A stretch of 64,000 bases of DNA. Source: Balanoglossus misakiensis (Eukaryota; Animalia; Hemichordata). The DNA is taken from NCBI GenBank assembly GCA_040954595.2, contig CM082597.2:5771244-5835243 (forward strand), written 5' to 3'. This document shows, piece by piece, positions 1 to 64,000 of this stretch (the stretch's first letter is position 1; each line of letters starts with the position of its first letter). Under the pieces are notes generated by a model. It was not told where the DNA came from. It searched no databases and saw nothing but the letters and a program-made list of their open reading frames with translations. Position numbers and translations under genes: made by a program.

Positions 1-34
1 TTAATGGGTTAAATAAAAACAAAATAGTCCATAC

Positions 35-2061
35 CTCTTGTCAGATACTTTCCAGCTGACACCAAACTGATTAATATCCTTGGTGATACGCCCATCTGCC
101 ATCTTGAAATCGTTCATTGGGTTGCCATCCGCATCGCCCAGCAATCCGCAAAGCTTCCCTTCACGTTCCCCAGTCAACACAGCAGAGAACAGGTGTCGAC
201 GGCCATCCCAGGTCAGTGTGAACACTGGTCCAGTGTTTTGATCTACCAGTTTTGCTGTGAAGGATTTGTCTTCTGTCTTGTTGACCCAAGCTGTAAATTC
301 TTCTCCCTCAACAGAATAACTTGTCTCCACTTTTCTCCCATTCACCTAATATGAATACAGTGACAAATTGGCTGCAAGTGTTTCCATACAAGTTCTTGTT
401 ATTCTGAAGAGGTCCTACGGTGTAGGTAAAGCCTATGTTAAAACCCATGTAAAACTAATAATGCAAGGATGAACGGGGGGATATAATTATCGATTTCACC
501 TTTACAACCTGTAGACTATGAACAGACATTACTGTCAAACAACATTGGTGTGTTTTCAGAAAAACACGGAGGGTACCACATGGGACGGATGTTACAATTA
601 TCGTGTATATAAAAATATTTGGGCATTTGCAAAGAAGGTAACGATAGAAGCAAGACAGGAAAACCTACGTAACAACTGTCCCGGTCCATGGCGATAGTTC
701 GTTCACCAATAATAACATTCAAAGCGGTGGCTCGACTTTTGACTTCTCTCTCTAGGGGGTCACGTGGTTCAAACTTCGCGATGACTTCAAATCGTGGCTT
801 GGCATCTGAACAATCCTTGACAAGTGTGTACCAGCACAGTCCTTGGAAACTGTAACGGCGTCCATCGAACGTCACCATGTGAGGATCATGTCTGACTTCG
901 GCTGATGATGAATGAAGTGGAGGTGCAGTTGTCCCCGGAAATGGAGATACTGTATCAAATTTGTTATATGAATAAAGGAAAATGTGTGTTATTATCAATT
1001 TCACATTTTGATGGGGAAAAATATCTTCCTATAAGACCATAACTATGAATATTTATTTATAATGATAACAAATATCACCCTGCTTAAATGGACAAAGTCT
1101 CTCTCTCGCTGCCAGACAAACATACTAATAAAGTTCTTATAAAACGAGTATAGTATATAGAAAAAAAATATTTATTTTAAACAATAACATACCAAAATTT
1201 CCTGGATTACCTGTATATCCCTAAAAAAAGATAATAATTATATGGTGTATTATTATCATAATTTGTTAGTGATAGCAAATCGTAAGTCGACAATAATTAT
1301 AGTTAAGAAATACTGTAACAATGACGCACTAACACGCATATACACACGGACACACACACACATGTCATTGACTATTACGTCAGTCGATTTTAACGTCATT
1401 ATTGTACTTAGTTACGAACAGACGGCGAAAAAAGGTTTAAACTGCGCATGTTCTCGATAAAATGTCGTTCAGCTTTTTAATGAAGTATAATATAACTACT
1501 TTACCGATGGTTGATAGTCATCATCACTTACCTGCGCCAGTGCAGTTTCATGAATCTGTGATAAATAACGCGAAAACATCTAATTATGACCAAGATTTGA
1601 CTAGATTTTCTATAACATAAATCAAATTGGATGACAAAATAGAACTCTCTACTGTTTCATTGAATGAAAAGAAATGTTGGCTAGATCGAATTTATTTATA
1701 AAATATATTGCAATTATTATCACCACAAAGAACAACAAAAAACTAAATAACGGACAGTGTTAAGAGACGTAGTGAAATATCAATTTGGTATCTTGTGTAA
1801 ATATGCTTCCATTGAAAATGGGTGGAAGAATAAAATAGAAAATGAGTTAGAGACCACGTATAATCGTATGTTTTCCTTGATTTATATGAAATGAAGAAAT
1901 GTTTAGCAAACAGCCACCATTTCCCTACACCGGGCGATAACGTCATACAGAAATCATAAGAGAAACCTAAATGAACTGAAATCTAAGAATATTTATAAAT
2001 TTATCAAAATACTCACCACAAAAGTGGACATGAACAATACCACGTAAAACAAACGGTTCAT
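35..2061 (-). CDS. Secreted von Willebrand factor type D (VWD) domain protein, 5' part; continues past the left window edge
   Basis: Phase-consistent GT-AG exons 2061-2017 (MNRLFYVVLFMSTFV), 1555-1532 (IHETALAQ; alternative in-frame donor at 1505), 10-nt micro-exon 1220-1211, 949-669 (HDPHMVTFDGRRYSFQGLCWYTLVKDC) and 345-35 (GKLCGLLGDADGNPMNDF...FGVSW). These are VWD signature motifs after a signal peptide. Confidence 0.85.
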
Positions 2062-2141
2062 TTTCTCTGTGGATATTGGTTAGACTTCTGGACCAGAGCT
2101 TCTCTTCAGTTTTCTATGAGAAATTGTTGGTTTGTTGGTCT

Positions 2142-2149
2142 TTTTTATA
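2142..2149 (-). promoter_or_regulatory. TATA box of the VWD gene
   Basis: TATAAAAA on the minus strand about 80 nt upstream of the ATG at 2061. Confidence 0.5.
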
Positions 2150-3882
2150 GACTACTGAATCACGTGCTTCATTTACAAAATACCAATCAGCACGAGGTAG
2201 CTTAATATTCATTGGTGCATACGGTCAGCGAATTACAATATCCAGTCCAACACCATGAATGACACGCGTGATCTTTCGTGTACTTTGCAAACTAATTTTC
2301 TTGTGGACCTGGATAGGTGGATGGTTGGGTTAATTCACGTGCTTGCCTGGCAGAATTATGGTTGAGGGTTACATTTAGAATGATATTAAGACAAACTGTC
2401 AACTAGAAGCGACGGTTGGGTGTCGATCAATCTGCATGTGTGGGTAGGCATTAATCAAATTGTACATTGGTATGTTTGTCTGTAAATTGGCGTCTCTCGC
2501 TGCTTCCGTCAGTTGTTTTTGTAATTTTTTCTGACATACAACATAAACGTAGCCCATATTCTTTCAACAACTGGTAATTTCACGCATTGTCTGCACTGGA
2601 ATGAGTGCGGGTTCCCTCATTACAAGAATGGAGCTGTACAGAAAACTGCAACATGGCTTTATTGACGAAAGACGGTAGTTTGTTCTGGTTGCGTAGGACA
2701 TTTGAATATTGGAAGTAAAACACTTTAATAGCCTGGCGTTTATAGACGAATAAGCATTCATCATACCTTAGTAACGCAAAACATTTTAAATGTTATAAAT
2801 CCAACTTAATTTATGTTTACGGGAACCTCACAGCACCCCACAGTTTTTTTTAATTACTTGTGCAATCCACAGACTTACATTTATAATTAATGTGTTACAC
2901 ATTCGGCACATAGTATACACCCGAGTATCACAGAAGATTGAGTGAGGTCGTTTGGTAATTAATGTAACATCTGGCATAAGTGGTGGACATTTTGCGGAGT
3001 TTAAAAATAACATTATAGTTATGTCGACTTAGTATCTCGTTTACTCGACTTAGTGTAACGAGATAGTATCCCATTATCTAATCTTGCCATCTCCAGATGA
3101 CGAGATAATTTTTTATTTCTTTTGTGGAGTTTAAAATACATGTAACATGAAATTTCCTCGCATAGAATTATGTGACAAAGGAAACTGGGTGGATCATAGA
3201 ATATGAAAGGAGGAATTTTACCCCCTTGTGTCAGGAAACATCAAAGTTCAAAGCTGGCTAAATAGACAAGGGGAGATTGTAGTAATGTAGATTGCGTAGA
3301 TATTTAACATAACACTCGAGGTGGGTACAACAATACAATCAGAAAAAATTAAGTTCCCCGCTGTTTTAGCGTTGAGGCGGGTATAAATATGTATATGCTC
3401 GTTGGACATTGTAGCATGTGAATTAAAAACGAAGTGAAGGTGGACAAATATCAAATACGCAGTGAAAATTCGCAAAATATCACCCGAATATCACAGAAGA
3501 TTGAGTGAAGTCGTGTGGTTATTCATGTAACATCTGGCATAAGTGGCGCACACCTGGCTATTTTATGGGTAATAATCAGATTAATGCGTGTCAGATTGCA
3601 TAGAATACATTATGTTGTATATGATTTAATGAGTATTGGTGTTGTATCACTGAGACAATATAAGCGTTAAAATTATATAAAGAAATACTTAAAACACACG
3701 TTTTTAATAAATCCTTTCTCGTTTAGACACTGCTAGTCTTTATAGACCATTTTTGGAGGCTTCATTCCTTTTTGCCATAGGTGTCTGAGCAACATTTGGA
3801 AATGCAACCCAAAACAAATGACTAGGTCTTGCTTGCGTATGATGTAAAAATATTGTTTTGCGGAATATAAAATAATTAATAA

Positions 3883-4088
3883 GGGACTGGTCAATTTATT
3901 CTGTCCGGGGGTGGTGGACTTATGGGGGTCATCCTGTTTTGGAATTGCGTGATTGGGGTGTCACCGGGGGCCTCACCAATCTTTACATTTTCAATGAGGG
4001 AGGGAGGGGGGGTCAGTCACGTTTTGATATCCACAGAACATACCCCCCCCCCCCCCCCTCCCAGGCCGAATAAACTGACCAGTCCATA
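3883..4088. mobile_element. Small MITE, PIF/Harbinger-like ends
   Basis: Terminal inverted repeats GGGACTGGTCAATTTATT ... AATAAACTGACCAGTCC, with an internal G-run/C-run and TAA on the left flank. Superfamily is inferred. Confidence 0.55.
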
Positions 4089-4620
4089 TGAGAACATAAT
4101 ATTGAGGCACAAGTTGTTTTGTCACCGGCCTGGACGAAGGCTGGGAGATGAACATTGATCAAAGTTTGTGACGCTGTTGTTATTATTACAGCGCTCACTA
4201 CGGTATACTGAAAACGACTCACACGACTGAAAAATTGATATCAAAAAAATAGAAAAATAATATACTTCGTTTGAGGGCTCTCCACTCTCAGCCCAAAGGG
4301 GCATGTTTTGTTCTTCCTTTTGTGACGTAATGGTCATATCAATGAATACATGGGCTCCACATCTGTCAGCGCGCATGAACCAATTTTCTACATTGCTGCA
4401 CCGTCGCACATCTATGCGTAAAAGCTGACGGCAATGTAATTTTTCAATGTAATGAAAGGGCCGTTTCAAACGTACAAGGAAATGTTGTGAATTCGAAGGC
4501 TATCACTTTGTTGATTGTGTACTAATCAGTTCTTGTCATTTCACAATAGAAATTGCGTGCCAAAGCTGATCGAAGTCTGAAGAAATATTCTTGAGATGTC
4601 ATGCTAACACAAGCGCGCAG

Positions 4621-4621
<1 letters not shown>

Positions 4622-4671
<50 letters not shown>
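4622..4671. repeat. (CA)n microsatellite
   Basis: Pure dinucleotide run. Confidence 0.97.
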
Positions 4672-4673
<2 letters not shown>

Positions 4674-5384
4674 GAAAAGTGGATAACATGACCTCACGTG
4701 TGATTGTGTGAGGTCAAAATCATGACCAAGCATCTCCAGATAGACAAATCCAATGATGCCATTATACCTTTACCTATAACTAACCAGAACAAATGATAAC
4801 ATACACAGAGTTTTGACAGTCTGAGGCGGGAACACCTCGTTTCTTATAGGTGACCCACAAAATGGCCATAAAAGCAACAAAACACATAACTCGGTAATAT
4901 GCAGAATGGTGGATGGGTATGTATGGTTGAAAACAACAAAGACGAGTTGCGAATACAGGCTAACCTGACTGAAAGTTTGATATCAAGTGTTACAACTGAA
5001 AGAAAAATAATATACCTCGTTTGAGGGCTCTCCACTCTTTCCCAGCTCAAAGGACCATGTTTAGTACAATGTACTTCCTTTTGTGACGTAATGGTCATAT
5101 CAATGAGGGTGATTAGCATATTATTTGCATATCAGAAGGAGAACATGCATATGCATGTATGCAAAGGATACTTACTAGGGGTAACCTAAATACATGGCAA
5201 CAGTCGCTTCCAATTTACATACGCCCATATATGGCTGACATGGCGTATTTATAAGTTCTAAAGAACATATGGTGGCACTCTTTTTTTCGCGTGTGCCACC
5301 CACTGACAATCTGTGATTGGCTAGATGTCAATTTGCCACGGTAACTAGACTAATTTTCCATCGGTATCCGTACACCTTTAAGGT

Positions 5385-8300
5385 TCACCCATGTTTTATG
5401 TAATTAGTGTTAACCCACCCAAGCTCAAAAAACGTGAAATTCTGACCGATAAACTCGCCGTAGTAACGCTTTTGGAAAGGTGTATGCTCGTGGGTGAAGA
5501 AGAGCTCGAAGCCGTACTCTTGTTGCAGAGTCCCAAGATATTCACACGCCTCGGTCACTCGTTGTACAAACGGTTTCTTCACATGGAGTTCAAAGATCAC
5601 CTGTTTGACAGATGTGAACACGCCACTCTGCAACAGCTGAGGAAAACATGTAAACTCGTTGCCTTCTATGTCGAACTTTAGAACGTCTATTACTTCCTGT
5701 AACGAAATGTTCAAAAACGAATTAAGTGGGTTTCTCTTCAAGATGCTATCGGCCCATTCCCTCCTCGTACAGAATGGCGCATGTTGTGCCAATGAATTTA
5801 ACCCCTTCACCCCCAGTTTCCTCTATAACGCCCCCAGTTCCTCTATAACGATCCAACCTTACCACAGAAAACAATGTTTTGGACGGAACCATGGTGGTGA
5901 AAGGGTTGTAATTGTAAGATATTAAACAGTAGACTGCCACAACCGAGGAGACTCACGAAACAAAATTTACTATCCTCACATCAACGTTATTTTCTGACCA
6001 ATGCTTTTGTTGATTTTCGTTTTAAGTTGATTTGAAAACCAATATAAAATTAAAGTATAGCAGTTAATCTGCTTATACTTTTACGATTTCAAAATGTCTT
6101 TAAATAATAATCAAAACAATAATTTTATGTTGAAATTGTTTACTGTGATTTTAGTGAAACTGTATTTAATGTGGGTGTATTATTTGTTAAAGCTTCAAAA
6201 ACATGAAGACGTCTACCTTTTCATGGTGTAACATTTTCTTCAGTGAATCCAGCGTTTTGCATTTATAGTCCTCATTGCTGTCTTCGCCACAAAGTGCTAT
6301 ATCGTAAAACATAACCCGTTCCGACCGCTGGTGTGTTTTGAGGCCATTACTGTAGTGGGTTTTAAAAGAAATTCAGAGCTGTTGTTAGAATGGACATTGC
6401 GTAAATTGTGTCACCTTGACTACTGACATGCAGGTCAATGCATAGGCTTACATGTAGTCTGGTCCCCTGCCCAGAACCGGCTTGTCGTAGGTAAGACGTG
6501 TCCGCCATTGTAATAGCTCGATTTGTGTAATGGTTATATTAAAGTCTAAACCCCTAAACGTAATACTATGTCTAAATCTTCAAAAAGAATTTTCACCTTA
6601 CATCCTAAAATACTGTATCGCCAATATCATAGAAATGATGTCAAGTGTAAATTATTACACGTATGTGGGATTTTAATTGTTGTGTTCATCAGCAATTACT
6701 ACGTATACATTTTGGATGGACGTTTCATATCATCGTTGCAGCTGAGATATAATGCTACACCTCGTTTGCCTATACTATCGAACACCAAAGGAATAGGTCT
6801 CGATAAATGTGGGAAAGTATACACTTACAAGGGATCAAAACTGTAAACATTACAACCGTAATCTGCCATTGCATCATCGAATGACCATAAATTTCGAATG
6901 CTGCAAAAAAAAATACACACAAAAAGTTTACTTTCGTGGAAATTAAGGGAAGACTGCAATAATGGTGCATACTAATATAATGTATCCAATATATCTGCGA
7001 ACATTTAAAATAATGGTAGGTAGCATGAATGTTTTAGGCAGCAGTTAGTGTTAAGTCGACTACAACTGGTTTCACTACTAACTTCGAATCTAGCTAACAT
7101 CTGTTGTGCTAACATAAAAACATCAAACGACTTAGTATCTCATGCTCACGACTTAGTATCTCGTGCGCACGAGATAAAAAGAAAATATTTGCTTTACGAA
7201 ATGTCCCTAATAGGCTTTCATATGAATTGAACATATGCTCCGTAAAATTTGATTTTGAAAGGGACTATTTTCTTCATGCTTGCAAAACTACTATACAGCT
7301 CACCTCAAAATGGTTGTAGGCGGATAGTCACTTTAAAGGGACAAAGTCTCTCTCTTGCTGCCCCTTTTCCATTAATTATGTTTGACACAAGACACTGTTT
7401 ATGTTATTCTACATGTGGATATATAGTGAATTAACATTCGACCACACACACTTTCCATCCCACTTGTAGACACGAGAGTGAAAAACTCGCCAAAATGAAT
7501 AATCGGTCTTTACCACTTATTCATTTTGGGCGAGTTTTTACTCTCATATCATACAAGCGGGACGGAAGTTGTGTGTGGTCGAACGTTGATTCACTGCATA
7601 TCCACATGTAAAATAACATAAACGATGTCTTGTATCAAACATAATTAATGAAAAAAGGCCTGCGAGAGAGAGACTTTGTCCCTAGCATTTCGGTACTTGC
7701 ACATTTCAGGCAGTGACAAAGTTATGTAGTAGTGAACACCAGAAATACCTGGAGACACACTGATCATACTAGATAGGCAACGTGTATGATACGCAATGTA
7801 CTTACCCGACAGAATACGTAATGCAATTTCCTGGCTTGATGCCGACATCTAAGCATACGTCATAGCCACCATCTCTAGGTAAGGGCACGCCCATTCGTCT
7901 GCTGTCGTTGCAGTTGTACTTGATTGGTGACATCATGTCCAACAGAACCGACGTCATCTCCTCGAAAGTGAACAGTTGGCTTATCGAAACATTAGGCTCT
8001 TTAATAGCATTCAGAAGTCGTTCAGTTAAGTCGTGAATTTGTCTGCTGTCGTTACTGGTTTCATGTACACTATCACCAGTATCGTTCCTTTGGACAGAGA
8101 GTTGTTTTGGTTTTAACTCCTCTCTAATACCAATTCTGCTATCTTCCCCTGATTTCCGAGTTTCCACGCTGTCACTAGTTTTCTTATTTCCACCTACTTC
8201 CAACGGCTTGGTACTCGTTTGCTGCTTATCATGCATTGTCTCCATGGCCTTTGTGCTGTCATCGTGCCTGCTTTCTTGTCTTGCTTTGGTTTCCTGTGTT

Positions 8301-9128
8301 CCAACAAATCAAACATACACGTTACGCAAACGCTTATGCTTCCAGAAAGAAATAAGGCACGCTTCAGTAAACGAATAAGCTTACTTCCGCTCCGAGGAAT
8401 GTTATCGGCAATCCGTTTTCGTCTTAAAAATCACCAGATCAAAATTTTCCTGCTTCCTTTCGCGATTTATACAAGATTTACATGACAACTGGCAAACAAA
8501 AACGTTCACGTTTTTTATTGCAATCCAAAATGTCGCTGAAATTTGCGTGATGGTAATCTGTGGTTATATGTATAATGCAATATAATAGAGCAGGCGAACC
8601 GATTGTACATTTTGACTTAGTACAACTTCAGTAGGACTAATTTTCTTTTGATTTTTAATGAATGTACTGTGGAGCATTTATTTACTTACCAATAAGAAGA
8701 TAGCATTCTTCTCTTCAACATTGACACTGGATGGTTTGTCTAGATTACAAAATACATTTGTTTAAATTAATTAATACATTATTAAAATAATAAATTAACA
8801 GCGCTGATATTTAATAAATAAATAAATTAATTAATTGCTTGATTGCTTGATTGATTGATTACCAAATTACTTAATTACTTCAGAGCTAAAGCCTTGGTAA
8901 AATACGAGTGATAGATTATAATGTCTCAAGACCGATGCTCTAACCACTGGACTATGATGCCTTTCAAAAATACAGTGATGAAGATATTGTGTGGAATCGA
9001 TGAACATATGAAGAATTGTATGAAACGTACGGGGGGAACTTACCAAGACAATACCATGTGATGAAGATGGCCAGACCGGAAGCTAACAGAAGAACTGTAC
9101 CACGGTTGAAACGTACGGCCGTTCTCAT
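5385..9128 (-). CDS. METTL24-like (Methyltransf_22/FkbM-related) type II membrane methyltransferase, 6 coding exons, 379 aa
   Basis: Exons 9128-9044, 8739-8690, 8293-7806, 6900-6829, 6349-6217 and 5696-5385, all GT-AG and phase-matched (1140 nt). N-terminal anchor VLLLASGLAIFITWYCL. Motifs DGGYDVCLD, CITYSVGIRNLWSFDDAMADYGCNVYSFDP, IDVLKFDIEGNE, VKQVIFELH, FELGWVN. Confidence 0.9.
7337..7683. mobile_element. Palindromic ~350-bp MITE (TTAA/AGG ends, Kolobok/T2-like), family A, in a METTL24-like intron
   Basis: TTAA-AGGGACAAAGTCTCTCTC ... GAGAGAGACTTTGTCCCT. Nearly the whole element is an inverted repeat, and the family recurs in this window. Confidence 0.85.
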
Positions 9129-9471
9129 CTTATAACACGAGATTCTCTGTCTGTTGGACAAAACTCCACAGTCAAATAGCAACAGTTGGCGAGGACGGTG
9201 GATATGGTCTAAAATATATTTAACATGTTGCCGTCACCACCTGGCGCAACCAATAAACGCCCACTAACCCAGAGAGCATAAATGCAAATCAAATTTTAGC
9301 TTACACGAGCGCTGAATAGACAAAGCGCATATTATGATTTAGACCACTGGAAGTTCAATTATATTCTTTGATCAAAAACTTTGTTCCTAATTACCGAGTC
9401 GGTTAATACTTTGAACTTTAATAGCTACAGTTTTCATCAAGCTCACTTTACATTTCATCCAACAAAATCAG

Positions 9472-9850
9472 TTTTTTAGGTCCCATTGGTTTTTACCATG
9501 GGACCTTATGGGATCGGTTGCGTCTGTATGTATGTATGTATGTATGTATGTATGTATGTATGTATGTATGTATGTATGTATGTATGTATGTATGTATGTA
9601 TGTATGGATGGATGGATGGATGGATGGATGGATGGATGTCCGTCCACATCAAAAACTTGAAAACCGCTGCGCGTATCACCTCAATATTTGGTGTGCAGAT
9701 GCAGGCTGGGCTGTAGATGGGAGTTTGTTCCAATGAAGTTGTCATTGCCAAAAATATGCAAATTAGCTGGAAAAATGTGAATTTGGTCAAAACTCAGTAA
9801 CTCAAGAACTACTGGTCAGGTTGCTTTGCAAAGTGGTGTGTATTTACTTT
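9472..9850 (+). mobile_element. Helentron-associated/DINE-like non-autonomous element, 5' part (right boundary uncertain)
   Basis: T-run, then stem GGTCCCATTGGT...ACCATGGGACC, then (TATG)n(TGGA)n GTCCGTCC. A closely similar copy begins at 61443. Confidence 0.65.
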
Positions 9851-10124
9851 ATTGAGTTGTTTTAATTAGGCAGAAAGTTCCCTTGTGTGATTGATTTACA
9901 CAGCAAATTCCTGAATGATTACATAACTGGCTAAGTTTTATAGAGGCCAGCTGTTCTATTTAGTGTATGTACAGTACATATGCCATTGGCAGCTTATGGG
10001 TCAGTCAGTGTTTGCCCATTGATCTCTCTCTATGTGTGTATCTGTCTGTCTGTATATGGCCATGTACTCCAGTGTAGACTTTTTCTTGTGTAATCCCTCA
10101 ATGGAACCGCCGTGTCCTTGACGC

Positions 10125-10985
10125 GATTTTTAGACACTGTCCTGAAACTTTAAAATCCTTTCACAGGTTATAAGCATTTTACTGTTCAATTATATATGCT
10201 GTTGAGAGACGCATATCCGTTATATGGGATCAATTTTGAATACTAATGCAGTACAATAATCGGTATCTCAAAAATGGAAGAATTGTAGAAATGTTCTATC
10301 TGACAACCGGGTTTGAGCTGATGGTGACAATTATTAGTTAGGTAGTCATGTTTTTTCAGAGAACGATAAAAGAATTTATCAGTGAAATATAATAATTAAG
10401 TTCTTCAGTAGTGACAGATGTTGTACTTTTAAGTTAGTACTGGCCTCGCCTCAAGAGATTTCATGCTATTCCCTTTTAACATTGGCACCTGATCATGGGG
10501 TTGCTCAATATCAGCGACCTGAGTTGTCATGGTTACAGTCCATTGACATGGAAATAGTAAAATTACAAAAACAAGAGCAAAATGCTTTACTGTGTATATG
10601 AGTGAGAAAAGCGAAAATACAAGTCTGTACTATAGACTACACCTCAATATAATCGGATTGACCACCATTATACTTTTATTTCTGTTCACAGACAATGAAA
10701 TTTGCACGTCATGCTGCGAAGGCGACCTATGCAATACCGACGACGGAGCAGGCAGTTTGACCTTTAACCTGCTGACCCTGGCTGTCATTTCAGGACTGAA
10801 AGCTTTGAGAATGTTGTGAATAGAATAGTGTGTGCTGTTGCTAGAGTGTTTGTCATGTCTGATAACACACATTTAGAGTTGTGTCGAAAGCAATCAGTAT
10901 CACTCCTGTTTATATATACATTTGTACAAATATTACTTTCCTGCAGACATTCGCTGTACAGACATTTTAACATACCTTTTTTTTA
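10125..10985 (+). repeat. Inverted duplicate of ~13870-14695 (last intron, last exon and 3'UTR of Ly6 gene 1)
   Basis: Reverse-complement similarity throughout. The ORF-track peptides at 10630-10872(-) and 13971-14213(+) are nearly identical. Confidence 0.92.
10692..10819 (+). pseudogene. Orphan terminal exon of a Ly6/uPAR gene (NEICTSCCEGDLCN + GPI signal)
   Basis: Acceptor ttcacag and an intact frame to TGA. No upstream Ly6 exons were found on the plus strand. Confidence 0.7.
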
Positions 10986-11782
10986 TCTAGAAATGTATAA
11001 ATCGCTATGCCGGTGGAATTAAACGATAATACAAGATAAATACATGTATACTGTGAAAATTCGGAAAATTTAAATCCCACGTACGGTACCTGAGACACGA
11101 ATTGTAAAAAATCTACTGTAGGTGCTGTCCTTCGCATGAACAAACCAACCTGAACGATTCTATCGAGCAATGATTCTCTCCAGAAATCTTTGAACATGAC
11201 CCTTTCTGATGAAATAGTAGGATAGCAATAACCCCTAGGGTATAGCACTGTACGTTCTACACAATCCACTTCATTCTGTATGCTATCGCCTTCGGCTCTG
11301 CATTTGTGTGTTGTAAATTGTGCTAATCTCGTTGCGCATCTGCTGCAGGCGGGGACATCAATATAAAAACATGCAAAGGCACAGTATAAACATGTCCTAT
11401 AATAATAATGCGCGTATAGAATAGATGTGTCTAAAACATCTGGTAAACTCTTACCCGACAGAAAATGTAACAGTTTGATACATTTAAAGACTTCATTTTT
11501 TTTGTATATTTATTTCTTCTTTTGACAAAGGTTCACGTAATTATAAAACTAAAATAAGATATTCAATTGGAGTTATGAATATTAAGTTTAGACTTGTTAA
11601 GCAATTATGGGAATTTTTAGTTGCTAGGATACGTTGTGGATGTCAAAAGTATAGCTTCACAAATACACTGCAGGGTATCCTCAAACATAATGCCATCACT
11701 TATGTGGTAATTTAGAAAAAAAATATACAAGATATCGTTGACGTTATTCCTAGCATGCAGTGTATGTATGTAGGCCTACCAT

Positions 11783-11908
11783 TAGTCTGGTCCCCTGCCC
11801 CATTCCCACAGCTGACTGTGCTACGTTTACAATAGCTCGTGCCAGACCCTTTCCTTTAGCCTAGCGCAGCCAGCGGTGCGAAAGCGGCCGGGACAGGGGA
11901 CCAGACTA
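11783..11908. mobile_element. 126-bp MITE with TAGTCTGGTCCCCTG termini (family B)
   Basis: TAGTCTGGTCCCCTG ... CAGGGGACCAGACTA. Partial copies at ~6457 and ~24290-24342. Confidence 0.7.
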
Positions 11909-12526
11909 CTTTTTGAATGGGTGTCTTTGAATACCAGTACAATGTAAACAGTTGTGGTACACGTGTACTTTTAACATGTTCATTTTTTTTTGTACAGTCA
12001 AAATGAAAGGTTGATGATATGATAAGGTTTGTCTATCAGTAAGCTCATTCAATCAACTATTCTAAATGCGAATTCAAAATCACGAAAATAATGCAAAACA
12101 TGGCAGCTATACGGGATTGAATCTGCACTACTGTTTCCTTGGCCTTATCAATTGTTTATCCATAATTAGCAATAGATCAATATAATTGCTATTGTCAAGG
12201 AGTTGGTTAAATAATTAAACAAAACCAGTTACTACTGTTTACTCTACCAAACAACATGCTTAGGCGAGCTATCATTTGCAGCTGTTCGGTAGATGGCCAA
12301 CAAACAAACAAACACAAAGTATGTACTTATTCTTATCTAGTTGAAAACATTATCATATCAAAACCAAACGTAACTCCAATTGTTTCACCATAATACCTTA
12401 CATTTTCCTTCGTCTTGTGCATTTAACTAAGCCGGACAGGTGCGTGAAGCCAGCGCAGTCTTTGTGGACGTCAACTCACAGCCGAGCTATACCGTGCCCG
12501 GGTGACGGTTGAGGGAGCACATTTAA

Positions 12527-12884
12527 AGAGACAAAGTCTCTCTCTCTCTCGCTGCCCTTTTCCATTAATTATGTTTGATACTAGACACTGTTTATGTTAT
12601 TCTACATGTGGATATCTAGTGAATCAACGTTCAACCACACACAACTTCCATCCCGCTTGTACATACAAGAGTGAAAATCTCGCCAAAATGAATAATCAGT
12701 CTCTACCATGTATTCATTTTGGTGAGATTTTTAGTCTCATATCATACAAATGGGATGGAAGTTGTGTGTGGTCTAATGTTGATTCACTATATATCAACAT
12801 GTAGAATAACAAATGTAGTGTATTGTATCAAACATAATTACATGTACTGGTAAAAGGTCAGAGAGAGAGAGAGACTTTGTCCCT
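12527..12884. mobile_element. Family A palindromic MITE
   Basis: Same terminal and internal sequence as 7337-7683. Confidence 0.85.
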
Positions 12885-14023
12885 ACGAAGATCAGTTTGT
12901 GAAGGTGGAGAATGCAGTGGGGCTGTGGTGGGAGAGCCTGGCACGTGGCTGTGAAGGCATATAACCATACTTGCACTGTCAGGCTACTGCGGATCCATAC
13001 CCCAAACACTTATCTCGGATGAGACTTCTACCCCAGTCTAAATATTTTCCATAAGCAGGGAATTTCTGACACTGGTGACCATTGTGGTAGAGCAATATCC
13101 GTTCACAAAACAAAATCAGTTGTTATGAAATGTTGTTTTATTCGGAAAAATAAGCAACGGCAACAATTATGTTGTAAACACACAAACCAGATAATTATAA
13201 AAATGCTAAAACTGAGATGTAATTGTGAACAGAAGTTGAAAACGTAGTAAAGTTGGTAAAACGAGTTATACCCTGGAAAGTTTAGACCTACTCACATGTT
13301 TTCAGTGGGTGGCCATGGCCAATCTAAAAAAAGCGGCCACTTCATGATCATTGGAAGACTTAGACGTGTCCATTTGACCATATATATGTAGATGAAAAAT
13401 TGACATTGATTGTGTATCTTTAAGCTTATATTTGCATTGCCTTCCCTCCTCATCTTTTGGACAGAGTGGGTTACTCAGGCTCATATCAAAATCATATACT
13501 TCTGTATACCTATCATCCCTCTGGCACAGTGGTTTTACCAACGCCATCAATGGGATTGTACCAAAACGGTGAGACAATTAGGGCAATTTATAGGCATCAA
13601 AACACTTGTTGTTTTTATAATTTTAAGGCAAACATATATGGCCATTGGAGTCTATTGTTTAATAACCAGACAAGTTTGGTACCGCACTCGCAAATATTAC
13701 AGAAAGTGTGACTATAATTTATAGTCTGGCGCCCTGGATCATAACAGGGTTGACTTCTTCTAGGAACAACAGTTGAAATAAGCTTTTAGTAATGGCTGTC
13801 TTTCAAATGAGTTTTGTAAGGCTATGTACAGTCAACAAGCTCTGAATAAAATTTGAACACACGGGATAAAAAAAGGTATGTTAAAATGTCTGTACAGCGA
13901 ATATCTGCAGAAAGGTTATATTTGTATATATAAACAGGAGTGATACTGATTGATTTCGACACAACTCTAAATGTGTGTTATCAGACATGACAAACACTCT
14001 AGCAACAGCACACACTATTCTAT

Positions 14024-16197
14024 TCACAACATTCTCAAAGCTGTCAGTCCTGAAATGACAGCCAGGGTCAGCAGGTTAAAGGTCAAACTGCCTGCTCCGT
14101 CGTCGGTATTGCATAGGTCGCCTTCGCAGCAGGACGTGCAAATTTCATTGTCTGTGAACAGAAATAACAGTATAATGGTGGTCAATCAGATTATAATAAG
14201 GTGTAGTCTATAGTACAGACTTATTTTTGGCTTTTCTTACTCATTTATACAGTCAAGCATTTTGCTCTTACTTTTGTAATTGTATTATTTCCATGTCAAT
14301 GGACTGTAACCATGACAACTCAGGTCGCTGATATTGAGCAACCCCATGATCAGGTGCCAATGTTAAAAGGGAATAGCATGAAATCGCTTTAGGCGAGGCA
14401 AGTACTACCTTAAAAGTACATCTGTCACTACTGAAGAATTTAATTATTATATTTCATTGATAAATTCTTTTATCGTTCTCTGAAAATACATGTATTATAC
14501 CTAACTAATAATTGTCATCATCACCTCAAACCCGGTTGTCTTCCATTTTTGAGATACCGATTATTGTATTGCATTAGTATTCAAAATTGATCCCATATAA
14601 AGAATATGCGTCTCTCAACAGCATATATAATTGAACAGTAACATGCTTATAACCTGTGAAAGGATTTGAAAGTTTCAGGACAGCGTCTAAAAATGTGACA
14701 GCTTTCTATACCTTTAAGGTCTGTTGTTCTATTTTACATGTAATTTTAAACACAGTATAACGTGAACACAGTAGCCCGGAGACACAGGCGTTGATCTAGA
14801 ATACAACGCCCGGGGACAGTGGAGAAATTTCCTGCTGAGCTGAAAGATAGTAGCCCTGGCAACGATCAGGGTCGCTTAGTAACGAATGGATAACGAGTGA
14901 TCTATCAAATGTTGACGGGCGCCAGTGGTTGGATGATATAATTAACAAAGCTTGGTAAACCACTCCCACATCCCGTCGCGGGAATTTCACACATAACTCC
15001 ACCTCTATTTCCTTATTTAGAATGCGATGATGTCATTTGGTTTACATTGAGTGACCAATTAGCTTACACACAAGATTTACCACCCGTGTCGTTCTCCGCA
15101 CAGAATTCGGTGCGTAAATAGAGACTGTCCCCGGGCGTTCCTTTTCCCCTACTACGCCTGTGTCTCCGGGCTATGAACACAGTATCTTTGTGTAAATATG
15201 GAGTCAATACCTTGAATCTCTGCATCGTATCCCTTAGTACAGCCATGGTAACATTCAATTCTATTAACGCAGCTTCTGGTTACAGCATACATATCTCTGC
15301 CTTTACCCACGAATATTGTCCAAACCTGAAATCGTGAAATGACAAACATCAGAGGTTCTAATATATATATATGTCTAGTCAGCTTTGTTATGTGCACAAT
15401 TTGAATTAAATAGTCCAACCAAAGTTGATATTTCATGAACATCAGTACAAGATTTGCACCTATTTTTGTTTATATAATTATAATTTTATGTTAAGAGGCA
15501 AAGGTATCTTATAAATATTAACAGTTGTAAGAGAGATTAATTTCTGATAACACCTTTTGTGAGTATGAAATCATTTGATCTCTGATCCAGGTAAAATTAC
15601 TGTCGGTTACATTGGGAAAATTTGATTAATTTCTGTGAATGCATAAACTTACCTGACAAATCTGATCCGCGCCGCATCCAACTTCATAATTGTTGGTCAT
15701 GAAGTTGTCATAACAGTTTTCGTCTCCAGAAGGACTAGGCCAGTTCGTGTGTTCACACACATAGCATTTATTAGAAGCTGTCAAGACTTCACCAGCACAC
15801 AGCAGCACTGGAAGATAATCAGTGATGATCAGTGAAAACCCATGAAAGCTTATAAAATGATTAAGTCGTATGTATGTATGTATGTATGTATGTATGTATG
15901 TATGTATGTATGTATGTATGTATGTATGTATCATGTATGTATGTATCATGTATATATGTATCATGTATGTATGTATGTATGTATGTATGTATGTATGTAT
16001 GAATGCATCTATGCATCTATGATGTATCTATGTATGTATGCATGCAGGCATACATGATGTATGCAATGTCAAGCCGTCTATCCAGCCGAATAAAATGACA
16101 TGGCAAACATTGTTCCTAAGTACCTGTGTACTTTGGTCGCATATCTTACAATGTGACATTTCTTACCTGTTAACACAGCAAAGCCCACATACATCAT
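14024..16197 (-). CDS. Ly6/uPAR (three-finger) GPI-anchored protein, paralog 1, 142 aa
   Basis: Exons 16197-16167, 15807-15653, 15325-15211 and 14151-14024, phase-matched (429 nt). Signal peptide, KCYVC...CCEGDLCN, hydrophobic C-terminal GPI signal. Confidence 0.92.
15868..16000. repeat. (TATG)n microsatellite, interrupted
   Basis: Direct observation. Confidence 0.95.
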
Positions 16198-16994
16198 CTT
16201 CAACAACCGGGTGGAACTACGTTGATGGCTTGAAAACTGAAATGGGAAACAACCACTGACTAAATTAACATTTTTCCGCAACAAAATAAATCACTCTTTA
16301 ATTATTCATAGATTGTCATGGATTTCATTCCAAAACGGTAACTTGGCGTGATTAAACAATCATTATAATATGATCTGTGAGAATCAAACTTGCTGATTGG
16401 CTTTGCTCGGTCATTATTTCCCGCCAAATATGCTAATTATCACCCGAGATGTCTTATATCCGCAACCAAATACCATCGCTAGCCGAGTATAACCTCTAAA
16501 TACCATGTAGACATTCCTCAACAAAGAATGATCTGGAAAGGTGCGCGAATTAATCAGGTGACATTGTAATAAATGGTGATGCCTATTGCGACCTTGACAC
16601 TGAACAAAGAAAGTACACCGCCCTTTGTCCTGCATCCAAGACGGGGTCGTGTATTCAAAATAACACATATATACAGTTATGAATGTTTCGCTAAGCGAGT
16701 ATTTATATGGTAGTGTCGTGGCCACTGGTCCGTAAAGCCTTAGAGAGAAAATAACTGGACTAAGCATGATAAGAAATGTTTCAAATTAATACAAACCCGA
16801 GTGTTCAACTAAGCTGCACTATTTTACAGCCGAGACATGCATTTCAACATGTGTTTGGGCACGCAAGTGTTTTTAACACTTCTGATAACAGGGTCCATGC
16901 AGATTCAAATTCAACAAGCGGGGCCATCGACTGGCTATCCAAGTTCCGGACAAATGCACTGGACATATAGTAAAGCTAAACTACTGGTACTCAC

Positions 16995-17065
16995 CTGGAG
17001 ACGACACACGCTTTAACGATGTAGCCAACGAACTGCATCAACGAGGCGGCACCTGGCTATTTATA
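16995..17065 (-). promoter_or_regulatory. TATA box and probable non-coding first exon of Ly6 paralog 1
   Basis: TATAAATA at 17065-17058, Inr-like GCAGTT about 25 nt downstream, and a strong donor CAG|gtgagt at 16995. Confidence 0.55.
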
Positions 17066-19234
17066 GCGCCCCTGCATGCCTAGCGACTAGCTAGCCGACT
17101 GTTGACAATGCCACTTCCCGTTGCGAAGCGACCCCGCGCCGAGCATGTGCATATACACATGACCTCAATTCAATTTCTCAGGTAGCCATTCAATGGACAC
17201 TTGTATTTGCCGACTACATAATTATTTTATACACGTAGGCTCCGAAATACGCAAAACTCCACAATCATCGACATGTAGGTTTTCAGAGGTTTTTGAGAAA
17301 AACACACCAAAGTTTTCCTGGGATTTTTCTCAAGGACAACATTGCGTATATTGACTTCATGACTTGTTCTTACATATTCCTTGGCATATATAGCCAACAG
17401 CAAATCACAAGCACAGATCTTGACCTTGAAAATTGTTTGTCAACACCATTCAAGCGTGTCTGCATGAAAAGTGCACGTCACCGATAAGCTGATACCAGGC
17501 AGCCAGCGGACTTCAGAAGGACAAGCTTCCTCAGATTCGTGCAATAATGGTTCTATTTGGTGCACACAAATACTCTTATCCGCTCATTGAAAGATAGGCT
17601 TCGTATGAAACTAGAAAAGGTGCAATTATAATATGCATACTGTTGAACCTAATGGGCAATTTGTTTCTGTCATGTCAAGAGAATATATTATAAATTATAC
17701 AGTCAGGCGAAATTTCGCCAGATCTCGCTTAGTTCGCAAAATGATCCATTGCAATTGCAAACACCGACCACTGAAACTTGCTTTCATGTATTTAATTAGA
17801 ATATCTTATAGGGAAAAAAGAAGAAAGGCCAATGGTGATAATGAAAATGCTTTTAATACAAAAGACAACAATGGCCGCATCAAATAGCTCAACCTGTTCT
17901 ACAAAACAGTAACACACTAAAAAACAACAATGACTCATGATAACGGGACTTTTAAATTTTTCATTTAAGTATACAAAGGTTGCGTACGCTACTCAGTGAA
18001 GACAAAACAACAAACGCATGGCATACAGGTAAACAAGCTGTCTTCTGGGGGTGACTCAACAATCATGACAATTACACTATAAGGGTTATCAATCATACTG
18101 AAAAGGGCTATCTTAAATACACTGACCTATGGGCGTGGAAGGCGGTAAAGGTACAAGGGTATCATTCATATATCGTTATAATTCATTTTTGACATGTTAT
18201 TCAAGTTTTCATGCTCAGAGACTGATCATGACTCGTAGGATAATAATCCTACTGCTTGTAGGCCATAATGCCACGCCCAGCCTCAATGTAACCCTGTGAT
18301 CCCCGACTGCCTCTTTAGTGGTCCAACCTTACCATACAAAACAATGAGTTTGGACTGAACCATCGTGGTGAAAGGGTAATTAATTTTCAAAGTACGGTTG
18401 TACATAGGGCGATCTCAGTGACAAGACCATATACAGCAATTCCCTTCTCACAAACATGAAAAAGAGTGCTCAGATTGAGATAAAAAAACACCTTACAACT
18501 ATTGAAATGTATTCTGTGAAACTATGGAAAAGTTTAGTATATTTGAACAGCTAGCTTCTCAAGCTCGGAAGCACAGTGTATCCATCAAACACATTGTAAG
18601 CTGACATACAATTCACTTTGGCATTACAACATATTACAAATTCACCGCCAATTTCATTACTGTAAATTTCAATGAAAACGGCTGTCATGCAATCAAAGAT
18701 TTAATTGGTCACGTTCAAAATCTTATTTTGAGGTGATGATTTTAAATCTGTTGGACAAAGGTCACACATTTTTAACTTTAAAGGGACTTATGGATTTTCG
18801 AAAGCTAATTTATTTGCCTTGTCTGTGGAACAGTTTGGATTGTATGTAATACCCATCTTTGCTGGCCAAGGTATCTCTGAAAGCTGGCTAGTTAGACTGT
18901 AGCCAGCCACGCCGTGTGGACCAGAGACGGTGTATGTACTGTAGCACCGGGAATGGGCATCCAGCCAGACATCTGATCAGGCTATTGTGCGGAGATGTCA
19001 CAGCAGTTGCCATGGGGACTTTGTTGAATGTCACAATACCAAAGCTATCCGCTCACACTGTACACACAATGCATTTGACTCACACAGCAATTATTCAAGA
19101 TAAACTTCAAACTGGTTGTAATCAGCTGTTTTAAATTCCCCTAAAAATACATAGGTACGTATACAACAGTAAACTGTGATTGAACAAATAAACCTGGGAA
19201 TCCAGGTGGACAACATGCATTAAGTCAAGCCTGC

Positions 19235-20826
19235 TTACAGTTTCCAAATCGACAGTCCCAGGGCGGCAGCCAGGGTCAAGAGGTTAAGGGTCATGGCACT
19301 TGCTCCACCATCAACATTGCACAGCTCACCATCACAGCATGAAATGCAAATTTCGTTATCTGAAGAATATGACAGGAAGATAAACAGTATAAGAAGCATA
19401 GCACCTCCTTCGACGATGGTGGAAACATAAGTTTAAATCGTTTGTTATGAAACTGACAAATATGTTTGATAGAATACACCGCTTATGTTATTCGACATTT
19501 GGATATATAGTGAATCGACGTTCAACCACACACAACTTCCATCCAACTTGTAGACACGAGAGTGAAAAACTCGCCAAAATGAATAATCGGTGTTTACCAT
19601 TTATTCATTTTTGGCGAGATTTTTACTCATTGTCATTCATACCTTGGATTTCTGAATCATATCCCTTGAAACATCCATGGTAACAAGATATCCTGTCGAT
19701 GCATTGTCTTGTGACAGAATACCATATATGTGATTTGGTCACATAAAGTGATGACACCTATACAAACAGATAAATTATTACAAAAGTAAAGAAATTGACA
19801 AGATGTTTACAGATCTTTTTGAAATGGACAAGCCATCACCAATGATACAGTCCCTAATTTGAAATTCCATTAAGATGAGTGTTTACTGTATATTGATGAC
19901 TAAGTTACACAGCTATATTGTGACCTGTTACTGAATGGATCACACTGGAACAATTGAGGCACTCAATCACTCCTAATTTAAAGGGACAAAGTCTCTCCCT
20001 CGATGCCTATTTACCATTAATTTATGTTATTCTACATGTGGATATGTAGTGAATCAACGTTCGACCACACACAACTTCCATCCCATTTGTAAGATATTAG
20101 AGTAAAAATCTCGCCAAAATGAATAAAACGGTAGAGACAGATTATTCATTTTGGCGAGTGTTTTTACTCTTGTGTCTATAAGTGGGATGGAAGTTGTGTG
20201 TGGTTGAAAGTTGATTCACTATATATCCACATGTAGAATAAAATAAACGGTGTATTGTATCAAACATAATTGATGGTAAAATGACAGCGAGAGAGAGACT
20301 CATGTCTTCCCTCTAAATTAGCAACACCGGTGCTAACTTATTCAATCTTAAAGCAACGCAATTGAAGACATCAACTTACCTGGCATATCTGATCCGCTCC
20401 ACATCCAACTTCATATTTGTTGGCCATGAAGTTGTCATAGCAGTCTTCGTCTCCATCAGAAGTGGGGTAGTACGTGTGAGAGCACACATAACACTTATTA
20501 GCTTCTGCCAAGACTTCACCAGCACACATCAGCACTGGAAGAGTACAATGTAATGTAACACAGGCTTATAAAATGAAGTCATGCATGTAAAGTTAGCATA
20601 CTTGGAAAATGGTATGATCTCTGCAACGTTCTTTCATGGGGACTTACTCATCAGGAAACTAGACTAGTCTTCATTCATTCATTCATTCATTCATTTATTC
20701 ATTCATAACCCAAAGGAACACATTAGCTGTAATTTAACGTAACTGACTCATGCTTTTGAGTTATTTTTCAATTTTTCTCCAATGTATTCTCTTGTATTGT
20801 ACGAGGCCCCCAGTGGGTTATGCTCT

Positions 20827-20886
<60 letters not shown>

Positions 20887-20974
20887 GTAAAATTTTAATA
20901 AATCTACTTTATTCTATTATTTAATAGTGATATTCGAACTTACGTGTCAGTAGGATGAGGCGAATATTATTCAT
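19235..20974 (-). CDS. Ly6/uPAR (three-finger) GPI-anchored protein, paralog 2, 141 aa
   Basis: Exons 20974-20944, 20534-20380, 19757-19643 and 19359-19235. The first three exon sizes (31/155/115) equal those of paralog 1. KCYVC...CCDGELCN plus a GPI signal. Not visible in the ORF track. Confidence 0.92.
19461..19629. mobile_element. Family A MITE, half copy, in the last intron of Ly6 paralog 2
   Basis: Matches the left arm and centre of the family A palindrome. Confidence 0.75.
19982..20300. mobile_element. Family A MITE in a Ly6 paralog 2 intron
   Basis: TTAA-AGGGACAAAGTCTC start and palindromic body; right end degenerate. Confidence 0.8.
20829..20885. repeat. (AAAT)n microsatellite
   Basis: Direct observation. 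Confidence 0.95.
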
Positions 20975-21899
20975 ATTGAATGGTTGTTTTCTGGTCCTGT
21001 TTTGAATTCTGAAACGTCAGAGAAGAAATTTCAACTTTATTTGGTGTTTTACCATTAAACTATCTAACGTGAGGCCCAGATGCAGCCTGGGCGATAATAT
21101 AACATAAGGTGATCGAGAGGTCTGCTTGATGGTTTCATCAATTTACGGTCCTGATTGCTGGTCATCACTGGATGGGGCAAAAATTTGCACAAATAGGGGA
21201 CATTTTCTTGTGTACCCGCTGGACAATTTACTGAATTAAACCACCGTTTTTATCATTACTTATAATTTTGAAAGCCGGTATGTCGGGCTGGGGTGCAGCA
21301 AATGTGTTGTTCAAAAATAGTCGCCGTCTGGAAACACAATAGGGGTGCATAGAAATTTGGTTAAAATGTAGCAATGTTGCATCTGAGACAATGAATTTGC
21401 CGCCAATGCAACGGCAGACTAGACTCCGCTGTCTCACTGCCCGTGGTCGTGGAATCGTACAACAGGTGGTTGAGACAAGACATTGCCAGCAAATGGTCAT
21501 ATAATCAGTCGTTCACACAAGTTTTCATAAGGAGATTCGTTTGGTATTTTCTTAGTTAACAAAACAAAACAAATCTTGACTATAGTTTCACAGAAATGGC
21601 CGATAGGCAAGATCGAATGCGTGCGACTGATCTTCATCATAAAATACCTCACATCATAAAGATTTTATTCAATTGAATTAAACTTGTAAACGTGCCGATG
21701 ATTTCCCTCTGTAATTCTTTGGCGAAATAAATGCCTTCTAAAAAATGAAACACTCAAAATCTAGAAGAGTTCCAGCCAGAAACTCGCCAGTCACTGAACT
21801 CGATTATGGGGATGCGGTGCACTATAGCATCACCTCTCAAATTTCTGATGATGAATTTAGTTTAAATTGCAAAGTCCACAACAGCATAACATGACTCAC

Positions 21900-22100
21900 C
21901 TTTCTAACAAAGAAGGCTTGTTTTATATTTCTCCCGGTCGTTGTTTTGTGTGAAAACAGACGGTAACTACGATACTCAGTCAAATGTGATACTGATAGTG
22001 ATACCCTTCCTTCAACGAAACGCGACTGAGTCAGTTGCGAGCATGCGCATATATCTCCACAAACTTTTTCGCCGCTCATTGCATGTACGCATGCGCGTAT
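21900..22100 (-). promoter_or_regulatory. Probable promoter and non-coding first exon of Ly6 paralog 2
   Basis: Donor AAG|gtgagt at 21900, TCAGT initiator-like motif near 21990, and GCATGCGCA (NRF1-like) motifs at ~22040-22097. Confidence 0.35.
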
Positions 22101-23739
22101 TAACTTTTGTCCTATTCCATGAATGTGTGTGTTCTCATGACACTTGACCGTCTAAATCACAAACGTGGTATCCTCAACTTAATCGTATTTTCATCTCACT
22201 CTCAGAACCGGGTCAAAACATGAATAATATTCTTCTCATCGGATTCGTGGTCATAGCCATATCATGGTATATTCAACACGTACACCGCCTAAACTTCTAG
22301 GCTATAGGTATAGTCGTACTTACGTCAAGTTGGCTGGTATATACGTAAACAGACCAGTGATTTTTTTTTTTCACGAAATGAGTTTTGGGACCAGACATTA
22401 TAAGAGTTCAAGCTTTTATAGGGCCTTTTATTGAATTACGCTCACTTTATTTTTTCTGTTGCCATTCAAATGGTCCTACACAAGTCGCGTCGTTGCAACT
22501 GCGCGATTAGAATTGGGTTAGCCCGCAGCTGTCCGTGGGGGTAATCAGCCCCCCCCCCCCCCTCAACAGCTGCACCACAGCTACTACCCAAGAGCTGACC
22601 TATATCACCACCTGTGTGACGTAGACCAGGACAGACAAATGATTTCGTCAATGCGCGCATGCGTCTTTAGGGTCGTCATGGTCGTTTTGCCTTGACCGAC
22701 TTCCATTCAAACGTACCACAGTGACACTACGCATACATACTCAAGGCACGGTCACTAAAAATTCGCCCACGTGTGGAGCCTCGCATGTCATGTAGGACAA
22801 CTACTTTATAGGCCTAAGTTTACATTTATCAAGTTGTTGGCTTTGAAATGTGCTTGACCAGTCGTGAATTTTATGTATCTCACGTGATTGATATATAGAA
22901 GTTTTGTTGTTTCTGTTTTTTAAACTGAAAATAATACCTACTGGAACATGATACAGTCGAACGTACAATAATGCCAGTTCAAGAAAATTGAAAAGCAGGT
23001 ATGGAAGTCAAATGGCTATGGTACACGGACCGGAACTAGGCCCCTATGAAAAAATTCCAATATCCCGATAATCCCAAATGCAATGAGTACAGATCAGCAA
23101 AACTCCATTTTCCTGGTGTGGTATTTCTGAAGACTGCCGCGTCCAACGGTGTCAACGTAAAACCCAGGACTGATCAACTGTGCCGGTGTGCCCTGTCGTG
23201 ACCGATCCGCGTAACGGTGACTCACTGCAACATGTTTGCACATTCTCGCTGGCGATGAGAGTGACCTGGAATCTCAATCTCTCTGTCTCTCTCTCTCTCT
23301 CTGTCTGTCTCTCTGTGTGTCTCTGTCTCTTAAATTTCTTCTCTTTGTTCTTTGGGCGCCACTGAACAGAACATCTGGATTTTGGCGCCTTATAATTTTT
23401 TTTGATTGATTGATTGATTGAAATATAGCCTAGCCTGGTGTAATTCATGGCTCATTTAACCGTTACTTGATATTGTATAGGAATTACGAAAATGACACGT
23501 AGTAGAGTGTTTCATAGTACTCCAATGTTTGTCCATAGTTACCGTAAATCGTAGTCAAGAAAACATTGCCATGGTTGAGAGAAAGGTTATGTCTGGTTAG
23601 TGAACACTCGTCAAAGGAACACCAACAAAGTGTTCTATTGTTCACCATGAGGGGGTGGACTTCACTAGTGCGAACGCACTATTTTTCCTACCTCCTTTTT
23701 TTCACTTTATCAGTACATTTTTCACCATTCGATGTAAAA

Positions 23740-23853
23740 ATTGAAATTGAAATAAAATTGAATTGAATTGAAATGAAATGAAATGAATTTGAATTGAATT
23801 GAATTGAATTGAATTGAATTGAATTGAATTGAATTGAATTGAATTGAATTGAA
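23740..23853. repeat. (AATTG)n microsatellite
   Basis: Direct observation. Confidence 0.95.
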
Positions 23854-24911
23854 CAACTGGTTTCATGTAGTGGATAGAAGTAATTTATCATTGTCACGCT
23901 TGATGCATTTGACCCAGCCACTTGTTACCCCATTCCGAATATGGTATGTGTCTGTACGTATGAATTCTCACACAAAGAAACAAAAAATAGGTAAATTTCT
24001 TGTAAAGTTGGCGAAATTATATCAACCAGAAGGTCGGTGAAAATTTACTAGTAGCGGGTGATAGATGCGATGATAGATGTTCTGTTTTGACGTCATACTT
24101 ACAATCTTCACCAATTCGGTGACGCCTTTTAAACTGACAAAATAGTGCGACACGGTGCATAGGAGTGCTCACTTCTCCACTTGTAAAAGTCTGGATAAAG
24201 TAAACTGTAACCCTTTACATTTATCATAGCCACTTGAAAATCTGAACGTTGGCAATTCAATAAGTTTGCTTGGGCGGGCACAGTGGTATTTCCCTTTAGC
24301 GTAGCGCAGCCAGCGGTGGGATTGGGGCAGGGGACCAGACTATCATATAGGCGTCATGTCAGGTGGCATGAAATCGATGTTCGTCAACTGGGCCCAGTCA
24401 TTCTACATATTACATATGTGCAAAGCGTATTTATTATTTTTCACATGTATTTATTACGAAAAACATTCTATTGAAGCGGAAAATGTGGATTGGAAAAAGT
24501 CTGCTCTTCTATATACGCAACTCGGAAAATATTCAGACCATAACATTAAAAAACTCTGAACAGCTGGCGCAACATCATATGTCAGTACAGTGTAATAAAT
24601 TAACAAATTTCTTCCGAAATATCATTAAATAATTCATTCGGAAGACATAAAACCAATTTCAAAATTTTGATTCAAATATTCCTATAAAAATTGTTCCCCC
24701 TGAAATTAAACTGAAATCATGAAAACCTTTATGGCATGTTATCATGTATTATAATATTCAGTTTATAGCTGACCCAAAGTTGGTCTGTATGTTTATTGTA
24801 TCGATTGTAAGGAAGGCAGGTGGCCTATATTTACCGAATAAACAATATAAGAATATTCAGTTTCACACTGAGAACAACTTGTCTCGCAATTCAATAACCC
24901 AGACAAATATA

Positions 24912-24913
<2 letters not shown>

Positions 24914-24979
<66 letters not shown>

Positions 24980-25395
24980 CTTTATTTAAAGAGGGTAATC
25001 TGATTACAAATGAATTGTAATTTACATCAGGGCCCTCATGAAAAAAAAATACAATTTCATATAAATAGTGAATCGTAAATACACAACTGAAACAAAAACA
25101 AAAAAAAGAGCGAGGACATAGATAAATGAAAGAATAAATAAATAAATAAATAAATAAATAAATGAGAAATCCAATCAATAAGCTTTCCATCCAAATCTGA
25201 ACCTTCATTACAAAACTTCGTAAAAAGGTAACTGTACAATGCTGATTTAAATGATGATAAACTTGCATGGTTACGGATATATACAGGAATTGAGTTCCAA
25301 GTTTTTGCAGCTCGATAGGCAAACGACCTTTGACCCATGGCAGTCCTGAACCTTGGTGGGTAGAGGTCCCCGGCGCTGACACTTCGAGTATTTAA
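24914..25395 (-). mobile_element. 5'-truncated LINE (CR1/L2-like) 3' end with (TAA)n tail
   Basis: Minus frame NTRS...PRFRTAMGQRSFAYRAAKTWNSIPVYIRNHASLSSFKSAL is typical of the CR1/L2 ORF2 C-terminus. It is followed by a 3'UTR and a (TAA)n tail at 24914-24977. Confidence 0.8.
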
Positions 25396-26279
25396 ACGAT
25401 TCACGATATATAAGCATATCAAACCAAAACAAGTTTTCAAAAACCACTTTTCAGAACCAGTTTTTTAACACCAATAAAACAGTAACGACAGCTTTAATAT
25501 TAAAAGCTTTGGAACAACTGCAATATGTAAACAGTGTGTGTTTTTTCTGCATGCGAGAAACGGGTTTCCTTGACTTCTGGCGCTAAAATGGGCGATGACC
25601 GACCGCAGTATTGTTTCCATGGAAATACATAATAACTGAAAAGTTTATATTGAAAATAAATAGAATGCATTGTGTACAGAGATACGAATACGATGTGTCA
25701 GATTGATACCATACTCCCATGGCATATGATCGTACGCGTACCTTTATCGATTGAAAAAACTAAATAACATTGCTCACAAACACAAGAATAGTCAAACTAG
25801 GGTGTTTTTGGACTCCAGACGCTTCTCTGTTCACTACCAACACTTCAAACATGGCGTTGATCACGCTACGTCAAAAGGTATACGCGCTAAAAGTCAGCAG
25901 ATTCCGACTTACCATGCTTATTTGCTGTCTTGCTGTGATGAGGTCAAAAGGAAAGCCTCACACCCGCCACAATTTGACATTTATGTTGAACTAATATATA
26001 GTTACTCCTTTTGTCAATCTTTCATAAAATTTAATGATAGCATCACCCAAACGTGATAAAGACAAGTAAAAAACAATCCAATGTGGTTTGGGGCTGGTAG
26101 GAAATATTCCTTTAGTCACGAGGTTAGCCCTCCCAAATTCAGTTCACACTTTTGATCACATGACAGCTTTTTATCCAATGACAGGAAAGTACGTGGCGGT
26201 GTGATCTTTTATGACCGCAGGAATATATAATCGTCGGCGCCGTCTGTAAGCTTATCGTCGTGATCTCATAAGTGCGAAG

Positions 26280-27404
26280 ATGGCAACGTGTTCTCAATCA
26301 GTGATGACCAAGTTTAAATATACAGGATGTTTCATCATGCTGATTTCTTGTTTCTGTGTATACCACTGCGTAATGTTGATCAACGAGCACATTCAGTCAC
26401 TACCAATGGCCAAGCTGACCTCGCTGAGAAAGGCGCCTTTTATCTTGAAAGCGTTGGCACCAATATACCATGAGACGCCATGGGATAAGATTGAGACTCG
26501 CGGAGAAGAAGATAATCAGATAAACTGGTCCTTCGTCGTATTGACTATGAGTCGGCCGAAGAGTTTACAGCGCCTGTTGGATTCGCTGGAAGCAGCTGAA
26601 TACGATGGCGACAGGGTACAGCTTGTCATCTGGATAGATTATCGCGACACGATTTCACACAATCAAACTGTCGAATTCGTCGAATCATTCAAGTTTTCAC
26701 ACGGACCCAAATTAGTCCACGTAAGAAAAGAAAACACAGGCCTTACACGAGCATGGTTCGATGCCTGGATGCCTAAGTCTGACAAGGAATATGCCGTCAT
26801 CTTTGAAGATGACGTCGAGGTGTCCGTCTATTTCTATCGTTGGCTGAAAATGGCTTGGGCTGCATACAGGGGTGTTCCTGAACTTGCCGGCATCGTACTC
26901 GAACGACAGAGAACCAGAGGAGCCCGTGGCAAGCCCGCTTATATATACACATTTATAAATGATACCAAGCCTTTCCTCTACAAACGCTTCAATACCCACG
27001 GCTTTGCGCCGCACCCAGTCCACTGGAAGGCCTTCGTTACCTGGGTCAGGCGCGCGTTTTATAGAATAGAGCCGCTTGTTGAGGGTGTCATATCCACCAA
27101 ATGGTGGCTGCACAGCAACAAGAACGAAAATGTCTTCGAACAGTGGTTCATCTACTACTGCAACCAGCACACCTTGTTTAATCTGTACATAACCCTACAA
27201 AACACAGACGCTCTGACCATTCACCACGCTGAACAAGGAGAACACCAGCCGAGTAGAGTTGCAGGCGAATCCTGGACGAACCTGGCAACTAAGTGGAGTG
27301 AAAATTTGCAAACCTTTCCAAAGAAGTTGGTCCATTATGGTTGGGACGCTGAACCAATGAACTGTCCTCCTCGAAGTGACTGCACTGCGTGGCAGGATGT
27401 TTAA
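26280..27404 (+). CDS. Intronless type II membrane GT-A fold glycosyltransferase (GT2-like), 374 aa
   Basis: N-terminal hydrophobic anchor; VVLTMSRPKSLQRLLDSL, HGPK...ENTGLTRAW and acidic motif VIFEDDVEVS. TATA-like sequence at ~26223. Confidence 0.85.
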   Translation: MATCSQSVMTKFKYTGCFIMLISCFCVYHCVMLINEHIQSLPMAKLTSLRKAPFILKALAPIYHETPWDKIETRGEEDNQINWSFVVLTMSRPKSLQRLLDSLEAAEYDGDRVQLVIWIDYRDTISHNQTVEFVESFKFSHGPKLVHVRKENTGLTRAWFDAWMPKSDKEYAVIFEDDVEVSVYFYRWLKMAWAAYRGVPELAGIVLERQRTRGARGKPAYIYTFINDTKPFLYKRFNTHGFAPHPVHWKAFVTWVRRAFYRIEPLVEGVISTKWWLHSNKNENVFEQWFIYYCNQHTLFNLYITLQNTDALTIHHAEQGEHQPSRVAGESWTNLATKWSENLQTFPKKLVHYGWDAEPMNCPPRSDCTAWQDV

Positions 27405-27772
27405 CATAATTCCACTGCCAGTTTTATTTGACAAACGATTTGTCGAAAATTCAGACGACTGACTAAATTTGGGATTTTTTTTGCAAACCTGACATCGCTA
27501 TAATGTCCTATTCACTCACTCTAGCAGTCGGTTTCGGTATTTTGCTGCTTTATACCTTAATTTTTCTTGGATATGTGTTTTTCTGTCAATGGTGATTTGA
27601 AGAAAAGGTGACTGTGTACAAATGAATGGTCATGTCATGGACACGTGGATTCCATTGCAAATATACGCCATTTGTGGGGATGTTGTGTAACGTACTACAA
27701 ACTCCGCCATCTTTTATTAAGTGCCTTAACATCGGTTACTTCCTAATTGGTTTATTCATTCTCATACGCACC

Positions 27773-27862
27773 ACAACACAACACAACACAACACAACACA
27801 ACACAACACAACACAACACAACACAACACAACACAACACAACACAACACAACACAACACAAC
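27773..27862. repeat. (CAACA)n microsatellite
   Basis: Direct observation. Confidence 0.97.
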
Positions 27863-29916
27863 GCAGCACTCATAACATAACACAACGCACGAGAACAGTA
27901 TAACACGCCAAAACAAAACAAAGAGTATGTTTACATTACGACTCTATCTTTATAAATTATCTTTCAGTAAACATGTTTTGCTGTCTTGCGTATATCTTGT
28001 AGCCGGTGGACACGGGTTTCCCAAAGTTATGGGAATAAACTGAATGATATTGTGAAACCAGCGTTAAATAGTATTTAAGGCAGCAAGAATTGGCCTTTCT
28101 TTGATTTCAAGTTCATGATGGCGAAATGTGGGCGCTAGACAAAAGCGATGCATGATGGTTGACATTTATAACATTTGATATCATGATATGACGATATTAG
28201 AATGCTATTTACCAAACTTCTCTCTCTCTTTTCAATTTGTAGACAGTTTTAGCAGGTCTAGCACTTCTTAGCATGTATTTTTTTCACGTTTGAGGCTGCA
28301 ACCATCATGCATCACTTTTGTCTCAAGACGGCCATCTTTGCCCGGAGAGGTTTCTATGGGGTTTCCCCCAGACCCTCTTTCCGGAGTGCCCAACAGAAGA
28401 AGCAGAGGGGTCTGGGTAACCGAGACTATGTGGGCGCTAAACTTATTAAAAGGGTGTATTGTAAGTCTGTGTGACTCAGATGAAATCTCGGTTCGTCTGC
28501 TTTCGTTGGTCATACATTTCACACGTTATGCTTAACGAGTTAATCGGAGTCGATGGCGGACGGATCGAGTGGAGCTTTTTTGTCGGAGGTTCCCCAAAAA
28601 GGCGACCCACGTTCACGTGACCTAGTACAGTCGTTTCAGAAAGGATTGTTTTAGCTAAAAACGGTAAATAATGCCCCCAAAATATAAATATGAAAAATTT
28701 CACCACAATTTGAACCAACTTTACTAAGCTCGCACCTAGGCCTAACAACCGAGAGAGCAGTGACACCTTTTACCGTATACAAGTACATAATTGTATACAT
28801 GGTTGTGCGAATGGCGTTCATGACTTATTGACAAAGAGGGCGGTCGACCGCCGACACCACTGAATTGGTCATTTTACGGTTACCGTATCAGTTCACCTGA
28901 AAGCAGTCAAGTGTCCTACTTTTGTGCAATCCTTCTTGCATACACGTGTCAAGAAACGTGTAGAACCAGAGCTATCGTTGCCAGGGGAACAAACACGTGA
29001 CCAGAGAGGCGTCAAAATACTTCCTTCCTGAACTCCAACTCCATATTCCGGAGAAATCGGCGATTCCGCCTGTTGTTTGAATACAAGATTAGTGCATTAG
29101 CATCGACAGGAAGCAATATTGGCTCTGACGGCTCTGACCTGAAAAACGTCATGGCATACCAATATCAATATTTGCTTTAGTATGCGATAGCCGAACTTAA
29201 TTGGAACATGTGTGTAATCATTTCATGGACATTTGCGCTCCCGGCACTGTTCGCTTTGTAACGCTCTTGACGATAAGTTGAATTCCCGGTATGGAGTTTA
29301 GGAATACTTTTGTACATGTAGTATAATTCACATGCACTAGACAGGTTATGCAAGAAAGTAAACCTAATACGTCACTGATAACGTGCTAGTACATGTAGAC
29401 GGTGTCGCCGATTAATTTTGCATGGAGACATAAGGTATGAAATAATCATGATTGTATTCCCAGTTTAGGCAACGAGTCTATTAACTATTTGAGTACCTTG
29501 TTGGGTAGGGTTGTCCTAACATATTTTTTTTTTCATTTATGTGATCTGGGGCTGTTCAAGTTTGTTGTTGTCTGCATTGAGGGTTGTAACCAAGCTAATC
29601 ACGGCCGCCATTTATGGATGAGCCGCCCCACCCTCACCACGTGCGTGTCTTACTGACCCACGGACAGAAATGTGTTGGGACCGCACCCAATGCCGCCATG
29701 TTTAGTCCATGTGAAATATGGTCGTTCGAGTATTTTGCTGGCTCCAGGACTATGACCCTAGCCATATTGGTGTCCGGTAAGCATGGCGGTACGTTCCTAA
29801 TAATAAACGCCGCTCAAATATCGTTACGTGATCTCCTAACACAGGGCCCGCAGGTGCAATTAACTGGCGTCTATGCTGCGCCTCGACGTAATAGGGCTTT
29901 TAATCAGTACGCGGAC

Positions 29917-30014
29917 TAGCTGCAGTGATTGTAGCGGGTGCAGCTAGGTTGACTGGTGTGTTCGCAGCCCTACACCAGTCAAGCTAGCAGCACCCGCTAC
30001 AATCATTGAAGCTA
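29917..30014. mobile_element. 98-bp hairpin insertion with a 9-bp target-site duplication
   Basis: Arms of ~43 bp (TAGCTGCAGTGATTGTAGCGGGTGC... / ...GCACCCGCTACAATCATTGAAGCTA) flanked by TACGCGGAC at 29908-29916 and 30015-30023. Confidence 0.8.
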
Positions 30015-31077
30015 TACGCGGACATGTGTAACATAAGTCGCGCTCGCCATGCTAAAATCTAATGTGTTAAAATCAATGTTATTGTAGAGTGGTCGTGTTT
30101 TGATCCCAGTTTTGTCGTTGTCACGATATGATTTACATGGTCACCGGTCTGTACAGTGACGACTTTTTTGTTTTTAAATTCTGTTTTGTGAACGACAGTT
30201 CTGTGAATTTACATGACACAAGCACATGGTGTTTGCAAGTTAGAGTAGGTAACTGAGCGGGTTATTAACATGTTGTACGTGTTACATCTGTTGGGTGGCA
30301 TCGAGTACGCCAATCAGCTTCTGAGACCGCGTTTGAAACGGTTGTGATGCAAAACTGGTCATATAAAAGGTCGATGCTTCAGGTCCTAGGGGCTCCAGTC
30401 TACTTCCAGCGTTCCTCTGGTCACCGTGTGTTGCTTCGGGGTCCAGAGTCACCGTCCGTGTCCGTGTTGGGTTGGGCGTTCGTCTGTTGTGCCTGCCAGC
30501 CTACCAGTCATCGGTTGCGGGACATCGGTCACCTACCTGCGTTTACGTCTGCATTGTCCACTCACCGTCGACCGTCTCCGAACAGTCGTGAAGCCAGTAG
30601 CTCCGTTCCAGGCCAAGGAAATCGCCGTTTCGTCGGTTGCCGGGCCTTGCTTCGTCGTTCTTCGCTCGGGGACTCTGGGCATTGCTCTTGTCGTGAGTTT
30701 TTGTGTGCATAACTTTTCGTCACCCGCAGTATTATAGGTAGTTCCTACAGAGGCATTTTATGTGCATAATTTTTGTATTTCGTTGTTTCTGGTGAATTAC
30801 AATCTAGTTACACTATATTTAAATGTGTACGTGTGACCTCTTTTCTGCACAACACTCTGGCTCCCAAACACTCATTTTGGTGATACTAAATTCACGTCAC
30901 AGTTGGCTTGTGTTCTTCTTACCATCTTGTGACAGTCGTTGTCTACAGATGATATACCCATTATGAGGATGTGAGTTGTGTTGACCCTTGAGGAGGCAGC
31001 ATATTCAAGTGTTACAAGCTTTTCAACAATAACACGGCCGTATAAACTGTCCCCGCTGGCCACAACGGCGAATTTAA

Positions 31078-31426
31078 AGGGTCAGTCTCTCTCTCGCTGC
31101 TCTTTTTCCATTTAATTATGTTTGATACGAGACACCGTTTATGTTATTCTACATGTGGATATATAGTGAGTCAACGTTCGACCACACACAACTTCCATCC
31201 CACTTGTAGACACGAGAGTAAAAAAAACTCACGAAAATGAATAATCGGTCTCTACCATTTATTCATTTTGGCAAGATTTTTCCTCTCATATCCTCAAACC
31301 AGGATGGAAGTTGTGTGTGGTCAAACCTTGATTCACTATATATCCATATGTAGAATAACATTAACAGTGTCTTGTATCAGACATAATTAAATGGAAAAAG
31401 GGCGGCGAGAGAGAGACTTTGTCCCT
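31078..31426. mobile_element. Family A MITE, full length with TTAA on both sides
   Basis: TTAA|AGGG...CCCT|TTAA. Confidence 0.88.
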
Positions 31427-33693
31427 TTAAGCTCGATGAGTTGGCAATTATTATGGTCTTCGAAGGCTTTTCACATGCCATGAATATAGGTGCCACATTT
31501 ATGTTGGGAATAGGCCTATACTTTCACTAAATATCACAGAAATCGGCCCTTTTGAAACATACTATAAAATTCATGGAGTATTGGGACCCTACCAGACCTT
31601 AATCCCAACAAAATGATATTTTGTGCCTAAATATAGCGATCCCATATTCTCCTGATAAAGGGACAATGCGAGTTCAACCCACCTACAGTACACAGACTGG
31701 TATTATATATCATACATGTAGATGGCAACTAGGGCTGTTTTGACTATTACTGGTCAGTTGCATATAAGTGCAACCAACAGATATGCATATGCAACAAAGG
31801 ACAGGAAAGTGTCCGTATGTGGTCTCACTAATCACTGAAATTCGCTGTGTTTTCAGTCGGTGTTGAACTTCACAAGAGAACTCCTACGTGAGCCAAATTT
31901 CCGCGAAGGGCCCTTTCCGGAAAAGGTCATCACAGGCGACGCATATACGTAATTAGTCAAGCATGGTGCCTGCAGCTTTGTGTACCACCGTCACCTTTGG
32001 GTGACCTCAAACAAAAAACTTAGAATACTACTCCTAGTCACAGGGCGATTTGAAAGTATAGTGTCTTCAGTGATAAGGGGCAACCGTCTGGTTTCTAGGA
32101 GGTGAGGATATGGGGGTTGTTGAGTGGATATTGCGGTAGAATAATAGAATCTCACACTCCCAAGGACCTGAGATGTACCCTATGAAAGAGTCTATATAAG
32201 GGCCGTTTAAATGCTGAAGTTTTGCACAGTTCCACGTGTGAGTATATTTTTTTAGAAAGAAATGTGCAAATTTTAATGACAGTAGTGTATAAGGTAATAT
32301 ATTGTTTACAGGAGAAAAAATTAGCCCCTCTCCTAGTGAGGCTAGTCACAGTATCAGAGTTGATAGTACAGCACCGTGTATAGTTTTGTTCACACGTCAA
32401 TTTTGCTAATTTCTTTTGAGGTAAATACTATTAGAATTGTACATTTTTTACAATAGTCATCAAGTAGAATAGTGACATTTAAACTATTTTTAGGAATTTT
32501 ACCATACTCCTTCAGACAACTCATAATTGCAGTCCTGCTAGTAAATGTACATAGTTTGAAAAAAAAACGTCTCAATTAATCATGTTTGGTCTAGTCGCCA
32601 CCGACTTGATTCTATTGTGCGTACACTCCGTAGACAATGTAGCGACCTATCACCTCTGGGAATTTTACAGACCTGTGTTCTGTGGATACTTATCGTCGCC
32701 AATGACGTCACACCAGTAGCTTCAACGAGCCCTTTTATTGCAACCCATTGGCTAGTTCGCCTATTTCCACTACTACGAATTTTATGCATTGTCGTTCTCA
32801 TGGATACCACATCTAAGTCGAGATATCTTGAATAGTTATTTAATAACAACTTGAGTGCAGTTTTTATCTTTTTAACTTTGCTTGAATTGAGTGGCGGATT
32901 GTGAGGGCAAACACGAAGGAGAAGGAAACTCGTAAATCAGTGACTAGCTAGGTTGTAAATATCACCGATGTAAAGCTCCATGGTCTGACACGAGTGTTGC
33001 AAATTTAGGTCACTGGCAACAGGGGTTCACACCATACTCGTTACGACGGTGAAGCACCTGTGCTGGGCCTAGGCCGGTGTTGAAAACCCACGTGGACACG
33101 CTAAGTCGGACAAGGGCCGACTTAGTTTGAACTCATTAGCTAGTTTGTGTAAATTGATACAATTAAAATTTAAAGAAAGTTAGAAGTAACCAGTTTTTGA
33201 GAACATTGTTATGTCCAGTATGATTGTGTTAAATTTGACGAACTTCTGTTGTCCGTTTTCGAGCTAAACTATTTTAAAGACAAAGAAACATGGCTTGCTA
33301 CGTTTATGCAATGTCTATTGATTGCGTTTAAATTAATTGTGTGAAGCCCTATCTTGTCCCAAAACGCCATGTCCGTCCGATTTACTTATTGAGTAATATT
33401 CACCGGGGCTCATTCAATACAAGCAAATACATTCAAGAAAAAATGACTGAATAAAAAATACTTTAAACACGAATCAGTTACAGAGGAACGTTGTTCTTAA
33501 AATACTCTCCTAACAGAATTATAAAGTTCACATTGTTAGCCTTGACATTTGGGGGCAGACAATTCCAAACGTTCGTAGTGCTTAGAGAAGTCTGAATGAA
33601 GTAACTCTTTTTCTTTTTTTCAGGTGATGTAAATTCACGACGGAAGAGAGGTTTGCCTTAAAAAAGACTGTAGATGATTATTGTCAGTTTACA

Positions 33694-34875
33694 ATGAAGC
33701 CCACTCGATGCATTTTGGTCTGTCTGTTTGCCGTCTGCGTTCTATCCACGGCGGTCGTTTTATACGACTACGTAAATATTCGACGTGTGCGTACCCGCGA
33801 ACAGGTGAGAGTCGAGCAGGGGATAGTTCCTTTGGAAAACACAACCATGCCACGATTTGTGCCGTGGAAACTGGGAGTTGATCGAGACGGTGGAAATTCC
33901 AGTCACTCGTGTGAATCCCTGGAGCGCCTCTTGTCAAACAGAAAATCGGCTAACTGCTCTATTGTAATGGAGCATATGAGAAATTGTCACAACGGGACAG
34001 ACATCGGTCGGAAGCCATTACCGAACTTCTTCGTGGGGCGAAACGGCAGTACTGAGCCCGATGACGCGTACAGGAAAGCGAACGTGGCTTTCGTCCATCT
34101 GCCGAAGGCGGGCGGTACTTCGGTGGAGAGTGTTTTGAAGCAGATACCCGGACTGGCGACGGGGAAAAAAGTCAGAAAATTCGGCATTTCCCATTGCCGG
34201 GGTTTGCACGATTTCAGCAGAACATTTGGTAGGACTGCTGAACAATCCTATTTCTTGTCCAAAAGAACATTTGGTCTGCATCACTATGCATACTCCCAGC
34301 GACCATTTGCCTACGTGACCTGGTTTCGAGAACCACTCTCAAGACTTCTATCCACCTATTATTATCTAAAGAGAACTAGATGCGCCGCCCGCGGTCATAT
34401 CGTCTGTGCTGAATACCTCCTGAAGTCCACGAACCTGACCGATTACTTGATTAAGACCATTGACATTCACTACCAAGATATGGACAACTTTTACGTGCGG
34501 CTTTTGCAGTTCGGCGACTTTCCGAGCATAGACGCCACGTTCGAAGATGGGTGGGGTGGGGTGGCCCTTAAAGACGCCAAGACCATCCCGAAGATAGAAG
34601 AGAAACACTACCTGGCTGCCAGGAACAATCTCTTCGCCAATATGGCGTTTGTCGGCCTGACAGAGGATTTCAAAACGTCCCAGGACATGGTGTGTCACGT
34701 GTTCGGGATACCCCCGGCCAAAAGCGAGAAGCACCTCAACGCGAATAAACACGAACACAATTTCACCGACTTCGAACTATCTGAACTGCGGCGTAGAAAC
34801 CACTGGGACTTGAAATTATACGATGACGCCAAAATGATTTATGAGCAGCAAAAGAAGACATTTCTTTCACTGTGA
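33694..34875 (+). CDS. Golgi-type carbohydrate sulfotransferase (Sulfotransfer_2 / HS2ST-HS6ST-Gal3ST-like), single coding exon, 393 aa
   Basis: N-terminal anchor; 5'-PSB FVHLPKAGGTS; 3'-PB FREPLSRLLSTYYY; FVGLTEDF; NHWDLKLYDDA. A strong acceptor at ~33623 implies a 5'UTR intron. Confidence 0.9.
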   Translation: MKPTRCILVCLFAVCVLSTAVVLYDYVNIRRVRTREQVRVEQGIVPLENTTMPRFVPWKLGVDRDGGNSSHSCESLERLLSNRKSANCSIVMEHMRNCHNGTDIGRKPLPNFFVGRNGSTEPDDAYRKANVAFVHLPKAGGTSVESVLKQIPGLATGKKVRKFGISHCRGLHDFSRTFGRTAEQSYFLSKRTFGLHHYAYSQRPFAYVTWFREPLSRLLSTYYYLKRTRCAARGHIVCAEYLLKSTNLTDYLIKTIDIHYQDMDNFYVRLLQFGDFPSIDATFEDGWGGVALKDAKTIPKIEEKHYLAARNNLFANMAFVGLTEDFKTSQDMVCHVFGIPPAKSEKHLNANKHEHNFTDFELSELRRRNHWDLKLYDDAKMIYEQQKKTFLSL

Positions 34876-36632
34876 TTTCACACTAAATAACATCCAACTG
34901 TATTTACTAACGTTATGAAACATTTTTACGGTAACGGTTTAGTTCTAACCTCACCAGCAAATACAGTTGGTGTTTTACTAGTTGTAAATCAAAATGGTGG
35001 ACAACTGATGAAAAATACCAAGCCGTTAGATTTTTTGGTTACCATGCACATTTATGCATGCAAGGAACTGTATCAGCTGCCTGACAGCACACAGTGGTTC
35101 CTTTTTAGCTTTTTTTATGTTAACAGATGCCGATTAATTCGTCTGCTTTGCCTGTCTGTGCGAACATTAACCCCCATCACAAATTATACTAGTAGCACAG
35201 TTGGCCTTACGACGAAAGGTCACAGTCACAACTCTTTGACACCGCTTATCATCTCTTGACATGGCGTCAAAGCTTGGTCCCAAATGCCCTATCGAGCGTC
35301 TCTCAGACCATGGACGTAAAAAAGCTGGTAATGTCTTGATAAAACTACACTTGCAGTAACAAAACACGATAGGCAGATCCAATCCTCATTTGCCTGTCTG
35401 AGCATGGACGTAAAAATGATTTTGAAATTAACGAGGTTTTTTACTAAGCAAATCTTCATATCCCATGCAGTGACTGAACAGAAATTCAGTACGTGAAGTT
35501 TTGCTAGTTTCCTGACATTTTTGTTTGGTCCACACGGTACCATAGACCCCGGGTCTATGACGATACAGCTTGCTAACAACGCGTTTATTCAGAGAGCTAG
35601 AGTAAAAGGCTGTATGTTTTTATCCTAAAGGAAAATATGAAAAATAAGCAAATAATACCAGTACTCCTGGATTTGTGTGCGTAATCCTGACAACGCTATG
35701 ATTTTTATCGCAGCCTAGGTAACAATTAACCTTTGGCTATACAAACTTCTGTCCATTCAATTGATTAACCATATGTGTACAGTGGGTGTACCTGTTAATA
35801 TGTACCCACTAATAGCGAGAGATATATCAAAATAAACACACCAACAATTCATCAAACTGTACGCACCGAAATCATGCTCCACACACTGTTATTTTAATCT
35901 TTTTTGTGGCCTTTATTCAGGAGAAAATATGCACAACTGGTGCAGTCGTTGCTGTTTTTTGCCAAAAAACAGGTGGAAATGGCGGAAGAGGGCTTCATCT
36001 GTTTCAATTAATTGTCCGTTTATTCGTTGGGGAAAGGCGCCATAGAAACATAGTGCACAGTAAGTGTACACTTTAATGTCAATCAGAATAATCCAGAGCA
36101 ATCCAAGGCAAACACATGCACATACACCTTCTTAGTTTAATTACATAATGCGTTAACTCAACCAATTAATGACAAGTGAAATTACGGGTTATTAAAATGG
36201 CAATTGACAGTACTGTTTTTTACAAAACAGAAACATTGATTAATGTATACATGTATATATCCAATACTGGCAGATTACAAAGAAATGTATAAATATCATC
36301 GTACTATATGAACAAAATCAATCATAGACGCACGCAATAGAAATACCTTTTAACGACACATCTAACTCTCATCAAAACGCTGCTCTTTCAGACAAGTTTG
36401 TTGGCACCTCTAGCTAAACGTACAACTATGTCTTTCACATTTAATGCATTGTCAACAAAACTCGATTTCCTTAAAAGGCTAAATGAGCACTTCTTGCTTC
36501 ATAAAGTCTAAAAGAAACACGCTAACACTTTGAATGTTAAACATTTGTTTAGAACTCGTCCCTTAAGGTTATCTTGTCACATCTGTAGACCAAACGGACG
36601 CCCCAGTGCTAAACGTGGCATCGTCCGTCAGA

Positions 36633-39600
36633 TTAAAGAACTTCCACCATTGCACTGAAAACAGTCAGGTGATTACACAGACACAGGGTAGAATTGAAGT
36701 CGGATTTTGGTGACACCTTCAAATAATCGAACAGAAAAAATACATATTGACACAGCAGTGGGCGTTGCTTTGCAATTGAAACAAGATCAAATACATATTG
36801 GAAACGCGTCCACACTTACATCGCTGCATTTTTTACGTTTACAGTATTTTTCACGTGTCAGCATTAATCGTAAGATGGAGTACCTTCTACATTTTTCGTT
36901 TTGCTGCATATTTGTCCACAGTATCCCCTAAAATCACACTAATTGTCACTTGTCTTTAGTTTCATCGCTTGCAAGTACACGAAGCATATCAATTATTGAA
37001 AAATTGGAAGAAAAGCGTTTACCTTACAACCATCATTCTGCCAGTTAGTCTCATCAAAGTAGCTACATCTGTGTTGTGTAGTGAGAACCTTGATGTGAAC
37101 CCCATGAGCTGTAGAGAAAAAGAATTACAGAACTAACTTCGGTTTCTTCCACGTATTCCATATGTTGATTTTTGAAATTAACAGTAGCATGCACAGCAAA
37201 AAAGATAAACAAACACTATATCGTTTAATCAACGATCATTGTACAATAGTTGTATTAATCATTTAAATATATTACAATCTTACCACTGGTAAGGTCAAAG
37301 ATGATGTAATACAAGCCTGTCCTGGTGATCTTTGCTTCTGGTAGAAATATGGATGCTGTACACCCTGCAAATACCAACTCAGTTACATAATGGAAACCAC
37401 TGTTGCCACCGACGGCGTCAAGTCTTTCCAGTGACATGTATGCTGTAGTAGTCTCGAAGACAGGCGCTGATGCTTCCACGATGATTTGAAATGCAGAGTA
37501 GGCCGATAGCGCCTGCAACGAGAAATTGAGATAAAGTTAACATAATGAAATTTGTGAAGTAAAGGATAACACTGTGTTTGAAATAGCCCCAATGTCATTT
37601 ATACTCGTGTTTGAGTTTTGCCCAATTGATCAAATGGTTATGTTAAAGACTAGATCAGAAAACATGTAATGATCAGTGAATTTCATATATTATGTAAAAG
37701 ATTACCGTTACTGTCAATGCATAGTGAGTGACTCCTTCCCTTTCCACGTATAATCCCCTGACGATGCTTTCATTTATAGGTGTCTGATAATTACCAAGCC
37801 ATACACCGAGATCCTCTGATGCATTTTTCACTGAAAATAAAAATGTTATGTTATAATTCAAACTGATTTCAAAACAAAATTCACAAATGGGTCATTAATC
37901 TAGTTACGCCCTCCAAGATGAAATTGTGAGCGAGTATTTGTATACAAGTATGTTGCTGGGTTTCTAGGTAAAGTTGTTTTAAAGAAGCAATTCGCCTTTT
38001 CCAGTTTAAATGTTGCTTCGTTACGACAATGGCGACACAGGACATGCTCCTTGCCCAAATCAATAACCCCTTAAGACAAGGCGTTCCAAAGAAGCAACTT
38101 CTTTCCCCTGAACATTTCAAGTATTCTTGTGAGTTCCTTAAGAATGTTAGGATGCCACTTTTGGCCTTAATGAAAACCAACCTTTTATCTCATTACCATC
38201 TTCATCTCTGAATTCCAAGGTCAGTATATCGGTAGTAAAGCCATATGTCTCATTTGCCAATCTGTGGGGATTTACACCCAAACGGAAAATCTACAGACAA
38301 AAAAATTACTGTAATTATTCTTGAGCATAATGACACAAGAAGACAACAACAGATATTGTACATAAAGCCAAAGATCATCTTTGAAATATAGTACGGGCTT
38401 ATTTTGTAAAAAAATATACAACGGATGCATTGACCCAACACAAATATCAGCCTATAGTTCATTCCATTAATGATAGCAAGATCACTGGGACGTCACATTA
38501 TAGTTTACTGGCGGCAGAGTCCTAAAGACCAATGGTATACAAATATCAATATACAAGTATAAAGCAGTGTATGATGGAAAATGAAATATTTTTCTTCTGA
38601 TTATAGACGTTGCATACAAACCATCCTGTTCAAGACTGTGTCCTGCGACAATTGTGGAAACATAATATCTGCAGGTGGAATACTAAATCCACTTCCATCT
38701 CCAATCATTATGGTGACGTTGCTCAAGTCCTGCACAAAGTTCTTTTCTAGATGCAGAACAAGAGAAGATGTTCTCGCGATGATTGGTTCATGTCCACAAG
38801 TAGTCTCACTCAGTATAAACATTGATAACTGGTGGAATACTTTTGTTGTTATCTTTGTCAGGTGATTTGCCTGCCCGGGTTTCAGCCTGTCGCTCGGATT
38901 GGCGTCAATTAGGGACTGCATTCTGTCTACCACTTTTTGCATAGCATTCATTGTTTCTGAAATATATAATTATTGACATTTAAAACTTTTTCACTCTGTC
39001 GGTCTGCATCGGCTATTGCATCATACGCCGGTTGATAATAAGTGTTTCTCAATTTTCGTATCCATCAGCTTTTAGGAATTGTCCAATGCTCAATTTTTCT
39101 GAAAATAACATATTTGACGGTCACCATATGCTTACGGATTGTAAGGTTCTACATTTCTGCGTATGATACCATTATCGTATTTACATCATTGGATGATATT
39201 AAATGTGGACGGTGTTGAAATGCTTACTGACGTCTCAGACTTATTATGGTTTTAAATAAAAAAGATCACAATACCTTTTGCAAATAGAATTCTTCCTTCA
39301 AATATGATACTTTTATTTAAGAGGTCAGAGGTTAAAGTGTCCACCTTGTCAATTACACTAATACCCTGGCAAAAGAAAATACAGCTATTTAGTATGTGGC
39401 TTCTGTTGTCACAAAATAGTCATATCCCATAAAGACCTTTAAAGTACGTTTATGTGGATTTCGCTAACTTGTGGCTTTATATACTACAGTGCATTACATC
39501 AATCTCAAATGATTGGCACCTTTCTTACCACATCTGCTGTTCTGAATTCTTCGTCTCTTATCTTGACCAACCTCTCCCGCAGCAGAAGCAACTCATTATC

Positions 39601-42600
39601 TGAATGTTGCAAATGATATGCATTAATTATTGTGTGTTTACTTAAGTTCGAACTTGCAAAGTTCAAGGGTAATAAAATGTGACTACTTCGGAGCCCCCTT
39701 CAGCAGGGTTCTCCTTAGACTAGCCCACTAGTCACTTGGTGATTTTTAAATCTCAATACTTTTTGTGTTTTCGGTGTTTTTTTGTCTTAATAAATAATTG
39801 CAATACTTTTTGCGTGCATGCTTGCCTTGAGCGTGTTTTCAAGCCAAGTAGGTTAACGCGTTCTGCGAATGCCATAAAACTTGTTGAGCCTCGTTTTAAC
39901 CAGGAGCATTATCCTCTGAGAATCCACAATTTAGCATTATCCATTGGTGAAGACAATGCATGAAAGGCTAGGCATTCAACACATATCAAATATGCACTCA
40001 CGAGAAGTCAATATGCCGATTTTTTTCATTATGTTTGTCCAAGAAACAGTATAGAAAACATTTTCCAATTTCCGAAAAACCTCTTTTTTACATAATTACT
40101 GCTGAAAAAGTTAGAAATTTATGAAAATATTCCTTATTCTTTGCCAATTTCTAATGAAAAAAATACATAAAGGTATTCTTAGTCTCTTTCCTGCAGCTGT
40201 ACAGCAGGAAAAATGCATTTTGTCATATTTTGGCTTTAAACTCAAATTAAAATTTATCTGTGAAAAAACTGAGTCTCCTTCAAAGCCACGTACATGACAG
40301 TCCTTTTGATTTTTTTCTAAGGAAATTTTGTCTCCATGTTTATCATGAGTAATATTTCTATTGAAAATTTGCAAGTGTGTGAATTGCTTGTAAAATTTCG
40401 CCAGAAAAAACAATAGCATCAAAAAGTAAATCTGAAACCCAATATTTATTACAAGAATTGTTAGATTAATATCCGTATCACACAAATCCGTTGGATTTCG
40501 TATGAATTTTAGGAAATAAGCACTGCTAATTGACAAATCCATATTTTGCAGCTGAAATACTTGGAAAAGAGTCAGTGGCATGTGAGAGCTTGGAAATTTC
40601 CAAGCACTGACAAGGGTCAGTGGTCGGAAATTTCCAGACACTCAGGGAATGTGAGAGCCTGGAAATTTCCAAGCACTGACAAGGATCAGTGGTCGGAAAT
40701 TTCCAGACACTCAGGGAATGTGAGAGCTTAGAAATTTCCAAGCACTGACAAGGGTCAGTGGTCGGAAATTTCCAGACACTCAGGGAATGTGAGAGCCTGG
40801 AAATTTCCAAGCACTGACAAGGGTCAGTGGTCGGAAATTTCCAGACACTCAGGGAATGTGAGAGCTTAGAAATTTCCAAGCACTGACAAGGGTCAGTGGT
40901 CGGAAATTTCCGGACACTCAGGGAATGTGAGAGCCTGGAAATTTCCAAGCACTGACAAGGGTCAGTGGTCGGAAATTTCCAGACACTCAGGGAATGTGAG
41001 AGCTTAGAAATTTCCAAGCACTGACAAGGGTCAGTGGTCGGAAATTTCCAGACACTCAGGGAATGTGAGAGCTTAGAAATTTCCAAGCACTGACAAGGGT
41101 CAGTGGTCGGAAATTTCCAGACACTCAGGGAATGTGAGAGCTTAGAAATTTCCAAGCACAGACAAGGGTCAGTGGTCGGAAATTTCCAGACACTCAGGGA
41201 ATGTGAGAGCCTTGAAATTTCCAAGCACTGACAGGGTCGTGGTAGTCCCCCGTACAGGTCTGCGTTCTCCCGGCGTTTAATACATGGCTTCCACCACATC
41301 TCTGCAAGGCTCCATGGACAAAACTGATTCGTATGAGATCCGGATCCGGACAGCAGCTTTTCGGCCGAGATTCGATTTTATCGGGGGAATCTTTCCCCCG
41401 TCTACCCACAAATGACTCCAAATAAGATGTAATTAACTTCCGAGCCGCTCGCTTTCTGATTTTCTCTTGTGTTTACCTGTTGAGATCGCCATATTGAATA
41501 CAGTGAGGTTATCTCAATGGGTAAACACAAAAGTTTCAGAAAGCGAGCGGTTCGGATGTTAGAAGAAGTCAATCGTGGAGTCGGTTATAACCGGTTAGTA
41601 GACAGGGAAAGGATATTCTCCCGATAAAATCGAATTTCGGCGAAAAGCTCTGGTACGGATCTGGACCGCAGACGCAACAGGTTTGTCTAAGGAGCCTTAG
41701 CGTCACAATGTTCATGACAGGCTTCGCCTACCAACTCCTCTGAGTTAGCCCATACACTAGTTGTTTATTGGGAATTGGTATTGTTTATCTGACATAATTG
41801 TTCTTTCTACTCTGTATACAAAGTCACAACTTCACAACTACCAAATGCTATTGTTCTTGAATTATGCAGTGTTACCAAATGTCACAGTTCAAACCACTGT
41901 TTATAAAGAAGTATTGGCCATCCCGCCCCTCTCTCTTCATTCCAAACCTATTCCCAAGTGTACGCGGTACATTTGTTGGTGCCGAGACCAGGATGTCGGG
42001 CATGGAGAGAGAGAGAAGAACAGCAGAAGAGGCCACCGCAGTCAAATGACCAATCTCATCCGTAGGGTTGAAGATATAAACACAGGCGCAGTTCCTCAAC
42101 AGATCGTTTTCCTAAAGGCCATAATTTGAAACATGATAGAGAAACTCAAGATTTCCAAGCACTGACCCTGTCAATGCTTGGAAATTGCCAGGCTCTCACA
42201 TTCCCTGAGTGTCTGGAAATTTCCGACCACTGACCCTTGTCAGTGCTTGGAAATTTCCAGGCTCTCACATTCCCTGAGTGTCCGGAAATTTCCGACCATT
42301 GACCCTTGTCAGTGCTTGGAAATTTCCAGGCTCTCACATTCCCTGAGTGTCCGGAAATTTCCGACCACTGACCCTTGTCAGTGCTTGGAAATTTCCAGGC
42401 TCTCACATTCCCTGAGTGTCTGGAAATTTCCGACCACTGACCCTTGTCAGTGCTTGGAAATTTCCAGGCTCTCACATTCCCTGAGTGTCTGGAAATTTCC
42501 GACCATTGACCCTTGTCAGTGCTTGGAAATTTCCAGGCTCTCACATTCCCTGAGTGTCCGGAAATTTCCGACCACTGACCCTTGTCAGTGCTTGGAAATT

Positions 42601-45600
42601 TCCAGGCTCTCACATTCCCTGAGTGTCTGGAAATTTCCGACCACTGACCCTTGTCAGTGCTTGGAAATTTCCAGGCTCTCACATTCCCTGAGTGTCCGGA
42701 AATTTCCGACCACTGACCATTGTCAGTGCTTGGAAATTGCCAGGCTCTCACATTCCCTGAGTGTCTGGAAATTTCCAGACACTGACCCTTCTGGAGTGAC
42801 TAGCAATTTTTGCAAATTGTACTATTAATTGAATTCATAATTTAATTATTAGTTTTTTTCAATGAAATATTCAAATCCATACAACCCAAAGATGGCTCCT
42901 TCATTATTTCTATGGAAATTTCACAGTTTATTCTTTTCTTTCTGCACACTCGCAAACATCTTGAAAATAATCATAGAAAAATATCGAAATATATTGTACT
43001 GTGAACAAAACACTAATTTCCTTGAAAAAAGTTTAAAAAACGGCTACTTTTCGGAAATTGGAAAATGTTTTCTATACTGTTAAGATAAGTTTTATACATA
43101 ATCCCCACTGGTTATGACACAAACACTGTGTTGATCAAAGCCACCCTTTTGTTTAATTTATCTGTTTACCGGAAGCAACACGTTTGATATTAATTAATTC
43201 CATTTCATGTCAAGACAGTCATAAATAATTTCAATGTCATGCATTTCTTTATCTGTGTATACTTAATAAAATCGTTAAAAATAATCTCATACAAAAGTCA
43301 TCGCGAGATCAAACGCTCGAATCATGAAAAAATTGTCCATGAAACATTTGGACATTATAATGCGACTCCCTTCCACGCGGATAAGTGTGTTATCATGCGT
43401 ACACATTTGTCTACAATTATAATTACATACATTGAATGTATGTCTACGGTTCTCGGATGACACACGCAAAGGCAAGCAGACGATTATGCTCTTCAAACAA
43501 CTTGATTATTATTTAGAGTTGCACCCTATAGAACCCAACAGAATGTTCATGTCCACATTAAAGGTACATGAGCTCCAACTGGATAAATAATGAAGTTTCA
43601 TAACCGGAAATGCAACATTTCATTGTTTCTTCCATTTTCTCACGGTGACGGCCATATTCGCTTGCGGCAAAGCTTTATTATTTATCTGGTTAAAACTTGC
43701 ATATGCACTCATATTTAGGGTTTATAATGCCTGTGTATAGTTCACTGCCTTCATCTGCATGGACTAATGGTAGTACAGTTTGAAACAAAAATTATGATAA
43801 TTATCACAATAGTTGCAGCTTATGTGCCTTTAAAGTTTAGACACTGCAACAGTTTAAGGGATTGTTACTTCTGTTCCTACATACTGCGGGACTACCATCT
43901 GCTATCTTGTGGCGGAACAGTACAACTTTTGTTTCAATTATCCATTTACCGAAAGCAGCAAGTAATGGTCCATTATACATTTTGATATTCTTAATGCGAC
44001 TCTCTTGCACGCGGTTAATGCATTTATACCATGCGTATGCATTTGTCGACTTTCCATGTATCATGGCATATGTTGAATGTATACACACCACAGAACTACA
44101 CAGGTGGTCAACTATGCAGGAAAGGCTGATGTCACAACTACTTACTTTTATCCTCGCAAATAACCCATTGAAGGTCACTGCAGTCTTCAGTGAACCAACC
44201 AACATTACCAATTGTGCCACATCTGTATAACACAGTATTGTTTAAGACTTGTACAATGATTACTGTACAGTGTCAATAGTGATCTCTACAGAATGCGGGT
44301 TGGTAATAAGGCCACATTTTGCATTATTTGAATAAAATTATTAATCCTGGCTTAGTTATCCAAAATCGTTCAATATAAAAACTTGACATGGACAGGGTTC
44401 TAATTACATTCTTACATTCACTGTCTTTCATGTTGTAAGGCACATGTTGGAATTGTAATGCAATCAGTCTTAGCTGTAAAGTGTCATGCTAAAATTGTGC
44501 TTTGCAATTCAGACACAGACAAAGATTCAGACGATATGGCAGATTAAGTTGACAAAATACCAGAAATAGTGCAAAAATACTGATTGTAACCTTTAAGATA
44601 AGAAACACGTGTTGTAACAAGCATACACACATTTAACTGCCATCATTTCTCCAATGTAATCTCGCAAGTTCCAACGCCTATGACAGGGACAAAGAGCGAC
44701 TCACACTACACGAATACACGATCCGACTTCTAAAGCCTGGTTGGCCGCAAAAGGCGTGTGTTCCAATATTAAACCGCTGGCTGTCTTGACATGGCCATCT
44801 GCCGCGATGATAGCATCAATCCAGAAGTATCTCCACCATGAAACGTATAAACAGTACTGTCCATATTTCCATTCAGTTGTGTCGGTTAGAAGACGTAACC
44901 CCAACTTCTCACATAGCTGGTATGCATCCACCAAACTCTTCTTGAGTGTGTCAGTTAAGTCGAAAGAAGCTACAAAAGAGATAAAAAACACAATTGGTTT
45001 CCTTTAAAATAAAATTAATGTCTATTTTGATTTGGCGTCTCTAATTAAGCCTTTATTTTTCGTCTGTGAAAGCGGCGAAATACACCGATAATTATCTAGT
45101 ATTCCGAAAACAAACCAAATACATGTGATTGTGTCACCTAATTAAAGATGCAAACTGCAACAACATTTCTTGAGACTTGAACCAACCAGGATAGGTAGAT
45201 CAGTCATAAGGTACACTAAGTGGCAAATATAACTTACTAGCATTTTCACATAAAACTTCCACAAGTTTAGAACTGTGGCAATCTAGATTCTTCCATATGC
45301 CAAATCTGGGAATGAAAACTTCAAGTAAGTATATTTTATCGTCGCACATTAGCGCCAGTCAACCCGTACACCTTTCATAATATATACAGCAAAACTTTTT
45401 CTGCAAATTCTTCTTAACTTTTGACTAAGATCCAAAGACAATGGAGAATAAAGTTTATATGATCTTAAATTGGCAGAAACATAAATAAATCGGAGTTAGA
45501 TTGTTGTACCACATTTTGCAGATAAATTTTGGTGTTTAACGGTAAACGACGAGACAAATCTGGCCATATCTCACAGTTTCCGATTGAAATTTTCCATAAA

Positions 45601-46351
45601 AAGGAGTCATGTGTACGCAATTACAAAAGAAATATAATTGTGATCCGAAGATATTGTCCATTGTAACATCTGCATATCTTTAAATTGTCAATCAACTTTG
45701 TCCCTTACTGATTTTCCATTGTCAGCTTCTGCGCATGACACACAATGATTGCTTCAACTTTACCTGTATTATAATGAGCACAAAAACACACATTTCTTCA
45801 TATTTGAATATAGTTTCAAAACGCTTAACTCACGCTATTGCGAGACACTCTCCATCATTTTCTGAAAAATCTGTACTCCTGGGCTTGTGAGTCAAAATGT
45901 CCCCGTCTCTTGTGACTACGCGTCCGTTGTCAATCAGTCGAGCATCTATCCAGAACATGTCTCCGAGAATGCCTCGTTCTTCTAAATTGTTTATTATAGC
46001 TGCGTGTTTTTCTTCGCTGTCATCTTTAACAAGGCGAAGACCTAATCGCTCACAAAAAGTGTAGGCAGAAAAGTGACCCATCTGCTGGAAAACGTGGTAG
46101 GTGACGCAACCTGGAAATCAAATCGTTATTCTTGTGACAATCATTTTAAACAATCACAAAATATAAGATTTGTGATGAGCTCCTGTTTTGGGGAACTTCA
46201 AAGTTTCTGAAGATGCAAAACCCACAATTAGTGTCTTACCTGCTTGCTGCAGTAATGTCACCGACAGCATGGCGAATGTAGCGAGGAGCAATAACTTCGA
46301 AGGTATTTCACGACAATCTCGTAACGTTTTACAGCTTCTCAGGCGAGCCAT
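36633..46351 (-). CDS. CTL-CTL-GAIN/GPS protein (PKD1-like ectodomain, no TM), copy L, 13 exons, 642 aa
   Basis: Exons 46351-46240, 46110-45834, 45305-45238, 44969-44705, 44222-44146, 39599-39529, 39365-39275, 38956-38622, 38290-38182, 37830-37706, 37512-37284, 37108-37023 and 36716-36633, all GT-AG and in phase. CTL motifs CERLGLRL/FWID/WxxxDC; GPS CSYFDETNWQNDGC...TLCLCNHLTVF. Confidence 0.85.
40570..41235 (+). repeat. 69-bp tandem array (~9.5 units), left
   Basis: Unit starts at 40582, 40651, 40720 ... 41203. Confidence 0.95.
42148..42790 (-). repeat. 69-bp tandem array (~9 units), inverted relative to the left array
   Basis: Reverse complement of the same unit. Confidence 0.95.
43562..43829. 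mobile_element. TTAA/AGG MITE (Kolobok-like), family C
   Basis: TTAA|AGGTACATGAGCTCCAACT ... AGTTGCAGCTTATGTGCCT|TTAA. Confidence 0.7.
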
Positions 46352-46694
46352 GGTTGCGAGTTGTGCGGCTAATCTGTGATTATCTTAAATATAAGCTACT
46401 TGATAAATTATGCGTGTTTTGCAAAGATGTGTAACTACTGTGGAGAGAGAGAGAGAAAGCAAAGACTACATGGTGACGCTATGCCGGGTACTTACATTTA
46501 TTAGTTGGCAGACACACCCAGAGATTGTTTGGAACAGGACCAATCACCTGGAGAATATAAGTTTTGTTTAATTTGTCCATATACCGGAAGCAAATATTTT
46601 AATATTAATTCATTCCTTTTCATCTTACGACAATCATAAATAAGACGAATGCCGACTGCATTTTCTAGGAAGACTACATACATAGTAACATACA

Positions 46695-46912
46695 TGTATG
46701 TATGTATGCATGCATGCATACATGTATGTATGTATGTATGTATGTATGTATGTATGTATGTATGTATGTATGTATGTATGTATGTATGTATGTATGTATG
46801 TATGTATGTATGTATGTATGTATGTATGTATGTATGTATGTATGTATGTATGTATGTATGTATGTATGTATGTATGTATGTATGTATGTATGTATGTATG
46901 TATGTATGTATG
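46695..46912. repeat. (TATG)n microsatellite in the spacer of the inverted duplication
   Basis: ~220-bp nearly pure run. Confidence 0.97.
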
Positions 46913-47346
46913 ATACCCTCTCTTAGCGAAAAGTTTGAAATTTCGAGAGTTGCATCTTGCGATGAATCTTGTATGAGATTAGTTTTCCTCATTTCATCGA
47001 GTAAACACAGGTTAACAATGCGTGACATTAAAACTAATTTATTTATGATTGTCATAAGATGAAAAGGAATGAATTAATATTAAAATATTTGCTTCCGGTA
47101 TATGGACAAATTAAACAAAACTTATATTAATCATCAAGGTGGCTTCTCCAGGTGATTGGTCCTGTTCCAAACAATCTCTGGGTGTGTCTGCCAACTAATA
47201 AATGTAAGTACCCGGCATAGCGTCACCATGTAGTCTTTGCTTTCTCTCTCTCTCTCCACAGTAGTTACACATCTTTGCAAAACACGCATAATTTATCAAG
47301 TAGCTTATATTAAGATAATCACAGATTAGCCGCACAACTCGCAACC

Positions 47347-50300
47347 ATGGCTCGCCTGAGAAGCTGTAAAATGTTGCGAGATTGTCGTGAAATACCTTTG
47401 AAGTTAACGCTCATCGCTACATTCGTCATGCTGTCGGTGACATTACTGCAGCAAGCAGGTAAGACACTAATTTTAGGTTTTGCATCTTCAGAAAGTTTGA
47501 AGTTCCCCAAAACAGGAGCTCATCACAAATCTTATATTTTGTGATTGTTTAAAATGATTGTCATAAGAATAACGATTTGATTTCCAGGTTGCGTCACCTA
47601 CCACGTTTTCGGGCCGATGGATCACCCTTCTGCCTATAATTTTTGTGAGCGATTAGGTCTTCGTCTTGTTAAAGATGACAGCGAAGAAAAACACACAGCT
47701 ATAGTAAACAATTTACAAGAACGAGGCATTCTAGGAGACATATTCTGGATAGATGGTCGACTGATTGACAACGAACGCGCAGTCACAAGAGACGGGGAAA
47801 TTTTGACTCACGAGCCCAGGGGTACAGATTTTTCAGAAAATGATGGAGATTGTCTCGCACTGGCGTGAGTTAAGAGTTTTGAAACTATATTCAAATATGA
47901 AGAAGTGTGTGTTTTTGTGCTCATTATAATACGGCTAAACTTGAAGCAATCATTGTGTGTCATGCGCAGAAGCTGACAATGGAAAATCGGTAAGGGACAA
48001 AGTTGATTGCCCATGTAAAGATATGCAGATGTTACAATGGACAATATCTTCGGATCACAATTATATCTCTTTTGTAATTGCGTACACATGACTCCTTTTT
48101 ATGGAAAATTTCAATCGGAAACTGTGAAATATGGCCAGATTTGTCTCGTCGTTTACCGTTAAACACCAAACTTTCTCTGCAAAATGTGGTACAACAATCT
48201 AACTCCGATTTATTTATGTTTCTGCCAATTTAAGATCATATAAACTTTATTCTCCATTGTCTTTGGATCTTAGTCAAAAGTTAAGAAGAATTTGCAGAAA
48301 AAGTTTTGCTGTATATATTATGAAAGGTGTACGGGTTGACTGGCGTTAATGTGCGACGATAAAATATATACTTACTTGAAGTTTTAATTCCCAGATTTGG
48401 CACATGGAAGAATCAATATTGCGGCAGTACTAAAATAGTGGAAGTTTTATGTGAAAATGCTAGTAAGTTATATTTGCCACTTAGTGTACCTTATGACTGA
48501 TCTACCTATCCTGATTGGATGAAGTCTCAAGAAATGTTGTTGCAGTTTGCATCTTTAATTAGGTGACACAATCACCTCATTTAATTGTCAAAACATGTAT
48601 TTGCTTTGTTTTCAGAATACTAGATAATTATCGGTGTATTTCGCCGTTTTCCTTAAATACAGACGTAAAATAAAAGCTTAATTAGAGACCCCAAATCAAA
48701 ATAGACATTAATTTTATTTTGAAGGAAACAAATTGTGTTTTTATCTCTTTTGTAGCTTCTTTCGACTTAACTAACACACTCAAGAAGAGTATGGTGGATG
48801 CATACCAGCTATGTGAGAAGTTTGGGTTACGTCTTCTAACCGACACAACTGAATGGAAATATGGACAGTACTGTTTATACGTTTCATGGTGGAGAAACTT
48901 CTGGATTGATGCTATCATCACAGCAGATGGCAATTTCAAGACAGCCAGTGGTTTAATATTGGAACACACGCCTTTTGCGGCCAACCAGGCGTTAGAAGTC
49001 GGATCGTGTATTTATTCACTGTGAGTCGCTCTTTGTTCACGCTATTTTGCGCGTTGCTAGAACAGTATATGTTTTTTTTCCATTTCTTTCATGTCTTTAA
49101 CTAGCTCTCATAGGCGTTGGAACTTGCGAGATTACATTGGAGATACAATAGCAGTTAAATGTGTGTATGCTTGTTGCAACACGTGTTTCTTATCTTAAAG
49201 GTTACAATCAGTATTTTTGCACTATTTCTGGTATTTATCAACTTAATCTGCCATATCGTCTGAATTGCAAAGCACAATTTGAGAATGATACTTTACAGCT
49301 AACGCTGATTGCATTACAATTCCAACATGTGCCTTACAACATGAAAGACAGTGGATGTAAGAAAGTAATCGGAACCCTGCGCATGTCAAGATTGAGTTTT
49401 TATATTGACGATTTTGGAAAACTAAGCCAGGATTAATAATTGTATTCAAATAATGCAAAATGTGGCCTTATGACCAACCCGCATTCTGTAGGGATCACTA
49501 TTGACACTGTACAGTAATCATTGTACAAGTCTTAAACAATACTTTGTTATACAGATGTGGCACAAATGGTAATGTTAGTTGGTTCACTGAAGACTGCAGT
49601 GAAGGGCAAAGGTTTATTTGCGAGGATAAAAGTAAGTAGTTGTGACATCAGCCTTTCCTGCATATATTTTCATGATTCGAGCGTTTGATCTCGCGATGAC
49701 TTTTGTATGAGATTATTTTTAACGATTTCATTAAGTATACACAGATAAAGAAATGCATGACATTGCAATTATTTATGACTGTCTTGACATGAAATGGAAT
49801 AAATCAATATTAAACGTGTTGCTTCCGGTAAACAGATACATTAAACTAAAGATGGCTTAGATCAACACAGTGTTTGTGTCATAACCAGTGGGGATAATGT
49901 ATAAAACATATATTGGACAAAATTAATGAAATAAATCGGCATATTGACTTCTCTTTAGTGCATATTTGATATGTGTTGAATGCGTAGCCTTTCATGCATT
50001 GTCTTCACCAATGGATAATGCTAAAGTGTGGATTCTCAGAGGAGAACCTAGACTTGCTCCAAGTCTATGGGCTTCATTATGTGTAGGGAACGCTACCCGA
50101 AACCACAAGCTTAGTCCCAAATTCGAAACTCACCTCACTACCAAAAACCTGCTCAAGGCAAGCATGCACGCAAAAAGTCTTGCAATTATTTATTAAGACA
50201 AAAAACCACCGAAAAACACAAAAAGTATTGAGATTTAAAAATCACCACGTGACTAGTGGGCTAGTCTAAGGAGAACCCTGCTGGAGGGGGCTCCGAAGTA

Positions 50301-53300
50301 GTCACATTTTATTACCCTTGAACTTTGCAAGTTCGAACTTAAATAAACACACAATAATTAATGCATATCATTTGCAACATTCAGATGATGACTTACTTCT
50401 GCTGCGGGAGAGCTTGGTCAAGATAAGTGACGATGAATTCAGAACAGCAGATGTGGTAAGAAAGGTGCCAATCATTTGAGATTGATGTAATGCACTGTAG
50501 TGTATAAAGCCACAAGTTAGCGAAATCCACTTAAACGTACTTTAAAGGTCTTTATCGGATATGACTATTTTGTGACAACAGAAGCCACATACTAAATAGC
50601 TGTATTTTCTTTTGCCAGGGTATTAGTGTAATTGACAAGATAGACACTTTAACATCTGATCTGTCAAATAAAAGTGTCATATTTGAAGGAAGAATTCTAT
50701 TTGCAAAAGGTATTGTGATCTTTTTTTATGAATCAATGAATCTGTGACGTCAATATGCATTTCAAAACCGTCCATATTTAATATCATCCAATGATGTAAA
50801 TATGATAATGGTATCATACGCAGAAATGTAGAACCTTACAATCCTTAAGCGTATCGAATATGTTTCAACTATACTTCGTTTGTTTCAATAAATCATGCAG
50901 ATAATTGGTGACCGTCAAATATGTTATTTTCAGAAAAATTGAGCATTGGACAATTCCTAAAAGCTGATGGATACGAAAAATGAGAAACACTTATTATCAA
51001 CCGGCGTATGATGCAATAGCCGATGCAGACCGACAGAGTGAGAAAGTTTTAAATGTCAATAATTGTATATTTCAGAAACACTGAATGTCATGCAAAAGGT
51101 GATAGACAGAATGCAGTCCATATTTGACGCCAATCCGAGCGAGAAGCTGAATCCTGGGCAGGCAAATCACCTGACAAAGATAACAACGAAAGTATTCGAC
51201 CAGTTATCGATGTTTATACTGAACGAGACTAATTATGGACATGGACCAATCATTGTGAACACTTCTTCTCTTGTGCTGCATCTGGAAAAGAACTTTGTGC
51301 AGAACTTGTGCGACACCAATGTAATGATTGGAGATGGAAGTGGATTCAATATTCCACCAGCAGACAGTATGTTTCCACAATTGTCGTGGGACACAGTCTT
51401 GAACAGAATGGTTTGTATAATCTGAAGAAAAATATGACTTTCATTTTCCATCACACCCTGCTCTATACTTGTATATTGATATTTGTATACTATTGGTCGT
51501 TAGGACTTTGCCGTCAGTAAACTATAATGTGACGTCCCAGTGATCTTGCTATCACTAATGGAAAGAACTATAGGCTGATATTTGTGTTGAGTCAATGCAT
51601 CCGTTGCAATTGTTTTTTTTTATAAATAAGCCCATACTATGTTTTAATGATCATCTTTGGTTTTATGTACAAAATCTGTTGCGTCATCTTGTGTCATTAT
51701 GCTCAAGAATAATTACAGTATTTTTTTTCCTTTAGATTTTCCGATTCGGTGGGAACCCCCACAGATTGGCAAATAGGACACATGGCTTCACTACCGATAT
51801 ACTGACCTTGGAATTCAGAGATGAAGATGGTAATGAGATTAAAGGTTGGTTTTCATTAAGGCCAAAAGTGGCATCCTAACATTCGTATGGAACTCACAAC
51901 AATACTTGAAATGTTCGGGGGAAAGAAGTTGCCTCTCTGGAACGCCTTGTCTTAAGGGGTTATTGATTTGGGCAAGGAGCATGTCCTGTGTCACCATTGT
52001 CGTAACGAAGCACCATTTAAACTGGAAAAGGCGAATTCCTTCTTTAAAACAACTTTACCTAGAAACTAAGCAACATATTTGTATAAACATACTCGCTAGC
52101 GTTTTCATCTTGGAGGGCGTAACTAGATTAATGACCAATTTGTGAATTTACTTTTGAAATCAGTTTGAGTTATAACATGTTTCTTTTCAGTGCAAAATGC
52201 TTCCAAGGATCTTGGCGTATGGCTTGGTAATTATCAGACACCTATAAATGAAAGCATCGTCAGGGGATTATACGTGGAAAGTGAAGGAGTCACTAACTAT
52301 GCATTGACAGTAACGGTAATCTTCACATACTATATGAAGTCTACTGATCATTGCATGTTTTCTGATCTAGTCTTTTACATAACCATTTGATCAACGGCGC
52401 AAAACTCAAACATGAGTAATAATGACATTGGTGCTATTTCAAACACAGTGTTATATTTTACCTCAAAAATATAATGTGAAATTTATCTTGCGTCAATATA
52501 TCATTATTTACGTTGCAGGCGCTATCGGCCTACTCTGCATTTCAAATCACCATGGAAGCATCAGCGCCTGTCTTCGAGACTACTACAGCATACATGTCAC
52601 TGGAAAGACTTGACGCCGTCGGTGGCTACAGTGATTTCCATTATGCAACTGAGTTGGTATTTGCAGGGTGTACAGCATCCATATTTCTACCAGAAGCAAA
52701 GATCACCAGGACGGGCTTGTATTACATATTCTTTGACCTTACCAGTGGTAAGATTGTGGTATTTACATAATTAATACAACTATTGCACAATGATCGTTGA
52801 TTGAAACACATAGTTGTATTTTCTTTTCTTTTTTTGCTGTTTATGCTTCTTTTTAATTTCAAAAACGAACATGCATATGTAGAAAGTTATACTACGATCT
52901 TGCGGTTTTAATATAGCGTTCCCAATTTTCTAATTTTACTATCGAGCTTAGATTGGTCAATCTAAATATGCTTACTGATGTTTATCTAAATATGCTTACT
53001 GATTGTAATACATTTACTTCTTGTCGATGCCCAATTGTGACTGCATGTTGCAATTTGATCAAGTGATATATTAAACGGGCGCTCAACCCGTTTAATCGGC
53101 CTCCATACAAAGGTGTACACAAAACACGTGGTATGCGTTCTGTATTTCTTTTGCCTTTAGCAATATAATACAAAAGTTTATGAATTTCATTTTCTGGGTG
53201 CACACTACCTTACAGACACTCCAGTTGGTTTTATATGGAATATGTTGATGTAACCGCAGTTCTGTATATCTTTTTTTCCCTACAGCCCGTGGGGTTGACA

Positions 53301-53838
53301 TCAAGGTTCTCACTACTCAACACAGATGTTCCTACTTTGATGAGACTAACTGGCAAAATGATGGTTGTAAGGTATACAAATTAATTTCTTCTAAATTTTG
53401 CAAAAGTTGAAATGCTCCATGTACTTGCGATTGATGAAATTTAAGACAAGTGGCAATCAGTGTGATTTCAGTGGGTTCTGTGGATAAATATGCAACAAAA
53501 ACTTAAAATGCAGGAAAAAGGTACTGCACCTTACAATTAATACTGACACATGGAAAATACCGTAAACGTACAAAATGTACTGATTCACGTGAGGGCGCTT
53601 TTCCTTGTTTAAATTAACGCTGGGATGTGAACCAGGTGTTTGATCTTGTTTCACTTGCAAAGAAACGCCCAATGCTTTGTCATCACGTTTTTTTCTGCTT
53701 GATATCTTGCAGGTGTCACCAAAATCCGACTTCAATTCTACCCTGTGTCTGTGTAATCACCTGACCGTTTTCAGTGCAATGGTGGAAGTTGTTGAATCTG
53801 ATGGACGATTCCACGATGAGCGCAGGGTCGTCCATTAG
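47347..53838 (+). CDS. CTL-CTL-GAIN/GPS protein (no TM), copy R, 13 exons, 656 aa
   Basis: Exons 47347-47458, 47588-47864, 48395-48462, 48756-49020, 49555-49631, 50385-50455, 50619-50709, 51076-51410, 51736-51844, 52191-52315, 52519-52747, 53286-53371 and 53713-53838 (1971 nt, in phase). AATAAA at 53926. Confidence 0.87.
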
Positions 53839-54194
53839 ATCTCGAGAAGTGACAAAATAAGCTTATGGGACAAGTTCTGAACTAATAATGTACCATTGAC
53901 ATAATATGCTGTCACTTGCCATTGTAATAAACCATAATTTCACTTGTCATCAGGGTGGAGTTATATTCTGTAACTTCAAAACAAATTGTATGTGTTGACC
54001 TTGGATTACTCTGGATTATTCTGGTTGATATTAAAGCGTACACTTAAAGTGCAGTATGTATGTATGGCGCCTTTTCCCATCGAATCAAATTACGCTTCAT
54101 GTGATGATGCTCTGATGGATGGAAGGGAGGGAGGGATGGAGGGACTCCCTATAGGGAGGGAGGGAGGGAGGGAATGAGGGAGGAATGGAGGGAG

Positions 54195-54256
<62 letters not shown>

Positions 54257-54270
54257 GCTGTTGTTGTTGT
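54195..54270. repeat. (GTT)n microsatellite
   Basis: Direct observation. Confidence 0.97.
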
Positions 54271-54344
54271 AAAAATAGCTTTTTCTAGATGGGGTTCTTT
54301 ACAAAACTTTTGAAAAGTTTGCATACTATACATAAAGGCAGACA

Positions 54345-55380
54345 ATCGATTTTTTGGAAAATGGATATTTGAGGAATAAACTATGCCGTATTTGGGTAGA
54401 TTTTGCAGATACTTTCTCACTATATGTGCCGTTTTGAATTCCTGGACATATTTATCTTCACCGACATCTCCCGCAGCGGAAGTTAGTCATCACATGAACA
54501 TTGCAAATGTGAAATGTAGATGACATGACAGGCGATAAAATCTTACAATTGGATTTTTAGAGTTGCAATTTTTTGAATAAGAAATGTTGCCATAAATAAT
54601 TTAAAGCCACTCTTTCAGGATCTACCTCAGAACCCTAACCGATGGGTTAGCCTCTGGGAATCCGTATTGTAGCATTATTGTTGACGTGGACAATGCACTA
54701 AAGACAAGTTATTGAATATATATCACATGTACACTCAAAGGAAATGTATAAGTGCGGGACAATTTGCCGAATTTTCATTGATTGGGGTCAGACGCAAAAT
54801 TTGTCACCCATGGATAGCCTGAGAAGACGTAAATTGTTACAATGTTGTCGTGAAATCCCTTTGACGTTAACGATCATCGCCACATTCGTCGAAAGCATTT
54901 AAAAATGTTGCATTCCTCACGGAGTGGGAGACGATCGATTTTGGGAATGTTGATATTGAGGGGGGGGGGGGTGTATGTCGTATTTGGGTAAATTTTGCAG
55001 ATACTTTTGTATACCAGATGTGCTGAATTCATACTCGCATATGTCACAACATATCCCGCAGCAGCAGAAGTAAGTCAATATCTGAATAATGCAAATGTTA
55101 AATGCAGATGACATGAGAGGCGGTAGAATATTACAAATTGTATTTTTAGAACTACAGAATTTTAGAATAAAGATGTGACCATAAATAAATTAAAGCCACT
55201 CTCTTAAGATCTAATCCAGGGACCCTTACCGGAGGATTAACCTCTGGGAAACCGCATTGTAGCATTATCATTGGTGTGCTCAATGCATGAAAGGCAAGGC
55301 ATTAAATATATATCACATGTACACACAAGATAACTGTATATTTGCAGGACAATAAGCCGAAATTCCATTAGTTGGGTGAA
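54345..55380 (+). repeat. Diverged tandem duplication (~590-bp period) upstream of copy 3
   Basis: CGATTTT..GG / GTATTTGGGTA.ATTTTGCAGATACTT / TAAAGCCACTCT / CCTCTGGGAA recur from 54345 and from 54935. Confidence 0.75.
54810..54902 (+). pseudogene. Truncated relic of exon 1 of a further CTL-GAIN copy
   Basis: MDSLRRRKLLQCCREIPLTLTIIATFV-ESI* aligns with MARLRSCKMLRDCREIPLKLTLIATFV; the donor is lost. Confidence 0.75.
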
Positions 55381-56015
55381 ACAGTTGAGGAATTAAAATT
55401 GATATTTACACGTACGTATTTCCTTGATTTAAACAATAGACCAGGGAAACTTGTCATTTGATATTTGCAATACTGTTTTCAAATTTAATTTCCAACGAAT
55501 TGTATTTGTTCAAACATGCACCCCTTTACATTTTTCATTGTGCCCTTCAGCAGGTAACGTGTGTACATGCACAAAGACTATCTTCTTGTTATCTCGAGGG
55601 TAGGGACAATTGACGCACTAACGTCCCAGTTGGTTGGCCCTAACAACCCCTAGGGTGTATCTGCTAACAAAACATGAAAGAGCACGACATAGCGTCTCCA
55701 TTTATCCCATGCTCTCTGCGGTGGTTGCAATTCTTTACAAAACATAATAATTTGTCAAGTCCCCTGTGCGCTTCTAATGTCCTTCAGCAGTTGAAGTGTG
55801 TACATACACAATGACTTTCTCCTTGTTATCTTGAGAAAGGTGTAGGGGCGGGACAATTGACGCAGCAACGTTCCAGTTCCAAACAACCCGAAGGCATAGC
55901 GTCTCCATGGTGCCTTGCTCTCTCTACCAATATTACAATTCTTTGCAAAACACGCATAACTTATCAAGCTTTTAATATACAGGTTGATCGCAGATTAGCC
56001 GCACAACTCGCAACC

Positions 56016-59000
56016 ATGGCTCGCCTGAGAAGGTGTAAAATGTTGCGAGATTGTCGTGAAATACCCTTAAAGTTAACGCTCATCGCTACATTCGTCATTC
56101 TGTCGGTGACATTAGTGCAGCAAGCAGGTAAGACATTTTAATTCCTCAAAACCAAGCCTAGGTAAGAAATATCAGCAAAGCGGCAGATCTACACCGCCTA
56201 GATGGAAAGAAAGGCTGTCAAGCAGCGAAATCGAGATAATTTAGCTGCGCAAGGGGTTTGTCAAGCAGCAAAACCTAGATAGTCTAGCTGCAATTCCCGG
56301 GGTTTTTCCCGAAATTCCGTTGGATTTCAAAATGGCGATCAGGAGTATAAACACTCGCTAACTGTCAGTTTTTCCTGATATTAGGTGTTTAAAAGCAAAA
56401 TTTCGGAATAAAATGTAGCGCGTTCTGGGACTAGTGAATTTAACAATAGTTGTGCCAAACGATTTTGTTAAACTCTCAATACTTTTTTGAAGATAAAAAA
56501 AATCGGAGTACGGACAAGTCTAGCTATGCATGGCTGCAGGACCCTTGTGTCTTAATGCCGGCGATACCGCCGAGGAGTTTTTTTTATCTTCTACAAAAGT
56601 ATTGAGAGTTTCACAAAATCGTTTGGCACAAGTATTTTCAAACGCATTAGTCCCTGAACGCGCTACATGTTATTCGAAAATGTTGCTTTCAAACAAGTAA
56701 ATATCGGGATAAACTTACAGTTACAGGGCTGTGTACCTTACGGTGATGCCTTGGGGGCTCACCGGCCGTAAGACACAAGGGCCCTGAAGCCATGCATAGC
56801 TAGAGACGTGTCCGTGCTCCGAGTTTTTTTTTCTATCTTCTTCAAAAGTATTGAGAGTTAAACAAAATCGTTTGGCACAACTATTTTCAAACGCATTATT
56901 CCCTGAACGTGCTACATGTTATTCCAAAATGTTGCGTTTCATTCATTCATTCATTCATGTAAATATCGGGATAAACTTACAGTTACAGGGCTGTGTACCT
57001 TACGGTGATGCCTTGGGTGCTCACCGGCCGTAAGACACAAGGGCCCTGCAGCCATGCATAGCTAGAGACGTGCCCGTGCTCCGAGTTTTTTTATCTTCTA
57101 CAAAAGTATTGAGAGTTTCACAAAATCGTTTGGCACTACTATATGTAAATTCACTAGTCCCTGAACGCGCTACATGTTATTCCAACATGTTGCTTTTCAT
57201 TCATTCATTCATTCATTCATTCATTCATTCATTCATTCATTCAAGTAAATATCGGGATAAACTTACAGTTACAGGGATGTGTATCCTACGGTGATGCCTT
57301 GGGGGGCTCGCCGGCCGTAAGACACAAGGGCCCTGAAGCCTTGCATAGCTAGACATGTCCGTACTCCGAGTTTTTTTATCTTCTACAAAAGTATTGAGAG
57401 TTTCACAAAATCGTTTGGCACTACTTTATGTAAATTCACTAGTCCCTGAATGCGCTACATGTTATTCCAACATGTTGCTTTTCATTCATTCATTCATTCA
57501 TTCATTCATTCATTCATTCATTCATTCATTCATTCATTCATTCATTCATTCAAGTAAATATCGGGATAAACTTACAGTTACAGGGATGTGTACCTTACGG
57601 TGATACCTTGGGTGCTCACCGGCCGTAAGACACAAGGGCCCTGCAGCCATGCATAGCTAGAGACGTGTCCGTGCTCCGAGTTTTTTTCTATCTTCTTCAA
57701 AAGTATTGAGAGTTCAACAAAATCGTTTGGCACAACTATTTTCAAACGCATTAGTCCCTGAACACGCTACATGTTATTCCAAAATGTTGCTTTTCATTCA
57801 TTCATTCATTCATTCATTCATTCATTCATTCATTCATTCATTCATTCATTCATTCATTCATTCAAGTAAATATCGGGATAAACTTACAGTTACAGGGATG
57901 TGTACCTTACGGTGATACCTTGGGTGCTCACCGGCCGTAAGACACAAGGGCCCTGCAGCCATGCATAGCTAGAGACGTGTCCGTGCTCCGAGTTTTTTTC
58001 TATCTTCTTCAAAAGTATTGAGAGTTCAACAAAATCGTTTGGCACAACTATTTTCAAACGCATTAGTCCCTGAACACGCTACATGTTATTCCAAAATGTT
58101 GCTTTTCATTCATTCATTCATTCATTCATTCATTCATTCATTCATTCATTCATTCATTCATTCATTCATTCATTCATGTAGATATCGGGATAAACTTACA
58201 GTTACAGGGATGTGTACCTTACGGTGATGCCTTGGGTGCTCACCGGCCGTAAGACACAAGGGCCCTGCAGCCATGCATAGCTAGAGACGTGTCCGTGCTC
58301 CGAGTTTTTTTCTATCTTCTTCAAAAGTATTGAGAGTTCAACAAAATCGTTTGGCACAACTATTTTCAAATTCATCAGTCCCTGAACGCGCTACGTGTTA
58401 TTCCAACATGTTGCTTTTCATTCATTCATTCATTCATTCATTCATTCATTCATTCATTCATTCATTCATTCATTCATTCATTCATTCATTCATTCATTCA
58501 TTCAAGTAAATATCGGGATAAACTTACAGTTACAGGGATGTGTACCTTACGGTGATGCCTTGGGGGGCTCGCCGGCCGTAAGACACAAGGGCCCTGAAGC
58601 CATGCATAGCTAGACGTGTCCGTACTCCGAGTTTTTTTTATCTTCTACAAAAGTATTGAGAGTTTCACAAAATCGTTTGGCACAACTATTTTTAAATTCA
58701 CTAGTCCCAGAACGCGCTTCATGTTATTCCATAATGTTGCTTTTAAACACATAAATATCAGGAAAAACTTGCAGTTAGCGAGTGTTTGTACTCCTGATCG
58801 CCATTTTGAAATCCAACGCAGTTTCGGGAAAAACCCAGGGAATTGCAGCTATACTATCTAGGTTTTGCTGCCTGACAGCCTTTCTTTCCATCTAGACGGT
58901 GTAGATTCGCAGCTTTGCTGATATTTCTTACCTAGGCCTGAAAACAGGAGCACATGAATCTTATTATTGTGTAATTGTTTAAACTGACTGTCATAAGAAT

Positions 59001-61064
59001 AACGATTTTATTTCCAGGTTGCGTCACCTACCACGTTTTCGAGCTTATGGATCACCCTTCTGCCTACATTTTTTGTGAGCGATTAGGTCTTCGTCTTGTT
59101 AAAGATGACAGCGAAGAAAAACACGCAGCTATAGTAAACAGTTTAGAAGAACGAGGCATTCTCGGAGACATGTTCTGGATAGATGCTCGACTGATTGACA
59201 ACGGACGCGTAGTCACAAGAGACGGGGACATTTTGACTCACAAGCCCAGGAGAACAGATTTTTCAGAGAATAATGGAGAGTGTATCATACTGTTGTGAGT
59301 TAAGCGTTTTGAAACTATATTCAAATATGAAGAAATGTGTGATTTTTGTGCTCATTATAATACAACTAAACTTGAAGCAATCATTCTGTGTCATGCGCAA
59401 AAGCTCAGAATGGAAAATCAGTAGGGACAGAGTTTATTGACAATTTAAAGACATGCAGATGTTACAATAGACAATATATTCGGATCACAATTTGATATCT
59501 TTTGTAATTGCGTACACATGTCTCCTTTTGTGGAAAAATTCAATTCGGTAACTGTAAGATATGTCCAGATTTATCTCATCGTTTACCAAACTTTCACAAC
59601 AAAATGTGTTACAACAATCTAACTCTGATTTATTTATGTTTCTGCCAATTTTAGATCATGTAGACTTTATTCTCCATTGTCTTTGGATCTTAGTCAACCG
59701 TTAAGGAGAAATTGCAGAAAACGTTTTGTAGTATACATTATAATATACCTCATGCTAATACTGTGTTGTGATTGGCCATAATCCGTCACGTGATAGGAAA
59801 ATATAATCGACGTTGGATCCCTAGGGAAAATTTCAATCGGAAACTGTGAGATATGTCCATTTTACCGTTGAACAAAAACCTGTCTCTGCAAAATGTGGTA
59901 CAACAATCTAACAAATTTATCTCATGTTTCTGACAATTTAAGATCACGTGGATTGAATTCTCCATTGTTGCTTGATGGTTGATCGGCGTTAATGAGTGGA
60001 GATAACATATAATTACTTGACGTTTCAATTACCAGGAATGGCGCATGGAGAAATATTGATTGTAACACGAACGGCACCTTCGGCCCTCTATTGGAGGTTC
60101 TGTGTGAAAATGCGAGTAAGTTCTAGTTCAATTAATTCTTTTACACTTAGTTCATACTTTTCCTTATGACTGATCGACCTATCTTTGTTTGTTCAAGAGG
60201 AAAGACACGTTTTTAATTTATGTATTTTTTAACATTTGCCTCTTTATGTATATGAAACAATCACCTTCTTAAATTGATACAACATGTATTTGGTTTATTT
60301 ACGAAATATATGTAGATACTTATCGGTGTTTTTCGCCATTTTTCTTATTATACAGACGACAAATACAATGTAAACGCTTAATTAGAGACACTAAATCATT
60401 ATAGACATTTATTTTAAAGCCTCTATAGCTGCCAAATTTCACATTATTTCCGCAGTAAAATAATTCAAATATATTCCCTATCCTCTAAAATCCTCACCAT
60501 TATGCCGTATTACCTGCAATTGCATCAGTTTGTCATCCCTTGGCGACGCATACCACGATAGCTGCGTACTGTTTGTATGGAGGCTCTTTAAATCGGTGCG
60601 GCACCTGTTTAATACATGTTCAAAATTGCAACATGCAGTCACAATCGGGCATCGATAAGGTGTTCATGTATACCTATCAGCTAGTAGGCTTATTTAGATG
60701 GATCAATTTAGGTTGGAAAATAAAATCATGAAAATAATGCAAAAAGTGGCAGCTTTAGAGGATTTTAAGGGAAATAAATTACGTTTATCTCATTTGCAGC
60801 TTCTTTCGACTTAACTACGACTCACACGAGGAGCGCGATGGATGCATACCAGGTATGTGAAAAGTTAGGGTTACGTCTTCTAACCGACACAACCGTATGG
60901 GCTTACGACCAGTACTGTTACGGCGTTTCAATGTTGAATGAGGTATGGATTGATGCCAACATCACGGCATATGGCAATGTCAAGACAGCCAGTGGTTTAA
61001 TATTGGAACACACGCCTTTTGCGGCCAACCAGGCTATTGAAGTCGGATCGTGCATTTACGCAGA
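56016..61064 (+). CDS. Third paralog of the CTL-CTL-(GAIN) family, exons 1-4; the rest is not in the window
   Basis: Exons 56016-56127, 59018-59294, 60036-60115 and 60800-61064, in phase and homologous to copy R exons 1-4. Confidence 0.82.
56153..58940. mobile_element. 2.8-kb non-autonomous TIR element with an internal ~260-330-bp tandem array, in intron 1 of copy 3
   Basis: Long imperfect TIRs CA(A/G)GCCTAGGTAAGAAATATCAGCAAAGC...; 5-bp TSD AAAAC at 56148-52 and 58941-45; empty site CCCCAAAACAGGAG in copy R (~47505). Confidence 0.9.
60418..60764. mobile_element. TTAA-flanked MITE in intron 3 of copy 3
   Basis: TTAA|AGCCTCTATAGCTGCCA ... TGGCAGCTTTAGAGGATT|TTAA; absent at the paralogous site (~48720). 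Confidence 0.75.
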
Positions 61065-61442
61065 GTGAGTCACTCTTTGTTCACGCTGTTTTCCGCGTTG
61101 CTAGAACCGTATGCATGTTTCTTTCCATTTCTTTAATAATTTTAACTAGCTGTCACAGGCGTTGGAACTTGCGAGATTACTTTGGAGAAAAGATGGCAGT
61201 TAAATGTGTGTATGCTTGTTGCAACACGTGTTTCTTATCTTAAAGGTTACAATCAGTATTTTTGCACTATTTCTGGTATTTTATCAACTTAATCTGGCAT
61301 ATCGTCTGAATTGCAAAGCATAATTTGAGAATGATACTTTACAGCTAACGCTGATTGCATTACAATTTCAACATGTGCCTTACAATATGAAAGACAGTGG
61401 ATGTAAGAAAGTAATTGGAACCCTGCCCATGTGAAGATTGAG

Positions 61443-63540
61443 TTTTTAGGTCCCATTGGTATAGGCATATATACCATGGGACCTTATGGGATCGGTTGCG
61501 TCTGTATGTATGGGTGGATGTATGTCTGTATGTCCGTCCACATCAAAAACTTGAAAACCTCTGCGCGCATGACCTCGATATTTGGTGTGTAGATGAAGGC
61601 AGGGCTGTAGATGGGAGTTTGTTCAAATGAAGTTGTCATTGCCAAAAATTTGCTGGGAAAATGTGAAATTGGTCAAAACTCAAAAACTCAACAACCACTG
61701 GTCATATTGATTTGAAAATTGATATGCATGTACCTTATGTCAACCTCATACAGTCCTGTATGTTTTGAGCTAATATTATTGATTTCCTATTTTTTATGCA
61801 TTTTTTTGTATTTTTCCATGTTATTGAAAATCTGTTAGGCCGATCAACTACAACTTTGGTATGTAGCTAGCCTAGCATTTGATAATCATTTTAAGCGAAA
61901 AAAAATATTATGAAAAATCGACCGATTTTTTTATATGAATTTTTTTTGAAATTTATACCTTTTCTTATAACTCTATAGTTAAGCTATGTCCACGTCTTAT
62001 TGTGGAATTCTGGTTTGTGCAATGGTCCTGTACAGTGACTGGCTATTGGCCAGTGAGCAGAATGGGACCAAAATAAAAGGCAAAATGTTAGGCTCACCTG
62101 TAACACCATCTTAACTCATTAAATATTTGCATACCTAATTCCTGGCTAACAAATAGGGCTAGAGGTTTCGTTCTTGTGGGACATGGACAAGTATGGGGTC
62201 AACATTTGTTGCCCAAATTTTGGGTGACCTCAGGTGACCTTTGACCTACTTTCCTATATCTCAGCACCTAGAGCAGGTACAGACTTGGCATTTGGGGGGT
62301 TGGGACTACAATCGAAAAGCCAAATTGGGGGTCACCTGTGACACCTGCTCATCTCATTAATTATGTACATACCTAATTCTGGGCTAACTAATAGGGCAGG
62401 AGGTTTTATTCTTAATGAACATGGATCAGTATGGGGTCAAAATTTCTTGCCCAAATTTTGCATGACCTCAGGTGACCTTTGACCTACTTTATCATATCTT
62501 GGCATCCAGAGCAGGTACAGACTTGGCGTTTGTAGGGTTGGGACTAAAATTGAAAAGCCAAAATTGGGGGTCACCTGTGACACCTGCATATCTCATTAAT
62601 TATGTGCATACCTAATTCCAGACTAACCAATACGGCTATAGGTTTGTTTTTTGTTGAACATGGACCAGTATAGGGTCAAAATGTCTTGCCCAAATTTTGC
62701 ATGACCTCAGGTGACCTTTGACCTACTTTCCTATATCTCGGCATCCAGAGCAGGTACAGACTTGGCGTCTGCAGGGTTGGGACTAAAATTGTAAAGCCTT
62801 AAATGGGGGTCACCTGTGACACCTGCTTATCTCATTAATTATGTGCATACCTAATTCCAGGCTAACCAATAGGGCTATAGTTTTGGTTTTTGTTGAACAT
62901 GGACCAGTAAACGGTCAAAATTTCTTGCCCAAATTTTGGGTGACCTCAGGTAACCTTTGACTTCTTTCCTATATCTTGGCATCCACAGCAGGTACAGACT
63001 TGGAGTTTGGATTGTTGGGACTAAAAATTGAAAGCCAAAATTGGGGGTCACCTGTGACACCTGCATATCTAATTAATTATGTGCATTCCTAATTCCAGGC
63101 TATCCAATAGGGCTATAGTTTTGGTTTTTGTTGAACATGGACCAGTATAGGGTCGAAATTTCTTGCCCAAATTTTGGGTGACCTCACGAGACCTTTGACT
63201 TCTTTCCTGTATCTTGGCATCCACAGCAGGTACAGACTTGGAGTTTGGATTGTTGAGACTAAAAATTGAAAGCCAAAATTGGGGGTCACCTGTGACACCT
63301 GCATATCTAATTAATTATGTGCACTCCTAATTCCAGGCTATCCAATAGGGCTATAGTTTTGGTTTTTGTTGAACATGGACCAGTATAGGGTCGAAATTTC
63401 TTGCCCAAATTTTGGGTGACCTCACGAGACCTTTGACCTACTTTGCCATATCTTGGCATCCAGAGCAGATATGCTCATTGCTATGTTGATATGTGCTATG
63501 TTGGCTTGGGCCCGCTATTGCTGCTTGCAGCTATATTTTT
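61443..63540 (+). mobile_element. Helentron-associated (HINE/DINE-like) element(s) carrying a tandem array, in intron 4 of copy 3
   Basis: Inserted at a T-run where homology to the copy R intron (~49398) breaks. The 5' end matches the 9472 element. GGGCCCGCTATTGCTGCTTGCAGCTATATTTT near 63510-63540 resembles a HINE 3' end. May be nested. Confidence 0.6.
62050..63470 (+). repeat. ~239-bp tandem repeat, ~6 units
   Basis: GGGGTCACCTGTGACACCTG recurs at ~62328, 62567, 62806, 63044 and 63282. Confidence 0.93.
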
Positions 63541-64000
63541 CTCTGAAGCCGCTTGTCATATTGCATTGAACTTTGGCAGCATGTGCCTTGTAGTGATTAG
63601 AGTAAGATATTGTACAATTTTGGTGATATTTACATATTTGTGTTTTTGCCACTTTTGAACAAATCTTTTCTGTGAAACTGCTTGTTGGATTGCTTTGAAA
63701 TTTGTTTTTTTCTCTGATTGCTTTGAAATTGAGGATATAGTTTCATAACACATACATGTATATGTGCAACTTTTATTCGATTCTGATACAGGCACCAAAT
63801 TCAGGCACCAAACTTATCTGTTTTTAAATCAAATGTTAAAACTTTACTTTTTAAATCTGCTTTTAGCCAATTGTTGTAGTGTATTATTTGCTTTTAGCGT
63901 CATTGATCACATTTTTGTGGATACTGACGCTTTATAAATAAATTATTATTATTTATTTATAATATCAGGAATATTCAAAATTTAGCAAGTTATTTTGTAA

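Follow-up and report, generated by a model that had tools for sequence, protein, structure and literature searches.

Two neighbouring genes of the acorn worm Balanoglossus misakiensis, here called L and R, likely encode a secreted receptor ectodomain without a membrane part, which probably serves as a fast-evolving recognition protein by way of its lectin-like domains. They lie in a window of 64,000 nucleotides (contig CM082597.2), to which all coordinates refer. That two intact paralogs have frames ending shortly past the GAIN cut site is confirmed. Their reading as membrane-free ectodomains follows from these intact frames, which run through two C-type-lectin-like (CTL) domains and a GAIN domain and stop just beyond the site, and since annotated relatives in Ptychodera flava stop there too, a family of such ectodomains is likely. 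The family would have originated from a PKD1L2/REJ-like receptor gene that lost all sequence downstream of the GAIN domain.

Gene Models and Genomic Surroundings

R (plus strand, 47347..53838) encodes 656 amino acids in one open frame of 13 exons (47347-47458, 47588-47864, 48395-48462, 48756-49020, 49555-49631, 50385-50455, 50619-50709, 51076-51410, 51736-51844, 52191-52315, 52519-52747, 53286-53371, 53713-53838), all introns being GT-AG. L (minus strand, 36633..46351) encodes 642 amino acids, likewise in 13 exons with GT-AG introns (46351-46240, 46110-45834, 45305-45238, 44969-44705, 44222-44146, 39599-39529, 39365-39275, 38956-38622, 38290-38182, 37830-37706, 37512-37284, 37108-37023, 36716-36633). 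The genes stand head-to-head with 995 nt between the two ATGs, and the lengths of exons 1-12 are identical. R terminates 24 residues beyond HL|T with the sequence TVFSAMVEVVESDGRFHDERRVVH, and L 10 residues beyond it with TVFSAMVEVL and the stop TAA at 36635-36633, so that frames, splice sites and stops agree with the initial annotation, which had described two intact 13-exon paralogs stopping 10 and 24 residues past the site.

In R, a signal-like helix is followed by CTL1, CTL2, a putative PKD1-type GAIN domain and the tail. Exon 1 (47347..47458) encodes a basic N-region and the sole strongly hydrophobic stretch, predicted to be a signal peptide or, possibly, a type II anchor that is not cleaved. 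Exons 2-5 (47588..49631; 46110-44146 in L) encode the two CTL domains and exons 6-12 (50385..53371; 39599-37023 in L) GAIN subdomains A and B, while the last exon (53713..53838) carries the end of the GPS motif, the Thr codon of the cut site (53764-53766), the stalk strand and a TAG. The last exon of L (36633..36716, minus strand) has the same composition, with the Thr codon at 36665-36663 and a TAA. By hydropathy, both proteins have a single N-terminal hydrophobic stretch and a C-terminal tail that is not anchor-like; the best 19-residue window of R scores 2.02 at residue 16 and the second best 1.39.

No membrane helix follows the GPS in the reading frames of L or R, and within the window none of 260 downstream frames matches the Pfam profiles PLAT, PKD_channel or 7tm_2, in line with the earlier remark that no membrane exons are recognisable. 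The 2.2 kb that separate the stop of R from the ATG of the next paralog (56016) contain, besides a GTT microsatellite, remnants of exons 1 and 6, as had been noted (about 2 kb of repeats and relics); the duplicated remnants, which include intron 5 as well as these two exons, span 54382..55376. This third copy (plus strand, 56016..61064) has intact exons 1-4 (56016-56127, 59018-59294, 60036-60115, 60800-61064), and exon 5 onward was not found inside the window. L is followed on the minus strand by unrelated genes (Ly6, FkbM and VWD). Since L and R point in opposite directions, one shared downstream membrane half is impossible. A search for HYR relics in intron 5 of L, which is long, found none.

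The AATAAA previously placed about 90 nt past the stop of R is present at 88 nt (53926), but is weak evidence, since the hexamer occurs in ~8% of random 100-nt stretches from the window and the equivalent position of L reads AATAAC. It belongs to a shared 3' flank (53909..54088, plus strand) that is homologous to 36210-36019 on the L side. A hydrophobic frame in this flank (R ~53985, L ~36125) was rejected as a membrane exon, because the acceptor-like AG of R is absent from L and the frame of R meets an early stop.

Domain Identity

The GAIN domain of L and R is assigned to the PKD1/PKD1L2 type rather than to the adhesion-GPCR (aGPCR) type on the basis of structural models. Atlas models of the P. 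flava homologs P0025 and P0026, used in place of the spliced window protein (R is 45-47% identical to both), match PKD1L2/REJ clusters with TM 0.76-0.81 over 321-343 residues and aGPCR clusters with only 0.48-0.56. The earlier reading of a GAIN/GPS region is thereby upheld as to the GAIN domain and narrowed to the PKD1 type. This type is described as bearing an extra β-sandwich and an extended last strand (PMC11697300), and a strand-rich insert within the GAIN exons of R may represent the former. The aGPCR-type profile PF16489 matches neither the exons of L and R nor the P. flava homologs, and no 7TM domain (7tm_2) of adhesion GPCRs follows the GAIN domain in the frames or in the 260 downstream frames. 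A REJ module is likewise missing, the GAIN domain directly following CTL2 and Pfam REJ giving no match in P0025, P0026 or P0027; PKD1L3 also lacks this module (PMC1934368).

Pfam GPS matches the last exons of the two copies with E-values of 0.0012 and 0.00037, which agrees with the GPS assigned at first; both scores are slightly below the gathering score because the exon holds only part of the motif, and P0021 exceeds it. The exon-level scan, in which 8 of 10 exon pieces had no match, is insensitive, since only 2/10 true exons matched. Other structural searches were less informative: a GAIN model built from an alignment was of middling quality (pLDDT 57.7), with the GAIN domain of BAI3 as its strongest, though weak, PDB match (E 6.9e-4, TM 0.26), and a single-sequence fold model of P0025 reached a pLDDT of 32.9. 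The sequence search of solved structures had the GPS stretch of ADGRG6 as its sole match and returned nothing significant for P0025, and exon 8 as a word-search query on its own found no match among 31 candidates.

The two CTL-like domains proposed earlier stand, CTL1 through the Lectin_C match of P0026 (E 8e-10), to which region R exon 2 is 45% identical, and CTL2 solely through similarity to CTL1 and CTL-like cysteine spacing. By contrast, the label “glycan-binding” is not borne out: the Ca-dependent sugar-binding motifs EPN, QPD and WND are absent from R, L and the P. flava proteins, and only a degenerate EPR is present in R. Features associated with cleavage, namely an aromatic residue at S10.49, Gly before the S12 Cys, and H-X-T (PMC13062082), are present in both L and R in an alignment made by eye. 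A complete GAIN domain is predicted for both copies; it would cleave itself at HL|T, and the 10- or 24-residue tail would stay buried as its last strand instead of being released as an agonist.

Selection and Divergence

Between L and R the GAIN exons have a dN/dS of 0.46 (Fisher p=0.001), indicating purifying selection; a value near 1, named in the initial annotation as evidence against its reading, was not observed. Amino-acid changes in the GAIN domain are evenly spread across the lineages (9 in R, 14 in L, 24 unpolarised). No indel was seen in 1926 coding nt, where ~23 would be expected from the intron rate, so that open frames, absence of indels and the GAIN ratio all argue against pseudogenes, as had been claimed. 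In the CTL exons non-synonymous divergence (0.086) exceeds the divergence of introns 1-4 (0.039; p=8e-5), with a dN/dS of 1.55 whose excess over 1 is not significant when only synonymous sites serve as the reference (p=0.23). The introns themselves differ by 2-5% at the 5' side and by 12-18% at the 3' side. In the last exon, 1/78 positions differ in the first 78 nt and 21/96 thereafter (p=2e-5), which places the end of constraint at the end of the stalk strand. Nine stalk residues are conserved, with one synonymous change in their 27 nt (p=0.04 versus the flank).

Relatives in Ptychodera flava

A membrane helix after the GAIN domain is found in none of six P. flava relatives on five scaffolds. 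Four of the five loci end 1-6 residues past the cut site (P0025, P0022 and P0026/27 one residue, P0021 six), these C-termini being those of automatically annotated proteins, with the genomic DNA unseen. The closest relative ends in HLK, and P0022 and P0026 have lost the catalytic His or Thr. Such ends support a receptor-less family and argue against a Stachel peptide acting in trans as its shared function, as three loci retain a single residue beyond the cut, two of these being the ones with the catalytic loss. Of the original interpretation, functional CTL-CTL-GAIN genes without recognisable membrane exons are supported, and glycan binding and a trans Stachel as family role are not.

P0026 has both CTL domains in common with R (41%) and is 47% identical to it over 364 residues of the GAIN domain. 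The N-terminus of P0025 looks like a classical signal peptide and the core of P0026 ends with Lys, while P0021, P0022 and P0024 are without N-terminal signal and appear fragmentary, P0024 seemingly reading into an intron. The uncharacterised RefSeq proteins XP_070568692.1/XP_070568693.1 and XP_070558929.1 resemble L and R in a signal-like N-terminus, CTL domain(s), GAIN family and an end at the GPS, but they contain HYR repeats or a spacer rich in Ser and Thr, and in place of the stalk strand of L and R only a Lys or Thr follows the site. In two GAIN trees, from both of which P0027 and from the second also P0021 were omitted, the bootstrap support for joining P0026 to L and R is only 88-90%; as the trees are without outgroup, they give no direction between loss of the stalk in P. 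flava and loss of the stop here. The search covered proteins of up to 2000 residues and scored 7990 candidates, so that full-length relatives may have been missed. P0023, a Miscanthus repeat protein (1/5 matches), was dropped as spurious.

Comparison With Known Systems

PKD1L2, PKD1L3 and the sea-urchin SpREJ1-3 likewise combine N-terminal C-type lectin domain(s) with a PKD1-type GAIN/GPS and HL|T, and positive selection has been reported for the lectin domains of SpREJ1-3 (PMC1934368). L and R differ from them in lacking the membrane helix after the GPS, the PLAT and channel domains and a full REJ module, and from SpREJ1, 8 and 9 in that these retain one membrane helix. SpREJ10 of Strongylocentrotus purpuratus also belongs to the PKD1 family; its cDNA is full-length, and no part of the protein is predicted to span the membrane (PMC1934368). 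It comprises 2122 residues without GPS or lectin domains, whereas L and R retain GAIN/GPS and end there. Ectodomain-only products arising from premature stops or intron retention are listed for 51.5% of human aGPCR genes (PMC11039983, Table 2), and the truncated Drosophila product Cirl-1TM (10.1101/2023.01.11.521585) can be likened to L and R; these are splice forms of genes for full receptors, while L and R appear to be dedicated genes without a receptor form and with a GAIN domain of the PKD1 type. A model for the action of a lectin-GAIN ectodomain is provided by soluble CTL-containing fragments of PC-1, which are described as activating the PC-1/PC-2 channel (Ha et al., 2020; PMC7728438), although that fragment is released from a receptor by cleavage and the GAIN domain was not part of the recombinant pieces that were active. 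By this analogy, the likeliest targets of L and R would be cell-surface or mucus ligands, among them possibly polycystin channels.

No description of a GAIN gene family without membrane segments was found in the literature searched (mostly open papers), and a 2025 survey gives GAIN as known solely from adhesion GPCRs and PKD1-like proteins, with no experimental structure of a PKD1 GAIN domain (PMC11697300). The family would correspond to a polycystin-1 N-terminal fragment encoded on its own, with the stalk strand kept here and missing in the P. flava annotation, and would bear on the role of the released fragment. If the reading is right, a fragment-only family with its GAIN domain under selection would imply a role of the PKD1-type GAIN besides tethering, and would supply small soluble proteins with which to solve its fold and to examine cleavage, folding in the absence of a stalk and trans binding.

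Alternative Explanations

Adhesion-GPCR genes commonly have an intron near the place that follows HLTVFSAM. L and R could be ordinary PKD1-like receptors whose distant membrane exons are joined through a weak phase-0 donor at this point (ATG|GTGGAA, 53779..53787, plus strand; identical in L with GT at 36647), the P. flava ends being donor read-through, which we regard as unlikely. The donor scores 3.6, compared with 1.0-8.2 for the real donors of these genes (leave-pair-out), identity between L and R falls 10 nt past it, the T-stop and K-stop of P. flava are what read-through of a phase-2 donor (AC|GTAA, AA|GTAA) would yield, and the intron apparently read by P0024 offers a precedent among these relatives. 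Since the Thr codon of the window genes contains no GT, however, hidden introns would have to differ between the two species. Hydrophobic open frames downstream of R number 12 on its own strand and 1 on the other, but three of the 12 are GTT microsatellite and one is exon 1 of copy 3, and downstream of L there are 21 versus 24 on the control strand. The empty profile search of the downstream frames, the same-strand genes that follow both copies and the constraint on both despite their opposite orientation also speak against distant membrane exons. A distinctly unlikely extension of the secreted-ectodomain reading is that acorn worms encode the polycystin-1-like N-terminal fragment as separate secreted genes whose fast-evolving lectin-GAIN products snap onto the exposed stalk of a cleaved polycystin membrane half, giving a channel-receptor with exchangeable ectodomains. 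We give little credence to the variant in which the tail after cleavage is a placeholder, one that P. flava lacks, and the empty groove docks, as exchangeable ectodomain or decoy, on the exposed stalk of a separately encoded, cleaved polycystin membrane half. Purifying selection on a whole GAIN domain with nothing left to tether would fit it, as would the three P. flava loci that end like a natural N-terminal fragment, the last strand described as holding N- and C-terminal fragments together (PMC9672506) and a truncated aGPCR isoform stated to bind the full receptor through its N-terminal fragment (10.1101/2023.01.11.521585). Yet the partner gene is hypothetical, the conserved stalk residues are expected of a permanently buried strand, and a detached PC1 N-terminal fragment is described as failing to traffic without the C-terminal one (PMC4810088).

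Two further explanations concern the N-terminus and the status of the copies. Signal peptidase disfavours Gln at -3, which is the residue at that position of the likely cleavage points in R and L, and in both a basic N-region of 19 residues precedes the hydrophobic stretch, as would suit an uncleaved type II anchor that displays a surface-tethered lectin-GAIN protein with its C-terminus outside, from which self-cleavage could shed just the short tail; this seems scarcely likely, as the hydrophobic core has merely ~15 residues, the signal peptide of P0025 looks classical and Lys closes the core of P0026. That L and R are recent partial receptor duplicates in decay, or two haplotypes assembled head-to-head, is most improbable: duplications and relics abound in the region and the 5' introns are closely similar, but the GAIN ratio, the absence of indels and premature stops, the divergence of the 3' introns and the changes on both lineages tell against it, and relatives of ~45% identity break off at the same point.

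Gene Structure and Selection

When rebuilt from their splice sites, copy R (47347-53838, plus strand) has 13 exons with GT-AG introns and one 656-aa frame, and its head-to-head paralog copy L (46351-36633, minus strand) has a 642-aa frame whose exons 1-12 are identical in length to those of R. The open frames and splice sites bear out the initial annotation, which had described two intact 13-exon paralogs ending 24 aa (R) and 10 aa (L) past the HL|T cut site. L and R are intact, selected CTL-CTL-GAIN genes that end past the stalk strand, the strand following the cut. In a Pfam scan of exon pieces, GPS matched the last exon of both copies, while eight of the ten pieces had no match. In the interval between R and copy 3, a third paralog on the plus strand, exons 1 and 6 have left relics and a microsatellite is present, in line with the repeats and relics reported there earlier. 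The AATAAA noted past the R stop codon is present 88 nt on, but is weak evidence; about 8% of 100-nt stretches contain one, and L has none at the matching position.

Copy 3 starts at 56016 and has four intact exons (56016-61064) before it exits the window; its exon 3 is longer by 12 nt, in frame, its exon 4 is only ~82% identical to L/R compared to 89-96% for exons 1-2, and its intron 1 is enlarged by a 312-bp tandem repeat. L and R together form an imperfect 17-kb palindrome (36543-53886) centred on an (ATGT)n microsatellite (46694-46912). Introns close to the centre have diverged by 2-5% and those at the 3' ends by 12-18%, a gradient that suggests gene conversion between the arms. Intron 5 measures 4546 nt in L and 753 nt in R, and in L it contains a foldback-like insertion (40572-42790), in which a 69-bp unit is repeated ~9-10 times in each of two inverted arrays that are 96% complementary and 925 nt apart.

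Between L and R, the GAIN dN/dS is 0.46 rather than near 1 (p=0.001 by Fisher's test; bootstrap range of pN/pS 0.33-0.74). The 1926 coding nucleotides contain no indel, compared to ~12 per kb in introns. Polarisation by P0026, a Ptychodera flava relative, places changes on both lineages, so that neither copy looks dead, which agrees with the earlier view that these are not simple pseudogenes. Non-synonymous divergence of GAIN subdomain B (0.042) lies far under that of its own introns (0.116). For the CTL pair, dN/dS is 1.55, which is not significant (p=0.23). Its exons show a non-synonymous divergence of 0.086, higher than the 0.039 of introns 1-4 (p=8e-5), a comparison that could carry gene-conversion bias. 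This pattern resembles the selected lectin domains described for SpREJ1-3 (PMC1934368). In the last exon, 1 of 78 nt differs up to MVEV and 21 of 96 thereafter, indicating that constraint runs to the end of the predicted last GAIN strand and no further.

Relatives and Type of GAIN

The best relatives of a neighbouring sulfotransferase-like gene place the window in an enteropneust hemichordate. Five proteins matched exon 11 in an exhaustive HMMER search (E up to 0.001), four from P. flava and a plant repeat protein that was discarded as unrelated. A profile search among proteins of 624-2000 residues added two relatives, isoforms X2 and X1 from the same scaffold, giving six proteins over five scaffolds. 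P0026 is nearest to R, with 41% identity in the CTLs and 47% in GAIN. P0025 consists of signal, CTL, Ser/Thr spacer and GAIN, and ends in HLT; P0026/27 have signal, two CTLs, HYR repeats and GAIN, and end in HLK, the Thr being lost (P0026). P0022 ends in QLT, having lost the His, P0021 ends in HLTTSVAL, and P0024 lacks the last GPS exon. None of the six has a membrane helix past GAIN (five checked directly, P0027 via the C-terminus shared with P0026); this second species is independent evidence for the receptor-less reading.

Atlas models of P0025/P0026 match PKD1L2 and REJ-like clusters with TM 0.76-0.81 over 321-343 residues, and aGPCR clusters with TM 0.48-0.56, the models being predicted on both sides. 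PKD1-type GAIN is described as having an additional beta-sandwich and an extended last strand (PMC11697300), which the strand-rich insert (exons 10-11) and nine conserved stalk residues of L/R fit. Our own GAIN model was mediocre, and its best PDB match, the BAI3 GAIN, was weak. By eye, L and R carry an aromatic residue two positions past the first GPS cysteine, a Gly preceding the second, and H-X-T, the three given as cleavage features in PMC13062082.

Search for a Membrane Half

Downstream of the genes, 260 stop-to-stop frames on the genes' own strands were scanned after removal of short and low-complexity frames, 69 after R (at least 38 aa) and 191 after L (at least 42 aa). The initial annotation had recognised no TM exons, and this held: none of the 260 matches PLAT, PKD_channel or 7tm_2, in a scan that is insensitive to divergent exons. 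Seven match other families, including VWD, FkbM and Ly6 genes 3' of L on the same strand. Hydrophobic frames number 21 after L (24 on the control strand) and 12 after R (1 on the control strand), four of these 12 being microsatellite and copy 3 exon 1. The transcripts may nevertheless splice past the GPS exon to membrane exons, as a weak phase-0 donor (ATG|GTGGAA) that follows HLTVFSAM in both copies scores inside the range of real donors. Reading through a phase-2 donor would also produce T-stop and K-stop ends like those in P. flava, and three of the six proteins look fragmentary. However, the Thr codon of the window genes lacks such a phase-2 donor, and L and R are oriented oppositely, each under constraint. 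Overall, L and R likely do lack a membrane half after GAIN.

Proposed Function

The L/R proteins would descend from the PKD1 family and function like the N-terminal fragment of polycystin-1, although their reading frames show none of that family's membrane helices, PLAT and REJ; they are not adhesion GPCRs. Truncated members of the family are known: SpREJ1, 8 and 9 have one helix, and SpREJ10 is described as having no helix but also no GPS (PMC1934368). About half of human aGPCR genes are reported to yield soluble N-termini by splicing (PMC11039983), a one-helix Cirl isoform to bind the full receptor (10.1101/2023.01.11.521585), and GAIN to occur in non-GPCR genes of non-animals (PMC12716839). 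A dedicated TM-less GAIN gene family was not found in the mostly open-access papers searched.

A PKD1L2/REJ-like receptor would have lost its membrane half, leaving proteins that are probably secreted, in which GAIN would fold fully and cut itself with the tail remaining buried, and the variable CTL pair would perform recognition. We consider this specific mechanism moderately probable. EPN, QPD and WND motifs were not found in the L/R CTLs, so classical calcium-dependent sugar binding is unsupported and the glycan-binding role first proposed was not borne out; the ligand may be a protein or an unusual glycan. The suggestion of a Stachel acting in trans fared no better: provided that the P. 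flava annotation is correct, three loci there lack the stalk, which excludes a released Stachel as a function common to the family. Soluble PC-1 fragments with the CTL are reported to activate PC-1/PC-2 channels (PMC7728438), offering a possible model of L/R action. In a bolder reading, the proteins dock on the stalk of a separately encoded membrane half, which would explain a conserved GAIN that tethers nothing, but no candidate partner was found, and a detached PC1 fragment is described as needing its own CTF for traffic (PMC4810088). Possibly, an N-terminal anchor is left uncleaved instead of the proteins being secreted.

Other Features of the Window

Minus-strand exons at 1-5822 match VWD (4-345, 519-1028) and FkbM methyltransferase (5388-5822). 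Several Ly6/uPAR-like exons lie at 10126-19432 on the minus strand, with weak Pfam UPAR_LY6_2 matches at 14027-14185 and 19238-19432 and a 91% inverted duplicate pair (10126-10983 / 13868-14694). A dispersed MITE-like element (~350 bp), which aligns to itself in reverse complement, recurs at ~7332, 12522, 19458, 19977 and 31073 (span 7332-31430). On the plus strand, a single 384-aa frame (26250-27404) with a hydrophobic N-terminal stretch resembles, by eye, a type II glycosyltransferase, and a single 415-aa frame (33628-34875) is sulfotransferase-like, with its best relatives in P. flava (62%), Saccoglossus and Glandiceps; the family to which it belongs has undergone expansion in both P. flava and Saccoglossus.
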